From Anaerobutyricum sp. (GTDB lineage Bacteria; Bacteroidota; Bacteroidia; Bacteroidales; Tannerellaceae): a stretch of 45,229 bases of DNA. The stretch spans positions 10,773 to 56,001 of the forward strand of contig CAVGKO010000001.1 of the NCBI GenBank assembly GCA_963629885.1, read 5' to 3'. A program made the position numbers and the translations under genes. Within the stretch, counting starts at the first letter, position 1. Each line of letters opens with the position of its first letter. The notes beneath the pieces are model-generated. The model had not been told where the DNA came from. It made no database searches and saw only the letters and a program-made list of their open reading frames with translations. This document shows, piece by piece, positions 1 to 45,229 of this stretch.

Positions 1-864
1 GAACACCCAGAGTTCAAATGGACGTGTGCAGGGTGGAGTGATATTGACAAGTTTGCTTGTCAGATGCACAACCTCGTGTTCCCGCAGTTTGCCAACAAAG
101 CTCTTGGTGACATCACAAAGATAGATTGGAACGAGGTGAAGAAATCTTTGCAAGGCCGCGAGGTAGACCTCTTCACATACTCATCGCCCTGTCAGGATAT
201 CAGTCAAGCTGGCAAGCAGATGGGATTGGAGGAAGGCTCGGGAACCCGAAGCGCACTTCTTTGGCGAGTTGCCGATGCTGTGCAAGTGCTGAAACCTAAG
301 TATCTGTTACAGGAGAATGTGGCAGCACTGGTAAGCAAAAAGTTCATGCCTGACTTTCGAAAATGGTTAGACCGACTGGAAGAACTGGGATATGTAAACC
401 GATGGACACGACTCAATGCAAAGAACTACGGAGTGCCACAGAACCGTGACCGAGTATTTTGTCTCTCCATGCGCAAAGATGTAGCATTCGACTATCAGTT
501 CCCTGAACCCATTACCCTGAAGCGCAAGTTGGCCGATGTGTTGGAGGAAGAAGTTGACGAACGCTACTTCCTCAAGGATGATGCCGTGGAGAGATTCCTC
601 AAGGCAAACGAAAAGGACCCGGTAGTGTATATGCAGTTCCCTCTTGCTCCCACCCATGAGAATGCAATGTTCCTCAAGACGTGGCTTCACCGCATCTGTG
701 CCTCGTATGACCTATGGACTGCCGAAGACCACACATATCTCGTGAAGAACATCGAGGATTCCCGTCAAGACCTTATGACCGACTACGGCAAGTTTATGGT
801 TGACCACACAATACTGGGGCAGGAGTTCCTCGAAGAGTTCACCGCTAATATGGAAAGGAACTGA
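1..864 (+). CDS. C5-cytosine DNA methyltransferase catalytic core, 5'-truncated by the window edge
   Basis: Frame 1 is open from base 1 (EHPEFKWTCAGWSDIDKFACQMH). Motifs: GDITKID, catalytic motif IV DLFTYSSPCQDIS, motif VI ENV, motif VIII NAKNYGVPQNRDRVF. No TRD and no motifs IX/X after motif VIII. Confidence 0.93.
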   Translation, partial: EHPEFKWTCAGWSDIDKFACQMHNLVFPQFANKALGDITKIDWNEVKKSLQGREVDLFTYSSPCQDISQAGKQMGLEEGSGTRSALLWRVADAVQVLKPKYLLQENVAALVSKKFMPDFRKWLDRLEELGYVNRWTRLNAKNYGVPQNRDRVFCLSMRKDVAFDYQFPEPITLKRKLADVLEEEVDERYFLKDDAVERFLKANEKDPVVYMQFPLAPTHENAMFLKTWLHRICASYDLWTAEDHTYLVKNIEDSRQDLMTDYGKFMVDHTILGQEFLEEFTANMERN

Positions 865-867
865 CGG

Positions 868-1054
868 ATGGAATTCAATCTAACCAGGGTGGCATCTGCC
901 ATAGCCCTCAGTAGGGGGGGGGCAGATGCGCCCAGTAAATGTGACAATAGAGGAATGCTCGGCCACTATCACGACGAGATACGAAGGAGTGTGTATAACC
1001 TCTATTCTTACGCTGGGACATTTCCCGAGGACAACAGTACTAATAGAATTATGA
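868..1054 (+). CDS. Stand-alone TRD-like peptide 1, phase-variable (G9 at 914-922, currently OFF; G8 = ON)
   Basis: With G8 it reads MEFNLTRVASAIALSRGGQMRPVNVTIEECSATITTRYEGVCITSILTLGHFPRTTVLIEL*. The stop overlaps the next ATG (1051). Confidence 0.75.
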
Positions 1055-1200
1055 AAATTCACATCCCGATATTCGCCCAAGTTCTCTTTCTCGGTTCGCT
1101 ACAAGCGCACTGCGCGAAACGATCAATTAGGGGGGGGGACTGCTCTACACTCGGCACCACTGACCTCGGACTTCCTAAAATACTGATAGAATATGCTTAA
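1051..1200 (+). CDS. Stand-alone TRD-like peptide 2 (G9 at 1130-1138, currently in frame, ON)
   Basis: MKIHIPIFAQVLFLGSLQAHCAKRSIRGGDCSTLGTTDLGLPKILIEYA*. Has a TL motif and shares the PKILIEY end with peptide 4. Confidence 0.72.
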   Translation: MKIHIPIFAQVLFLGSLQAHCAKRSIRGGDCSTLGTTDLGLPKILIEYA

Positions 1201-1352
1201 TTATAATGCAAGACTGGAGCGGATGTTCGCGAAGGGCTTTCGTCCCGACCACGCTCTATGGATAGACACATACAACCGCCGATATGGTGGTCTTCACCAT
1301 ACTGGCAGGAGTAAGTTTTAGGAACCATTATTATATAGCTGTGGAATTATGA
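1193..1352 (+). pseudogene. Stand-alone TRD-like peptide 3, frameshifted near 1286
   Basis: MLNYNARLERMFAKGFRPDHALWIDTYNRRY, then a frame change to VVFTILAGVSFRNHYYIAVEL*. That stop overlaps ATG 1349. The unshifted frame stops at 1319-1321. Confidence 0.62.
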
Positions 1353-1500
1353 ATAGCCACGTCCGTCCCATCGTCATGGGCAAGTATTCGCCCTCGCAGA
1401 ACGGTATCATCGTCTCCCCCCTCGGCATAGCCCAGTGCATTGCTGGGGGGGGCGAGGACACGACACCACAAAACCGAAAATATTGATAGAATATGATTAA
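1349..1500 (+). CDS. Stand-alone TRD-like peptide 4, phase-variable (G8 at 1445-1452, OFF; G9 = ON)
   Basis: With G9 it reads MNSHVRPIVMGKYSPSQNGIIVSPLGIAQCIAGGGRGHDTTKPKILIEYD*. The current frame stops at 1484-1486. Confidence 0.78.
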
Positions 1501-1656
1501 CCGCCGACCTCTGAATATCCCCTCCTCCCCCCCCCAAAAAAAAATACGATATGCCCCACCATCACGGCTCACTACTACAAAGACGGATTGCGAAACTTCT
1601 TGCAAGGCACGAAATCGCACTTCGCGGCTCCTGCCATACTAAAAGAATATGACTGA
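1493..1656 (+). CDS. Stand-alone TRD-like peptide 5, phase-variable (C9 1527-1535 plus A9 1536-1544, OFF; +1 nt = ON)
   Basis: With +1 nt it reads MINRRPLNIPSSPPxKKNTICPTITAHYYKDGLRNFLQGTKSHFAAPAILKEYD*. The current frame stops at 1640-1642. Confidence 0.78.
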
Positions 1657-1662
1657 TAATTT

Positions 1663-1846
1663 ATGCTTAGGATAAATGCAATGTCAATAATGGTCACCAA
1701 GACTGATAATGATTGCGTATTTCGAGATATGCAAGCCAACGGACTAAAGACTCCTCGCTCTTTGAGTAGAGAATGTTTTACACTTACTTCGGCAATGGGA
1801 CTTGGGGGGGGGTATGACTCCAATAATAGTGAAAGTATATGAGTAA
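1663..1846 (+). CDS. Stand-alone TRD-like peptide 6, phase-variable (G9 at 1804-1812, OFF; G8 = ON)
   Basis: With G8 it reads MLRINAMSIMVTKTDNDCVFRDMQANGLKTPRSLSRECFTLTSAMGLGGGMTPIIVKVYE*. The stop region overlaps ATG 1839. Confidence 0.75.
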
Positions 1847-2060
1847 CCCAATGGCAAGACCAAGAATCCAAACGAAACGTTGGCGCGATATGCGTCCAGA
1901 AGAAAAAGACGAAGCAAGGCGCACAGCCAAAGCTGCCCTCATCCAAAAAATCGAAAACAGCCAAAAATACAAACATCCGAAAATATGTTCTATAAGCGAG
2001 ACGAACACACACTTCAATGCGCCTGCGTCAGATGGTTTCGCTACACCTACCCGCATTTAG
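1839..2060 (+). CDS. Small basic hypothetical protein, possibly the frameshifted N-terminus of the VRR-NUC gene
   Basis: Its ATG overlaps the end of TRD peptide 6 (TATGAGTAA) and the ORF overlaps the next one. Confidence 0.45.
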   Translation: MSNPMARPRIQTKRWRDMRPEEKDEARRTAKAALIQKIENSQKYKHPKICSISETNTHFNAPASDGFATPTRI

Positions 2061-2356
2061 CCAATAGGCTTTTCGCAGTACCCAACGGCGGGAGACGCGA
2101 TGCTACCACCGGCGCGCGCCTTAAAGACGAAGGAGTGCTGGCAGGAGTCAGCGACCTCATTCTGCTCCTACCTAACAACCGATATCACGCCCTACTCATT
2201 GAGATGAAGACCGAACGAGGAAGACAATCTCAAGCACAAAAAAAATGGGAACGCGAAATTACTGAACGAGACGAGTACAAGTATGTGGTGTGCCATCATT
2301 TCGAAGAGTTCACCCATGCCATCACGGACTACGTTCCATCAACGGAATCGTTGTAA
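1985..2356 (+). CDS. VRR-NUC domain (PD-(D/E)xK) nuclease, Holliday junction resolvase-like
   Basis: EHTLQCACVRWF...FAVPNGG...GVLAGVSDLIL...IEMKT..GRQSQAQKKW. The start position is uncertain. Confidence 0.85.
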   Translation: MFYKRDEHTLQCACVRWFRYTYPHLANRLFAVPNGGRRDATTGARLKDEGVLAGVSDLILLLPNNRYHALLIEMKTERGRQSQAQKKWEREITERDEYKYVVCHHFEEFTHAITDYVPSTESL

Positions 2357-2415
2357 AAATCTGGAATTATGGTGAAATAATAGGATATTTCCGTTGATAG
2401 TATAATATAATTGTG

Positions 2416-2423
2416 TACCTTTG
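2416..2423 (+). promoter_or_regulatory. Bacteroidetes sigma-A -7 element for the toxin-antitoxin operon
   Basis: TACCTTTG matches TAnnTTTG, 16 nt upstream of ATG 2440. Confidence 0.75.
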
Positions 2424-2439
2424 CGGGAAATTAAAGACA

Positions 2440-2786
2440 ATGACAACAAAGAATGATGTGGAGAATTTTCTCCGTAATTCAAGCAGAAATCCAAGATTTA
2501 TCAAATATTCTACCGAGATGAGCGAGGAAAAAACCAGCAGACCTTATTTGAACTGGATATCCCACCTAATTATAGAGATACAATCCTTCATTCTTTGGTC
2601 CCAGAGGATTTTTCAGAGGGACCACTGCCGGACACTCTACACCAAATATCAGATATGTGGGTGTTCGGGAAGATAGTCAAAAACCGCGAAGTCTATATCA
2701 AGATATCAATGGGGCTACCTGCTAACAGAACGATTTGCATTTCGTTCCATATTGCAGAACATCCTATCACCTATAAATTCAGATAA
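2440..2786 (+). pseudogene. MqsR-like (RelE-fold) toxin with a 1-nt deletion at about 2476
   Basis: MTTKNDVENFLR, then a shift at CGT-AA-TTC into FKQKSKIYQIFYRDERGKNQQTLFEL...EDFSEGPLPD...MWVFGKIVKNREVYIKISMG...CISFHIAEHP. Confidence 0.8.
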
Positions 2787-2788
2787 AA

Positions 2789-3778
2789 ATGAAAAGTCCA
2801 TTTGCAGATTGCGATGCGATAAAGCATAGTGAGCAGAGAACTGTGGTATACCGCAACGAGCAGTATGAATACACTTTTGTATGCTATAAGTGTCCAAAGA
2901 CAGGCGAGACCTTCACAACGAACGAACTTGATGCTGTCAATATGATTCAAGTAAAGAATCAATACAGATGTCGTCACAATATCCCCTACATCAACGAAAT
3001 ACGGAAAATGCGGAAATCCTATGGACTATCCGCAGCTAAAATGTCTTTCATTTTAGGTTGGGGAGAGAATCAATTCAGGCTATACGAAAACGGCGAGATG
3101 CCAAGTGTAAACAACGGGCTGCAACTTCGAGCCATCCAAAATGTGGATGTATTTTGCAATTATGTCAATTTGTCGAACATTTCCTTACAAGAGAAAAAGA
3201 CAATCGTTGAACGTGCCAAAAACAGTTTACTTGCACAAGAGCAGACAGGTAAAGCACGTTATGACATTGAACGTATATTTGGAACTGATATCAACGCGAA
3301 GTATGAAGGATATACCAATAAATCCTTGCAAAAGCTGAAAAACGTAATGCTCTATTTCATTAATAATTCGAACAGATTGTTCCAAACGAGCATGAACAAG
3401 TTACTCTTCTACACGGATTTTCTTCTCTATCGGGAATGCGGGCATGGTTTAACCGGGCTATCGTACATAGCGCAGAATTTCGGTCCTGTCCCACTAAATT
3501 GGACAAATGTTTTCAGCGCATTCGAGGAAATCAGTACTGAAATCATTAACTGTGGAAATGGAAACGAAGGCTATATCCTAACATCTGATATGCCTTATGA
3601 TATCAATGAATTCAGCGCACAAGAAATGGAAATATTAAATCAAGTCCGCGACCAATTCATTCAACTTAGCCCCACAAAAATTTCGGAAATAAGCCACAAA
3701 GAAAAGGCATGGACTGACAATATTCGAACACACGGTTTGATTGACTACTCCTACGCGTTCCAAATGACTACAATCTGA
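2789..3778 (+). CDS. MqsA-like antitoxin: Zn-ribbon-like + XRE HTH + C-terminal Panacea (DUF4065/SocA) domain
   Basis: YKCPKTGETF; IRKMRKSYGLSAAKMSFILGWGENQFRLYENGEMP; MNKLLFYTDF...GLSYIAQNFGPVP...ISEISHKEKAW. Confidence 0.85.
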   Translation: MKSPFADCDAIKHSEQRTVVYRNEQYEYTFVCYKCPKTGETFTTNELDAVNMIQVKNQYRCRHNIPYINEIRKMRKSYGLSAAKMSFILGWGENQFRLYENGEMPSVNNGLQLRAIQNVDVFCNYVNLSNISLQEKKTIVERAKNSLLAQEQTGKARYDIERIFGTDINAKYEGYTNKSLQKLKNVMLYFINNSNRLFQTSMNKLLFYTDFLLYRECGHGLTGLSYIAQNFGPVPLNWTNVFSAFEEISTEIINCGNGNEGYILTSDMPYDINEFSAQEMEILNQVRDQFIQLSPTKISEISHKEKAWTDNIRTHGLIDYSYAFQMTTI

Positions 3779-3793
3779 ACTGCCCTACTTTAT

Positions 3794-3860
3794 AACCATC
3801 CCCCAAAAAGAGGATGGTTTTTAATTGCCCCTAAGTCATGAGCTTGGGGGCTTTCTTTTT
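3794..3860 (+). terminator. Tandem intrinsic terminator hairpins
   Basis: AACCATCC/GGATGGTT followed by Ts, then GCCCCTAAG/CTTGGGGGC followed by TTTCTTTTT. Confidence 0.8.
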
Positions 3861-3874
3861 ATAGATAAAAACAG

Positions 3875-3922
3875 ATGAGGTTCAAAATAAAACACGCCTC
3901 CCGAAATCCCGATTTACCTTAG
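3875..3922 (+). promoter_or_regulatory. Putative phage late promoter, copy 1
   Basis: ATGAGGTTCAAAATAAA (identical to 31447-31463) plus a -7-like TACCTTAG at 3915. Confidence 0.65.
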
Positions 3923-3949
3923 CGCACCAAACTTTAAAACTTTAACATT

Positions 3950-4669
3950 ATGTGGGGCGCAATAGCAAGCGCAGCAATTCAGCTGGGCACCAGCATCGCA
4001 GGCGGCGTAATGTCCGCAAAAGCGGCGCGAAAAAGAAAGAAATATCTCAACAAGGAGAAAGCAGAAAATGAGAACTGGTACAACCGACGTTACAACGAGG
4101 ATGCGACACAACGCGCTGACGCGCAACAGTTGCTCCGAAGAACGCGCGAAACCATCATGCGTAACAACCAAGCAGCCGCAGGAACGCAAGCGGTCACGGG
4201 TGGTACTGACGAATCGGTCGCAGCCGTAAAAGAGCAGAATGCCAAAGCCCTGGCAGACGCAGTCGGGCAAATCAGTGCAAGTGCCGAAGCGCGAAAGGAA
4301 AACATCGACACGCAGTACAGCAACAACAAGCGGAGCATCGATGCCCAACTTGCTGGTGTGGAGGCAGAGCGAGCGCAGAACATCGCCAATACGACTTCGA
4401 ATGCAGTCAACGCAATTGGTCAGGCTGGGAGCGCGATAGATAGTATGAGTTCGAAAAGCGCGAGTACGTCAAGTAGCACGACAGGTAGCAGTATGAGTAC
4501 TAAGAGTGCGGGGACATCACTGGAAGGACTAAATTCCACCATCACACCCCAATTAAAACTTGGCAAGAGCAAATTCCATGAAGCATCTGTCAACTCACCC
4601 GCCTATGTAGCTATGAACGACCAAAATGGTCAACAGTATTCCGCAAATCCCAACAATTACGTTCTCTAA
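3950..4669 (+). CDS. Internal virion / DNA pilot (ejection) protein-like
   Basis: N-terminal Gly/Ala-rich hydrophobic helix (MWGAIASAAIQLGTSIAGGVMS) followed by coiled coil. First of a small-medium-giant gene triad typical of podovirus ejection proteins. Confidence 0.65.
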   Translation: MWGAIASAAIQLGTSIAGGVMSAKAARKRKKYLNKEKAENENWYNRRYNEDATQRADAQQLLRRTRETIMRNNQAAAGTQAVTGGTDESVAAVKEQNAKALADAVGQISASAEARKENIDTQYSNNKRSIDAQLAGVEAERAQNIANTTSNAVNAIGQAGSAIDSMSSKSASTSSSTTGSSMSTKSAGTSLEGLNSTITPQLKLGKSKFHEASVNSPAYVAMNDQNGQQYSANPNNYVL

Positions 4670-4679
4670 TTCCTACGCC

Positions 4680-5705
4680 ATGCAAGAAGACAAGAAACAA
4701 GATGGGCAGACCACAACCACCGGAAGCGGCGCAACGGCTGGCACAACCGCCGACGATAATGTCACTAACGGAGAGACAACCACCACAACCACTGATAACA
4801 ATGGTGAAGGCACGATGGCAGACACAGACTTAAGCGAAGCAGTGGTAACCGCGTCCAAAAAGCCCAAACAAAAGGCTACGGTTACACCTCAAGAGGCCGA
4901 AACCGACTACACGAAAGGAATAACCGATTACCTTCAACGACTCGCCGATGAACGCGAGAGGCTTAAAAAGTCGCAGGATCCCGAAGCCGAAAAACGTGAA
5001 GAGCGCAGACTGGCAAGGGACCGTGTCATATCATCAGTGGGCAACGCTCTGTCTGCTTTAGCGTGGATGGGGGCCGCGAAAGGTTATGCGCCCACGCCAA
5101 AGACCGAAAACTCGTCCGGGAATCCTTATGAACAACGTTACAAGGAATTCATCGAAAGGCGCGATAAGAACAAAGCCGCCTACGAGAATGCACTACAGAA
5201 ACTCCAAGACAGAGAAACCAGTACCCGCGAACTCCTTCAGAAAATGGTACTAACGAAGAGGTCCGCCGACAACAAAGAAGCCCGTGCTGCGGAATTGCAC
5301 GAATACGACAAGGCGAGAGCAGCCGCCCTCGCCGACAAAGCCCAAACGGATGCTGACAACGAGCAAGATGTAATCGACGCGAAGAATGAAAACGTGAAAT
5401 CCAGCACGGCACGCAACAAAGCATCAGCTGACGCGAGCTATGCCACCGCAAAGTATAAAAACGCGTCTACTGTCTACATTAACGATAGGAAGAACAACCC
5501 GAATAAGTACAAAAGTTCCGGCAGCAAGGGTTCCGGCGGAAGCAAGGACTATACGCAAAAGACAACGACAGACGCTATTAATCCTGTCACAGGTCAGAAA
5601 TATTCGAAAACAACCGTAGTTCAGCGAACTTATACGGGTTCTAAGAAAGGCGGCACGGGTTCTAACAAAGGCAAAATATTAAAAGTTTTCAAAAAAAGGA
5701 AATAA
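4680..5705 (+). CDS. Putative internal virion (ejection) protein 2
   Basis: Low-complexity T/S/K-rich coiled-coil ORF with one central hydrophobic helix. ATG 4680 is preferred because it avoids overlap with the upstream gene. Confidence 0.6.
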   Translation: MQEDKKQDGQTTTTGSGATAGTTADDNVTNGETTTTTTDNNGEGTMADTDLSEAVVTASKKPKQKATVTPQEAETDYTKGITDYLQRLADERERLKKSQDPEAEKREERRLARDRVISSVGNALSALAWMGAAKGYAPTPKTENSSGNPYEQRYKEFIERRDKNKAAYENALQKLQDRETSTRELLQKMVLTKRSADNKEARAAELHEYDKARAAALADKAQTDADNEQDVIDAKNENVKSSTARNKASADASYATAKYKNASTVYINDRKNNPNKYKSSGSKGSGGSKDYTQKTTTDAINPVTGQKYSKTTVVQRTYTGSKKGGTGSNKGKILKVFKKRK

Positions 5706-5711
5706 GATAGA

Positions 5712-8700
5712 ATGGACGAAAAGCAGAAACCACTATATGAGTTATACACGGAACTCCCTGAGTCCGGTTATCAAGTAGCCGAAACATATGAAGAATTCGA
5801 AAAGGCATTCACGACTGACCCTGATGCCGAGAAAAATCGTCACACCCTATTCGAAGAACTGAAAGATAAGGGATTAGGACCTGAAAACTACGAAACGTTT
5901 TATAGCACTCTATTCCAACCGAAAGATGCGAAAACTTCGGTTGCTATAGACCCGAACACTACTAAGCCAAGTACTCAGTCCCAAACCAAGCAAGTCGACC
6001 AAACGGCAACGGGAACGCCAACGAATGTTGCCTCTGGAACTGGTTCTGCGGCAGGAACGACAGATAAAGTTGCTGCGGCAAAGGACGCGAATAAGTCCCA
6101 ATTGGACAGCAGACCGAGTATTACAAGCGTTCTTGACAATGTGGCCAACGATGTCAAGCAAGCTGTAACAACTTCTACTGACCCCCAATTGAATCAATCG
6201 GCGCAATCCGCGTCGATGCAACACGGGCAGTCCCCCACTGTTGTGAACCAACAGGAGAAGTCGCGCGGATACAATGTGTGGAAGACTAAAATCAGCAACG
6301 CCTTTGACGATTATGCTCTGGGCAAGATAGACGATAAACAATTTAAGTCGACCATCGACAATGTTGGCAAGGATATAGAATCCGGAACGGACAACCAAGA
6401 CGAACGTAACGAGTTCAATACGTTTATTAAGGATTTGCAGAAGCGCGCCCAAAACACAAGAAGCACCAAATCTGTACAGGTCAAGGCCGGCTACGAGGCA
6501 TTCCCAAACAATAGTGATTCTGTTGTATGGGATTTCAAACTCAGCCGGAAGCAGCTCCCTCACCAGCAGGACTACGTTCGCACACTCCGCAATATGGTAA
6601 CTGGCGGTCAGTCATTCAATGTTATGTACAATGTGACTGACCCGGAAATCCAAAGAGACTACCAGATTGTGTCCGACCCCAAAGCGGAATCTACATATAA
6701 GCCCAACGACTATATACTTGGCGAGTCGAAAGCACAAAAGGATAAGGATTACCAACTTTACGCAGCGTATCTATACCTAAACGGAGGAGATTTACCCGAT
6801 TGGTTGGACTATACAGCCCAAAACAAAATTAAGGCACTGAGCAAGCAAGAACTGGAAACGAAAGCGAATCAATGGAAATCGCTCGTTGATGGCACACGCA
6901 CGAAGCGAAAATATAAAGGTCTGAATTCTATTGCAGATTATTACGCAAGTCAGAATACATTCTCTACAGGTGAGGCTCGCGCAACATATGGCAACCGCTT
7001 CGCCACGATTGTCCTGCCCAATGGAACGTACCAGACAGTCGACATCCATGGTGTAAAGGGTGACCAAGCCTCAGTTGGCGATGCACGAAAGGCGTTCAAT
7101 GCACGATTCAATAGTACTGAAACTGCTGATGAGTCGGGGAACGGTAATGCTCAAGCCCCTAAGGGCGATACCTACCTGATGCCAACAATCTTCAATGAGG
7201 AACGATACTCGAACTCTTTCCCTGAATGGGATGATTTGGACGATAAGACCAAGGCTCAATTCGACAATAGCGTTTTCAAGTACTGGGACGAGATGAACAA
7301 ACGTCAAGCCATTTCCGTGCCGGTATTCGTGGAGAACGGCAAAAGCGTAGACAAGGCAGAAGACGAGTTCAATGCGAAAAATGCCAAAACTCAATTCGCG
7401 CAACTGACCAAGAGGGAGGAGATTGAATCGCAAATCAAACAGGCGAAGAAACTCCGGAAGCTGCTTGAAACAGCCTTTGAGAACCTACGCCAATCAGCAA
7501 AAGAGGAACGAAATGGCGGTGTGAGTACAATGTTGGGCGATGCAGGACAATTTCGCGTTGCATTCCGCAATATCGACAATTTCATCGAAGCCGGTGAACG
7601 AGCCATCAAAGACCGTCACTATAGTGCGTTCACATCATTTTGGGAGAACCTTTCCGATGCTGGCGGGTGGTCACTGGGACTGACCAATTTGAACGAGGCT
7701 TTGGGACTCAATCACCTTGCCAGTGGCGAAGGGGTTAGCCCCGAAATCGAAAAGGCATTTGGCGGGAAAAAAGGCGTTAAGGAATTCGCAGCTGCTGTGC
7801 AATATTTCGGGCAGAAGGCCGAGCAATGGCGGCAAAAGTTGGGCTATTACGATGAAGCAGGCAAAGCAGGCTTAATTCAGTTTATGGGCACCTCTATGTT
7901 GCCAACCTTTAAGGTCGCAACTCTTGCTGGTAATGCGGCAAAAGGTGTCGTAAAGTTTTTGGGCAAATATGCAGTTAAAGCTCTTGACAAGGGTGTGGCC
8001 GAAACTGCGAGTGCAAGTATACGGGCAGTCTCCCAATCGGCGATAAATCGCTCTCTAAAAACTGCGCTCAAAGAAGGCGGCATGGCAGCTGCTACGCGCT
8101 ATGGCGCAGCCAAATCTTTGAATGTTGGCGTGAACGCCGCTGCTTTAGTTGCCCAAGGCTTTACGGACGGCACTATTCTTAGTGTGCCCGAAGTATTCAC
8201 CAATGTGGCAAATCGTCGCACAGGTAATGCACAAGTCGCTGAAATAACGCGAGAAGGCATCAAATTTGGTGACGAACTATTCGTGCATGACAACCAAAAT
8301 AGCGAAAGAGACGTTATAAAGGAGACTCTCCAACGCGGGCAAGCAGAATGGATGGGTATGCGTTTGGGCGAGATTTTCGGACCGTGGTCACGCTACCTGG
8401 ACCAGCATATGATGAGCTGGGGAAAAACCGCGTATAAAAAGACGTTGGGCAAATTTCTCGATGGTTCGAACCTCGAAAAGACTTTGGGAATGATTGCCAA
8501 GGGAGCCAAGGCAACAGATGTATACAAGTACGTTACCAATCGGCTTGAGCAAGCCGGCATGGGTGGCAGTCTCACATTCTACACGCAGAACAACCTAAGT
8601 CAGTTGATCAATGCTCTGACGGTCGGAGATGTGTCTGTCAGTGAAGCGTTGAGTGGAAAAAAAGGAAATAATATTTCTTGGGCGGATATGACCTGGGGAC

Positions 8701-11700
8701 AAATCCAAAAGGCTTGGGGTGCCGTCATTGACAATGCTATCGTGTGTGGTGTTCACACAACAATCGGAGCAGCCTCATATAAGAAGCAATGCCTTGACCT
8801 GACGCGGTTGCAACGGAAAAACGAGAAGGAATGCACAAGAGTATTGGACGAAGAATATTGGGCGAAGCTGAAGCATGACATCGACCTGTGCGGCGAAACG
8901 TCCGACAAGGCATTAATCGCTTACACCCGTGCTATTAGAGATAATGCGGATTTAAGTGGTGAAGCGAAGCAGGCCATAATCAACTATGCCTTAACGCTTA
9001 AGACTCAGCAAGCACTTAATTATGGTGCGCTCAACAACGGTAAAACCAATGCACTCGACCTGCGATACCAAGATGCTTACGATGCTGGTGCCGATGTGAA
9101 ATCGCCTGACGAGATTTCGAAACTTCAAGAAAATGCCAATAGCGCAAGAGTATCACTCGCCAAGCTGCTTGGATGTAGCACCGACGAAGTCGATTCCAAA
9201 GTGAAAGGATTCGGCGAAGGCTATCGCGAAATCTATGAGGCGGCGACCAAAGACATTGCGGACGAGCAGAAAAAGAAAGAAGTCCAGAATGTCCTTGACG
9301 TATATTTCACCAATTTGGCTGCGGTAGAAGGTGCGCACGACGCTCTCATTGTAGACCATGAGCAGAAACTGGAACAGAATAAATCTTACGTTGAGCAGAA
9401 CAGCAACAAAGAGTCAGGAACCACCATCCAAGCTACGGATAAGGATGGTAGGATATGGTATGTTATCAGTGGTGACCCGCGTAGAACCAACTCATCAGAT
9501 ATGCTAATTGTACGCGATGGTGTAACGGGTGAGATTGGACACGGCTCTGTAAGTGAATTCGAATTTGCCTCAGAACAGAACACGCAGGACCTTGTCAATG
9601 AAGGCAATAAATCTATAAGCGAAGAATACCTTTCTAAGCGCAATGCCATTTTGAAAGGCGAGACGTTGCCCGAAAGAGGTGATAAAGTTTCTGTGCTTGA
9701 TGCCAACGGTAAGGTTATAGAAGTCACGGTGGAAGGCATAGAGCAGTCCGAAACTGACGGAACGCCAACGGGTATTACTGTCAGAACTGAAGATGGGCAA
9801 ATGTACAATTTTACCACAGATGAATATCGCAACGCGGTAAAAGGAGTGGCAGAACGAGAAACCGCAACGTATATCGGAAATGATAATTTCGCGCTCAATC
9901 GTGCAATTAGTTCTTCTCAGGTTGCCACGGGTACGGAATTCGTGCATGACGGCAAGCGGTATACATTCGACCACATCGACGACAATGGTAATTGGGTAGC
10001 GCGACCGGTTGGTCAAGAAGGTCACTCGGTTGAATTCTCAGAGGAGGAAGTCAGAACTGGCATTGACGATTTACTCGCCGGTAAAGTTCAAGGCTCAGAA
10101 CAATCTGAAGCGAACAACGATGAAGAAATAAAAGTCGGCACAGAGTTCACTTTCGAAGATGGCACGCCCGGAGTTGTGACGGGAATAAGAGACGACGGAA
10201 CATTTTTTATTGCCTCGAAAGATAGCCCTGTTTCGTTTGACGCGTCCCGCGAGAGGGTTACTGAATTAATAGCGAAAAGTCATAATGCAGAACGAGCAAC
10301 AGACGCGAGTGGTGAAAGTCCCAAAACTCAGGACACCACCAAAACCGCTGCTGACGACAAAAAGGAACAAACTGCTGCCGACATCTCAGTGGGCGACAAA
10401 ATCACCATCAATGGCCACATCTATAAGGTAGAAGGCATTGACGGGAATAGGTGTGCCATTGAAAAAGACGGGCGTAGATACATTTGGCGAGTTTCAGATA
10501 TAGAAAAAGGCATTGAAGACGGACGTGTGAAGATAAATGCCGAAACTGAGTCTACTGACGCGGCAGAGAAATCTTCAGAAACTGACATCGCTCCTGCCGA
10601 GCGAATCGAAGACGAAAGTGCCATCGGACTTTCCGAAGCTAATAAGATACCTGAAGGTGAGGCAACCTCATCTGACCAGGAGACTGGTAAACTGGAAACG
10701 CCGCATACCGACGTGGAAGAATCTTCTGCGGAGGTAAAGCCACAGCCCCAGGAAGGACAGGCTATCGTCACGGATGAAAACCCAAAGGAAACTCCTACCA
10801 CAGAAGCACCACTCGACCACCATGCTCCTGCGTTGAATCGTATCCCCAAAGATGAGAAAGGAGAACCTATGTTTGAAAAAGCTCCCTTGGATCAGTCTTA
10901 CGATGCCCTATTGGAGCAGACTGGTGGAAGCGCGGAGACTACAAGCGAAGTCATCAAGGAAATGGTTGAGGACAAGCGCAAGGCTCTCGCTGATGCCGAG
11001 GCGGAAGAGATTCCCCACGCAAATGGTGCAATGGCTAAGATTGCCGCGCGAAAGGCTCACGATGAGAAGGTGAAGCAGGCGCGTCAGGAACTTGAGTATT
11101 GGGAGGACTTGGCGCGTGTTCCCGAAGAACGGGCAAGGGCTGAAGAGGAACCGCAGCCTATTGGCAAAGGTTTCTTCGGCAATATCTATGACCAATTTAA
11201 GGGTAAGGTAAAGGCTGCTTTAGACTTTCTTTTAAAGCATAGAGAAGGTGATTTGCTTGGCGTGTTCCATCGCGATGACCTTGGGGACATTGACTTGGTT
11301 TGGGGCAATAGAGCGGAAAACCGAGGGCTTGACCACATTATAGACAAGCACATCGAACGTTACCATGACTTCGCCAATGCGGAAGAAGCCATGAGAATTA
11401 TTGATGACGTTATCAACAATGGACAAGTCAATGAGAAGAAAAGTCGTTGGGATAAGGTCGTTTTGGATAAAGATGGCTATAGCGTAGTCATTCGTAAGAA
11501 TCTCCGTGACGATAAAGGAAACATTATCGAAAATAGTAAGAATTGGGTAGTAACGGCATTTGACAACAACCGAACAGAGAAAGAAAAATCTTCACCCGAT
11601 ATTACCATAGCAACCCCTAATACCGATGAAGGGAGCAGGGCTGTCGCTCCCGGTGAAGATTCTTCTGCCTACAAAGGTACAATAGAACACACTACCGGCA

Positions 11701-14700
11701 AAACATCTTCCACCGAAAAAGCCGAAACAGACAACAAAAACTCCGTTTCAGACCAGATATCGGAGGTATCGACGGGTGTCGACGCAGAGTTTACTGGGTC
11801 GAAGAAAGGGAACGCACGCAAAACGGACGGTGAACCTCACGCCCACCCTGAGCAACCTCTCACAGAGCGCACGCGACAAGCCTGTGAGTCGGTAGCAAAG
11901 TCTTTAGGCATTGATGTGGAATGGGTAGACCATATGCCCGAAAACGGCTCTTATGCCCCCCATGGGAAGAATGGTCGTCCTGTCATCTGCATTGCACGCG
12001 ATGCCGAAAACCCGCTTTCCACTGTGTTCGGTCACGAAGGGACGCACGCAGTACGTTCCATATCGGAAGATGCCTACAAGTCGCTCGTTGATAAGGCACG
12101 CGCCGTGGTGGGCGATGAGGAATGGAACAAGCGTTTCAAAGCCACCAAGGAACTCTACGAAGGCGAGCATCTCACCGATGACCAAATTGCCGAAGAGGTG
12201 GTTGCCGACATCGTGGGCGAGATGATTACCGACCGCGATATGGCTGAGAAACTGGCTTACCGACTTGACCACCCGACTCTTTCTGCCCTGCGCGATGTTG
12301 CACGGAAGATGTGGGAAACGGTGAAGCGTTTCGTTGGCGGTAACAAACTGACTGCCTACGAACAGGCGGTGAAGGACTTTGCGGACACTATTGAGCGCGC
12401 GTTTGCGGACGCGAAGGAAGCATCGGAATCATTGTCGGAATCCACACGGACGGAGATGGCTGAAAATAGTCTTGGCATTTCTGGCGGAGCCGTCATGTCG
12501 GACTATGCGCGAGGCATCAAGAATCGCACTGGGTATCAGACTCCCAACGAAAGAGGGGAATTCGCTGACGATTCTGAAAAGCATTCCAAGCGCACGTTAC
12601 CCTTCACGATAGTTTATTACAAGTCTCTTGCTAACGCACGCCAAAGCACGGCAAATGCTCTTGAGAACTGGTCTATGCGTAGAGCCATCCAAGACGAAGT
12701 GAATGAAATCATTGACGGGTTTGAAGACAAGATGGAAGGACGCGACAAAACATCACTTGGCAATTCTCCCGTCCGCAAACAGGCCGATATTTACGGGTTC
12801 TCTTTTGATGTGGATACAAGCTGCCCCCGTTCATTTGTGAACCTTGCTTGCGTAGAGGAAGCAGAACGTAGATTGGGAAGACCTCTCACGCTGAAGGAAT
12901 CCGTGCAACTGAATGAGCATCTTCGTGCATATGGTCTTCAGATTCCATGTGTTTACTGCTATGTGGAAAACAAGCGTCAGGCACTCAAGGACTCTATCCA
13001 TACCTTTATGGCGGCACGCAATGGTGTCTATAATGCGAAGTCGGAACGTGAAAGACGAAAATTGATGTATGGTCAGCGGAAGCCCACGGCTAAAGACCCA
13101 AGCACACTCACCAAGGCTGCGCAGACACGTCTTGCTGAATGGAGTCAGCGAAAAGATGCCGGAGACGACTATAATCCGTCTTTACCCGAACTCTATTCGC
13201 AGTACAACAACGCGCGCAGTTATGTTCTCCTCATGCTCGGCTCGCTCAACGAGAGAGGTGACATCAGCGAGACAAATAGTGCAAATGCTTTGGCTAAAGT
13301 CGTAACAGAGAGGCTCGCCCAATATGCCGACCTGCATGACGCGGACAAATCATTTGTAAAAGGCGAAATCACATCCATTTGCGAGGATTGGATTTACGAC
13401 AAGGTTCACAAAGAGGAACATACACATTTCAGCGAGGACGCAGCCTACGACTGTGATACCCGCAACATTTTCCGTCCCTTGAGCCTTTGGAACGAGGCAA
13501 CGAAGTATGCCAAGTCATCCTCAAGCGCGAAGAAAGTCAGCAAGTATATGCCTTACACCGATGAGCTGCGTTATCTCACCCCGGAACAGATTGACGCACT
13601 CAATTCCATTGGCGGTTTGCGCTTCCATTCCAACAACGATTTCCGCATTGACTATGTAGAGGACTATTTCCAAGTGCTTGCACATATGTCAGCCATCGGA
13701 CTTATGGGACAAGCCTATACAAAGAGTCCCGACTTTGTCCGAATTTTCGGTGGAACGGGTCTACGTGTAAATATGTCCATCGCTGCCTATGGAGGCGAGA
13801 ACGGCAAACCGATCATCATGAACGAGCAGGAAGGTTTCAACTGGAAAGTGGCGCAGGAACTCCGCGAAAAGTATCCGGATGCCGGGGTAATGATGATGGT
13901 CACCAACGATGCCCAGCTTGAATACGCCCTCAACTGTCCTTGGATTGACATGGTCATTCCGTTCCATGCATCGGGACTCCCCCGTGCGGTATGGTATAAT
14001 ATGCGCCAGTGGCAGAACTATACTGCAAAACAGAACGAGAAGCTCATTAATGCAGCAGACAAGAAGAAAGCACTAAAGGCCAAAGGGATTGACTTTAAGA
14101 AGGAGACGGAAGGTATGTCGAAAGATAAGGCATCGGCATGGCTGAATGACACCTACGACAAGACTTTCGGTACAAAGCACGTTTATGGCATAAAGGAAGG
14201 CAAACGAGTGCTTGTCTGTCCGCACTTCGAACCCGGTGATAAAGTTATTGAGAACGAGACCGGCAGATATGAGATTCCTGGCCATCACAATGACCTTCAG
14301 ACGTATCTGCAACTTTGTGAGGAATATGGCGTTAAACCGCGTTTTGCCGGAATAAAGGTGCGCGATGCCAATGGCAAACTGATAGACGTGACCGAGCACC
14401 CGAATTATATGAAGCTCATCAAGGAGACAGCACGCACCGAAATGGAACAGCACCCTGTCGAATTCAACATTGATCAGGCTGACGAACGTATGCCATTGAT
14501 TACTGAAGACAACGCGCACATTATCTTCGGTAATAACTACGACAAAGCAGAGATTGGCAAACATATGTCTCCTATGCAGTATGCCATGACGCAGATGTTT
14601 GACTTCGCGAAGAAAGGCGGTTACACGGATGTGAAGGACTACAAAACATTGTCCGAATCCACCGGCTATGGTGACATAGTTGGAGACTTCATTGACAACG

Positions 14701-17700
14701 TGGTCAAGAAGAACCGTCCCATCAATTACCTTACCGATGATGCCCACCTTATGGCAAGCATCACCAATAAGGCTCTGACTGAGGCCTATGGCGGCAGAAT
14801 GCCTTACGAGGGCAAACGTAAAGCTGATGTGCGCCACTCCCGTCGCAGCAAAGTCACCCCCGAAGAGCGCGCCATCCGCGACGAACTTGCCAACACCATG
14901 AAGAACGCGGGCATTGATGTGTCCGTGGATGATGAAGAGGGGCAGAGGGTGATGGACGATGCAAGGGAAATGGACGATGTAAGGTTGAGTGCTAAACGAA
15001 AAAGAGCACTTGAAACCGCGTACGTTTCTCAAAGCGAGGAACATCAACCAACTGTCGTTTCAAGTGCCGATGGTGCAAAAGTACTAAAAGATATTGATAT
15101 TATCGTTTCAAAATACGAAAAACATTCAAACCAAACTAAAACTTTCATCGGTGATGTAGCAACTGCACTTGGCGCAACCCGTGATGGAAGCAAATCCGAA
15201 TACGCTACATTTGAGACAAAAAACGGCAAAATTGTCACCATCCGCTTGGCTGACCACAATGCTACTGTTTCCAACTTTGACAACCGTGGAGAGTTGGACG
15301 GCATCAGTATTGTTATCACCCCCAAAACGAACGAGGGCATTACCAACGATGGCGATGCTCATGTCGTGGAGCATTTCTACGATTCCATTAAGTTGCGCAG
15401 AGCAGACGGCAAACCTTTGGCTGAAATCGTCAAGTCCATTAAACAATCACTCTATAGCGGTGAATTCAAGGACACGACAGGACTTGCCGAACGGCAGGAG
15501 GTTAATGCTGATACTATCCGTGAGCAACGCGTCTACCACGGCAGCGGCGCGGACTTCGACCACTTCGACCATTCGCACATGGGCGAGGGCGAAGGAGCGC
15601 AAGTGTATGGTTGGGGAACGTATGTAACCGAGGTAGAAGGCATTGGCAGAACGTATGCTCGCGCAAGCAACCAGTCTACTCTACGGAAAGAGAAACTCAA
15701 AAGCGACATCAGTAGAGCAAAAGAGAGATTGCCGTTTATGAAAGGTGAATACAAAACTGCTCTGGAGAAAGAAATTGCTCAGAAGGAAGAAGAACTGAGC
15801 AAGATGTCCGATGCTAATCATCACCTTTATACTGTCGAAATCCCCGATGACAACGGGAACAACTACCTTGACTGGACTAAAGAGTATTCCGAAGATGATG
15901 TGTATTCCATCATTGAAAGGCTACTTGACGTTGCCGCGACCAAAGCTAAAGAAGGTAATTTAGATGAACGCGAAAAACTTAGAGGTGCAGCCGACCGTAT
16001 AGCCGAATGGGTAGATGGTGATTTGAAAAACGATTTCTTCGACAAATTAACAGGCGAGAACATCTACCGAAAGGTCGCGGGTAGTTTTGAAGATTACTCT
16101 GAAGAGGAAGCATCTAAGTTGCTGTCCGAAGCTGGTTTTGCTGGCATCAAATACCCTGCCGAGAACATGAGTGGTGGCCGTGCCGATGGTGCAAAGGACT
16201 ACGTCATCTTCAACGAAGCCGATGCTCAAATTACCGACCATATTCGTTTCTTCCGCACCCCCAACGGCGAAGCGTATGGATTCACCAAGGGCGGCAAGAT
16301 ATACATCGACCCGCGCATCGCCAAAGCCGACACGCCCATCCATGAATATACCCACCTTTGGGCAACCGCCCTGCGCCAAGGGAACCCGAAAGAGTGGGCG
16401 AACGTGGTGAACCTAATGAAGGGCGAGAAGGAACTTTGGGACGATGTGAAGAAACGCTACCCCGAACTCAAGGCCGATGACGAGATTGCCGATGAAGTAC
16501 TTGCCCATTATTCGGGCAAGCGCGGTGCAGAACGTCTCCGTAAGGAGCAACGCAAGATTGCCGAAGGCGAAGGCTCTATCTTTGAGAAGGCGCGCGCCAT
16601 CCGTGCGTTGGAGAAGGTGAAGCAAGCCCTTGATAAGTTCTGGAAAGGTGTGGCAGACTTCCTGCACATCCACTACACAAGTGCCGAGGAAGTTGCCGAC
16701 CGCGTGATGAGTGACTTGCTGAACGGGGTGAACCCGACAAAGAACACAATCCGTGAGCAACGCGTCTACCACGGCAGCCAAGCGGACTTTGATTCGAAGG
16801 TGTTGAACAAATTGGAAGGTCGTGGAACATTGCAGTCCGAAGAGACTGACGTGACCGACCTACCGAAGGATATGGCATACCGTGAAACTGACATCAATGA
16901 ATTGGCCGACATACTTAAAAGCGGTGGTATGCGACGTATGCCCAATGGCAAAGTCGTAGAGCATACACCAAAACCGGGACGCATCTCCTTAAGACCGAAA
17001 CTGGGCGGCAATTCCCATGGTGGAAAAGGTTTTGCAAAGGGCGCACCGTGGAGTTCATTGGGTGGAACACTGTCTGGTGGTTCTGCAACAAAGGTTTTAA
17101 TAGGAGTTCCGGGAAAGAGCATAGAATGGCAAACAGGTCATCACGGCAGCTACACCGAAGCAAAACCATTCGAAGACATCAAACACGGCGAGCCGTTGTT
17201 CCTTAAGTTTGATGAGAACGGGAATGTTCCCGTTAGTGTGTCTAATATGCGCATATGGGTTGTCGACAAGGGCGGCAACTACCATGAGTTTATTCAAGAC
17301 TCAAACTCCGATGCCAAGATAACCGACGGCAACGGCGGTGAGAAACGGACTGACGAGCAGGACGATAATTTGCTTTACCGCACGAGCGATGAACTCAACT
17401 CCGAATATGGTGACCGATGGATATCTGAGCAAACCAACGAGGACGGACGGCACACAACCCAAGTAAAGAACACTATCAACTCCTACAAGAAATTTGGAGA
17501 ATGGGTAAAGGCCGATTCCAACGGAAGAGATGTTTCCATCCTTGACGCAAGTAGCGGCCTTGGTCTTGGCACAGACTGGATGCGCGAGAACGGAATGAAT
17601 GTGGATGACGTGGAGCCATATCCCTCCGAGGATAGAACGAAACCTACATTCACAAGCTACGATGACATTGACAAAAGGTACGACTACATTGTGAGCAATG

Positions 17701-20700
17701 CAGTACTCAATGTTATCCCCGATGACTGGCGCGCCAACGTCCTGCACAACATGGCAGACAAACTGAAGGATGGCGGTAAGATGGTCATTAACGTTAGAGG
17801 TGCAAACTCCATTGCCAAACAAGGCAAAGAAGGCGTGACACGCATTACGCTTGATGACCCATCCGAAATTCTTGTACTCCGTCCTGACGGAAGCATCAAG
17901 GCTTATCAGAAAGGCTTTACAAAAGAGGAACTGAAAGACTGGTGCAAGAAGGAATTGGGCGATGGATATTCCGTTGAAATTGCAACGAACAAGAATGCGG
18001 GCGGCAGCTACGACACCGCAGTGGTGGTCACTAAAAATAACGAAAGTGGCACTATAGGTGTCACTTCCGAGGCTGGTCATCCACGCGGGAGTGCGCAGAC
18101 CGTACCCAATTCGTATGCAAAGTTAGACAATGGTTTGGAAATAACAAAAGGATTGGATAATATTGTCAGTCAGATTACACAAAACGGCAAGATGGGCGCA
18201 CACGAATTCCTTTACAATCTATCAAGCTCATTTGGTTTCAAGGGCAAGAACCTCAAAGAATCCTATTATAAGGACTTGAGTGAGAATATAGGTATTCGCA
18301 TTGCAAATCATTATGCTAACGCTGATAATTTTGCGAAGAAAGGCTCAAACGAAGATAACTACGGCATAGTAATCAAACTCTCTCCCAACAAATTCAAAGA
18401 CAAAGATGGTGTGAATTACCTTGAGTATGTGTACTTCCCAGACAAACTCAGTGGTGAACGTCAAACTGAAATTGTCAACGGACTCAAAACTTTCTTGCAG
18501 ACTGGTGACTACGCCGCACTACCTCATCCCGACAAGGTAAATGCATCGGGTAGGTTTAAGGAAGAATTGCTATTGCAGAACCCCGAATCTCCCGAAGCCA
18601 AAACCGCAGCCGTCAACACCCTCTCCAAGGAGATGAATCTGCAAGGCAACGTGACCGTCCTCACCTCAACCGAGGGACTCACCGGAAAGAAAGCCAGCGC
18701 GCCTGGATGGTGCGACCCGAAAACAGGACACATCACCATCGTCCTGCCCAACAATGCCGATGCAGCTGACGTGCAGAAGACTGTCTTCCATGAAGCCGTA
18801 GGACACCACGGACTCCGCAGACTGGTGGGTGATGGCAACTTCAACGACTTCCTCGACAACGTGTACAACAATGCCGAGCAAGGAATCACGCAAACCATTG
18901 ACCAACTTGCCAAAGAGAAGCATCAGGGAGACAGACGCAAAGCCACCGAGGAATATATGTCCACCCTTGCCGAGGACGAATCTTTCCTCAATGCCGGAAA
19001 CCGCAGTCTGTTCCAGAAGGTGAAGCAGCTCTTCACCGACCTTCTCCGTAAGGCGGGCATCAACCTTGGCACGGAACTCACCGACAACGACCTTCGCTAC
19101 ATTCTTTGGAAGAGCTACAAGAACCTCACTGACAACGGCAACCCTGACGTGTTCGCCCAGGCAGAGGACATTGCCAAACAAAATCATCTCAAGGTGGGTG
19201 ACTATGCCAAGCACGAAACCGCTGCCGAACGTGAGATTAACAATGCCGACAACGAGCGTGGACTTCTCTTCCGCACTCCGTCCGCCCCAAACAACGACCC
19301 GATGAACGTGGCATCGTCCTACTATAACCAAAAGGCTGAGACACTTGGCACGAAGACTCTTTTCGGTGGGCTTTGGGCAGCAATGCGCCATCCCAAGGAG
19401 AACGGGCACAAGTTCCTCAACGAGGCATCGGAATCATTCTTCGACTACTCACGTTCCGTCAAGGCATTGCAGGACGGCATAGCGGAAGCCCTTGGCCGTC
19501 CCATCCGCGATGACGAGGACGCATGGCGCACGATGAACTCGCTCCCCGCAGTGAACCAAGAGCAGCTCAACGCAGTGCAGAACAACCTTGTGGCTCCCCT
19601 TGGCGAACATATCGGCAACATCATCAAGAACACAAAGGACAAGCCGGGCGGTGCGCGCACGATGGACGATGTGGAAATCTACCTCAACTGCAAGCACGGT
19701 CTTGAGCGCAACAAAGCCATGGCCGAGCGCAATGCCGAAGAGGTGATGGACAAAGCCAAGAAAAACTTGGCGAACATGATGGATAAGGCTTATGCTGAGA
19801 AACTGAGGATAATGGCAAGCGGTGACCAGCAAGCAATCAGCGACTACAACAAGAAGGTTTCCCACATCAAATCCCGAATGGGGCAGGGCAAACGCATTGA
19901 CGATAGTGAATACGCCAAAGTTGCAGCCGACCAATTAGGCACGTTCGCCGACCGCAAAGACTTACTTATAGTAATAGGACAAACTGCTGATGCCTACATC
20001 GATGCATTGCGCGACCAATATATCGAAGCGCAATGCAAAGACTATTCCGGTCTGACCGAAATATTCCATCCCGACTATAAGGAACAGCGCGCACAAGGTG
20101 TCACCTACGATGTCAATAATCTTGAAGACGAAGCACGGAACCTTATTGCTCAGTTTGAGGGTGCAGTTGGGAAAGCCGACATCGATGAACTATGGAAATT
20201 GGTCGGCAACCTCACCGACTTTGCACTCCGCAAGAGTTATGTGAGCGGCAATATCTCTCTTCAGCAGTATCAGGACACCAAAGCAATGTATGCCAACTAT
20301 GTTCCCCTTCGCGGATGGAACTCTAAGAATGCGGACGACGTGTACAACTATGTGGCGGGCAGCAGCGGACTCACCCCGGAGGATTTCCAAAAAGTGATGA
20401 AGAAAGCCTACGGTCGCGAGTCGCGCGCTGGATACATCTTCGGCACGATGATTGACATGGCCACCACCGCAGTGAGTCAAGGCAACCGCAACGTGATGAA
20501 ACAATGCCTTCTCAATCTTGCCGAGCGCAGTCAGACCAATCTACTCCGTGCGGGAGAAGTGGTATATGAGCAAAGTTCAAACGGCACCCTCACCTCTGTT
20601 CTTCCCAAGCTCCACGACGGAATGACCGAGCAGGAGATTGCCGATGCCTATTCCGACTGGCAGGACGATGTGAAGAACGGACTTGCCAACGGCACATACA

Positions 20701-22661
20701 TACGCATCAACTCCAAACTCAAGACGGGATTACACGCTCCGCAATGGGAAGAAGACCAACACCAAATTGTGGTGAACCGCAACGGCAAAAAGTATATTGT
20801 CTACGTCAATGGAAATCCACGCGCGGCACAGGCCGTCAACGGTTTGCTCGATTTCACCTCTGACTACAATGCTGTGGAGAAACAACTTCTCCGCCATTTT
20901 GCAGCAGTGCAGACCTCCTTCTCTCCCGAATTTGTGGTAAGCAATGCCCAACGCGACCTTGCCACCGCAGCAGCAAGCGGATTCATTAAAGAAGGCGCAG
21001 GATACACCAAGGACTTCGTGGCTAACTATTTCAAAATAATGCCTGGGGGTTCTCTGCTCAACGGCGACGCCAAAACCGGAACTGAAAGGGTTGTAGGCAT
21101 CTACGACCTCATCAGAAGGTACGACCGCAATGAACTTGACCTCACGAACGATACCGACCGCTATTACTACGAATTCTGTACAAACGGAGGCAAGACTGGT
21201 ATCACAAACCTTCGCCGCATAGAAGACTACCAAGAACAGGTTGACAAGATGACGCGCGAGGTGCAGAACAAGTACGGCACGATGCCACGAAGAGCCGTCA
21301 AGGGCATACTCGATGCCATCGAATACATCAACGCCGGTGTGGAGAACGCCACACGTTTCGCCACCTACATGACGAGCCGTCAGCGAGGTAAAAGCGTGAA
21401 GCAGTCCATACACGATGCCAAAGAGTGCAGTGTCAACTTCAATGCCCACGGCAGCGGTGCTTGGATGGATTCCTTCTTCCGCAAACACTACAACTATGCC
21501 AACGCGGTGTTCCAGTCTCTCCGCATGAACAAGGAGTGGATGAAGAGCAATCCCCAACGATATACCGGGGTGGTAGCTGGCGCACTTGCAATGGGTATGT
21601 TGTCGGCTTTGCTGGGTACTGCAATCTGCGGAGGCAACGACGATGACGAAAACGGATACTACGGGCTTTCGGAATGGAACCGCTATCGATTCTTTAATAT
21701 CCCCGTAGCCAAGCATGGATTCCTACACTATGCATTGCCGCAAGAATTTAGAGGTATGTTCGGAACGGGCGTATCCATTGTAGACCTCATCAATGGAAAG
21801 ATAACCACAGACCATTTTGTGAAAACTCTGATGTCGAACATCAACGATTTCTCAGTGGTTCCCTTCTACGATGATGATGCCTACAATCTTGCGTCCGGTG
21901 ATATGAGTATCCCGGGAATGCTGGTTAAGGGATTCATCCCGACTATTGTGGCACCAATCACTGATGCCTATCTCTACAATAGAGATTTTCTTGGCCGTCC
22001 AATCACCAATGCAACGAGCAACAACAAGCAGGCTCCGGAATGGCAACGTGCAGGAAAGGACACTCCGCAAGTCATGATTGACGCGAGCAAATGGCTCAAC
22101 GAGCATACTGGCGGACAACCCAACCGCAGAGGTGGACTTGAAAACGCAACAGGAGCTATGCTGAATCCGAGTGCAATTTGGTACATCATTGAACAAGTTG
22201 GCGGCGGCACGATGACTTTCGCCACCAAGATGAAGAAAACCTTCGAAGCAATGCTGACGGGCGACACTTCCGAACTGAAGGAGAACGACATTCCGTTCGC
22301 AGGCAAGTTCTACGTCTCTTCAAGTGATGACAACTCCAAACAGCGTACCATCAACGAACAGTACAACGGCATCACTCAGGACTTCAAGAACCTTGACTAT
22401 GAGCTGCGCAAGAACTGGCGCGGCAAGAATATCACCGACGGCGAATTCAACCAACGAATGCGACAGCTAATGGACGAAGGTCAAGTAGAACTCTGGGACT
22501 CTATCGTAGGCAATGAACACGCCATTAAAACAATGCAACGCGCGATACACAAGAACCCGGATAATGAGGAATTGAAGAAGGAACTTGATTCACTGATATA
22601 TCAGAACAAAGTCGAAATCGTTCACAAATACGAGGCGTGGAAAAAGAAATATCATAAATAG
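5712..22661 (+). CDS. Giant polyvalent protein (5649 aa), likely virion-packaged and injected
   Basis: Uninterrupted ORF. Contains a PBECR-like RNase motif (GDIDLVWG..GLDHIIDKH), three zincin motifs (GHEGTH, HEYTH, HEAVGHHG), a CVYCY radical-SAM-like region, a YHGS ART-like domain, a class I SAM methyltransferase (ILDASSGLGLG; SNAVLNVI) and an LPD38-like C-terminus. Confidence 0.88.
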   Translation: MDEKQKPLYELYTELPESGYQVAETYEEFEKAFTTDPDAEKNRHTLFEELKDKGLGPENYETFYSTLFQPKDAKTSVAIDPNTTKPSTQSQTKQVDQTATGTPTNVASGTGSAAGTTDKVAAAKDANKSQLDSRPSITSVLDNVANDVKQAVTTSTDPQLNQSAQSASMQHGQSPTVVNQQEKSRGYNVWKTKISNAFDDYALGKIDDKQFKSTIDNVGKDIESGTDNQDERNEFNTFIKDLQKRAQNTRSTKSVQVKAGYEAFPNNSDSVVWDFKLSRKQLPHQQDYVRTLRNMVTGGQSFNVMYNVTDPEIQRDYQIVSDPKAESTYKPNDYILGESKAQKDKDYQLYAAYLYLNGGDLPDWLDYTAQNKIKALSKQELETKANQWKSLVDGTRTKRKYKGLNSIADYYASQNTFSTGEARATYGNRFATIVLPNGTYQTVDIHGVKGDQASVGDARKAFNARFNSTETADESGNGNAQAPKGDTYLMPTIFNEERYSNSFPEWDDLDDKTKAQFDNSVFKYWDEMNKRQAISVPVFVENGKSVDKAEDEFNAKNAKTQFAQLTKREEIESQIKQAKKLRKLLETAFENLRQSAKEERNGGVSTMLGDAGQFRVAFRNIDNFIEAGERAIKDRHYSAFTSFWENLSDAGGWSLGLTNLNEALGLNHLASGEGVSPEIEKAFGGKKGVKEFAAAVQYFGQKAEQWRQKLGYYDEAGKAGLIQFMGTSMLPTFKVATLAGNAAKGVVKFLGKYAVKALDKGVAETASASIRAVSQSAINRSLKTALKEGGMAAATRYGAAKSLNVGVNAAALVAQGFTDGTILSVPEVFTNVANRRTGNAQVAEITREGIKFGDELFVHDNQNSERDVIKETLQRGQAEWMGMRLGEIFGPWSRYLDQHMMSWGKTAYKKTLGKFLDGSNLEKTLGMIAKGAKATDVYKYVTNRLEQAGMGGSLTFYTQNNLSQLINALTVGDVSVSEALSGKKGNNISWADMTWGQIQKAWGAVIDNAIVCGVHTTIGAASYKKQCLDLTRLQRKNEKECTRVLDEEYWAKLKHDIDLCGETSDKALIAYTRAIRDNADLSGEAKQAIINYALTLKTQQALNYGALNNGKTNALDLRYQDAYDAGADVKSPDEISKLQENANSARVSLAKLLGCSTDEVDSKVKGFGEGYREIYEAATKDIADEQKKKEVQNVLDVYFTNLAAVEGAHDALIVDHEQKLEQNKSYVEQNSNKESGTTIQATDKDGRIWYVISGDPRRTNSSDMLIVRDGVTGEIGHGSVSEFEFASEQNTQDLVNEGNKSISEEYLSKRNAILKGETLPERGDKVSVLDANGKVIEVTVEGIEQSETDGTPTGITVRTEDGQMYNFTTDEYRNAVKGVAERETATYIGNDNFALNRAISSSQVATGTEFVHDGKRYTFDHIDDNGNWVARPVGQEGHSVEFSEEEVRTGIDDLLAGKVQGSEQSEANNDEEIKVGTEFTFEDGTPGVVTGIRDDGTFFIASKDSPVSFDASRERVTELIAKSHNAERATDASGESPKTQDTTKTAADDKKEQTAADISVGDKITINGHIYKVEGIDGNRCAIEKDGRRYIWRVSDIEKGIEDGRVKINAETESTDAAEKSSETDIAPAERIEDESAIGLSEANKIPEGEATSSDQETGKLETPHTDVEESSAEVKPQPQEGQAIVTDENPKETPTTEAPLDHHAPALNRIPKDEKGEPMFEKAPLDQSYDALLEQTGGSAETTSEVIKEMVEDKRKALADAEAEEIPHANGAMAKIAARKAHDEKVKQARQELEYWEDLARVPEERARAEEEPQPIGKGFFGNIYDQFKGKVKAALDFLLKHREGDLLGVFHRDDLGDIDLVWGNRAENRGLDHIIDKHIERYHDFANAEEAMRIIDDVINNGQVNEKKSRWDKVVLDKDGYSVVIRKNLRDDKGNIIENSKNWVVTAFDNNRTEKEKSSPDITIATPNTDEGSRAVAPGEDSSAYKGTIEHTTGKTSSTEKAETDNKNSVSDQISEVSTGVDAEFTGSKKGNARKTDGEPHAHPEQPLTERTRQACESVAKSLGIDVEWVDHMPENGSYAPHGKNGRPVICIARDAENPLSTVFGHEGTHAVRSISEDAYKSLVDKARAVVGDEEWNKRFKATKELYEGEHLTDDQIAEEVVADIVGEMITDRDMAEKLAYRLDHPTLSALRDVARKMWETVKRFVGGNKLTAYEQAVKDFADTIERAFADAKEASESLSESTRTEMAENSLGISGGAVMSDYARGIKNRTGYQTPNERGEFADDSEKHSKRTLPFTIVYYKSLANARQSTANALENWSMRRAIQDEVNEIIDGFEDKMEGRDKTSLGNSPVRKQADIYGFSFDVDTSCPRSFVNLACVEEAERRLGRPLTLKESVQLNEHLRAYGLQIPCVYCYVENKRQALKDSIHTFMAARNGVYNAKSERERRKLMYGQRKPTAKDPSTLTKAAQTRLAEWSQRKDAGDDYNPSLPELYSQYNNARSYVLLMLGSLNERGDISETNSANALAKVVTERLAQYADLHDADKSFVKGEITSICEDWIYDKVHKEEHTHFSEDAAYDCDTRNIFRPLSLWNEATKYAKSSSSAKKVSKYMPYTDELRYLTPEQIDALNSIGGLRFHSNNDFRIDYVEDYFQVLAHMSAIGLMGQAYTKSPDFVRIFGGTGLRVNMSIAAYGGENGKPIIMNEQEGFNWKVAQELREKYPDAGVMMMVTNDAQLEYALNCPWIDMVIPFHASGLPRAVWYNMRQWQNYTAKQNEKLINAADKKKALKAKGIDFKKETEGMSKDKASAWLNDTYDKTFGTKHVYGIKEGKRVLVCPHFEPGDKVIENETGRYEIPGHHNDLQTYLQLCEEYGVKPRFAGIKVRDANGKLIDVTEHPNYMKLIKETARTEMEQHPVEFNIDQADERMPLITEDNAHIIFGNNYDKAEIGKHMSPMQYAMTQMFDFAKKGGYTDVKDYKTLSESTGYGDIVGDFIDNVVKKNRPINYLTDDAHLMASITNKALTEAYGGRMPYEGKRKADVRHSRRSKVTPEERAIRDELANTMKNAGIDVSVDDEEGQRVMDDAREMDDVRLSAKRKRALETAYVSQSEEHQPTVVSSADGAKVLKDIDIIVSKYEKHSNQTKTFIGDVATALGATRDGSKSEYATFETKNGKIVTIRLADHNATVSNFDNRGELDGISIVITPKTNEGITNDGDAHVVEHFYDSIKLRRADGKPLAEIVKSIKQSLYSGEFKDTTGLAERQEVNADTIREQRVYHGSGADFDHFDHSHMGEGEGAQVYGWGTYVTEVEGIGRTYARASNQSTLRKEKLKSDISRAKERLPFMKGEYKTALEKEIAQKEEELSKMSDANHHLYTVEIPDDNGNNYLDWTKEYSEDDVYSIIERLLDVAATKAKEGNLDEREKLRGAADRIAEWVDGDLKNDFFDKLTGENIYRKVAGSFEDYSEEEASKLLSEAGFAGIKYPAENMSGGRADGAKDYVIFNEADAQITDHIRFFRTPNGEAYGFTKGGKIYIDPRIAKADTPIHEYTHLWATALRQGNPKEWANVVNLMKGEKELWDDVKKRYPELKADDEIADEVLAHYSGKRGAERLRKEQRKIAEGEGSIFEKARAIRALEKVKQALDKFWKGVADFLHIHYTSAEEVADRVMSDLLNGVNPTKNTIREQRVYHGSQADFDSKVLNKLEGRGTLQSEETDVTDLPKDMAYRETDINELADILKSGGMRRMPNGKVVEHTPKPGRISLRPKLGGNSHGGKGFAKGAPWSSLGGTLSGGSATKVLIGVPGKSIEWQTGHHGSYTEAKPFEDIKHGEPLFLKFDENGNVPVSVSNMRIWVVDKGGNYHEFIQDSNSDAKITDGNGGEKRTDEQDDNLLYRTSDELNSEYGDRWISEQTNEDGRHTTQVKNTINSYKKFGEWVKADSNGRDVSILDASSGLGLGTDWMRENGMNVDDVEPYPSEDRTKPTFTSYDDIDKRYDYIVSNAVLNVIPDDWRANVLHNMADKLKDGGKMVINVRGANSIAKQGKEGVTRITLDDPSEILVLRPDGSIKAYQKGFTKEELKDWCKKELGDGYSVEIATNKNAGGSYDTAVVVTKNNESGTIGVTSEAGHPRGSAQTVPNSYAKLDNGLEITKGLDNIVSQITQNGKMGAHEFLYNLSSSFGFKGKNLKESYYKDLSENIGIRIANHYANADNFAKKGSNEDNYGIVIKLSPNKFKDKDGVNYLEYVYFPDKLSGERQTEIVNGLKTFLQTGDYAALPHPDKVNASGRFKEELLLQNPESPEAKTAAVNTLSKEMNLQGNVTVLTSTEGLTGKKASAPGWCDPKTGHITIVLPNNADAADVQKTVFHEAVGHHGLRRLVGDGNFNDFLDNVYNNAEQGITQTIDQLAKEKHQGDRRKATEEYMSTLAEDESFLNAGNRSLFQKVKQLFTDLLRKAGINLGTELTDNDLRYILWKSYKNLTDNGNPDVFAQAEDIAKQNHLKVGDYAKHETAAEREINNADNERGLLFRTPSAPNNDPMNVASSYYNQKAETLGTKTLFGGLWAAMRHPKENGHKFLNEASESFFDYSRSVKALQDGIAEALGRPIRDDEDAWRTMNSLPAVNQEQLNAVQNNLVAPLGEHIGNIIKNTKDKPGGARTMDDVEIYLNCKHGLERNKAMAERNAEEVMDKAKKNLANMMDKAYAEKLRIMASGDQQAISDYNKKVSHIKSRMGQGKRIDDSEYAKVAADQLGTFADRKDLLIVIGQTADAYIDALRDQYIEAQCKDYSGLTEIFHPDYKEQRAQGVTYDVNNLEDEARNLIAQFEGAVGKADIDELWKLVGNLTDFALRKSYVSGNISLQQYQDTKAMYANYVPLRGWNSKNADDVYNYVAGSSGLTPEDFQKVMKKAYGRESRAGYIFGTMIDMATTAVSQGNRNVMKQCLLNLAERSQTNLLRAGEVVYEQSSNGTLTSVLPKLHDGMTEQEIADAYSDWQDDVKNGLANGTYIRINSKLKTGLHAPQWEEDQHQIVVNRNGKKYIVYVNGNPRAAQAVNGLLDFTSDYNAVEKQLLRHFAAVQTSFSPEFVVSNAQRDLATAAASGFIKEGAGYTKDFVANYFKIMPGGSLLNGDAKTGTERVVGIYDLIRRYDRNELDLTNDTDRYYYEFCTNGGKTGITNLRRIEDYQEQVDKMTREVQNKYGTMPRRAVKGILDAIEYINAGVENATRFATYMTSRQRGKSVKQSIHDAKECSVNFNAHGSGAWMDSFFRKHYNYANAVFQSLRMNKEWMKSNPQRYTGVVAGALAMGMLSALLGTAICGGNDDDENGYYGLSEWNRYRFFNIPVAKHGFLHYALPQEFRGMFGTGVSIVDLINGKITTDHFVKTLMSNINDFSVVPFYDDDAYNLASGDMSIPGMLVKGFIPTIVAPITDAYLYNRDFLGRPITNATSNNKQAPEWQRAGKDTPQVMIDASKWLNEHTGGQPNRRGGLENATGAMLNPSAIWYIIEQVGGGTMTFATKMKKTFEAMLTGDTSELKENDIPFAGKFYVSSSDDNSKQRTINEQYNGITQDFKNLDYELRKNWRGKNITDGEFNQRMRQLMDEGQVELWDSIVGNEHAIKTMQRAIHKNPDNEELKKELDSLIYQNKVEIVHKYEAWKKKYHK
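11581..11666 (-). ncRNA. Putative antisense structured small RNA 1 inside the giant ORF
   Basis: Minus-strand TACCTTTG (11672-11679) with TTTG 19 nt upstream. Closing stem 11587-11596/11652-11661, inner GGGAGC/GCTCCC hairpin, U-tract at the 3' end. Confidence 0.55.
14997..15071 (-). ncRNA. Putative antisense structured small RNA 2 inside the giant ORF
   Basis: Minus-strand TACTTTTG (15076-15083). Perfect 11-bp stem GCACTTGAAAC (15006-15016)/GTTTCAAGTGC (15057-15067), then TCTTTTT. Confidence 0.55.
15516..16778 (+). repeat. Perfect 30-bp direct repeat (15516-15545 and 16749-16778) at domain boundaries of the giant protein
   Basis: ATCCGTGAGCAACGCGTCTACCACGGCAGC occurs twice (IREQRVYHGS). Confidence 0.95.
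18033..18114 (-). ncRNA. Putative antisense structured small RNA 3 inside the giant ORF
   Basis: Minus-strand TAACTTTG (18118-18125) with TTTG 19 nt upstream. Imperfect long stem (ACGAA/TTCGT; CACTCCCG/CGGAAGTG) followed by TATTTTT. Confidence 0.45.
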
Positions 22662-22666
22662 CGAAC

Positions 22667-22703
22667 CGCGTCCCCACCTACATTATTGCATGGGTGGGGA
22701 GCG
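22667..22703 (+). terminator. Hairpin after the giant gene
   Basis: TCCCCACCTA/TGGGTGGGGA stem. No U-tract on the + strand; an A-run follows. Confidence 0.55.
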
Positions 22704-22712
22704 GCTAAAAAC

Positions 22713-22752
22713 CAAAATAAAGAAACGATAACGCACTTAATCTACAACTTTG
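22713..22752 (+). promoter_or_regulatory. Putative phage late promoter, copy 2
   Basis: CAAAATAAA at 22713 and CAACTTTG at 22745, the same 32-nt offset as the other two copies. Confidence 0.55.
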
Positions 22753-22756
22753 CATT

Positions 22757-23230
22757 ATGAATGAATACAATTTATTTTTCGACATAGACACGTGCGACAT
22801 ACTTGATTTGCTTAATGTGCAAACCGCCTATCTCGGTGCGAAGATTTTGCAAGCAGACGGCAACGCCTACGAACGTATATCAATGACCGATGGCAACATC
22901 GATTTTGTTCGCCCTGCAATGGACTCGGCTACCAGCGTACTCTGTAATGCGCTGAAACGCTACGCGCCCAAAATGACGGGCGGAACCCTCAGTTTGATAG
23001 TACCGACAAATCAGCTCACCGTTAACCAAGCATCCACAGAGAACGCCATTAAATTGTTCTACGTCTCATACGTTATGTACAAATGGCTCACGATAACCAA
23101 TCCAGCAATGGCAGAGAACTATATGAACGAAGCGACGATGCACCTGACTACTGCACGCAATATGCTCGCTAAGAGGAAAGCACCAACCTATTCAGCACCA
23201 ACTGAAGGAACAGAAACAGCAACCGAATAA
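22757..23230 (+). CDS. Putative head-tail adaptor/ring protein, paralog 1
   Basis: Structural gene cluster. FYVSYVMYKWLTIT.P motif shared with the next two ORFs. Confidence 0.6.
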   Translation: MNEYNLFFDIDTCDILDLLNVQTAYLGAKILQADGNAYERISMTDGNIDFVRPAMDSATSVLCNALKRYAPKMTGGTLSLIVPTNQLTVNQASTENAIKLFYVSYVMYKWLTITNPAMAENYMNEATMHLTTARNMLAKRKAPTYSAPTEGTETATE

Positions 23231-23241
23231 TACCTAAAGGA

Positions 23242-23847
23242 ATGGCAAAGCAAACCATATTCATCAAACTATATATTCAGGAGATACTCTACGACATCCT
23301 ACAAAAAGCGTATAGTATCGGTGACATACTGTCAACGGACGAAAATGCCGAGCAAGCGGCAAAGATTCAGGAACTTGACGAGGGAAACCGCAACATACTG
23401 CTCCGGTCTATTGGCGGAACGATAGCCAGCTTGCGCTCCCACCTTGCCGAATACCTTGTGGACGATGGCAACAACGCAGACGATATTCTGTTTACCGAAC
23501 TTCGACAGAAGATGGCTGAAGGACTGGCGTTCGGCTATGCCGGAAAGCCTGCTACGAGTGATGGAACAGAGGACAATAACATCATGTTTCTCTTGCGTGT
23601 ACCAATGAATTTCAATCCGGCAGCAAAGGAGGATATTGCTCAAGCGGCGCATTCATACATCGTGGACACGGCACTTTCTGAGTGGCTCGCCATATCTTCG
23701 CCGACAAACGTGGAATACTATTCAGGGCGAGCAAACGCCGACCTTGTAAAACTACTCACCGCAATAAACAAACGGATTCGCCCGGCAAGAACCCATGCCC
23801 CTGCAACAGACATCCAACCCCAATCAAACGACATCAGATATGAGTAA
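23242..23847 (+). CDS. Putative head-tail adaptor/ring protein, paralog 2
   Basis: LRVPMNFN...HSYIVDTALSEWLAISSP. Confidence 0.6.
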   Translation: MAKQTIFIKLYIQEILYDILQKAYSIGDILSTDENAEQAAKIQELDEGNRNILLRSIGGTIASLRSHLAEYLVDDGNNADDILFTELRQKMAEGLAFGYAGKPATSDGTEDNNIMFLLRVPMNFNPAAKEDIAQAAHSYIVDTALSEWLAISSPTNVEYYSGRANADLVKLLTAINKRIRPARTHAPATDIQPQSNDIRYE

Positions 23848-24442
23848 CGCAAAAGTAGTTTATGGCGCATACGGATATGTAGTTGGAACGTCCGAAACGA
23901 TAGCGCAATACTTGAGCCACGCAAGCAGCAGCGACGAAGAGGCGAAACTAACTGTCACACTTCTCTTTAGCCGCGAGGCTCTGCTATACGACATTTCCAA
24001 CATTGCCTATGTGGAGGCAGACGTGATGGAAGCAGAAAACCCGCACCAGTCGCATCAAGTGTTCGACATAACGGAAGACGGCAACATCGACCGCATCACC
24101 CGCATCCTTGACCTGGTACATACCTCCTGCGTGGAAGGACTCTATCCTTTCACGAAAGACTCCTGCGAGGACGGCATGGAACTCAACGACAATTTCAGCG
24201 AGACCGATACCTACGTCATCACGCTCAAAGTTCCGCAAGATTTCAGTTCAACCACTGCAAAGTACTTTGAACAACTGATTCACGAGTATATGGTCGACAT
24301 GGCTCTCGCTGAGTGGCTGATGATAACCAAACCAACTTCCGCACAGAACTGGGCAGCTAAAGCCCAAAACATCATCGAAGAGATAAAGAGCAAACTCAAC
24401 ACGCGGAGCGGACGCATCCTGCGACCGCTGCGCCCATTCTAA
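23840..24442 (+). CDS. Putative head-tail adaptor/ring protein, paralog 3
   Basis: LKVPQDFS...HEYMVDMALAEWLMITKP. ATG 23840 overlaps the end of the previous gene. Confidence 0.6.
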   Translation: MSNAKVVYGAYGYVVGTSETIAQYLSHASSSDEEAKLTVTLLFSREALLYDISNIAYVEADVMEAENPHQSHQVFDITEDGNIDRITRILDLVHTSCVEGLYPFTKDSCEDGMELNDNFSETDTYVITLKVPQDFSSTTAKYFEQLIHEYMVDMALAEWLMITKPTSAQNWAAKAQNIIEEIKSKLNTRSGRILRPLRPF

Positions 24443-24453
24443 CAACAAACAAC

Positions 24454-24753
24454 ATGGCAAGAGGATTCAAAACCGGGGGGCGCAAAAAAGGTGTACCCAA
24501 CAAGCCCAAGCCCTACAGACAACTCATTTGCACCTGTATTTCTAAAGGTGTGGGCGAATACTTTGAAAGCGGCGGCTTCGCCAAGGACTTTGAGCAGCTC
24601 GAACCGCGCGACCGCATCATCGTCATGGAGAAGCTGACGCAATATGTTGTTCCGAAGCAACAGAGCCAAAGTGTAGACATTAACACCACCTCGCAAGTCA
24701 GCGAAAGTCTTCACGACAAACTTTCCGGCTTGGCTGGCGAATACAACAAGTAA
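24454..24753 (+). CDS. Putative terminase small subunit
   Basis: N-terminal KTGGRKKGVPNK motif, 99 aa, near terL. Confidence 0.6.
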   Translation: MARGFKTGGRKKGVPNKPKPYRQLICTCISKGVGEYFESGGFAKDFEQLEPRDRIIVMEKLTQYVVPKQQSQSVDINTTSQVSESLHDKLSGLAGEYNK

Positions 24754-24759
24754 CGCACT

Positions 24760-27750
24760 ATGATTAAGGAAATAAAATACAATGGTTATACTGCAAGCCC
24801 GTCCGACCTTCCCTGCCCGGACGGTGACCTCGCTACGGCCATCAACGTAATACAAGAGGACGGCTCTCTCAGACCTATCCATAAACCGAAGGAAATGTTC
24901 GGGTTGACTGAAACGCAGGAAATTCTGTTTATCCATAAGGACTCAGATTTCTGCAACTACATCATCCGAGAGACCTCGACCGATGGCAAAGTCTCGTTCC
25001 TGCCCCACAACGGGACAAAAGCGTCATCAGCATTTCTTACTCTTGAAGATGGCGAGGAGTATGTTGACATTAATGCTATTGGCAGAATACTTGTCGTTTC
25101 AACCAGTCTGCACCTGCATTACATCCGATATAAGGATGGAAAGTACATTTATCTGGGGACGCAGGTGCCGGATGTGCGGATGAAATTTAAACTTAAAAGC
25201 AACCTAATTGAGTATATATACGAAACTCAATTGACATTCGACGAAACCGCTTCAGCCGAATCTTCATACGAAGCATACGAAAATAAAACAATTGAGGTAC
25301 AATTCAACTATACAGGAACCGTCACTGTTGGCTATGCTTTCGCGGTTCTCGATTACGCTTTAGAGAAAGGGATTGAATATTACTTTGAGATGGTTGGTGG
25401 ATATGTCTTCCAAATAGAAGCAATATATAGCAACGAAACTGACTTAGTGGGACATGACCCCGAATACTATAGGGGGGTTGAAATCTTCGATAGTCGATCA
25501 AGTGATTCTGCTGTAGTCACTCAAAATACACAAATTCTAAGACTCCGAATCCAAACTGATAATCCAGTACAGTCCCAGAAAAGACGGGTGACGATTTCCG
25601 TTCGGAAAGGGCTAACGACAGCAGCATATGGCGAGCAAGTTCTTAAGTACACTTCTGAGAATTACGAGGCAGTAATGGGAGCCGCAAATAAATTCGTTGC
25701 GAAATATGGTTCTGAACGGAATCGCTTTATTTATCCGTTTTTCGTCCGTTACGCTTTGCGGTTGGCTGATGGAAGCTATGCCAGAATATCGGACCCTATT
25801 CTTATGATTCCTAATGCCGGTAATGTGCCTTTTATTACTTTCAGTTCGACTCGCTCTAAAGAATTGTTACTTTACGCATTTTCGTCAGTACTTAGGTATC
25901 AATTTGAGGGTTCTATACCAAGCGAGTGGGAAGGAATTATTGCGGGGGTAGATGTGTATGCGTCATCTCCAGTATTCTCATACGACCAAGGGCAAGCATA
26001 TGACGATACGAAGCACCTCATGACTTTCAGCCATGAGAGTGCCATGAAAGGTAAAAGTTATAGCTATTCAATAGTAGACAATGGGTCTATGGGTGGTGAT
26101 TTGTACGAAAGGGCTAAAAGCCTTTATGAGTACGATAATCGTGGCGAACAAAAACAATATTATAATGTGTCGATTGCTGAAAAGCAAAATCGAATTAAGG
26201 AATTGTTAGACGTGGCGAACTTCTATCTCATTGCGTCCTTTTCCACTTCCGATATCTATAAGAACGACTTCCAGTCTGTGGTTATAGCCAAAGGCGTGCT
26301 GAGTACATTGACGAATCAACAGACACTCGACGACGAAATGTATTCACGATATACCTTTAAAAATGCGCATCTTGCCTCATACAACCAACGTCTGCATTTA
26401 TTCGACTACACGCAATGTTACCCAGAACCGCAGAGTCCTTTCTCTACTGTGGAGGCAACTTTTTATGTTCATCTTAGTGTAGATGGGGAAACTAAAACTA
26501 TAAAAGGGAATTGTGGATACTATAACGACCAATGGTATAAATGGTTTTTCTTTCCCCACAATAACGCCAAGTCTTTAACCATTTACTTGCGTGACACCAT
26601 TACGGAAGAGTATAAGGTTGTGAGTTTAACTCTAAGTCAACATCCATTACTTAACGGCTCGTATTGGTTAAGCACAGACTTGAATGAAACCGATGAAGTC
26701 TTCGAAAGTTGGGAAGATATCGGAGCAGATTCGTACACAGAAACCGTCGATGATATGCTTCACCGCCCAGCGTCTATCCGCCAATCTCCGGTTAATGCTC
26801 CGTTTACTTTTCCCGCATCGTTAGCGAATGACGTAGGCGCACAACGGATTCTCAACATATCCTCCGCCGCCAAAGCCCTCTCGCAGGGACAGTTCGGACA
26901 ATTCCCCCTTTACGCCTTTACCACCGAAGGGGTATGGGCATTGGAAGTAGCAAGCACCGGCGCATACTCTTCAAAGCAGCCCATATCCCGCGATGTGTGT
27001 ATAACCCCCGAAGCCATCACGCAGCTTGACTCAGAAGTGATATTCCCCACCGACCGAGGGCTTATGCTCATCAGAGGCTCTGAGGTATCCTGCGTTTCGG
27101 ATAGCATCAATAGTGAAACGCCCTTTGATATCAGCAAACTTCCTTGTAGCGGAGTCCTGCACAAAATGCTCGGCCACAGCGATACCGATGATGATTGCGT
27201 CAAATTGATTCCGTTCTCAGAGTACCTGAGCCAATGCCGAATGATGTACGACTATTCCCATCAGCGGATATTCGTCTATGCCCCAGGCAAGAACTACGCC
27301 TACGTTTATTCGCTCAAGTCGCAGACATGGGGCATGACCGATTGCCGGATTAAATACGGCACCAACTATTACCCTGAAGCCATTGCGGTAGATATGGACA
27401 ACAAGGTGGTAAATTTCTCAAGTTTTGACGGCGAGGCAGAACAGAAAGCCAAAGTGCTATACATAACCCGCCCGTTGAAACTTGATGCCCCATTCCTTTA
27501 CAAGACCATCGACACACTTATCCAACGCGGCGACTTCGAACGGTTCGACATCGGGTCAATTCTCTATGGTTCGCGCGATATGATAAACTGGTTCGTCGTT
27601 TGGTCGTCGAAAGACCATACCCTTAGAGGATTCCGTGGCACAGGATACAAGTATTTCCGTATTGCGGGCATTGGTGAACTCGATTCGGGCGAAATGGTAT
27701 ATGGTGCCAGCATTCAGTTCGAACCCCGCGAAACAAACCTATTGAGATAG
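24760..27750 (+). CDS. Tail stabilisation / tubular (nozzle)-like protein
   Basis: 996 aa, beta-rich. Conserved ALSQGQFGQFPLYAFTTEGVWAL and YPFFVRYALRL blocks. Podovirus-like context. Confidence 0.6.
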   Translation: MIKEIKYNGYTASPSDLPCPDGDLATAINVIQEDGSLRPIHKPKEMFGLTETQEILFIHKDSDFCNYIIRETSTDGKVSFLPHNGTKASSAFLTLEDGEEYVDINAIGRILVVSTSLHLHYIRYKDGKYIYLGTQVPDVRMKFKLKSNLIEYIYETQLTFDETASAESSYEAYENKTIEVQFNYTGTVTVGYAFAVLDYALEKGIEYYFEMVGGYVFQIEAIYSNETDLVGHDPEYYRGVEIFDSRSSDSAVVTQNTQILRLRIQTDNPVQSQKRRVTISVRKGLTTAAYGEQVLKYTSENYEAVMGAANKFVAKYGSERNRFIYPFFVRYALRLADGSYARISDPILMIPNAGNVPFITFSSTRSKELLLYAFSSVLRYQFEGSIPSEWEGIIAGVDVYASSPVFSYDQGQAYDDTKHLMTFSHESAMKGKSYSYSIVDNGSMGGDLYERAKSLYEYDNRGEQKQYYNVSIAEKQNRIKELLDVANFYLIASFSTSDIYKNDFQSVVIAKGVLSTLTNQQTLDDEMYSRYTFKNAHLASYNQRLHLFDYTQCYPEPQSPFSTVEATFYVHLSVDGETKTIKGNCGYYNDQWYKWFFFPHNNAKSLTIYLRDTITEEYKVVSLTLSQHPLLNGSYWLSTDLNETDEVFESWEDIGADSYTETVDDMLHRPASIRQSPVNAPFTFPASLANDVGAQRILNISSAAKALSQGQFGQFPLYAFTTEGVWALEVASTGAYSSKQPISRDVCITPEAITQLDSEVIFPTDRGLMLIRGSEVSCVSDSINSETPFDISKLPCSGVLHKMLGHSDTDDDCVKLIPFSEYLSQCRMMYDYSHQRIFVYAPGKNYAYVYSLKSQTWGMTDCRIKYGTNYYPEAIAVDMDNKVVNFSSFDGEAEQKAKVLYITRPLKLDAPFLYKTIDTLIQRGDFERFDIGSILYGSRDMINWFVVWSSKDHTLRGFRGTGYKYFRIAGIGELDSGEMVYGASIQFEPRETNLLR

Positions 27751-27753
27751 CCC

Positions 27754-29856
27754 ATGACCATAGCGCAGCTGCTCAAAGAAAACGAAAGGCGCAACGCCGA
27801 GATAAACGCTCCCTTCAACCCGGTTACCGGCGAAGGGAGCATTTTGGCGCGTACCCACGTTACCATTTCCGATTTTCCGTTCCCCGAACAATGGTTGCCC
27901 AACGAGATGTTTGGCGTTCCGTTTGTGAAGAAATTGGTTAAAGCCGGAAGTGTTGAGGCATTCTACGCAGCACTGGGCGAGGAAACGCCCTACACGGAGG
28001 AAACCTACGACTATATAGTCAAGGCTTTCATCCGCATAAGGTGCAAGTATGATTTCGCTTTCTGGGCAGTCATGTTCGTTTGGATTAAGGTGAAGGGCGG
28101 CGGTGACGATATCCGCTTTAGCCTTAACCGTCCGCAACGCAGACTGATAACATCCTTTGAGGAGATGCGCACGGCAGGCAAACCGATTCGTCTGGTACTG
28201 CTGAAGGCACGTCAGTGGGGAGGTTCAACCGCCACACAGATTTATATGTCGTGGCTACAACTCGTCCACAAAACCGGACTCAACTCCCTTATTGTAGGTC
28301 ACGTCAAGGATGCTTCCTACGAAGTGCGCGATATGTTCAACAAGATGATAGGCGAGTACCCCGTTGAGATGCTTCACGATATGGGGGAGGAATACGATGC
28401 CGGCGAACAGAAAATAAAAAGTGTCAGCAACAGTGGCAACATTCAGCGCATTATCCAACGAAACTGCAAAATCAAAGTCGGCTCCTACGAGAAGCCGGAC
28501 AGCGCGCGAGGCGGTGACTATAACCTTGTGCATTGCACCGAGGTCGGTCTGTGGTCACCCACCGATTCCAAGACTCCCGAACGCGTGGTGCGTTCCGCCT
28601 GTTCGGGTATTCTGCTGAAACCTTACACGATGATTGTGTACGAAAGCACCGCCAACGGCACGGGCAATTTCTTCGAACGGGAATACCTTGCAGCCAAGAA
28701 CGGCGAATCGCAATTTCGCGCACTCTTCATAGCTTGGTATCAGATAGACCAATACCGGATAGAGTTAACCGATGAAGCGCGCAAGTCACTTGCCCAAGAA
28801 CTTTGGGAGAACCGCGAAAACTCCTACTCACCCAGCGGGCGCGTGGAGCCTGGAAGGTATTTGTGGTATCTGTGGGAACGCGGTGCAACCTTGGAGGCCA
28901 TTGCATGGTACATTGAAGAGCGCAAGAAATTTGGTGACCACGGAGACATAGCGAGCGAGTTTCCTACCGATGACAGCGAGGCTTTCGTTTATAGTGGCTG
29001 CAAAGTGTTCGATAAATTATTGGTCGAAAAACTACGCCCCAGTTGTCGCAAGCCGAGATTCGTGGGCGACATATACGGCGATGCAGACGAAGGCAAAGAT
29101 GCCCTACGCAATCTACGTTTCAAGGAAGACCACACCGGACTGCTTTGTGTGTGGGACAAACCGGACATTAGTCAGGAAGAGCGGATAACCGACCGTTACC
29201 TTGTTGTGGTGGACATCGGCGGGCGCAGCGCAAAGGCAGACTATTCCGTTATCTGTGTCATCGACCGTATGTACCTCATGAACGGGGAGCGGCCTGAGAT
29301 AGTGGCTCAGTGGTATGGGCATATCGACATGGACTTGCTCGCGTGGAAAGCAGCGCAAGTGGCAGCCTGGTACGACAACGCGCTTTTGGTGATTGAGAGC
29401 AACACACTTGAAACGAAGGACAGGGAGCGCATGGTCGACGGAGACCAGTCGCAGTTTATCCTTTACCAAATCAAGGACGCATATCCCAACCTTTACGCAC
29501 GCGAACAGAGCGAGGACGAAATACGCGAAGGTGCGCCATTGCGCTATGGTTTCCACACCAACGTGGCAACCAAGCCGAAAATCATTTCGAACCTAATCAA
29601 GGTGGTGCGCGAACACCTCTATACCGAACGTGACGAGCGGTGCTTAGACGAGTTTCTCAGCTATGAACAAAAGCAGAATGGTGCTTACGGGGCAATAGCC
29701 GGAAAGCACGATGACCTCTTGATGACCCGTGCCATCGGACTGCACATTGCCTACAACTTCAAGGTGATGCCCTTGCCTACAATCAAGCAACGGAAGAACA
29801 ATTCAACCAGACATAAACCGAAGACGGGGACTATTACTGAGGCGGTTATTACTTAG
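27754..29856 (+). CDS. terL: Terminase large subunit
   Basis: Walker A LKARQWGGST, Walker B LVHCTEVG, coupling motif ESTANG, RNase H-like VVVDIGG and HDDLLM. Confidence 0.92.
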   Translation: MTIAQLLKENERRNAEINAPFNPVTGEGSILARTHVTISDFPFPEQWLPNEMFGVPFVKKLVKAGSVEAFYAALGEETPYTEETYDYIVKAFIRIRCKYDFAFWAVMFVWIKVKGGGDDIRFSLNRPQRRLITSFEEMRTAGKPIRLVLLKARQWGGSTATQIYMSWLQLVHKTGLNSLIVGHVKDASYEVRDMFNKMIGEYPVEMLHDMGEEYDAGEQKIKSVSNSGNIQRIIQRNCKIKVGSYEKPDSARGGDYNLVHCTEVGLWSPTDSKTPERVVRSACSGILLKPYTMIVYESTANGTGNFFEREYLAAKNGESQFRALFIAWYQIDQYRIELTDEARKSLAQELWENRENSYSPSGRVEPGRYLWYLWERGATLEAIAWYIEERKKFGDHGDIASEFPTDDSEAFVYSGCKVFDKLLVEKLRPSCRKPRFVGDIYGDADEGKDALRNLRFKEDHTGLLCVWDKPDISQEERITDRYLVVVDIGGRSAKADYSVICVIDRMYLMNGERPEIVAQWYGHIDMDLLAWKAAQVAAWYDNALLVIESNTLETKDRERMVDGDQSQFILYQIKDAYPNLYAREQSEDEIREGAPLRYGFHTNVATKPKIISNLIKVVREHLYTERDERCLDEFLSYEQKQNGAYGAIAGKHDDLLMTRAIGLHIAYNFKVMPLPTIKQRKNNSTRHKPKTGTITEAVIT

Positions 29857-29949
29857 CAGAAAAATATTGCAGTTAATTACCAAACATGGAATTTATAGTA
29901 TCGAAGAAAAAAGTGGTGCGAACAAGTTTTATACAATTAGACGAATTTA

Positions 29950-29957
29950 TATCTTTG
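29950..29957 (+). promoter_or_regulatory. Sigma-A -7 element of the KilA-N moron
   Basis: TATCTTTG 23 nt upstream of ATG 29981. Confidence 0.75.
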
Positions 29958-29980
29958 CATTGTCTTAAAAATTATAAGAT

Positions 29981-30853
29981 ATGGCAAAAACGAAAAAAAT
30001 TAATGTACTTAGTACTGACATTTCTATTGTGACAAACAAAGAAAATGACTATATTAGTTTAACTGATATGGTTAAGGCTAAGAACGAAGATAATAGGACT
30101 GCTGATGTTATAAAGAATTGGATTCGCAATAGAGCTACAATAGAATTTCTCGGAACATGGGAAACTTTGTATAACCCCAATTTTAATGTGGTCGAATTTG
30201 ACCACTTTAAACAAGAAGCTGGACTTCCCACCTTTACGATGAGCGTAAGTAACTGGGTCGAAAAGACCAATGCTATCGGAATATTTTCCAAAGCAGGGCG
30301 GTATGGCGGTACATACGCGCACAAAGATATTGCATTCGAATTCGGTGCGGCAATAAGCCCAATGTTTAAACTTTACCTTATTAAAGAATATCAACGGCTT
30401 AAAGAAAATGAGCAGAATCCCTTGCTCAGTACATGGAATGTGAATAGAATTCTTTCAAAAGCGAACTATACGCTTCAGACTGACGCTATAAAATCACTTA
30501 TACCGAAATACAATATATCCAAGTACAAAGAGCGGATACTATATGCGTCTGAAGCTGATATGCTTAACATTATTCTATTTGGTTGTACTGCAAAAGATTG
30601 GGAGCAAGCTAATCCTGAATTGGCAAAGAAAGGGTATAATATCAGAGATGTGGCAACTATAAACCAACTCGTTGTGCTATCTAATATTGAAGCGAGAAAC
30701 TCAGAGTTGCTAAAATTAGAAGTCTGCAAGGCTAAGAGAATGGATATTCTACACAAGATTGCAAAAGAACAATTATCTATTCTCGACATGAATAGAATAG
30801 AGAATAAATTCAGGAAATTGATTGGCGAAGAACCAGCAAAACATTTAGAGTAG
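29981..30853 (+). CDS. KilA-N domain DNA-binding protein (AT-rich moron)
   Basis: DYISLTDMVK...IKNWIRNRATIEFLGTWE...GRYGGTYAHKDIAFEF. Confidence 0.9.
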   Translation: MAKTKKINVLSTDISIVTNKENDYISLTDMVKAKNEDNRTADVIKNWIRNRATIEFLGTWETLYNPNFNVVEFDHFKQEAGLPTFTMSVSNWVEKTNAIGIFSKAGRYGGTYAHKDIAFEFGAAISPMFKLYLIKEYQRLKENEQNPLLSTWNVNRILSKANYTLQTDAIKSLIPKYNISKYKERILYASEADMLNIILFGCTAKDWEQANPELAKKGYNIRDVATINQLVVLSNIEARNSELLKLEVCKAKRMDILHKIAKEQLSILDMNRIENKFRKLIGEEPAKHLE

Positions 30854-30886
30854 GCTATATTATAGCATTTAAGACAAATAGCCTTT

Positions 30887-30929
30887 GGGCATAAGAGTGG
30901 TGCAAATAAGCATCACTCTTTTTTTGCCC
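30887..30929. terminator. Hairpin terminator between convergent genes
   Basis: GGGCA.AAGAGTGGTGC/GCATCACTCTT TTTTTGCCC. Confidence 0.75.
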
Positions 30930-30935
30930 CATCGG

Positions 30936-31337
30936 TTAGTTGCTTTTGAGCTTCCTCGCCCTCATCAGAATGCTCTTTGCGCGCGATGGCGAAATGTAAA
31001 ATTCCGGTGCAGGCGAATTGACGATTTGCTCCACTATGGAAGCCATACTACGGCATGGCTGCTTTACCCTTTCAATGAGATAGCGGCGGAATATTTCACG
31101 GTACATTGACATTTTAGCCCCCGAAGAACAGACTTGTTCGCCATGTAGCATCAGCGAAACGGCAATGGCGGCACGCTCCTCGGTTACCCAAAATCGCGAA
31201 CACGGACGTTTAACTATTCGCTTGTATATATCATCCATCAGTATGTGGCGGCATTCCGACAACTCAGTGCGGAATGCCCGCAGTAGTTCCTTGTCTCTCT
31301 CGGTTGAATAGGGGAATTTTGCTTCGTGCTTTCTCAT
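30936..31337 (-). CDS. Conserved-type phage protein, candidate late-transcription regulator
   Basis: 133-aa basic helical protein with two internal repeats (IVKRPCSRFWVT / IVNSPAPEFYIS). Own promoter TATCTTTG on the minus strand (about 31424-31431). Divergent from the scaffold gene. Confidence 0.6.
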   Translation of the reverse strand: MRKHEAKFPYSTERDKELLRAFRTELSECRHILMDDIYKRIVKRPCSRFWVTEERAAIAVSLMLHGEQVCSSGAKMSMYREIFRRYLIERVKQPCRSMASIVEQIVNSPAPEFYISPSRAKSILMRARKLKSN

Positions 31338-31353
31338 ATGCGGAAAAAAAGTT

Positions 31354-31405
31354 TTGGGCAACTTGAGAATGTTACGTTGGCGTGTAACGTTCTTAAGTTG
31401 CCCAA
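31354..31405. repeat. 52-nt inverted repeat in the leader of the minus-strand gene
   Basis: TTGGGCAACTTGAGAATGTTAC...GTAACGTTCTTAAGTTGCCCAA. T7 follows on the minus strand. Confidence 0.9.
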
Positions 31406-31446
31406 TCGGCGGTTGTCTTGTGGCAAAGATACGAAAATCAACGCAC

Positions 31447-31494
31447 ATGAGGTTCAAAATAAAGGAAGTGTAATGCGTTACCCCCTTAAATTTG
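31447..31494 (+). promoter_or_regulatory. Putative phage late promoter, copy 3
   Basis: ATGAGGTTCAAAATAAA plus TAAATTTG at 31487. Confidence 0.7.
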
Positions 31495-31518
31495 CGCATA
31501 CATTAACTTTGAAACCAT

Positions 31519-32295
31519 ATGGAAGAAGAAAAAAACTACCCGCCAATGGACGAGGGCATGGCAGAAGAACCACCCAAGAAGTCCAAACGCGACCAATTGC
31601 GCGAGCGCATCAGTTCCAAATACCCCGACAAGACTTTCGACAGCGACGATGCCTATGCCGACCAGCTGTATGACGACATTGAAGCGAACGACAAAGAACT
31701 CAATGCCCTCAGAACCGACCGCAAGAGCCTTGACGATTTCCTTGGGAACGACCCTCGCAGCGCATCGTTCCTTGTAGACTGGCACGAAGGTAAGGACCCC
31801 GTGATTGCCCTTATTAAGAACTACGGCACAGAGATTGTCGATGCAGTCAATGACCCCGAACGCCAGGAAGAAATGGCAAGGGCTAACCGCGAATACCTCG
31901 AAAAAGTAAACCAGAACAAAAAGTTCGAAGAGGACTACAAAACCAACATTCAGCAGTCGCTCGATGACCTTGCCAAAGCAAAAGAGGAAAACGGGTGGAG
32001 TGATGAAGAGACCGACGCGGCACTCGACATCATGTGCCACATCGCGGACGACCTCATCATGGGTAAGTTCACCCCCGAAACCGTTCAGCTGATGATGAAT
32101 GCCCAGAACTTCGACCAAGCAGTTGCCGAGGCGCAGCAGGAGGGCGAAGTCAAAGGTCGCAATAGCAAGATTGAAGAGAAACTTCGCAAGTCGCAGACAA
32201 GTGACGGCACTCCCCACCTTGAAGGCGCGAACGGCGGACAGAGCAAGAAGAACCTTGCAACGCAGAGCATTTTCGACCTTGCTTCGCAGGCATAG
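31519..32295 (+). CDS. Capsid scaffolding protein-like
   Basis: Acidic, helical, 258 aa, directly upstream of the capsid gene. Confidence 0.65.
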   Translation: MEEEKNYPPMDEGMAEEPPKKSKRDQLRERISSKYPDKTFDSDDAYADQLYDDIEANDKELNALRTDRKSLDDFLGNDPRSASFLVDWHEGKDPVIALIKNYGTEIVDAVNDPERQEEMARANREYLEKVNQNKKFEEDYKTNIQQSLDDLAKAKEENGWSDEETDAALDIMCHIADDLIMGKFTPETVQLMMNAQNFDQAVAEAQQEGEVKGRNSKIEEKLRKSQTSDGTPHLEGANGGQSKKNLATQSIFDLASQA

Positions 32296-32326
32296 TTTTA
32301 CCAACCACAATTTCAACTCTATATAT

Positions 32327-32506
32327 ATGAGCATTGAAGATTTCGAAACCGTAAAGTTCCCGCAGACTAAGGTAACCGCAACGCGAGGCAACGCAGGATT
32401 GCAAACGCAATGTGGGGGACTTGCGACAACCGTTTCGGTCGCAGCAGAGGCCACAGGCGGAATGCATGGTGGAGAAATCTTCGCTCACCCCCCAAAAAAA
32501 CAATAA
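32327..32506 (+). CDS. 59-aa peptide homologous to the N-terminal arm of the major capsid protein
   Basis: GNAGLQTQCGGLATTVSVAAEATGG aligns with capsid GSVGLKTQVAGQGSTVSGAALATGG. Confidence 0.75.
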   Translation: MSIEDFETVKFPQTKVTATRGNAGLQTQCGGLATTVSVAAEATGGMHGGEIFAHPPKKQ

Positions 32507-32525
32507 CGCTTTAATACATTAAATA

Positions 32526-34037
32526 ATGGCAGTTCAGGATTATACCAACACCAGTGTCCCCACGAGCAATGGCTCCGTGGGACTCAAAACCCAAGTAGCC
32601 GGTCAGGGTTCAACTGTCTCCGGCGCAGCACTTGCCACTGGCGGTGTCGCACCCGGAAATTTTGTGGAACCCGACATCGATGACCAACTCTTCGCCTTTA
32701 AGGGTGACGATACTCCCCTTATGCAGCTTATGCTCAAGGCTAAGACCGTCAACGTTACCTCTCCCGAAGTGGAACACTACATGATTGACGAGCCGAAGAG
32801 TTCCGTGACCGTTACCACCGCAGTGACCGCAAACACCTCACAGAATTCCTTTGAGATTGTTCTCGGTTCGGAAGAGCAGAACATCCCCCAGGACTACACC
32901 ACCCTGCTCGTTCCCGGCGTAGACGGCTACTCTGAGGACGGACAGACCAAGACTGTAGGCCGTCCTCTCATGCTCTTCGTTACCGGACGCGCAGCCACAG
33001 GCAACCCCATCGTGCGCGCAGTCAATGGTCCCAAGAAAACCAAGTCCGATATGTATTGCACCGTACCCGCCATCCCCGCCAACACCGAGATGGTAGTGCT
33101 TGCCAATGCAATGTACGAGACTCAGAAGAATGTAGCCCCCGACCTCATCGTTCCCCAGCCCTCTCTCATCTACCTCCAGAAGCGAGGCATGAATCAGATT
33201 ATCTCCGACTACTTCGAGAGTCAGCGCAAGCACATTCCTTTCTCTCAGGCACTCATTGCAGAACAGGCTCTCACGAATTTCAAGACCCGTTGCAACCGTA
33301 CGCTGTGGGCAGGCCGTCAGTCCAAGTTCACCGTCAACACCAAGGAAGTAGGTCCGCAGTACGTTTACACCACCGAGGGCGTGCGTTGGCAGTTCAAGCG
33401 CGAATATCAGCACGAAGGCAAGTGGACAATCGAAAAGATTATCGCCCTTGCCAAGATGTTCTTCACCGGCGAGGACGTGCCCAAGACCGCCATTCTCCTC
33501 GCGGGCAAGAATCTCCTTGAGAGCATCCAGTGCATCGACTACTCTAAGCACCCCGAAATTCAGATTTCCACTAAGACCAATCCCGTAGGTTGGGAAGTGA
33601 CTAACTTCCACACCGTGTTCGGCGACATCGAAATCAAGCGCGAACCCACCCTCGACAAGATTGGTTGGAGCAATAGCGGCGCACTCATCGGCGAGGACCG
33701 CCTCGTGCATTACAAGCGAGTAAGCGACCACGAATTCAACGAAAAGGTTGAAGGCGAGGAAGCAACCCGTAAAGGTCTTATCGTATGGGACGGACTTGCC
33801 CTCAAGGGTTCCTGCCACATTTGGATTGATGGCGAAGGCGGTGCAGACAGCAGCAGCGCAACCAAGTTCGTTTATTGGGACGATTCCGAAAATGCGCCCG
33901 CAACGACTGCCGGCACCAAATCGCCCGTTTACTATCTCGGCGCAGACTGCACCAAGATTTCGGCTCAGGCTAAGGTCGGCACCATGTGGCAGTACAACGG
34001 CTCTGCTTGGGTAGAATACGAAGGCGAACTTTACTAA
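32526..34037 (+). CDS. Major capsid protein
   Basis: 503 aa with strong codon bias, located after the scaffold. DTPLMQL...EVEHYMIDE and LQKRGMNQIISD blocks. Followed by a hairpin. Confidence 0.75.
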   Translation: MAVQDYTNTSVPTSNGSVGLKTQVAGQGSTVSGAALATGGVAPGNFVEPDIDDQLFAFKGDDTPLMQLMLKAKTVNVTSPEVEHYMIDEPKSSVTVTTAVTANTSQNSFEIVLGSEEQNIPQDYTTLLVPGVDGYSEDGQTKTVGRPLMLFVTGRAATGNPIVRAVNGPKKTKSDMYCTVPAIPANTEMVVLANAMYETQKNVAPDLIVPQPSLIYLQKRGMNQIISDYFESQRKHIPFSQALIAEQALTNFKTRCNRTLWAGRQSKFTVNTKEVGPQYVYTTEGVRWQFKREYQHEGKWTIEKIIALAKMFFTGEDVPKTAILLAGKNLLESIQCIDYSKHPEIQISTKTNPVGWEVTNFHTVFGDIEIKREPTLDKIGWSNSGALIGEDRLVHYKRVSDHEFNEKVEGEEATRKGLIVWDGLALKGSCHIWIDGEGGADSSSATKFVYWDDSENAPATTAGTKSPVYYLGADCTKISAQAKVGTMWQYNGSAWVEYEGELY

Positions 34038-34060
34038 AGTCTAACATAAGAGAATTGATT

Positions 34061-34120
34061 GTGAACGTCTGAATCAGACAGACGCTAATGCGCCTCTCTG
34101 AAGCGGGCGTTCACTTTCTT
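34061..34120 (+). terminator. Long hairpin terminator after the capsid gene
   Basis: GTGAACGTCTG...CGGGCGTTCAC followed by TTTCTT. Confidence 0.7.
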
Positions 34121-34135
34121 AACCACCCCCACACT

Positions 34136-34582
34136 ATGGCAAAAACTACTATCAAGACATACGGCGAAATGAGCGGTATGATGGAATGGCACCCCATCAT
34201 CCATGCCGGACGCACCAAGTTTCAGCCCACCTTTGCCGGCGGCGGCAATAGTGCTTTCGGAATCAGTCCTGCAAAATATACCACCGATGACCCTTTCCGT
34301 CAGTTCATTATTGAGCAGAGCGATTTCTTCAAGAAAGGACGCATCGAAATTCTTTACGCCAGCGAACAGGGCGAAGATGAAACATCAGAAGAAGCCGATG
34401 AAGAGGATGAAGAGGCAGAGTGGGTTGCCACCGAACTCAAACCGATGGAGTTTGCCGCAACAAGCGATGCAGCGAACTATCTTCACGAGACTTTCAACGT
34501 TGCCAAAACTCGCCTCCGCAGTCGCGACAGCATTGTCAACGTAGGCAAGGAAAACGGAATCGCCATAACCTTTACCGATTGA
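34136..34582 (+). CDS. Hypothetical phage protein
   Basis: ORF between capsid and portal with an acidic linker. ATG 34136 is preferred because it lies downstream of the hairpin. Confidence 0.7.
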   Translation: MAKTTIKTYGEMSGMMEWHPIIHAGRTKFQPTFAGGGNSAFGISPAKYTTDDPFRQFIIEQSDFFKKGRIEILYASEQGEDETSEEADEEDEEAEWVATELKPMEFAATSDAANYLHETFNVAKTRLRSRDSIVNVGKENGIAITFTD

Positions 34583-34586
34583 ACCG

Positions 34587-36569
34587 ATGACCAAACTGCA
34601 TTCACTCTCTAAAGTAAAGCCCGAATGTTCTGAGATGGACACCGTTCGCCACGAAACGCAACGTAACCCATCGCGCGCATACGACGTGCTTATGATGGCG
34701 CAGCAGTACTGGAACAATATGGCCCGTTTCCGCCGTGACCGCGAGCGGAACAAACGATACACCTATGGTGACCAGTGGGACGACACGATTGAAGTGGACG
34801 GATGCAGAATGACAGAAGAACAATATATCCAAAGTGTTGGCAACGTCCCACTGAAAAACAATCTAATCCGCCGTCTTGTGCGCAACGTGACGGGCGTTTA
34901 CCGCAGTCAGAGCAAGGAGCCCATCTGCACCGCACGCGACCGCGATGAGCAGGGATTGAGCGACACCATGTCGACCGTTCTGCAATACAATATGCAGCTC
35001 AACCGCATGAACGAACTCTACGCCCGCACAATGGAGGACTACATGATAGGAGCACTTGTGGTACACCGAAAATGGTACGGATGGCGAAACGATAAGTTGG
35101 ATTGTTGGACTGACTATGTAAACCCGGGAAGATTCTTCCTCGACACCAACACACGCGACTTCCGTGGGTGGGATACCACTTGCGTGGGCGAAATACATGA
35201 CGTATCTTTCGGTGACCTCATTTCGCGTTTTGCCGAAAGCCCGGAAGACTACGAACGACTGGCAACCATCTATCGTGCGGCGCGCAGCCTCAAGTCTCTG
35301 TCTCTCTATCGGAACTATTTCGGCATCTCAACACGCCGGCAAGACCTTGACTTCCTTTATTGTCCCGACGAAAGTTTGTGCCGTGTTATAGAGGTGTGGC
35401 GAAAGGAAAACAAACCGCGTTACCGATGCCATGACTACAACAACGGCTCCATCTTCAAAATTGAGATTGAGGACAAGACTGAACTGGTAGACAAGGAAAA
35501 CGCCAAACGCCTACAGCAAGCGCGCGAGGTGGGCATGGCCGAAGAAGAAGTCCCGATGATAACCACTGAGTGGTTTATCGACTCCTATTGGTATTACTAC
35601 TACCTAACACCATTTGGCGATATCCTTGCAGAGGGCGAGACCCCCTATGCCCACAAGAGTCACCCCTATGTATTCAAGGCGTACCCGTTTGTCGATGGCG
35701 AAATACATTCATTTGTCAGTGATGTCATAGACCAGCAACGCTACACTAACCGCCTTATTACACTCTACGACTGGATTATGCGCGCAAGCGCAAAGGGCGT
35801 GTTGCTCGTACCTGACGAATGCTTGGGCGACCAAAGCATCGAAGACTTCGCCGACTCCTGGACGAGGTTCAACGGTGTAGTGCTTTATCACGCCAAGCCT
35901 GGAGTGCCGGCACCCGCGCAGATTAGCAACAACTCCACGAATATTGGCATCAGCGAATTGCTCAACATTCAGTTGAAGTTCTTTGAGGACATCAGTGGCG
36001 TGCATGGCGCATTGCAGGGACGTTCCGGAGGTAGCGGCACAAGTGGTACGCTCTACGCCCAACAAGCGCAGAATGCAACGACCTCTCTGCTCGATTTGCT
36101 TGATTCATTCTCGCAGTTTGTAGTGGATGCAGCCTACAAGGACGTGAAGAATATCCAGCAGTTCTACGATGACAAACGAGTATTCAATATCGCGGGCAAA
36201 CGCGCGACACAAGTGGAATACGACCCCGATAAAATTCGCGACACGGAATTTGACCTGTCCATCGTTGAATCGACCGCAACTCCTGCTTACCGACAAATTG
36301 CCAACGACTATCTTATGCAATTCTGGCAAAGCGGTCAAATCACGCTCCAGCAGTTGCTTGAAGTGGGCGAATTCTCCTTTGCCGATGAACTCCTGCAAAG
36401 CATCCAATCGCAGCAGCAACAGATGCAGCAGGGACAACAAGCTGATGGCATCCCCCCCGAACTCGCGCAACAAGCACAGCAGGGCGCAAATATGGACGTT
36501 GTCAACCAACTCTACTCCGCCATGGCGCAGGATAATGGCGGCAACGAAACGCAAACCGAACAATCATGA
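34587..36569 (+). CDS. Portal protein (P22 gp1-like)
   Basis: RNKRYTYGDQW, NNLIRRLVRNVTG, SFVSDVIDQQRYTNR, Q-rich C-terminal barrel. Confidence 0.82.
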   Translation: MTKLHSLSKVKPECSEMDTVRHETQRNPSRAYDVLMMAQQYWNNMARFRRDRERNKRYTYGDQWDDTIEVDGCRMTEEQYIQSVGNVPLKNNLIRRLVRNVTGVYRSQSKEPICTARDRDEQGLSDTMSTVLQYNMQLNRMNELYARTMEDYMIGALVVHRKWYGWRNDKLDCWTDYVNPGRFFLDTNTRDFRGWDTTCVGEIHDVSFGDLISRFAESPEDYERLATIYRAARSLKSLSLYRNYFGISTRRQDLDFLYCPDESLCRVIEVWRKENKPRYRCHDYNNGSIFKIEIEDKTELVDKENAKRLQQAREVGMAEEEVPMITTEWFIDSYWYYYYLTPFGDILAEGETPYAHKSHPYVFKAYPFVDGEIHSFVSDVIDQQRYTNRLITLYDWIMRASAKGVLLVPDECLGDQSIEDFADSWTRFNGVVLYHAKPGVPAPAQISNNSTNIGISELLNIQLKFFEDISGVHGALQGRSGGSGTSGTLYAQQAQNATTSLLDLLDSFSQFVVDAAYKDVKNIQQFYDDKRVFNIAGKRATQVEYDPDKIRDTEFDLSIVESTATPAYRQIANDYLMQFWQSGQITLQQLLEVGEFSFADELLQSIQSQQQQMQQGQQADGIPPELAQQAQQGANMDVVNQLYSAMAQDNGGNETQTEQS

Positions 36570-37342
36570 AAGAATACGACATTGCCCAAATAGCAAAGGA
36601 CGTGCGCATTACCATTGGGCAGAATATGGTAACGGACGCATTGAGCGGAGTCAGTGACGTGGGCACTCTCTCTCTTGAGGAAATCATCCGCAACAAGATT
36701 GAAGATGCAGCCAAGTTCATCCATATGGAAGCCGGACACGATTTGCTCGACGGAAAAACGCTCAACACGAAATGCTACGCTGACTTGGCCGACGATGAGA
36801 AAATCGCGGTACGACTGAAGGTGGACAAGAATTCTAACGGGACATTCACCTGCCTCCGTCTGCCGGACGATTTTCTGCGTCTGGTATCTTACGACGAAAC
36901 AGACTGGTATCACCCTGTAACTGTCGCCATTGACAACCTCAACCCACTCTATGCCATCCAACGTTCCAAGTACGAGTCACTTCGTGGAACACCCGAACAC
37001 CCCGTTGTGGCAATCGTTCACAAAATGGGTAGGCTCTACCTTGAAGCGTATAGCAATACTGACGATGGAAAGAACGAGACCGGCACCAACACCTTTACCG
37101 ACGACACCAGTTTCAACTGGTACTGCTCGTACATTCCTGAGCCGAAGATTGTCAACGACAAGATTTCGCTCTGCCCAAAACTATATCATGCAGTTATCTA
37201 CGCCACCGCATACCTCACCGAACTCGCACATGGAGCCTACAACCAAGCAATGACGAAACTTGCAGTAGCCAAGGAACTCGCCCATATCAGCAGTACGCCA
37301 ACACAACAAGTTGTACAACAAGAAAATAACGCAGATCAATGA
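36566..37342 (+). CDS. Putative head-tail adaptor / tail tube protein
   Basis: LPDDFLRLVS and YIPEPKI...LYHAVIY motifs. Coupled to the portal gene. Confidence 0.6.
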   Translation: MKEYDIAQIAKDVRITIGQNMVTDALSGVSDVGTLSLEEIIRNKIEDAAKFIHMEAGHDLLDGKTLNTKCYADLADDEKIAVRLKVDKNSNGTFTCLRLPDDFLRLVSYDETDWYHPVTVAIDNLNPLYAIQRSKYESLRGTPEHPVVAIVHKMGRLYLEAYSNTDDGKNETGTNTFTDDTSFNWYCSYIPEPKIVNDKISLCPKLYHAVIYATAYLTELAHGAYNQAMTKLAVAKELAHISSTPTQQVVQQENNADQ

Positions 37343-39057
37343 AGAAAGAATGGAAGAACATAGAAGGCAAGACGGTGCGTTTCGACGTAGGAAGCACCAC
37401 CGAGCAAGCGCAGGCTGAGTCGATGCCGGCAGAAGTCATCTGCTTTACCACGGACAATAAAGTCGTTTTCAACGGTGAATACTTTGGTGACGGCGATTCT
37501 TTTTTTGACGTTAATGCGACCGACCTGCCGACCACCAGCGGTACGGCAACGTTTCCCGATGACGGCGGCGAACGCCGTGCAATCTATGACAAGTTGGCGG
37601 CAGCGTGCGCCGATGGCAAAACCATCCGTATCTACCTGGGCAATGGTTCCTCCGGCAAACTCTATGCAGTGGCTTGCTATTCTGAGGGGCGGACGGTAAC
37701 CAATCGCTCCTGTTTCATCCTCTACTTCCTTTGGGGAAAGAAATTGTACTGTCGTTTCGCGCAATGGAATTCGACCGACGCAACTTACACTGCCAGTGCA
37801 ACCGATTTCACCATTGCTGATGCAAGTCAGGTGGCGGAACTCACCTCGCGCGTTGCGACCGATGAAGCTGCCATATCTACGAACAGAGCGAACATTGCCA
37901 CGAACACGGCGAACGTCGCCACCAATAAGGCGGACATCGCCACCAACACCGCCGCCATCTCCGCCCTCAAATCCGCCCTCAAGGGCATAGCCAACACCGA
38001 CTGCGCGCGCGTAGTCATCACCTCTTCGGGCAATTATGCCGTTACGACCAACCTTGATGCGCTCAACGACTTTTCTACCGCCGCAGGGTTATACGCGCTG
38101 ACCTCAGCGAAGGATTACGTCTACGGGCATATGCTCATCGGCTCTGACCCAATGTTCCACGGCACGGTGCAATGGCTTTTCGGTAATTGGACGGTCGAGG
38201 ACGGCAAACTGAAGGTGTCGCACTCCGATGGGTGTGTTACTATTGTTTACCGCATCTACCTCCGCAGCGATGCTAAATGGAGCGATTGGAAGTATTATCA
38301 GCAGAACTTTATCAAGGAGAAAGCCGATGTCTACGATGGCGGCGAGTGGACTTACAACCACACGGCGATTGATGCCATGAAGACTTCGTTGCAGGCGGCG
38401 GTCGATGCGAATGCAGCCAACACCGCCACCAACACCGCCGCGATAGATGTAATAAACACCGACAAGCAAAAATTGTGGGCGACGCTCCAAGACGTAGATG
38501 AACGCAACCTCGAAGCCATCGACAAACTCGACACGGCAGTTGCAGCCAATACCACCGATATTGCCACGAACACAGCCAACATCGCAACACTTAACACGCG
38601 TGTACTGGAACTCGGCAACTTTGCCACGGAAAGCGAAGCAATGAATGCTTTGGCGGAACTTTCAATTTGTGCGAATCAGCAGATATCTGTGGCGCACCTC
38701 AATTATTCAGCGGACAACACAACGTACACCATCACAATGCTGCAAAGCCTGTCGTTCGACTATTGCCGCCAAATTATCTTCAACCGCGACAAGATGAAGC
38801 AACGTGGCATCAAGTTCACAGACTGTAATCGCACGGCGATTAAGTCCATCGAGAACCAACAGTTTATGTTCGGCGACCGTTTGGAATGGTATGCCCGCGA
38901 GAACAAATATGTGCTGAACCAATATGGCAGCGGCGCGTTCAACCACTCTTACTGTCAGTCAATTCCTACGGCTACCTCCACGGCGGACGGATTGATGAGC
39001 AAAGAACTGGTGCAACGCCTCGAAGCACTCGAAAACAAAATCAATGCAATGACATAA
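37339..39057 (+). CDS. Tail fibre-like protein with heptad coiled-coil repeats
   Basis: Repeated ATN(T/K)A(N/D/A)IA heptads separate globular modules. C-terminal ATSTADGLMSKE motif. Confidence 0.7.
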   Translation: MKKEWKNIEGKTVRFDVGSTTEQAQAESMPAEVICFTTDNKVVFNGEYFGDGDSFFDVNATDLPTTSGTATFPDDGGERRAIYDKLAAACADGKTIRIYLGNGSSGKLYAVACYSEGRTVTNRSCFILYFLWGKKLYCRFAQWNSTDATYTASATDFTIADASQVAELTSRVATDEAAISTNRANIATNTANVATNKADIATNTAAISALKSALKGIANTDCARVVITSSGNYAVTTNLDALNDFSTAAGLYALTSAKDYVYGHMLIGSDPMFHGTVQWLFGNWTVEDGKLKVSHSDGCVTIVYRIYLRSDAKWSDWKYYQQNFIKEKADVYDGGEWTYNHTAIDAMKTSLQAAVDANAANTATNTAAIDVINTDKQKLWATLQDVDERNLEAIDKLDTAVAANTTDIATNTANIATLNTRVLELGNFATESEAMNALAELSICANQQISVAHLNYSADNTTYTITMLQSLSFDYCRQIIFNRDKMKQRGIKFTDCNRTAIKSIENQQFMFGDRLEWYARENKYVLNQYGSGAFNHSYCQSIPTATSTADGLMSKELVQRLEALENKINAMT

Positions 39058-39058
39058 T

Positions 39059-39553
39059 ATGACATCATCCCCCAACCTCCCCATCATAGCAGCCACCAGC
39101 GGACTGACAATAGCCAGCGGCAACGTGTTCTACGCGGAGCTGTTGAATGTGCTATTCTCGCTCCGTTGGGCTATTCTCTTCATTATTGTACTTGTCGCGA
39201 CCGACTTTTGGAGCGGACTCGCCGCAAGCGTAAAAATCAAGAAAGAAAAGTTCCGATGGAGCAGGGCGTTCCGCAGAACCTTCTGCAAGTTCCTCGAATA
39301 CATCTGCTACATCATTCTTTCACTCCTCTTGGCAAAGAGCATTCTAATTCCATTCGGCTACTGCAACGAGACTCAGGGTGCAGCCATCGGCGCGGCTCTC
39401 GCACTCTTCGTTGAAGCGAATTCCATCTACGGACACGTGTGTGCGCTGCATGGCATCAGAAATCCCATCTCGCTGAAACGCATCTTCGTCAATTGGCTGA
39501 AGAAGAAGAACGCCGACCTCGGCGAAGCAATTGAAGAAAGCGAAAATAAATGA
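39059..39553 (+). CDS. Phage holin
   Basis: Several transmembrane helices; VATDFWSG...SRAFRRTFCKFLEY...EANSIYGH. Directly upstream of the endolysin. Confidence 0.82.
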   Translation: MTSSPNLPIIAATSGLTIASGNVFYAELLNVLFSLRWAILFIIVLVATDFWSGLAASVKIKKEKFRWSRAFRRTFCKFLEYICYIILSLLLAKSILIPFGYCNETQGAAIGAALALFVEANSIYGHVCALHGIRNPISLKRIFVNWLKKKNADLGEAIEESENK

Positions 39554-39578
39554 ACGAGACACCCAATTATTAGCAGAT

Positions 39579-40094
39579 ATGGCAACTTATACAGATTTAG
39601 TCCCCTTTATCCTCAAGTGGGAAGGCGGCTATGCCGAAGTTAAAGGCGACCGCGGCGGCGCAACCAACAAGGGCGTGACCCTCGCCACCTTCCGCAGCGT
39701 TTACGGCAACGACAAAACCAAAGCCGACCTTAAGGCGATGACAGACGAACAATGGCAACACATCTTCAAGACACTCTTTTGGGACAAGTGCCACGCTGAC
39801 GACATCGCCGACCAAAACATCGCGAACCTCCTCGTAGACTGGGCGTGGAACTCTGGCGCGACAACTCCGATTAAGAAGTTGCAGGGCATTCTCGGTGTGA
39901 CGGCAGACGGAATCATCGGCAAGCAGACACTCGCCGCACTTAACAATCGTTCGCCCCTGCCCGTGTTCGGCGCGCTCAAACAGGCACGAATTGCATTCTA
40001 TAACGCTATCGTGGCGCGCTCACCATCACAAGCCAAGTTTCTAAAGGGATGGCTGAGGCGAGTTAATGCAATCACCTACGGTGAACTGAGATGA
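39579..40094 (+). CDS. Endolysin, glycoside hydrolase family 108 with peptidoglycan-binding domain
   Basis: ILKWEGGY...DRGGATNKGVT...DWAWNSG...ADGIIGKQTL...KFLKGWLRR. Confidence 0.92.
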   Translation: MATYTDLVPFILKWEGGYAEVKGDRGGATNKGVTLATFRSVYGNDKTKADLKAMTDEQWQHIFKTLFWDKCHADDIADQNIANLLVDWAWNSGATTPIKKLQGILGVTADGIIGKQTLAALNNRSPLPVFGALKQARIAFYNAIVARSPSQAKFLKGWLRRVNAITYGELR

Positions 40095-40112
40095 CATAAC
40101 TACGACAATATC

Positions 40113-40670
40113 ATGGAATCCCGCAATCCTTTAGACTTTATTTTACGGTTGCTTCTGCTCGCAGCGTGCGCCGTAATATTCCTCGCCTGTTGCGTTGCGT
40201 GCCAAACGAAGCGTGTGACAGTTCGTGACAGTTCAACTGTCACACAACTGTCACACTGTCACACCCAGGACACCCTCGTCCTCCGCACCGCCGATACACT
40301 TATCGTTCGCGACACCATGACGGGAACGCAGCAGCTAATTCAAACCGACAGTGTAACCGACCGCATCAGCACTTATGTCGTGGTCGACACTTCCGGTCAC
40401 ATACTGGAGCGTGTAGTCTATCGCGACCGACAGGTGTATCACAACCGGGATGCACTCGCCTCATCCAGTCACACCGCCACAACATCCACAACCTCACAAC
40501 AGACAGCAAAGTCCACCACATCTACCAGCAAGGACTCCCTTGTGAACATCTCTACTACCTACGCCCGGAAAACGCGCACTACATTCCGGACGTATCTTGC
40601 CGTGGCACTTGTATTCATATCATTCGCATCCGTGCTGTATTACCTCTTCGTGTATCGGAAACGCAAGTAA
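40113..40670 (+). CDS. Spanin-like lipoprotein
   Basis: N-terminal hydrophobic stretch ending in lipobox-like CVAC, T/S-rich periplasmic part, C-terminal TM plus RKRK. Follows the endolysin. Confidence 0.65.
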   Translation: MESRNPLDFILRLLLLAACAVIFLACCVACQTKRVTVRDSSTVTQLSHCHTQDTLVLRTADTLIVRDTMTGTQQLIQTDSVTDRISTYVVVDTSGHILERVVYRDRQVYHNRDALASSSHTATTSTTSQQTAKSTTSTSKDSLVNISTTYARKTRTTFRTYLAVALVFISFASVLYYLFVYRKRK

Positions 40671-40725
40671 TTGTTATTGGCTTTGCGGCATTGCCCGCCT
40701 TTTTCCAACCAATAACAATTACATT

Positions 40726-41022
40726 ATGGAACAACTTGAATACATCTACAACGCAGTGGTTTATGCCACCGTGCAGGCGAGTGGCATACCACTTCCCCAA
40801 CTCATGAATTCCCGCGCAGACCAATGCGTAACCGCGCGTGTTGTCCTTGTTGACGTACTCTTACAATTGGATATGGCAGAGACGGATATAGTCACTTGCA
40901 GCGGCATGAGCCAGCAACGCGTCAACTCACTGAAGAACAGCCGAAAGTATCGGATGAAAAGCCTTGGGGCAAGAATTCTTAAGGAGGAAGTTAGAAAAAA
41001 AATTCAACAAATTGCCCTCTAA
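40726..41022 (+). CDS. Small hypothetical protein (DnaA-C/HTH-like)
   Basis: SRADQCVTARVVLV...ETDIVTCSGMSQQRVNSL. Confidence 0.6.
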   Translation: MEQLEYIYNAVVYATVQASGIPLPQLMNSRADQCVTARVVLVDVLLQLDMAETDIVTCSGMSQQRVNSLKNSRKYRMKSLGARILKEEVRKKIQQIAL

Positions 41023-41093
41023 GGTAAGCACAATAAAGAAAGTGTACTGAAAATAATAAGGAAGAAAGTTGGGTGACGAAAAAGAATAATTAG

Positions 41094-41101
41094 TACTTTT
41101 G
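41094..41101 (+). promoter_or_regulatory. Sigma-A -7 element for the Panacea toxin-antitoxin operon
   Basis: TACTTTTG upstream of ATG 41146. Confidence 0.7.
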
Positions 41102-41145
41102 CCACATCAAATCCTCTATGTCCAACAATTTTAATCCAAGACATC

Positions 41146-41595
41146 ATGTCTTACAATGTAATCGACATAGCACACAAGTTGTTATGCAAAGCCAAAGCTA
41201 TGGACGATGGTGACCTTATGAGCAATCTTAAACTCCAAAAAATGCTATACTATGAACAAGGATACCATCTCGCTGCATTTAGCACACCCCTCTTTGACGA
41301 AGAAGTAGTGGCATGGATGTATGGCCCCGTTGTCGAAAGCGTCTACAATACCTTCCGCGACTACAAGCGCAATGGGATAGAACCGCAAGACAAAGAACCT
41401 ATCAAACTGGCGAATGACGAAGAAGAACTCTTCGATGAAGTATTCCAAGCCTATGCGGACTTTTCTGCTTATGGGCTAATGAGAAAGACACAGGAAGAGA
41501 TGCCTTGGAAGACCACAGAGCCAAAGCAAATAATCAGCAAAGATAAAATGCGTACTTTCTTCTCAACACTTATGCAAAATGGTGAAGAGAATTAA
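41146..41595 (+). CDS. Panacea (DUF4065/SocA/PanA) antitoxin
   Basis: SNLKLQKMLYY.QG...LFDEEVVAWMYGPVV...LMRKTQEEMPW. Confidence 0.9.
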   Translation: MSYNVIDIAHKLLCKAKAMDDGDLMSNLKLQKMLYYEQGYHLAAFSTPLFDEEVVAWMYGPVVESVYNTFRDYKRNGIEPQDKEPIKLANDEEELFDEVFQAYADFSAYGLMRKTQEEMPWKTTEPKQIISKDKMRTFFSTLMQNGEEN

Positions 41596-41968
41596 AAAGG
41601 TCGCAAAGCCGAACGCTGCACAAGAGATAGGAAAGCCACACCACATTGTTTTCGGCTTTCGGTATCTCCACCCGACAAGCTACCCCGACTGCAACAATTC
41701 TGCATTCTTCATTAAGTTCCTCAAACGTCTTCAGCAGTTAAGTACAATCACTTGGGAACAGGCTAATGTTGCAGACAGACATTCTTTCGGATACGAAAAG
41801 ATTCCCGTTGAACAAATAAAGCCTCACGTCAACTTAACTGAAGATGTTAGGACTATAGTGGCATTCCGTGCCACTGGTGACAACCACGTTTTCCTTGGAC
41901 TAAGGGAAGCCGATGTATTCCAAGTCGTATTTATCGAATCCTCTTTCGGAGATATATACAACCATTAA
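41579..41968 (+). CDS. Putative cognate toxin (RelE-like fold, inferred)
   Basis: 129 aa, overlaps the antitoxin gene. GYEKIP...VAFRATG...FLGLR...FQVVFIE...IYNH. Confidence 0.6.
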   Translation: MVKRIKKVAKPNAAQEIGKPHHIVFGFRYLHPTSYPDCNNSAFFIKFLKRLQQLSTITWEQANVADRHSFGYEKIPVEQIKPHVNLTEDVRTIVAFRATGDNHVFLGLREADVFQVVFIESSFGDIYNH

Positions 41969-41997
41969 GCAATCCTCATTTCGGGGATTGCTTTTTT
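41967..41997 (+). terminator. Intrinsic terminator
   Basis: AAGCAATCCTC/GGGGATTGCTT followed by Ts. Confidence 0.85.
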
Positions 41998-42109
41998 ATT
42001 TACAACCAAATAACAAAACCTACAACCCATCCACAAACCGTTGCTCCATACCTTTGCCGCAGATGCCGGGAAACTCCCAGCACGCGCAAACCATTAAACT
42101 CTCAAAGAT

Positions 42110-42934
42110 ATGGACGCAGAGAAAATCATTTGTTGTGACCGCAACGACAACAACGCCCTTGCCTATGCAGCAATGGCAAACAACCGCAGTCAAGACCCGA
42201 TGGCAATGGCGGCAATGATGAACGGCGGAATGAACGGATGGCAGAACAATCCATTCATCTATCTTGTGTGGATGATGTTCGCCAACAGAATGTGGGGAGA
42301 CAGCACAAACAACACGGTACAGGACGCAGAAATCCAAAGCCAGTTGCAGAGTCTCCGCACGCAGATGAGTGACAACCACAACTCAGACCTTTTAATGCAA
42401 GCAGTAAAAGGGAACGAACAAGCGGTAACTACATTGAGCGTAAATCTAAATTGCGATTTCAATCAATTGCAGACGGCTATATGCTCGGTGCGCTCAAGCA
42501 TCGACAATGTAGCTGGGCAGGTTGGATTCTCCTCAGAGCGCGTGATTAATGCAGCAGAGAAAGGAGACGCAAGCATTATCCAAGCATTGCAGACTTGCTG
42601 CTGCAACACTCAGCAAAGCATCCTCAAGATGGGCTATGAGAATCAACTTGCCGTACAAGGACAGACCAACACTTTGCAGCAGTCGCTCAACTTCGTCAAT
42701 TCATCCGTTGAGCGCGGTTTCTCAGCCATCGGTTATCAGTCCGCGCAGGACAAGTGCGACATTATCCGTGCAGGTGAAGTAAACACTCAGCGCATTGTGG
42801 ACACACTCAACAACCATTGGCAGAGCGACCTTCAGCAACGTTACAACGATGCTCGTCTTGAACTCTCCCAACAGAGGCAGAACGCAGCTCTTATCGCCGC
42901 GCTCAAAACCACAACGACTACCACAACCACTTAA
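42110..42934 (+). CDS. Conserved phage coiled-coil protein of unknown function
   Basis: NNPFIYLVWMM, VGFSSERVINA, CCCNTQ motifs. Promoter TACCTTTG at 42049. Confidence 0.8.
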   Translation: MDAEKIICCDRNDNNALAYAAMANNRSQDPMAMAAMMNGGMNGWQNNPFIYLVWMMFANRMWGDSTNNTVQDAEIQSQLQSLRTQMSDNHNSDLLMQAVKGNEQAVTTLSVNLNCDFNQLQTAICSVRSSIDNVAGQVGFSSERVINAAEKGDASIIQALQTCCCNTQQSILKMGYENQLAVQGQTNTLQQSLNFVNSSVERGFSAIGYQSAQDKCDIIRAGEVNTQRIVDTLNNHWQSDLQQRYNDARLELSQQRQNAALIAALKTTTTTTTT

Positions 42935-42995
42935 CCGCAACCAACGGCATGGGATGAGCCTCAACTCTCTCCCATGCCTTTAATACTTTATCCCT

Positions 42996-43454
42996 ATGCT
43001 ATTTCGAGACATAAAGCCAAACTACCCCGTCTACTTTCTTGACAAGGACAAAGTAACGGCATACGAAGGGAAGGTGGTCAGCGCATCTGTCCCACGCTAC
43101 ATACCTACCCAAACCTCATTGGTCGTGGACATCACCATCGAAGCGAATGGTATCACGCACACCTACACCATTCCCGAATCGTCAACGCTCACATATGCCA
43201 ACAACGTAGTGCTATCCACCGACAAGGACGGAATCCTACGCGAAGTACAAGCAATGAAGTCGGCAAGCGAACGTCACCTGTCTGAAACGGAACACCACCG
43301 TGAAGTAGTGGACTCTTGCAACCGACTACTGGAAGAGATTGATACCACCTTTGCTGAGAAGCGGAAACAGGACAAGCGTATCGAAGGAATCGAAAATGAA
43401 GTAAAAGGTTTAAGTGCTATTGTCAAGGAGTTTATTAATGAATTTAGAAAATGA
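42996..43454 (+). CDS. Hypothetical phage protein
   Basis: 152-aa ORF with beta-rich N-terminus and coiled-coil C-terminus. Confidence 0.75.
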   Translation: MLFRDIKPNYPVYFLDKDKVTAYEGKVVSASVPRYIPTQTSLVVDITIEANGITHTYTIPESSTLTYANNVVLSTDKDGILREVQAMKSASERHLSETEHHREVVDSCNRLLEEIDTTFAEKRKQDKRIEGIENEVKGLSAIVKEFINEFRK

Positions 43455-43795
43455 TGGATATAATTATATATACGCTCAACGGCAAAAAGAAATGTCGGCA
43501 TTATGATAAAGATAGTGCCGAAAAAGCAATTTCTCGCATACATTACACAACGAAAGAGGGAGTTGGATGTAATGGAGCGCATTGGACGCTTGATGAGGTA
43601 TTACAGCTTACGCAGCGACTCAAATTCAAAGAATGCGTAACAGATTACGACAAATGGGTAGCTTTCAATGCGGCTTATGCTGACTTCAACAAAGTGTTGT
43701 CAGTTGAAGACATAATTGAAGCGGGATTTGCATTTTTCTTTGATGACGAGGATGCACCATGTGATAAGCTTTGGCGGTATATGCAATCTTTTTAA
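43451..43795 (+). CDS. Hypothetical phage protein
   Basis: HWTLDEV...YDKWVAFNAAYADF...FFFDDEDAP..KLWRY. Coupled to the previous gene. Confidence 0.75.
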   Translation: MMDIIIYTLNGKKKCRHYDKDSAEKAISRIHYTTKEGVGCNGAHWTLDEVLQLTQRLKFKECVTDYDKWVAFNAAYADFNKVLSVEDIIEAGFAFFFDDEDAPCDKLWRYMQSF

Positions 43796-43800
43796 TGATT

Positions 43801-43824
43801 ATAGGCAGTCTTGCGGCTGCCTAT
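43801..43824. terminator. Hairpin between convergent genes
   Basis: ATAGGCAGTC/GGCTGCCTAT. Confidence 0.6.
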
Positions 43825-43917
43825 ATTATATATATGTGTGTTAGCTAATGTTGACAATTTCCTTGATGCTTTGCGCGTAGGCACGTTTAAGTATTTCTTT
43901 GAATTCTCTTTTCATTT

Positions 43918-44691
43918 TTAATCTCCTAACCTTACAGAATAGACAACGCGATATAAACGGATAACGTTATCCTTACGAATGTTTTGGGTTTCGAACTTGC
44001 TGCACTCATTAATACAACGGCATTCGTAATAGTCTCCTCTGTCATATATGTTGCGCAGCAGGAAACCGAAATCTTTCGTATCAACCACCATTGCTGCACC
44101 TTGAATGATTGTTGTATCGGGGTTAAGGTGCGCGAGAGCAAGTACATCTCCTTGCCAGTATAGTGGTTGCATAGCATCTTGCCGAACTTGGTAGTAGAAG
44201 TCGAAGTCGGAATATTGTTGGAAAGCAGCCAAATGCTCCATAGTGTTGCCGTCCTGCTTCACAATTAGGTAAACATCTGTGTTAGGCTTGGTAGCAAGAG
44301 ACTTGGTAACAATAGGGCGCGAGATGTAATCTTGCGAGCGTTGCTCTTTCGTGGATTGTTCGGGCGGAGTTATTGTTATGTTGCTATTGCCGCTTGCGCC
44401 ATCGGAATACACGTTATTGCTAGCGTTAATCATACATTTGTCGTTTGGCTGAGGATTGGCGAGCATTTCGCCTTCACCATATAATAGCCAATTTTCGTTG
44501 AATAATCCGTTGAAGGTTGCGTTGAATCTCTTAATGAAGCGTTGTGTAAGATATTTAGGGTTTCCATTAATTGCGTTGGACACGCAAGCAGGGTAAGAAT
44601 TCATCATTTCAGCTAATTTTTTCTGATTTTTGACTAACCCCATGAAAACTAAGTACTTATAAGCTTCTTTCAATGTGTTCGTTGTCGACAT
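43918..44691 (-). CDS. CI-like repressor (XRE HTH + S24-like domain)
   Basis: NQKKLAEMM...VSNAING, NENWLLYGEGEM, VRQDAMQP...GDVLAL. Confidence 0.85.
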   Translation of the reverse strand: MSTTNTLKEAYKYLVFMGLVKNQKKLAEMMNSYPACVSNAINGNPKYLTQRFIKRFNATFNGLFNENWLLYGEGEMLANPQPNDKCMINASNNVYSDGASGNSNITITPPEQSTKEQRSQDYISRPIVTKSLATKPNTDVYLIVKQDGNTMEHLAAFQQYSDFDFYYQVRQDAMQPLYWQGDVLALAHLNPDTTIIQGAAMVVDTKDFGFLLRNIYDRGDYYECRCINECSKFETQNIRKDNVIRLYRVVYSVRLGD

Positions 44692-44770
44692 ATTATAAGT
44701 GTTAATATTAATAATTATTAAAATTGAAAAGTTTAATACTAATTTACTTGGTGGATATTAATATGATTAC

Positions 44771-44778
44771 TAACTTTG
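44771..44778 (+). promoter_or_regulatory. Sigma-A -7 element of the early operon, divergent from the repressor
   Basis: TAACTTTG within the AT-rich intergenic region. Confidence 0.75.
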
Positions 44779-44855
44779 CAATGCAATTCAGAAATAAAGC
44801 AACTCGGATTGTTGCGAAATTAGTTGCAAGGATACAACAATAAACCAATTGAACA

Positions 44856-45229
44856 ATGAGCACTCTACATTACTTAGACCAATCCCCCGAGAACATCTAC
44901 ATCACCTTTAAGTCGTGGCATCGTTGCAACGACATTCAAGTGCTTGGTGACCTCCACAACTTCCGCGAAGTTATAACCAAGGATGAGCGAATTGCCGACA
45001 AGCTCTTCATACATAAGACCGATGAGGGTGACAATGTACTACCCGATGATGAGTGTCGCATCGAGGATTGCGATGGCAACACGCTGCTGAGAGATAGAGG
45101 TGCAATTGAAGCTGCTACGGGTACACTCGATATGGGTGATTACAACATCGAGGTGATGAGATTGAGCGACTGCATAGATGAAGCCTATCTTGGGGCGTTA
45201 GAAGCTGAATGCAAAAACCTTCTATATAG
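44856..45229 (+). CDS. Acidic hypothetical early protein, 3'-truncated by the window edge
   Basis: Open from ATG 44856 (MSTLHYLDQSPENIYITFKSW...) to the end of the window. Confidence 0.7.
   Translation, partial: MSTLHYLDQSPENIYITFKSWHRCNDIQVLGDLHNFREVITKDERIADKLFIHKTDEGDNVLPDDECRIEDCDGNTLLRDRGAIEAATGTLDMGDYNIEVMRLSDCIDEAYLGALEAECKNLLY

Follow-up and report, generated by a model that had tools for sequence, protein, structure and literature searches.

Multispecific cytosine-5 (C5) DNA methyltransferases are encoded by temperate Bacillus phages (the SPR, phi3T and rho11s type). They carry several short target-recognition domains (TRDs), each of which is thought to provide one specificity, and protect against many restriction systems (PMC12707154). 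These TRDs lie in tandem in one polypeptide, between motifs VIII and IX, and no switching by repeat tracts is described for them. In permuted C5 methyltransferases of type H (M.BssHII, M.Alw26I, M2.Eco31I, M.Esp3I and M2.BsaI), motifs IX and X come ahead of motifs I to VIII; in the 27 permuted REBASE sequences given, the site of permutation is in the variable region (PMC5944983). C5 methyltransferase activity can also arise when the enzyme is made as separate chains, with the break inside or close to the variable region, as in M.AquI and M.EcoHK31I and in laboratory fragments of M.SssI, M.HhaI and M.BspRI (PMC3404938). The small subunit of M.AquI and M.EcoHK31I carries motifs IX and X, or IX alone, and each enzyme has one specificity. 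In the Type I and Type III phasevarions of bacteria, slipped-strand changes of homopolymers within coding sequence turn methylation ON or OFF, while the HsdS protein of Type I systems is a separate specificity subunit that docks on the catalytic methylase and is exchangeable within its family (PMC12707154).

The locus described here lies at the start of a 45,229-nt stretch of DNA (the window), and we read it as probably a DNA cytosine-5 methyltransferase with which a phage counters restriction, assembled from interchangeable pieces and with homopolymer tracts as module switches. Like the enzymes of the SPR type, it is phage-encoded and has several short TRD-like units for one catalytic core, but every unit is a separate mini-ORF, the order of the core is permuted and a homopolymer tract is present in many of the units. 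Motif order is that of the type H enzymes, but the present chain opens shortly ahead of motif IX and has no TRD. Compared with M.AquI and M.EcoHK31I, the small chains would be TRD only, up to 17 in number, and alternatives for one site on the core. Phasevarions belong to adenine methyltransferases of bacteria and switch either the enzyme as a whole or a single specificity gene, whereas here a phage C5 enzyme would have a separate switch for each of several specificity peptides, and another in the core of some relatives. The likeness to HsdS is one of logic only; that protein has about 400 aa and two TRDs, serves an adenine methylase and has no sequence relation to the peptides. Metagenomic PF00145 proteins P0072–P0075 (261–271 aa) offer a further comparison: in P0072 and P0075, several TRD-like units stand in tandem, every one closing with a hydrophobic-E-x tail, ahead of the hairpin and motifs IX and X. 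In these proteins, however, the TRDs are joined to one another and to motifs IX–X in one chain, and motifs I–VIII are off that chain. Literature searches for arrays of free TRD peptides, or for the present arrangement, found no description.

The catalytic core

Positions 1..864 (forward strand, as are all features below) encode the 3′ two thirds of a circularly permuted C5 DNA methyltransferase catalytic core, assigned by Pfam family PF00145. The first-pass annotation of this DNA, made from the sequence alone, had placed a methyltransferase core here; the catalytic identity stands, but the gene is cut by the window edge, begins 439 nt upstream of it and is both permuted and frameshifted by 1 nt, features absent from that annotation. 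The part within the window contains motifs IV (PCQ), VI (ENV) and VIII (QNRDR) and the proximal variable region, followed by a helical extension of approximately 90 aa that forms the C-terminus, and ends with a TGA stop codon at 862–864. When the upstream sequence is read directly, the full gene has motif IX, then X, then I to VIII in a single chain, a circular permutation in which motifs I, IV, VI, VIII, IX and X are all present. PF00145 matches the window part with an E-value of 4e-44 over profile positions 23–227 of 324, and the pieces upstream of the window at positions 269–292 and 297–322. Profile positions 228–268, the TRD zone, have no match in the core, and the TRD that a C5 methyltransferase has in its own chain, flanked by motifs VIII and IX, is missing. 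An AlphaFold model of the core as a single chain was poor (mean pLDDT 60.8) and was used solely for the helical C-terminus, where pLDDT was 81–94, and for a check of the fold, in which the top matches were M.MpeI, M.HhaI and M.HaeIII. The frameshift is a 1-nt gap relative to the closest relative, L070, and falls within an A5G2 run that lies after motif IX and ahead of motif X. A short masked run lies just upstream of the window and makes the frame at that point uncheckable.

An intact, uninterrupted core of 432–467 aa with the same order and stop, and without a TRD, is found in 54 of 67 viral relatives; PF00145 matches the core of one such intact relative with an E-value of 2.6e-50. In all 54, a short hairpin opens the chain approximately 17 residues ahead of motif IX. 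The position of the stop, after the helical extension, is conserved in 57 of the 67, while the core is broken in 10, six of them at one length-polymorphic G7/G8 tract. The TRD-less core that had been proposed from the window is therefore borne out in the relatives, and sequence comparison establishes a permuted catalytic core that has no TRD and ends in a helical extension.

The same layout, a core that ends without a TRD together with mini-ORFs, is present in all 112 non-redundant related loci (126 before identical arrays were removed; L137, L162 and L163 were excluded as partial). By a looser pattern these loci have 1–17 mini-ORFs each, always encoded beside the core and, in relatives, on both sides of it, a feature that the first-pass annotation did not contain. 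Many of the related loci are SPAdes contigs with coverage of 20–900x. Among GenBank phages, 1378 records match the core, none with at least 60% identity and none covering 80% of it. Two of these matches that looked split were inspected and set aside, being two adjacent methylase genes in one case and a two-gene methylase in the other, with no peptide array.

The mini-ORF array in the window

Six modules of 49–61 codons lie 3′ of the core, with tail stops at 1052, 1198, 1350, 1498, 1654 and 1844, and the ATG of every module overlaps or adjoins the preceding stop. The core end at 864, the six modules and the tracts (G9, G9, G8, C9A9 and G9, all within 914–1812) were found as first annotated, as was the statement that only the second module is now in frame. 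Module 1 (868..1054) is OFF, its start and tail frames being one base apart at a G9 tract (914..922); the start frame at present continues into module 2 (ORF 868–1200, 110 aa), while in a frame test the tail stop is reached at G8 (61 aa). Homologues of this module, in family F12, are ON in relatives. Module 2 (1051..1200) is ON, being open at G9 (1130..1138) for 49 aa; its homologue in L070 is ON with G13, and that in L063 is OFF with G8. Module 3 (1193..1352) is OFF and has no homopolymer; since its tract site is degenerate, and no homopolymer change restores the frame, it is locked OFF. It belongs to a family (F4) with 20 ON and 10 OFF members in relatives, in which the site holds G6–G9 tracts or interrupted Gly codons; L070 has G9 at this site.

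Module 4 (1349..1500) is a member of the commonest family, F0, and is OFF at a G8 tract (1445..1452) that lies in Gly-Gly-Gly codons after a T-L-like motif. The frame test reaches its tail at G9 (50 aa); this copy needs G9 because its flank differs from that of its relatives. Module 5 (1493..1656, family F7) is OFF and has two tracts (1527..1544), C9 at 1527–1535 followed directly by A9 at 1536–1544; either C10 or A10 restores the frame to the tail (54 aa), and homologues without a tract are ON in relatives. Module 6 (1663..1846), which is grouped with family F13 by motif, is OFF at G9 (1804..1812) and reaches its tail at G8 (60 aa). The proposal that a single-base change would restore each OFF module thus holds for modules 1, 4, 5 and 6 but fails for module 3, the tract loss of which had been overlooked.

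The tracts are confined to this array. A pattern of eight G has nine matches in the whole window, which are the five tracts; shuffled sequence gives an expected 0.46 matches per window, and none of 100 shuffles reaches nine. Elsewhere in the 45 kb, G or C runs of at least 7 nt are limited to a single C7, at 36452. As assembled, the present genome has one of six modules ON, one locked OFF and the core out of frame.

Conservation of the mini-ORFs

A strict module pattern, written by ourselves, identifies 399 modules in 65 of 68 sources, against a background of approximately 0.14 hits per kb per strand; the census excludes tails that lie further away than +2700, together with five tail endings considered false hits, and the ON/OFF state is uncallable in 95 of the 399. 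Across relatives the mini-ORFs have 33–110 codons and fall into about 46 tail clusters. Each tail consists of a hydrophobic strand and E-Y-D/E, and its stop shares bases with the ATG that follows (ATGAnTAA); this ATG begins 5 nt ahead of the tail stop in 321 of 399 modules. Within 12 nt, at least two of the three frames are closed at 384 of 399 junctions, compared with 85 of 897 control positions. Each module ends in a stop, and the TRD-like units are not contiguous in one polypeptide. An alternative genetic code was rejected: the tail stops comprise 235 TAA, 95 TGA and 69 TAG, and long ORFs are intact under table 11. In all eight families tested, pN/pS is 0.12–0.41 in the module's own frame and 0.44–3.1 in the other frames, and sequence comparison thereby shows the mini-ORFs to be conserved as proteins under purifying selection. 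Together with the arrays at all 112 loci and the alignments described below, this agrees with the earlier proposal of TRDs encoded as separate peptides. One family found in relatives departs from the general pattern: it is an acidic peptide of 32–33 aa with the tail but no T-L region, and is ON in all 28 copies.

Tract length and module state

The Gly or Pro codons of many modules contain a pure G (or C) tract, and a homopolymer within the reading frame sets the frame both in the window and in relatives. Among callable modules, 231 of 304 are in frame. OFF modules number 49 among the 65 that have a tract and 24 among the 239 that have none; an allele written with interrupted codons nearly always keeps the frame. 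Even where the flanks are the same, close relatives differ in tract length. Among groups with identical 25-nt flanks, length varies in 33 of 56 groups for G6–G9 runs, in six of 47 for G5 and in none of 4474 for G2–G4; A7–8 runs are also variable, in three of 17 groups. In addition to the tracts in modules, some relatives have the G7/G8 tract inside the core, which the first-pass annotation lacked.

Family F0 (n = 61) illustrates the dependence of state on length. Its Gly triplet is written either in interrupted codons (ON) or as a pure tract of G8 (ON) or G7 (OFF): members without a tract comprise 32 ON, one OFF and 12 uncalled, those with G8 five ON, one OFF and one uncalled, and those with G7 nine OFF. 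The lone G8 copy that is OFF is that of the window, where the flank sets a different phase. Comparison of relatives hence shows tract length to decide the frame of a module. It also supports the independent homopolymer switches suggested for the window: orthologous tracts differ in length, and state follows length. A change of ±1 nt at one homopolymer restores 51 of 73 OFF modules; the 22 that are not restorable, and the OFF modules without a tract, indicate that some decay exists.

Resemblance to TRDs and a model of docking

The T-L/GGG region of the mini-ORF peptides aligns to the part of single-chain C5 methyltransferases that lies between motifs VIII and IX. Among 44 profile hits to a set of 30 single-chain enzymes, the seven best all lie between these motifs, a zone that makes up 36% of protein length. 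The profile of family F13, to which module 6 is assigned, aligns to residues 282–302 of a 360-aa enzyme, just before motif IX (i-E 4e-4, set of 30 proteins). Direct homology to a TRD is seen in one long family: a 110-aa module of relative L034 is 57% identical over 51 aa to the TRD stretch that is fused to motifs IX–X in P0072 (E 8e-8), in keeping with the similarity to C5 TRDs claimed earlier. Of 30 named language-model neighbours, 28 are in the PF00145 set, at a score of 0.92, which is taken as a weak lead. By motif-zone alignment, then, several TRD-like units accompany one catalytic core, as in multispecific enzymes, with six modules in the window and 1–17 in relatives.

Database searches with the peptides returned little. 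Eleven peptides matched no Pfam family at E-values up to 10, three more module ORFs (two from L070, one from L034) matched none at up to 0.001, and profiles of two peptide families had no hits among sequences of solved structures at up to 10. In 1.84 billion proteins the F0 profile found 67 representatives, all of 33–162 aa, with no full-length methyltransferase among them, so that for most families TRD homology is argued from short motif-level matches and position. A word search for longer relatives of the RTEEAK-type peptide found only proteins of 110–144 aa. None of the proteins matched by these two queries (33–162 aa and 110–144 aa, respectively) bears a name.

That free peptides dock onto the core, as had been proposed, was examined in a structure model. 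A complex of one peptide with the intact core of a relative scored 0.86 in three runs, while the best of three controls scored 0.00; this mark is reached by 116 of 157 solved complexes and two of 215 mismatched pairs. Between runs, at least 91% of contacts recur, and the peptide has a pLDDT of at least 73. Peptide residues 41–50 touch core residues 13–20, and peptide residues 21–34 touch core residues 289–293 (QNR) and 313–369. Because solved single-chain C5 methyltransferases exist, this score may reflect likeness to them, and docking is put forward here as a prediction of the structure model.

Proposed mechanism and alternatives

Under the preferred reading, ribosomes would terminate and restart at the stop/ATG overlap (ATGAnTAA) along an operon-like row of mini-ORFs, and each peptide would be a free TRD that completes a small domain, for which the structure model provides support. 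The C-terminal strand of the peptide is predicted to pair with the N-terminal hairpin of the core, just before motif IX, while its T-L/GGG loop would pack against motif VIII and the helical extension. Only one peptide would occupy a core molecule at a time, giving an infected cell a mix of enzyme specificities. Slipped-strand mispairing during replication would flip single modules ON or OFF heritably and, in some relatives, a tract in the core would flip the whole enzyme. A phage population would then carry many methylation patterns, a possible hedge between hosts with Type II systems that cut unmethylated DNA and hosts with methyl-dependent (Type IV) systems that cut 5mC DNA. The first-pass annotation had gone as far as a different methylation motif for each peptide, 2^5 combinations and bet-hedging, all of which are regarded here as putative.

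The same architecture could exist with tracts that are not heritable switches. Slippage by RNA polymerase or the ribosome would give a fixed in-frame fraction, making each tract a rheostat, or poly-G consensus errors would conceal modules that are all in frame. Tracts of 8–13 nt suffice for transcriptional slippage; those seen here are of that length, the variable A7–8 runs (three of 17 groups) fit this account too, and part of the variation in length from one assembly to another may be of technical origin. State nevertheless follows length in F0 (nine of nine G7 copies OFF, five of six called G8 copies ON), and pure tracts coexist with interrupted alleles, a pattern that mutational switches typically show. 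General assembly error was rejected, as the same window contains an uninterrupted ORF of 16,950 nt (5649 aa), 17 kb without a frame error. Many loci come from SPAdes contigs at 20–900x. Slippage or artefact is in our judgement improbable. We think slightly less of the idea of a decaying relic, in which an ancestral multi-TRD methyltransferase has broken up and its fragments, along with the core of the present genome, are non-functional. Such a history would fit the window, with its frameshifted core, the missing tract of module 3 and an OFF state in five of six modules, and it would fit the 22 of 73 OFF modules in relatives that are not restorable and the 10 of 67 broken cores. It sits poorly with purifying selection in eight of eight families, 231 of 304 callable modules in frame, conserved stop–start junctions and a layout kept in 112 loci; moreover, six of the 10 broken cores break at one length-polymorphic G7/G8 tract. 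For the present single copy the relic account may hold, and this copy, with its frameshifted core and five of six modules OFF, may be dead.

Very unlikely, in our view, is a role for the peptides outside core specificity, as decoys or inhibitors of host C5 methyltransferases or restriction enzymes, or as regulators of the core. The acidic 32–33 aa peptide, in frame in 28 of 28 copies and without a TRD, resembles a plug more than a TRD, and most families have no detectable full-length methyltransferase relatives. Yet the part missing from the core is exactly the part that the peptides resemble, the modelled contacts match those expected of a C5 methyltransferase TRD, and the peptides are always encoded beside the core.

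The methyltransferase of exchangeable parts can be taken further, to a reading that we consider evenly balanced between right and wrong: a new class of Type II modification enzyme, in which the core would behave as RNA polymerase does with sigma factors. Up to 17 free specificity micro-subunits (33–110 aa) would be produced by termination–reinitiation, many with their own ON/OFF tract, and some phages would have a master tract in the core. The acidic, TRD-less peptide, always ON, would compete for the docking site as a regulator, and the population would sample combinatorial 5mC patterns to pass both defences that require methylation and defences that punish it.

Significance

Gene callers split or drop ORFs of 33–60 codons, so that current phage annotation probably misses a system of this kind. 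Should the peptides work as specificity subunits, a C5 methyltransferase could obtain its DNA recognition in trans, from a chain of approximately 50 residues; to our knowledge, this would be the smallest natural specificity module of a DNA methylase, and the arrays would be a ready toolkit for programmable 5mC writing. As far as the literature searches show, it would also be the first phage to switch its own methylation pattern piecewise through repeat tracts, which would allow direct tests of how Type II restriction trades off against methyl-dependent restriction.

Organization of the array

The window opens inside the gene for a C5 DNA methyltransferase, here called the core, whose frame is open from base 1 to a stop at 862–864 (+). 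Six short open reading frames (modules 1–6) follow on the same strand, at 868–1054, 1051–1200, 1193–1352, 1349–1500, 1493–1656 and 1663–1846; their tail stops lie at 1052, 1198, 1350, 1498, 1654 and 1844, and an ATG overlaps or adjoins each previous stop. Five modules carry a homopolymer tract: G9 in module 1 (914–922) and module 2 (1130–1138), G8 in module 4 (1445–1452), C9 followed directly by A9 in module 5 (1527–1544) and G9 in module 6 (1804–1812). Elsewhere in the 45-kb window the longest G or C run is one C7. An eight-G pattern has nine matches, all inside the five tracts, against 0.46 expected from shuffles, and 0 of 100 shuffles reach nine. The tracts and the six modules with their stops, as described in the first-pass annotation, are thus borne out by run search, frame reading and shuffle test.

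Module 2 alone is in frame (ON) as assembled, encoding 49 aa at G9, as had been read earlier. The accompanying claim that a single-base change restores the out-of-frame (OFF) modules stands for modules 1, 4, 5 and 6, where a one-base tract change opens ORFs of 61, 50, 54 and 60 aa to the tail stop, but fails for module 3, which has no tract and whose frame is restored by no homopolymer change. At G9, module 1 runs past the 1/2 junction to give a 110-aa ORF (868–1200, +) ending in the module 2 peptide; since the OFF start frame is not closed at this junction, the OFF state can yield a fusion, beyond mere truncation.

A permuted core without a target-recognition domain

The window is a section of a 56-kb contig (L002) from a 1.8-Mb assembly, and upstream sequence places the core gene start 439 nt before it. 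The motif order is a short hairpin, IX, X, a linker and I, then, within the window, IV, VI and VIII. The window part matches Pfam PF00145 at profile positions 23–227, and two upstream pieces match at 269–292 and 297–322; positions 228–268, the end of the variable region, find no match in any of these. The sequence thus indicates a circularly permuted core without a target-recognition domain (TRD), and the unmatched positions uphold the earlier proposal of a TRD-less methyltransferase. Past the proximal variable region, the core closes with a C-terminal stretch of approximately 90 residues predicted to be helical (pLDDT 81–94). The single-chain model is otherwise poor (mean pLDDT 60.8), and its best fold matches are still M.MpeI, M.HhaI and M.HaeIII.

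Aligned with its closest relative, L070, the core is one base short at an A5G2 run (L002 ~10503–10507) that lies between motifs IX and X. A short masked run just upstream of the window, within the core gene, hides the frame at that point. The missing base, which appears to put the core out of frame here, may reflect mutation, faulty assembly or a slippery site, and the window copy of the system may be inactive as assembled.

Conservation and coding status of the modules

Relatives of the core were collected from 67 viral-contig loci, 61 metagenome-contig loci (four titled human gut metagenome) and one genome-collection locus (87% identity). Of the 67 viral loci, 57 keep the core frame open to the same stop and 54 have the whole 432–467 aa core uninterrupted; in six of the ten broken cores the break falls at a single G tract within the core. 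To recognize modules, a self-written pattern required them to end in a hydrophobic tail whose last two residues are Y/F/H and D/E/A/K/R, or else E/V and L/Y, followed by a stop codon with an ATG close by. This pattern, which has a background of ~0.14 matches per kb per strand in the rest of the window, identifies 399 modules in 65 of 68 sources (2–10 per locus, median 149 nt), and a looser version applied to both core flanks finds modules in 112 of 112 non-redundant loci (1–17 per locus). Relatives also have modules directly upstream of the core; none was found there in the window genome. The upstream TRD modules of loci L004, L034 and L070, some with G8–G9, include long forms of 102–110 aa, one of which abuts the core start.

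The next ATG begins 5 nt before the tail stop (ATGAnTAA) in 321 of the 399 modules and 1 nt before it in 52. Stops close two or three frames within 12 nt of 384 of 399 junctions, versus 85 of 897 control positions inside modules. Overlapping stops and starts combined with closed frames form a signature of translational coupling, which the arrays appear to carry as separate small ORFs; judged from these loci, the array layout is a conserved feature of the family.

Clustering by tails places the modules in ~46 groups. In the eight families tested, pN/pS is 0.12–0.41 in the annotated frame versus 0.44–3.1 in the two other frames. Modules 1, 3, 4, 5 and 6 each have in-frame homologues among viral relatives, and the module 2 homologue is in frame in L070. 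These patterns indicate that the mini-ORFs are real genes. A distinct family of 32–33 aa, seen for example at L027:5003–5101 and in the L063 array, shares the usual tail, but its middle is strongly acidic and it lacks the T-L region. All 28 copies are in frame and none has a tract; the peptide may be a plug or regulator of the putative docking site.

Homopolymer tracts as putative switches

Tracts were defined as G ≥6, C ≥7 or A ≥8, and the state of 95 of the 399 modules could not be called. Among callable modules, 49 of 65 with a tract are OFF, versus 24 of 239 without. A change of ±1 nt at one homopolymer turns 51 of the 73 OFF modules into full ORFs; 22 stay closed. In F0, the commonest peptide family, which includes module 4, a Gly triplet is coded either by interrupted codons or by a pure tract. 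Tract-less copies are ON in 32 cases and OFF in one (12 uncallable); tract copies in relatives are ON at G8 (five, with one more G8 uncallable) and OFF at G7 (nine). In the window copy a different flank shifts the phase, so that G8 leaves it OFF.

Length polymorphism was scored within groups of loci that match exactly over the 25 nt on either side of a run. Lengths differ in none of the 4474 G2–G4 groups, in 6 of 47 G5 groups and in 33 of 56 G6–G9 groups; for other bases they differ in 3 of 17 (A7–8) and 1 of 13 (T6–7). Tract lengths are therefore not invariant across homologues; invariance would have counted against the phase variation proposed in the first-pass annotation. The six tracts of the L070 array, a SPAdes contig, are G13, G9, G9, G8, C8 and G7. 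One clade has a G tract within the core itself, in Val-Gly-Gly codons ~150 nt into the part matching window 1–861, a site where the window carries none. Of 13 loci whose flanks are identical, one has G6, five G7, six G8 and one G9; G7 is in frame and G8 frameshifted. The assembly is unlikely to be faulty in general, since the window also contains an unbroken ORF of 16,950 nt.

Are the peptides target-recognition domains?

Most direct searches were negative: 11 peptides had no match in Pfam, two family profiles had none among sequences of solved structures, the F0 profile recovered from 1.84 billion proteins 67 representatives, all of 33–162 aa and none a full-length enzyme, and the relatives retrieved for another peptide, in a search aimed at longer proteins, were all of 110–144 aa. 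Position, profile matches and homology favour the TRD reading. In PF00145 coordinates, the peptides stop exactly at the point from which the permuted core starts, and precisely that zone is what the core lacks. When family profiles were run on 30 single-chain C5 enzymes from related genomes and two phage records, the seven best of 44 matches all fell between motifs VIII and IX (36% of protein length), as did 24 of the 44 overall; the best aligns the T-L/GGG/strand region of the module 6 family with residues 282–302 of a 360-aa enzyme. A 110-aa module of L034 shares 57% identity over 51 aa with a TRD in P0072, a 271-aa metagenomic PF00145 protein with several tandem TRD-like units, each closed by a hydrophobic-E-x tail, then the hairpin, motif IX and motif X. 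As a weak lead, 28 of the 30 named language-model neighbours of an F0 peptide lie in the PF00145 set (score 0.92). Module 4 may resemble the TRD of M.HhaI. The earlier identification of the peptides as C5 TRDs is thus supported, for one family by direct homology and for the others by position and profile matches. P0072 and P0075 (261–271 aa) combine tandem TRD-like units with motifs IX and X, have no motifs I–VIII, and may represent the small subunit of a further type of split C5 methyltransferase with multiple specificities.

Docking was modelled for one complex, with alignments of the intact L023 core and of the F0 peptide from the same locus as input. Over three runs the score is 0.86, whereas the best of three controls gives 0.00; among solved complexes 116 of 157 attain this mark, as do 2 of 215 mismatched pairs. 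Contacts agree between runs to at least 91%, and the peptide pLDDT is at least 73. Peptide residues 41–50 (tail strand) contact core residues 13–20, the strand just before motif IX, and residues 21–34 contact core residues 289–293 (motif VIII), 313–324, 334–346 and 360–369. The model supports peptide–core binding, as proposed earlier, but the score may reflect likeness to known enzymes, because solved single-chain C5 methyltransferases exist.

Comparison with known systems

According to PMC5944983, natural permuted C5 enzymes have motifs IX–X before I–VIII, with the permutation site always in the variable region, and 'type H' enzymes keep the TRD on the same chain; the present chain, in contrast, begins after the TRD position. 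The other nearest systems are the multispecific Bacillus phage enzymes, with several TRDs arrayed in one polypeptide (PMC12707154), the two-subunit M.AquI and M.EcoHK31I (PMC3404938) and repeat-tract phase-variable methylases (PMC12707154). The present system has traits of all four; for the Bacillus phage, type H and two-subunit enzymes, one defining trait is missing in each case. Full-text literature searches found no description of this arrangement and 50,697 GenBank phage records no annotated example, in line with the first-pass annotation, which knew of none. The combination of putative exchangeable TRD peptides, a TRD-less permuted core and tracts thus appears undescribed in the literature searched.

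Phage context and proposed mechanism

Gene content indicates that the window is phage, with a terminase large subunit (27754–29856) and a portal protein (34587–36569). A VRR-NUC nuclease (Pfam; 1880–2356, +) directly follows the array, and a paralogue lies 8 kb upstream (L002 2437–2847, +). A reading frame at 1839–2060 overlaps the start of the former, with an overlapping stop–start junction as in the modules. A protein encoded between the array and the virion genes (2789–3778, +) joins an MqsA-like N-terminus to a SocA/Panacea antitoxin domain. A T7 gp14-like internal virion protein is encoded near the array, as is a 5649-aa polyvalent protein in one uninterrupted ORF (5712–22661, +; Pfam: PBECR1 nuclease, ART-PolyVal, methyltransferase, LPD38). 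Polyvalent proteins are thought to be injected against host defences. The VRR-NUC beside the array, the second on the contig, and these three proteins are further counter-defence candidates. Upstream of the window, an ORF at L002 7135–7752 (+) contains four tandem copies of a ~19-aa charged unit.

On sequence grounds, the system comprises a permuted TRD-less core, coupled mini-ORFs under selection, and tracts in Gly and Pro codons that set the frame by their length, which differs between relatives. We propose that one peptide would complete the small domain of one core molecule, as the model supports, and that each would confer its own methylation motif. Slippage would switch modules heritably, and the set of expressed peptides would define the 5mC pattern of the phage. 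OFF modules may pay off because methyl-dependent restriction (Type IV) systems attack 5mC DNA.

Follow-up and report, generated by a model that had tools for sequence, protein, structure and literature searches.

In the gene for a giant prophage protein we identified three short cassettes on the antisense strand, each consisting of a promoter, a predicted structured RNA and a U-tract beside a nuclease-type domain. Comparison with homologues shows that the antisense-strand RNA fold is under selection, is specific to the domain family and comes with a promoter of the host type; on these sequence grounds the cassettes are real and part of a widespread pattern. The explanation we favour, at a probability of roughly 0.55, is that the RNAs would act as domain-specific antitoxins for virion-delivered nuclease-type domains, with a type III-like mechanism in a new layout.

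Three antisense cassettes in a polyvalent prophage protein

The window (the whole stretch of DNA analysed, 45,229 nt) carries a podovirus-like prophage with a 5649-aa ORF surrounded by virion genes. Its product combines several conflict domains: PBECR1, ART-PolyVal, LPD38, zincin-like peptidase motifs and a methyltransferase. The ORF belongs to the polyvalent proteins described, together with PBECR domains, by Iyer et al. 2017 (PMC5512222), with which it shares PBECR1, ART-PolyVal and LPD38. The words "antisense", "noncoding" and "linker" are absent from the main text of that paper, and its section 19 offers no self-protection mechanism for polyvalent/PBECR proteins. Because of LPD38, the neighbouring T7 gp14-like, portal and capsid genes and the precedent of phi24B gp47, the protein is probably a virion ejection protein that is injected into bacteria. 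The relevant features are:

5712..22661, plus strand: polyvalent protein gene (5649 aa) of the podovirus-like prophage
11265..11576, plus strand: PBECR1, predicted RNase domain (Pfam PF18809, E 7e-18, aa 1852-1955)
11576..11667, minus strand: cassette 1 RNA, ~90 nt with a putative start; three-way junction, closing stem, U-tract 11576-11586
11672-11679 (-7 box) and 11699-11702 (TTTG, 19-nt spacing), minus strand: cassette 1 promoter, from sequence
14994..15071, minus strand: cassette 2 RNA, ~78 nt with a putative start; closing stem, conserved bulged junction, variable apical hairpin, U-tract
15076..15083, minus strand: cassette 2 promoter -7 box, with TTTG 25 nt upstream
15084..15506, plus strand: IRxxH domain copy 1 (aa 3125-3265; IRLADH at 15240), with invariant S, Y, R, H and E
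18033..18113, minus strand: cassette 3 RNA, ~80 nt with a putative start; inner hairpin 18075-18101, terminator-like hairpin 18041-18069, U-tract
18118-18125 (-7 box) and 18145-18148 (TTTG, 19-nt spacing), minus strand: cassette 3 promoter, from sequence
18126..18536, plus strand: IRxxH domain copy 2 (aa 4139-4275; IRIANH at 18294), paralogue of copy 1

The three minus-strand TAnnTTTG boxes, which together with a TTTG -33 box we take to be a promoter consensus, lie exactly where a sequence-only reading of the window had placed them. That reading also gave two of the cassettes a TTTG at 19-nt spacing, which is true of cassettes 1 and 3, and had the linker peptides end in AYKG, GAKV and YAKL, as they do. 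It further described segments with base-paired ends followed by a U-tract. This description fits cassette 1, closed by a perfect 10-bp stem (11652-11661/11587-11596) around two inner hairpins (11631-11651 and 11597-11625), and cassette 2, whose closing stem of ~11–12 bp is perfect over 11 bp (15057-15067/15006-15016); both stems are followed by the U-tract. The end-pairing proposed for cassette 3 was rejected, with zero compensatory pairs and an equally good result in 138 of 500 shuffles, and two hairpins take its place. The loops of cassette 1 are complementary (-8.8 kcal/mol, without covariation) and may pair.

Cassette 1 had been placed directly after a PBECR-like RNase domain, and the PF18809 match indeed ends just before it. 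Its N-terminal helix carries a His (H1875/H1880) and its last strand a Thr (T1948), the configuration given in PMC5512222 section 19; profile and residues together assign this domain to the BECR RNases. The two domains directly after cassettes 2 and 3 are paralogues, as had been read from their IRLADH and IRIANH motifs (27% identity over 135 aa, E 3e-8). The label "putative RNase" thus stands for PBECR1; for the IRxxH domain, which has no assigned fold, it is unproven. IRxxH had zero matches in Pfam, NCBIfam and PADLOC, none among PDB sequences and a probability of 2% in hhalign against the PBECR1 sequence. Two predicted structures (pLDDT 70 and 94) gave a best Z of 4.8 and no Foldseek match at E ≤ 0.001; the weak matches (Z ≤ 4.8) lean towards restriction-nuclease-like folds, with no BECR structure among the matches listed. 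The ESM Atlas returned only unnamed viral clusters, under 0.9. IRxxH was found in no GenBank phage and, among the 401 genomes of the phylum that were sampled, in none other than the source genome.

Conservation of the antisense folds

The -7 motif alone occurs at chance level, as had been expected of it (8 in the ORF against a mean of 7.9 in 300 synonymous-codon shuffles). Combined with a closing stem of at least 9 bp and a U-tract, two motifs arose in none of the 300 shuffles and one motif in 7; two motifs with a -33 box arose in 2%. The -33 TTTG was rejected as a conserved feature (12/84 structured cassettes versus 9/83 others). In the rest of the source genome, 2 of 262 antisense motifs within open frames of at least 300 aa passed the stem and U-tract test. 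These two are found within another fragment of a polyvalent protein, on contig C278, next to a PBECR1-like and an IRxxH domain.

The three cassettes are all retained in homologues, where base changes compensate each other and G·U wobbles fit the antisense strand only. As single sequences, only cassette 1 folds strongly (z -3.97, against -1.18 and -1.55 for cassettes 2 and 3). It differs from its relative at locus L111 by six two-sided changes and one internal unpaired position, and a third relative lies on contig C278. The cassette 2 alignment (22 sequences) has 97.4% of cells paired; read as the antisense strand, 32 cells are G·U and none is A·C. Two-sided changes affect 8 of its 16 pairs, and seven compensatory pairs support the inner and terminator hairpins of cassette 3 (7 sequences, mostly one divergent); 0 of 500 shuffles did as well in either case. 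Shuffle counts of this kind overstate independence, as the sequences are related, and the alignments themselves had supplied the structures that were tested. A fourth candidate, a long hairpin (z -5.5) with a promoter at 14813-14820, was rejected: it had no viral relatives, and by eye the homologous proteins lack a matching footprint.

The promoter of cassette 2 is kept in 14/14 loci and in 34/34 loci (24 distinct) found by the IRxxH domain core alone, and its peptide footprint precedes IRxxH in 147 of 153 domain copies (background 9.7%). All 37 minus-strand matches of the cassette 2 RNA model outside the window adjoin an IRxxH domain, leaving no orphan RNA, and none of 150 same-family genomes matched the model (32 candidates scored per genome). 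At the gathering threshold, Rfam had 0 matches in the window and 40 homologous loci; one chance match had an E of 3.5. ARAGORN detected 0 tRNA-like genes in 14 sources, and matches of the cassette RNAs to the 24 tRNA/tmRNA genes of the incomplete source genome did not exceed shuffles; sequence comparison thus gave nothing in favour of a tRNA-decoy reading.

Recurrence beside particular domain families

In 35 non-redundant giant ORFs (promoter background 7%), the antisense promoter followed PBECR1 in 8/8 cases, MuF_C in 18/18, LPD3 in 13/13, PBECR3 in 5/6, LPD13 in 4/4 and three unnamed domain families in 3/4, 3/3 and 4/5, and it preceded IRxxH in 29/30. The same ORFs had it after none of 50 peptidase and 15 ART domains and after 1 of 11 LPD38 domains; for PBECR2 it was found in 0/4 within the tested interval. 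Each domain family has its own RNA fold. Extra RNA copies stand in tandem at four loci (L117, L163, L038 and L041).

The promoter type changes with the host. Phages of Campylobacterota and Bordetella have a sigma70-type -10 at the position of TAnnTTTG; bbp10 of Bordetella phage BPP-1 (66% GC, background 0.01) combines TACAAT with a closing stem and U-tract. Among 35 non-redundant PBECR1 copies, TAnnTTTG is the sole promoter type in 10 and a sigma70-type -10 in 21; 1 copy has both and 3 have neither. The background of the sigma70 -10 is high in AT-rich hosts (0.2–0.8 per scanned window). In a second protein set, the sigma70-type footprint, scored by regex at the protein level, occurred for example in 4/13 LPD3 and 1/6 MuF_C copies.

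The modules also exist outside giant proteins. For 17 of 22 LPD3 matches, a convergent promoter 73–124 nt downstream is followed by a folded RNA, and in 16 of these 17 the gene stops there and the RNA is non-coding; 50 of 1319 ordinary ORFs have the same arrangement. Stand-alone modules occur in varied genomic contexts, five of their RNAs contain an internal repeat, and by eye no protein antitoxin-like small partner gene was recognised in eight mapped loci. Taken together, conservation, covariation, strand bias, domain specificity, host-matched promoters and stand-alone forms argue strongly for the original proposal that small RNAs travel with each domain.

The RNAs of these cassettes are undescribed in the texts that the literature search could reach (subscription papers and most supplements lie outside). 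An indirect expression lead comes from Helicobacter pylori, for which a review table (PMC8322730) gives, by gene, two antisense RNAs each for HP1116 and HP0488. HP1116 is jhp1044 (PMC549213), which appears in PMC5512222 as the PBECR polyvalent protein; an HP1116/jhp1044-like protein is also matched by the PBECR1 of the window. The lead is weakened by the antisense starts present in almost half of H. pylori ORFs.

Relation to known systems

Like the type III toxin–antitoxin systems ToxIN, CptIN and TenpIN, the cassettes pair a predicted endoribonuclease with a cognate structured RNA that ends in a terminator-like U-tract, and some of the RNAs are repeated. In type III, however, the RNA consists of tandem pseudoknot repeats upstream on the same strand, in one operon (PMC12283969), and a terminator separates it from the toxin gene. 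Here every cassette is a separate antisense gene with its own promoter, located within a coding sequence or immediately behind one and usually single, as in the window. The partner proteins are BECR-type or without an assigned fold, and for the domains scanned Pfam gives PBECR1, MuF_C, LPD3, PBECR3 and LPD13 rather than ToxN, CptN or TenpN. Being antisense, and either convergent or divergent, the RNA genes are laid out as in type I systems and not as in type III. As in type I, the small RNA is antisense and complementary to the toxin mRNA, often convergent, and has a promoter and a terminator to itself. The toxins of type I, however, are for the most part small peptides and their RNAs act by pairing, whereas the partners here are enzyme-like domains of 110–140 aa in a 17-kb gene and the RNAs are self-closed. 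MuF polymorphic toxins are reportedly protected by downstream protein immunity genes. They resemble the present case in having toxin domains fused to temperate-phage virion proteins (PMC5576092, a text in which "antisense" and "RNA antitoxin" are absent). Another close system is AbiF/RCd22, according to a preprint (bioRxiv 10.1101/2025.04.15.648962) a prophage toxin neutralised by an adjacent, directly binding ncRNA; the antitoxin reading would have the cassette RNAs bind likewise.

Alternative explanations

Among the three functions that the sequence-only reading had put forward, RNA antitoxin fits the comparative data best, with silencing and cofactor next to it. Silencing would be type I-like control in cis, in which the RNA pairs with the mRNA (at its 3' overlap in stand-alone genes, internally in the giant gene) and lowers toxin leakage through cleavage or transcriptional interference. 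The invariable position on the opposite strand and the full complementarity to the mRNA speak for such control, as does the RNA that converges on the 3' end of stand-alone genes, an arrangement resembling txpA/RatA-type loci. Yet the closed folds argue against RNA–RNA pairing, as both RNA ends are held in long stems; the folds and bulges are domain-specific, the loops stay invariant while the stems covary, and one RNA per domain would be superfluous for silencing a single mRNA. We therefore consider silencing unlikely. About as unlikely is a cofactor role, with the RNA as scaffold, activator or guide in an active ribonucleoprotein that may be packaged in the virion. This would account for the strict one-to-one coupling, the lack of orphan cassette 2 RNAs, an IRxxH domain of unassigned fold with only weak restriction-nuclease-like matches, and RNAs beside MuF_C, a domain reported to be inactive in phage Mu. 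On the other hand, the variable RNA parts self-pair and leave no free guide, guide-like targets in the source genome amount to 14-nt chance matches and a paralogous cassette, a cofactor would have to have been gained by each of the unrelated folds, and tandem variant copies fit antidotes better.

Far less probable is that promoter and hairpin are the vestige of a mobile cassette, an insulator, terminator or recombination-site punctuation carried in frame with a functionless RNA. Polyvalent proteins are highly mosaic and the stand-alone modules turn up in varied contexts; but compensatory changes persist in coding frames despite amino-acid changes, the folds are multi-branched and family-specific, and equally mobile peptidase and ART domains have no cassettes. 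Coincidental motifs, or a side effect of conservation at the protein level, might explain the unenriched -7 motif and the modest single-sequence folding of cassettes 2 and 3. We regard this as negligible: shuffles, covariation, domain specificity, the promoter swap and the C278 motifs all oppose it, and the stand-alone RNAs are not translated.

Proposed function and significance

In the antitoxin reading, each nuclease-type domain would be joined in a two-part module by a small antisense RNA gene, whose sequence is read as an inter-domain linker in the protein. Host RNA polymerase would make the RNA constitutively, from the silent prophage and from freshly injected DNA alike, and the folded RNA would bind and block its cognate domain after the manner of type III antitoxins. 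It would shield the cell during synthesis of the virion protein, and lysogens would be immune to the same domain when kin phages inject it. The stand-alone gene with its convergent RNA would be the free form of the module, whose in-frame capture as a whole would account for the shuffling of domains within the giant protein in the absence of genes for immunity proteins. Tandem copies and internal repeats agree with what is expected of antidotes.

The toxicity of PBECR, LPD3 and MuF_C domains is itself a prediction; according to PMC5512222, domains of these types may spare host tRNA/rRNA. MuF_C copies carry RNAs although the MuF-C of phage Mu is called inactive in that paper, which counts against the antitoxin reading, as do the four PBECR2 copies with no promoter in the tested interval, the orphan-free cassette 2 RNA and the type I-like layout.

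More tentatively, the virion may deliver poison and antidote together: nuclease domains would be injected along with the phage DNA, which carries host-type promoters and would at once yield RNA antidotes that need no translation. Nine or more domain families, spread over several bacterial phyla, would then each have a cognate RNA inhibitor encoded antisense in a linker. If so, a host that spares the phage genome would be rescued and one that destroys it would keep an active toxin, and a lysogen would be protected only from phages with domains that correspond to its own RNAs.

PBECR domains fused to polyvalent or MuF proteins are common in phages, and the papers checked describe no immunity partner for them. 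One specific ~80-nt RNA per domain is a directly testable candidate for how a phage survives making them. Under the rival readings too, a large set of structured RNAs is missing from Rfam, and the promoter peptide footprint is a quick marker for undescribed effector domains. If the RNAs are antitoxins, this kind of antidote, known from a few families of toxins, would also cover BECR-type nucleases and one new fold, and what look like "low-complexity linkers" in polyvalent proteins would be overlapping RNA genes.

Antisense RNA cassettes exceed chance expectation

The polyvalent protein encoded at 5712-22661 is 5649 aa long and matches PBECR1, ART-PolyVal, methyltransferase and LPD38. Three predicted promoter–structured RNA–U-tract cassettes lie within its ORF:

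Box 11672-11679, minus strand: cassette 1, directly after the PBECR1 domain
Box 15076-15083, minus strand: cassette 2, directly before one of two paralogous IRxxH domains
Box 18118-18125, minus strand: cassette 3, directly before the other

All three TAnnTTTG boxes, which we take to be the Bacteroidota −7 element, were present as proposed by the sequence-only reading, as were the −33 TTTG at 19-nt spacing in two cassettes, the perfect closing stems of cassettes 1 and 2, the U-tracts and the linker peptides. Its caution that the −7 motif alone is expected by chance also held (8 boxes in the ORF vs 7.9 across 300 synonymous shuffles). In the shuffled-codon control that it had suggested, the combination of box, closing stem of at least 9 bp and U-tract occurred twice in the native ORF; two occurred in 0/300 shuffles and one in 7/300. 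Elsewhere in the source genome, long open frames hold 262 antisense boxes, of which 2 passed this composite test, both in another polyvalent fragment beside the same two domain types. Cassette 3 fails it. The end-pairing claimed for cassette 3 showed no covariation, and its family, at only seven sequences, fits two hairpins, the second followed by the U-tract. The −33 box was not enriched among structured cassettes (12/84 vs 9/83 others).

That other polyvalent protein is split between contigs C278 (locus L017) and C279 (L172). Its PBECR1-like domain is accompanied by an RNA sharing 88% identity with cassette 1, its divergent IRxxH domain has a cassette of its own, and the promoter at its LPD3 domain is degenerate. 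A further element lies within the window's ORF:

14729-14820, minus strand: TAnnTTTG, then a ~21-bp hairpin (folding score vs shuffles, z −5.5)

It lies where a ~700-aa domain containing CxxC motifs (aa ~2330-3030) ends. This domain matches nothing in Pfam, and other giant phage proteins contain many homologues of it; a conserved footprint of the element was not seen in them.

Selection acts on the antisense fold

The proposed conservation of promoter and stem was borne out for cassette 2. Its promoter is kept at 14/14 loci of the first scan and at 34/34 loci (24 distinct) found by the domain core alone, 36-57 nt ahead of the matched core. Across 22 aligned RNAs, 97.4% of cells are paired, with two-sided changes at 8/16 pairs and 0/500 shuffles as high, counts that are inflated by kinship and use a structure drawn from the same alignment. 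Slid controls dropped to 34-41% pairing, and RNAalifold, run independently, returned the 12-bp stem. Wobble cells on the antisense strand number 32 G·U vs 0 A·C, and the antisense strand is therefore the structured one. The apical hairpin differs freely from one sequence to the next, yet refolds. Read in the protein frame, the promoter leaves a peptide footprint in 147 of 153 IRxxH copies vs a 9.7% background (150 best representatives of 859 at E ≤ 0.001). Between cassette 1 and the homologous locus L111, six pairs have changed on both sides and a single internal unpaired base differs. A pairing of cassette 1's two loops with one another is possible, which stays a lead only because both are nearly invariant.

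Cassettes accompany particular domain families

From 58 giant open frames including the window's, we kept 35 non-redundant giant ORFs (332 kb), with a background box rate of 7%. In this set, a box follows PBECR1 (8/8), MuF_C (18/18), LPD3 (13/13), PBECR3 (5/6), LPD13 (4/4) and three unnamed families (3/4, 3/3, 4/5), and precedes IRxxH in 29/30 copies; none followed peptidase (0/50), ART (0/15) or PBECR2 (0/4) domains, and one followed LPD38 (1/11). RNA shape differs by domain family: MuF_C RNAs are rods (two-sided changes at 11/13 predicted pairs), while many PBECR1 copies have a three- or four-way junction. In the MuF_C alignment (A5), a short U-(U/G)-R-G-like core is common to the apical loops though the encoded peptides differ; this core is possibly a protein-contact or substrate-mimic loop.

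The window's PBECR1 keeps the His/Thr arrangement of Iyer et al. (PMC5512222). The suggestion that the IRxxH domains are RNases is unsupported: the domain, in which S, Y, R, H and E are invariant, was modelled with confidence (pLDDT 94), but neither PDB nor BFVD gave it a significant match (best Z 4.8). Its weak matches lean to restriction-nuclease-like folds, and the domain may act on nucleic acid.

Stand-alone modules

Among 251 genomes of the window's order, 16 had LPD3 matches, 22 in all and five of them in a single genome. In 17/22, a convergent box 73-124 nt beyond the domain comes with a folded RNA (z −1.5 to −6.6); the base rate after ordinary ORFs is 50/1319. The gene ends at that point in 16 of these 17, so the RNA there is largely or wholly non-coding. 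In the other five matches, the box is more distant (two) or absent (three, one apparently a false match). An internal repeat is present in five of the stand-alone LPD3 RNAs. Up to three cassettes stand in tandem at stand-alone PBECR1 genes, and in one short, distant IRxxH gene the cassette lies within the 5′ part. From such stand-alone versions it follows that the conserved entity is the RNA, not the peptide.

At L176 and L177, two genomes have a stand-alone LPD3 with its repeat-containing RNA inserted between one and the same pair of genes, but oppositely oriented; the product of one flanking gene may resemble a Cas8-like protein. In four related phages (L034, L038, L041, L046), one to three tandem sigma70-type cassettes of varying number and type follow a stand-alone PBECR1, and one RNA type may be an orphan.

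Prophage, promoter type and host

The prophage is podovirus-like (P22-like portal, SU10-type capsid, terminase, T7 gp14-like gene). Its host is probably a member of the Bacteroidota, since close relatives of its domains are mostly Prevotella, Bacteroidales or Muribaculaceae records, with a few labelled as Bacillota bins. Other elements in the window are:

2789-3778 and 41146-41595, plus strand: Panacea/SocA antitoxin genes, one with a fused MqsA-like part, both preceded by a plus-strand TAnnTTTG (2416, 41094)
22757-24442: three tandem phrog_19255 paralogues
23750-23857, minus strand: TAnnTTTG with several hairpins in a segment whose ends pair (z −2.2), and a T-run; overlaps the boundary between two of these paralogues
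29981: KilA-N gene, likewise with TAnnTTTG (29950)
31342-31431, minus strand: promoter with a long imperfect hairpin (z −5.7) and a U-tract, immediately ahead of a minus-strand ORF (phrog_27246); it resembles either a terminator/attenuator leader or an independent small RNA

Judged from sequence, promoter type appears to track the host. Among 35 non-redundant PBECR1 copies, 10 had only TAnnTTTG, 21 only a sigma70-type −10, one both and three neither. The sigma70-type group includes named phages of Helicobacter and Campylobacter, although this motif is common in AT-rich DNA; BPP-1 bbp10 (66% GC) has TACAAT, closing stem and U-tract at the same distance. In Bacillota, matches to the sigma70-type peptide footprint were mixed, for example at 4/13 LPD3 and 1/6 MuF_C copies.

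The window's PBECR1 matches an HP1116/jhp1044-like protein, and HP0488 is presumably a paralogue of HP1116. HP1116 is equated with jhp1044 (PMC549213), a table in a review gives HPnc5970/6000 as antisense to HP1116 and HPnc2240/2250 as antisense to HP0488 (PMC8322730), and antisense starts are described as common in H. pylori (PMC3417511). These RNAs are an indirect lead on expression and may start at the predicted boxes.

An RNA gene class and its possible function

The cassettes form a real and widespread class, apparently so far undescribed, in which RNA genes overlap with genes for phage effectors. We found no description in the literature searched and no Rfam match; the main text of Iyer 2017 (PMC5512222) lacks 'antisense' and 'noncoding', the accessible part of the 2026 BECR classification preprint (10.64898/2026.08.28.747851) 'antisense' and 'non-coding', and that of the MuF toxin paper (PMC5576092) 'antisense' and 'RNA antitoxin'. 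The cassettes would act like type III systems (PMC12283969) and AbiF (10.1101/2025.04.15.648962), but differ from both in layout and toxin family and are therefore not classed with either. In a further preprint (bioRxiv 10.64898/2026.04.10.717836), a phi24B giant protein with LPD38 is detected in virions and proposed to be the ejection protein.

Comparison of homologues shows conserved, strand-specific and domain-specific folds under predicted host-type promoters, and a vestige or a chance arrangement is unlikely. Type I-like silencing would account for the antisense layout but leaves the closed, family-specific folds unexplained, and we consider it doubtful. That no orphans were found and that MuF_C also has cassettes would fit the RNA serving as a cofactor, a reading that is similarly improbable. 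We favour RNA antitoxins, at a probability of roughly 55%: this reading accounts for the one-per-domain rule, the restriction to nuclease-type domains, the stacking of variants and the absence of any obvious immunity gene. As RNA antitoxins, the cassettes would be transcribed, and their RNAs would bind and inhibit the domains they accompany.
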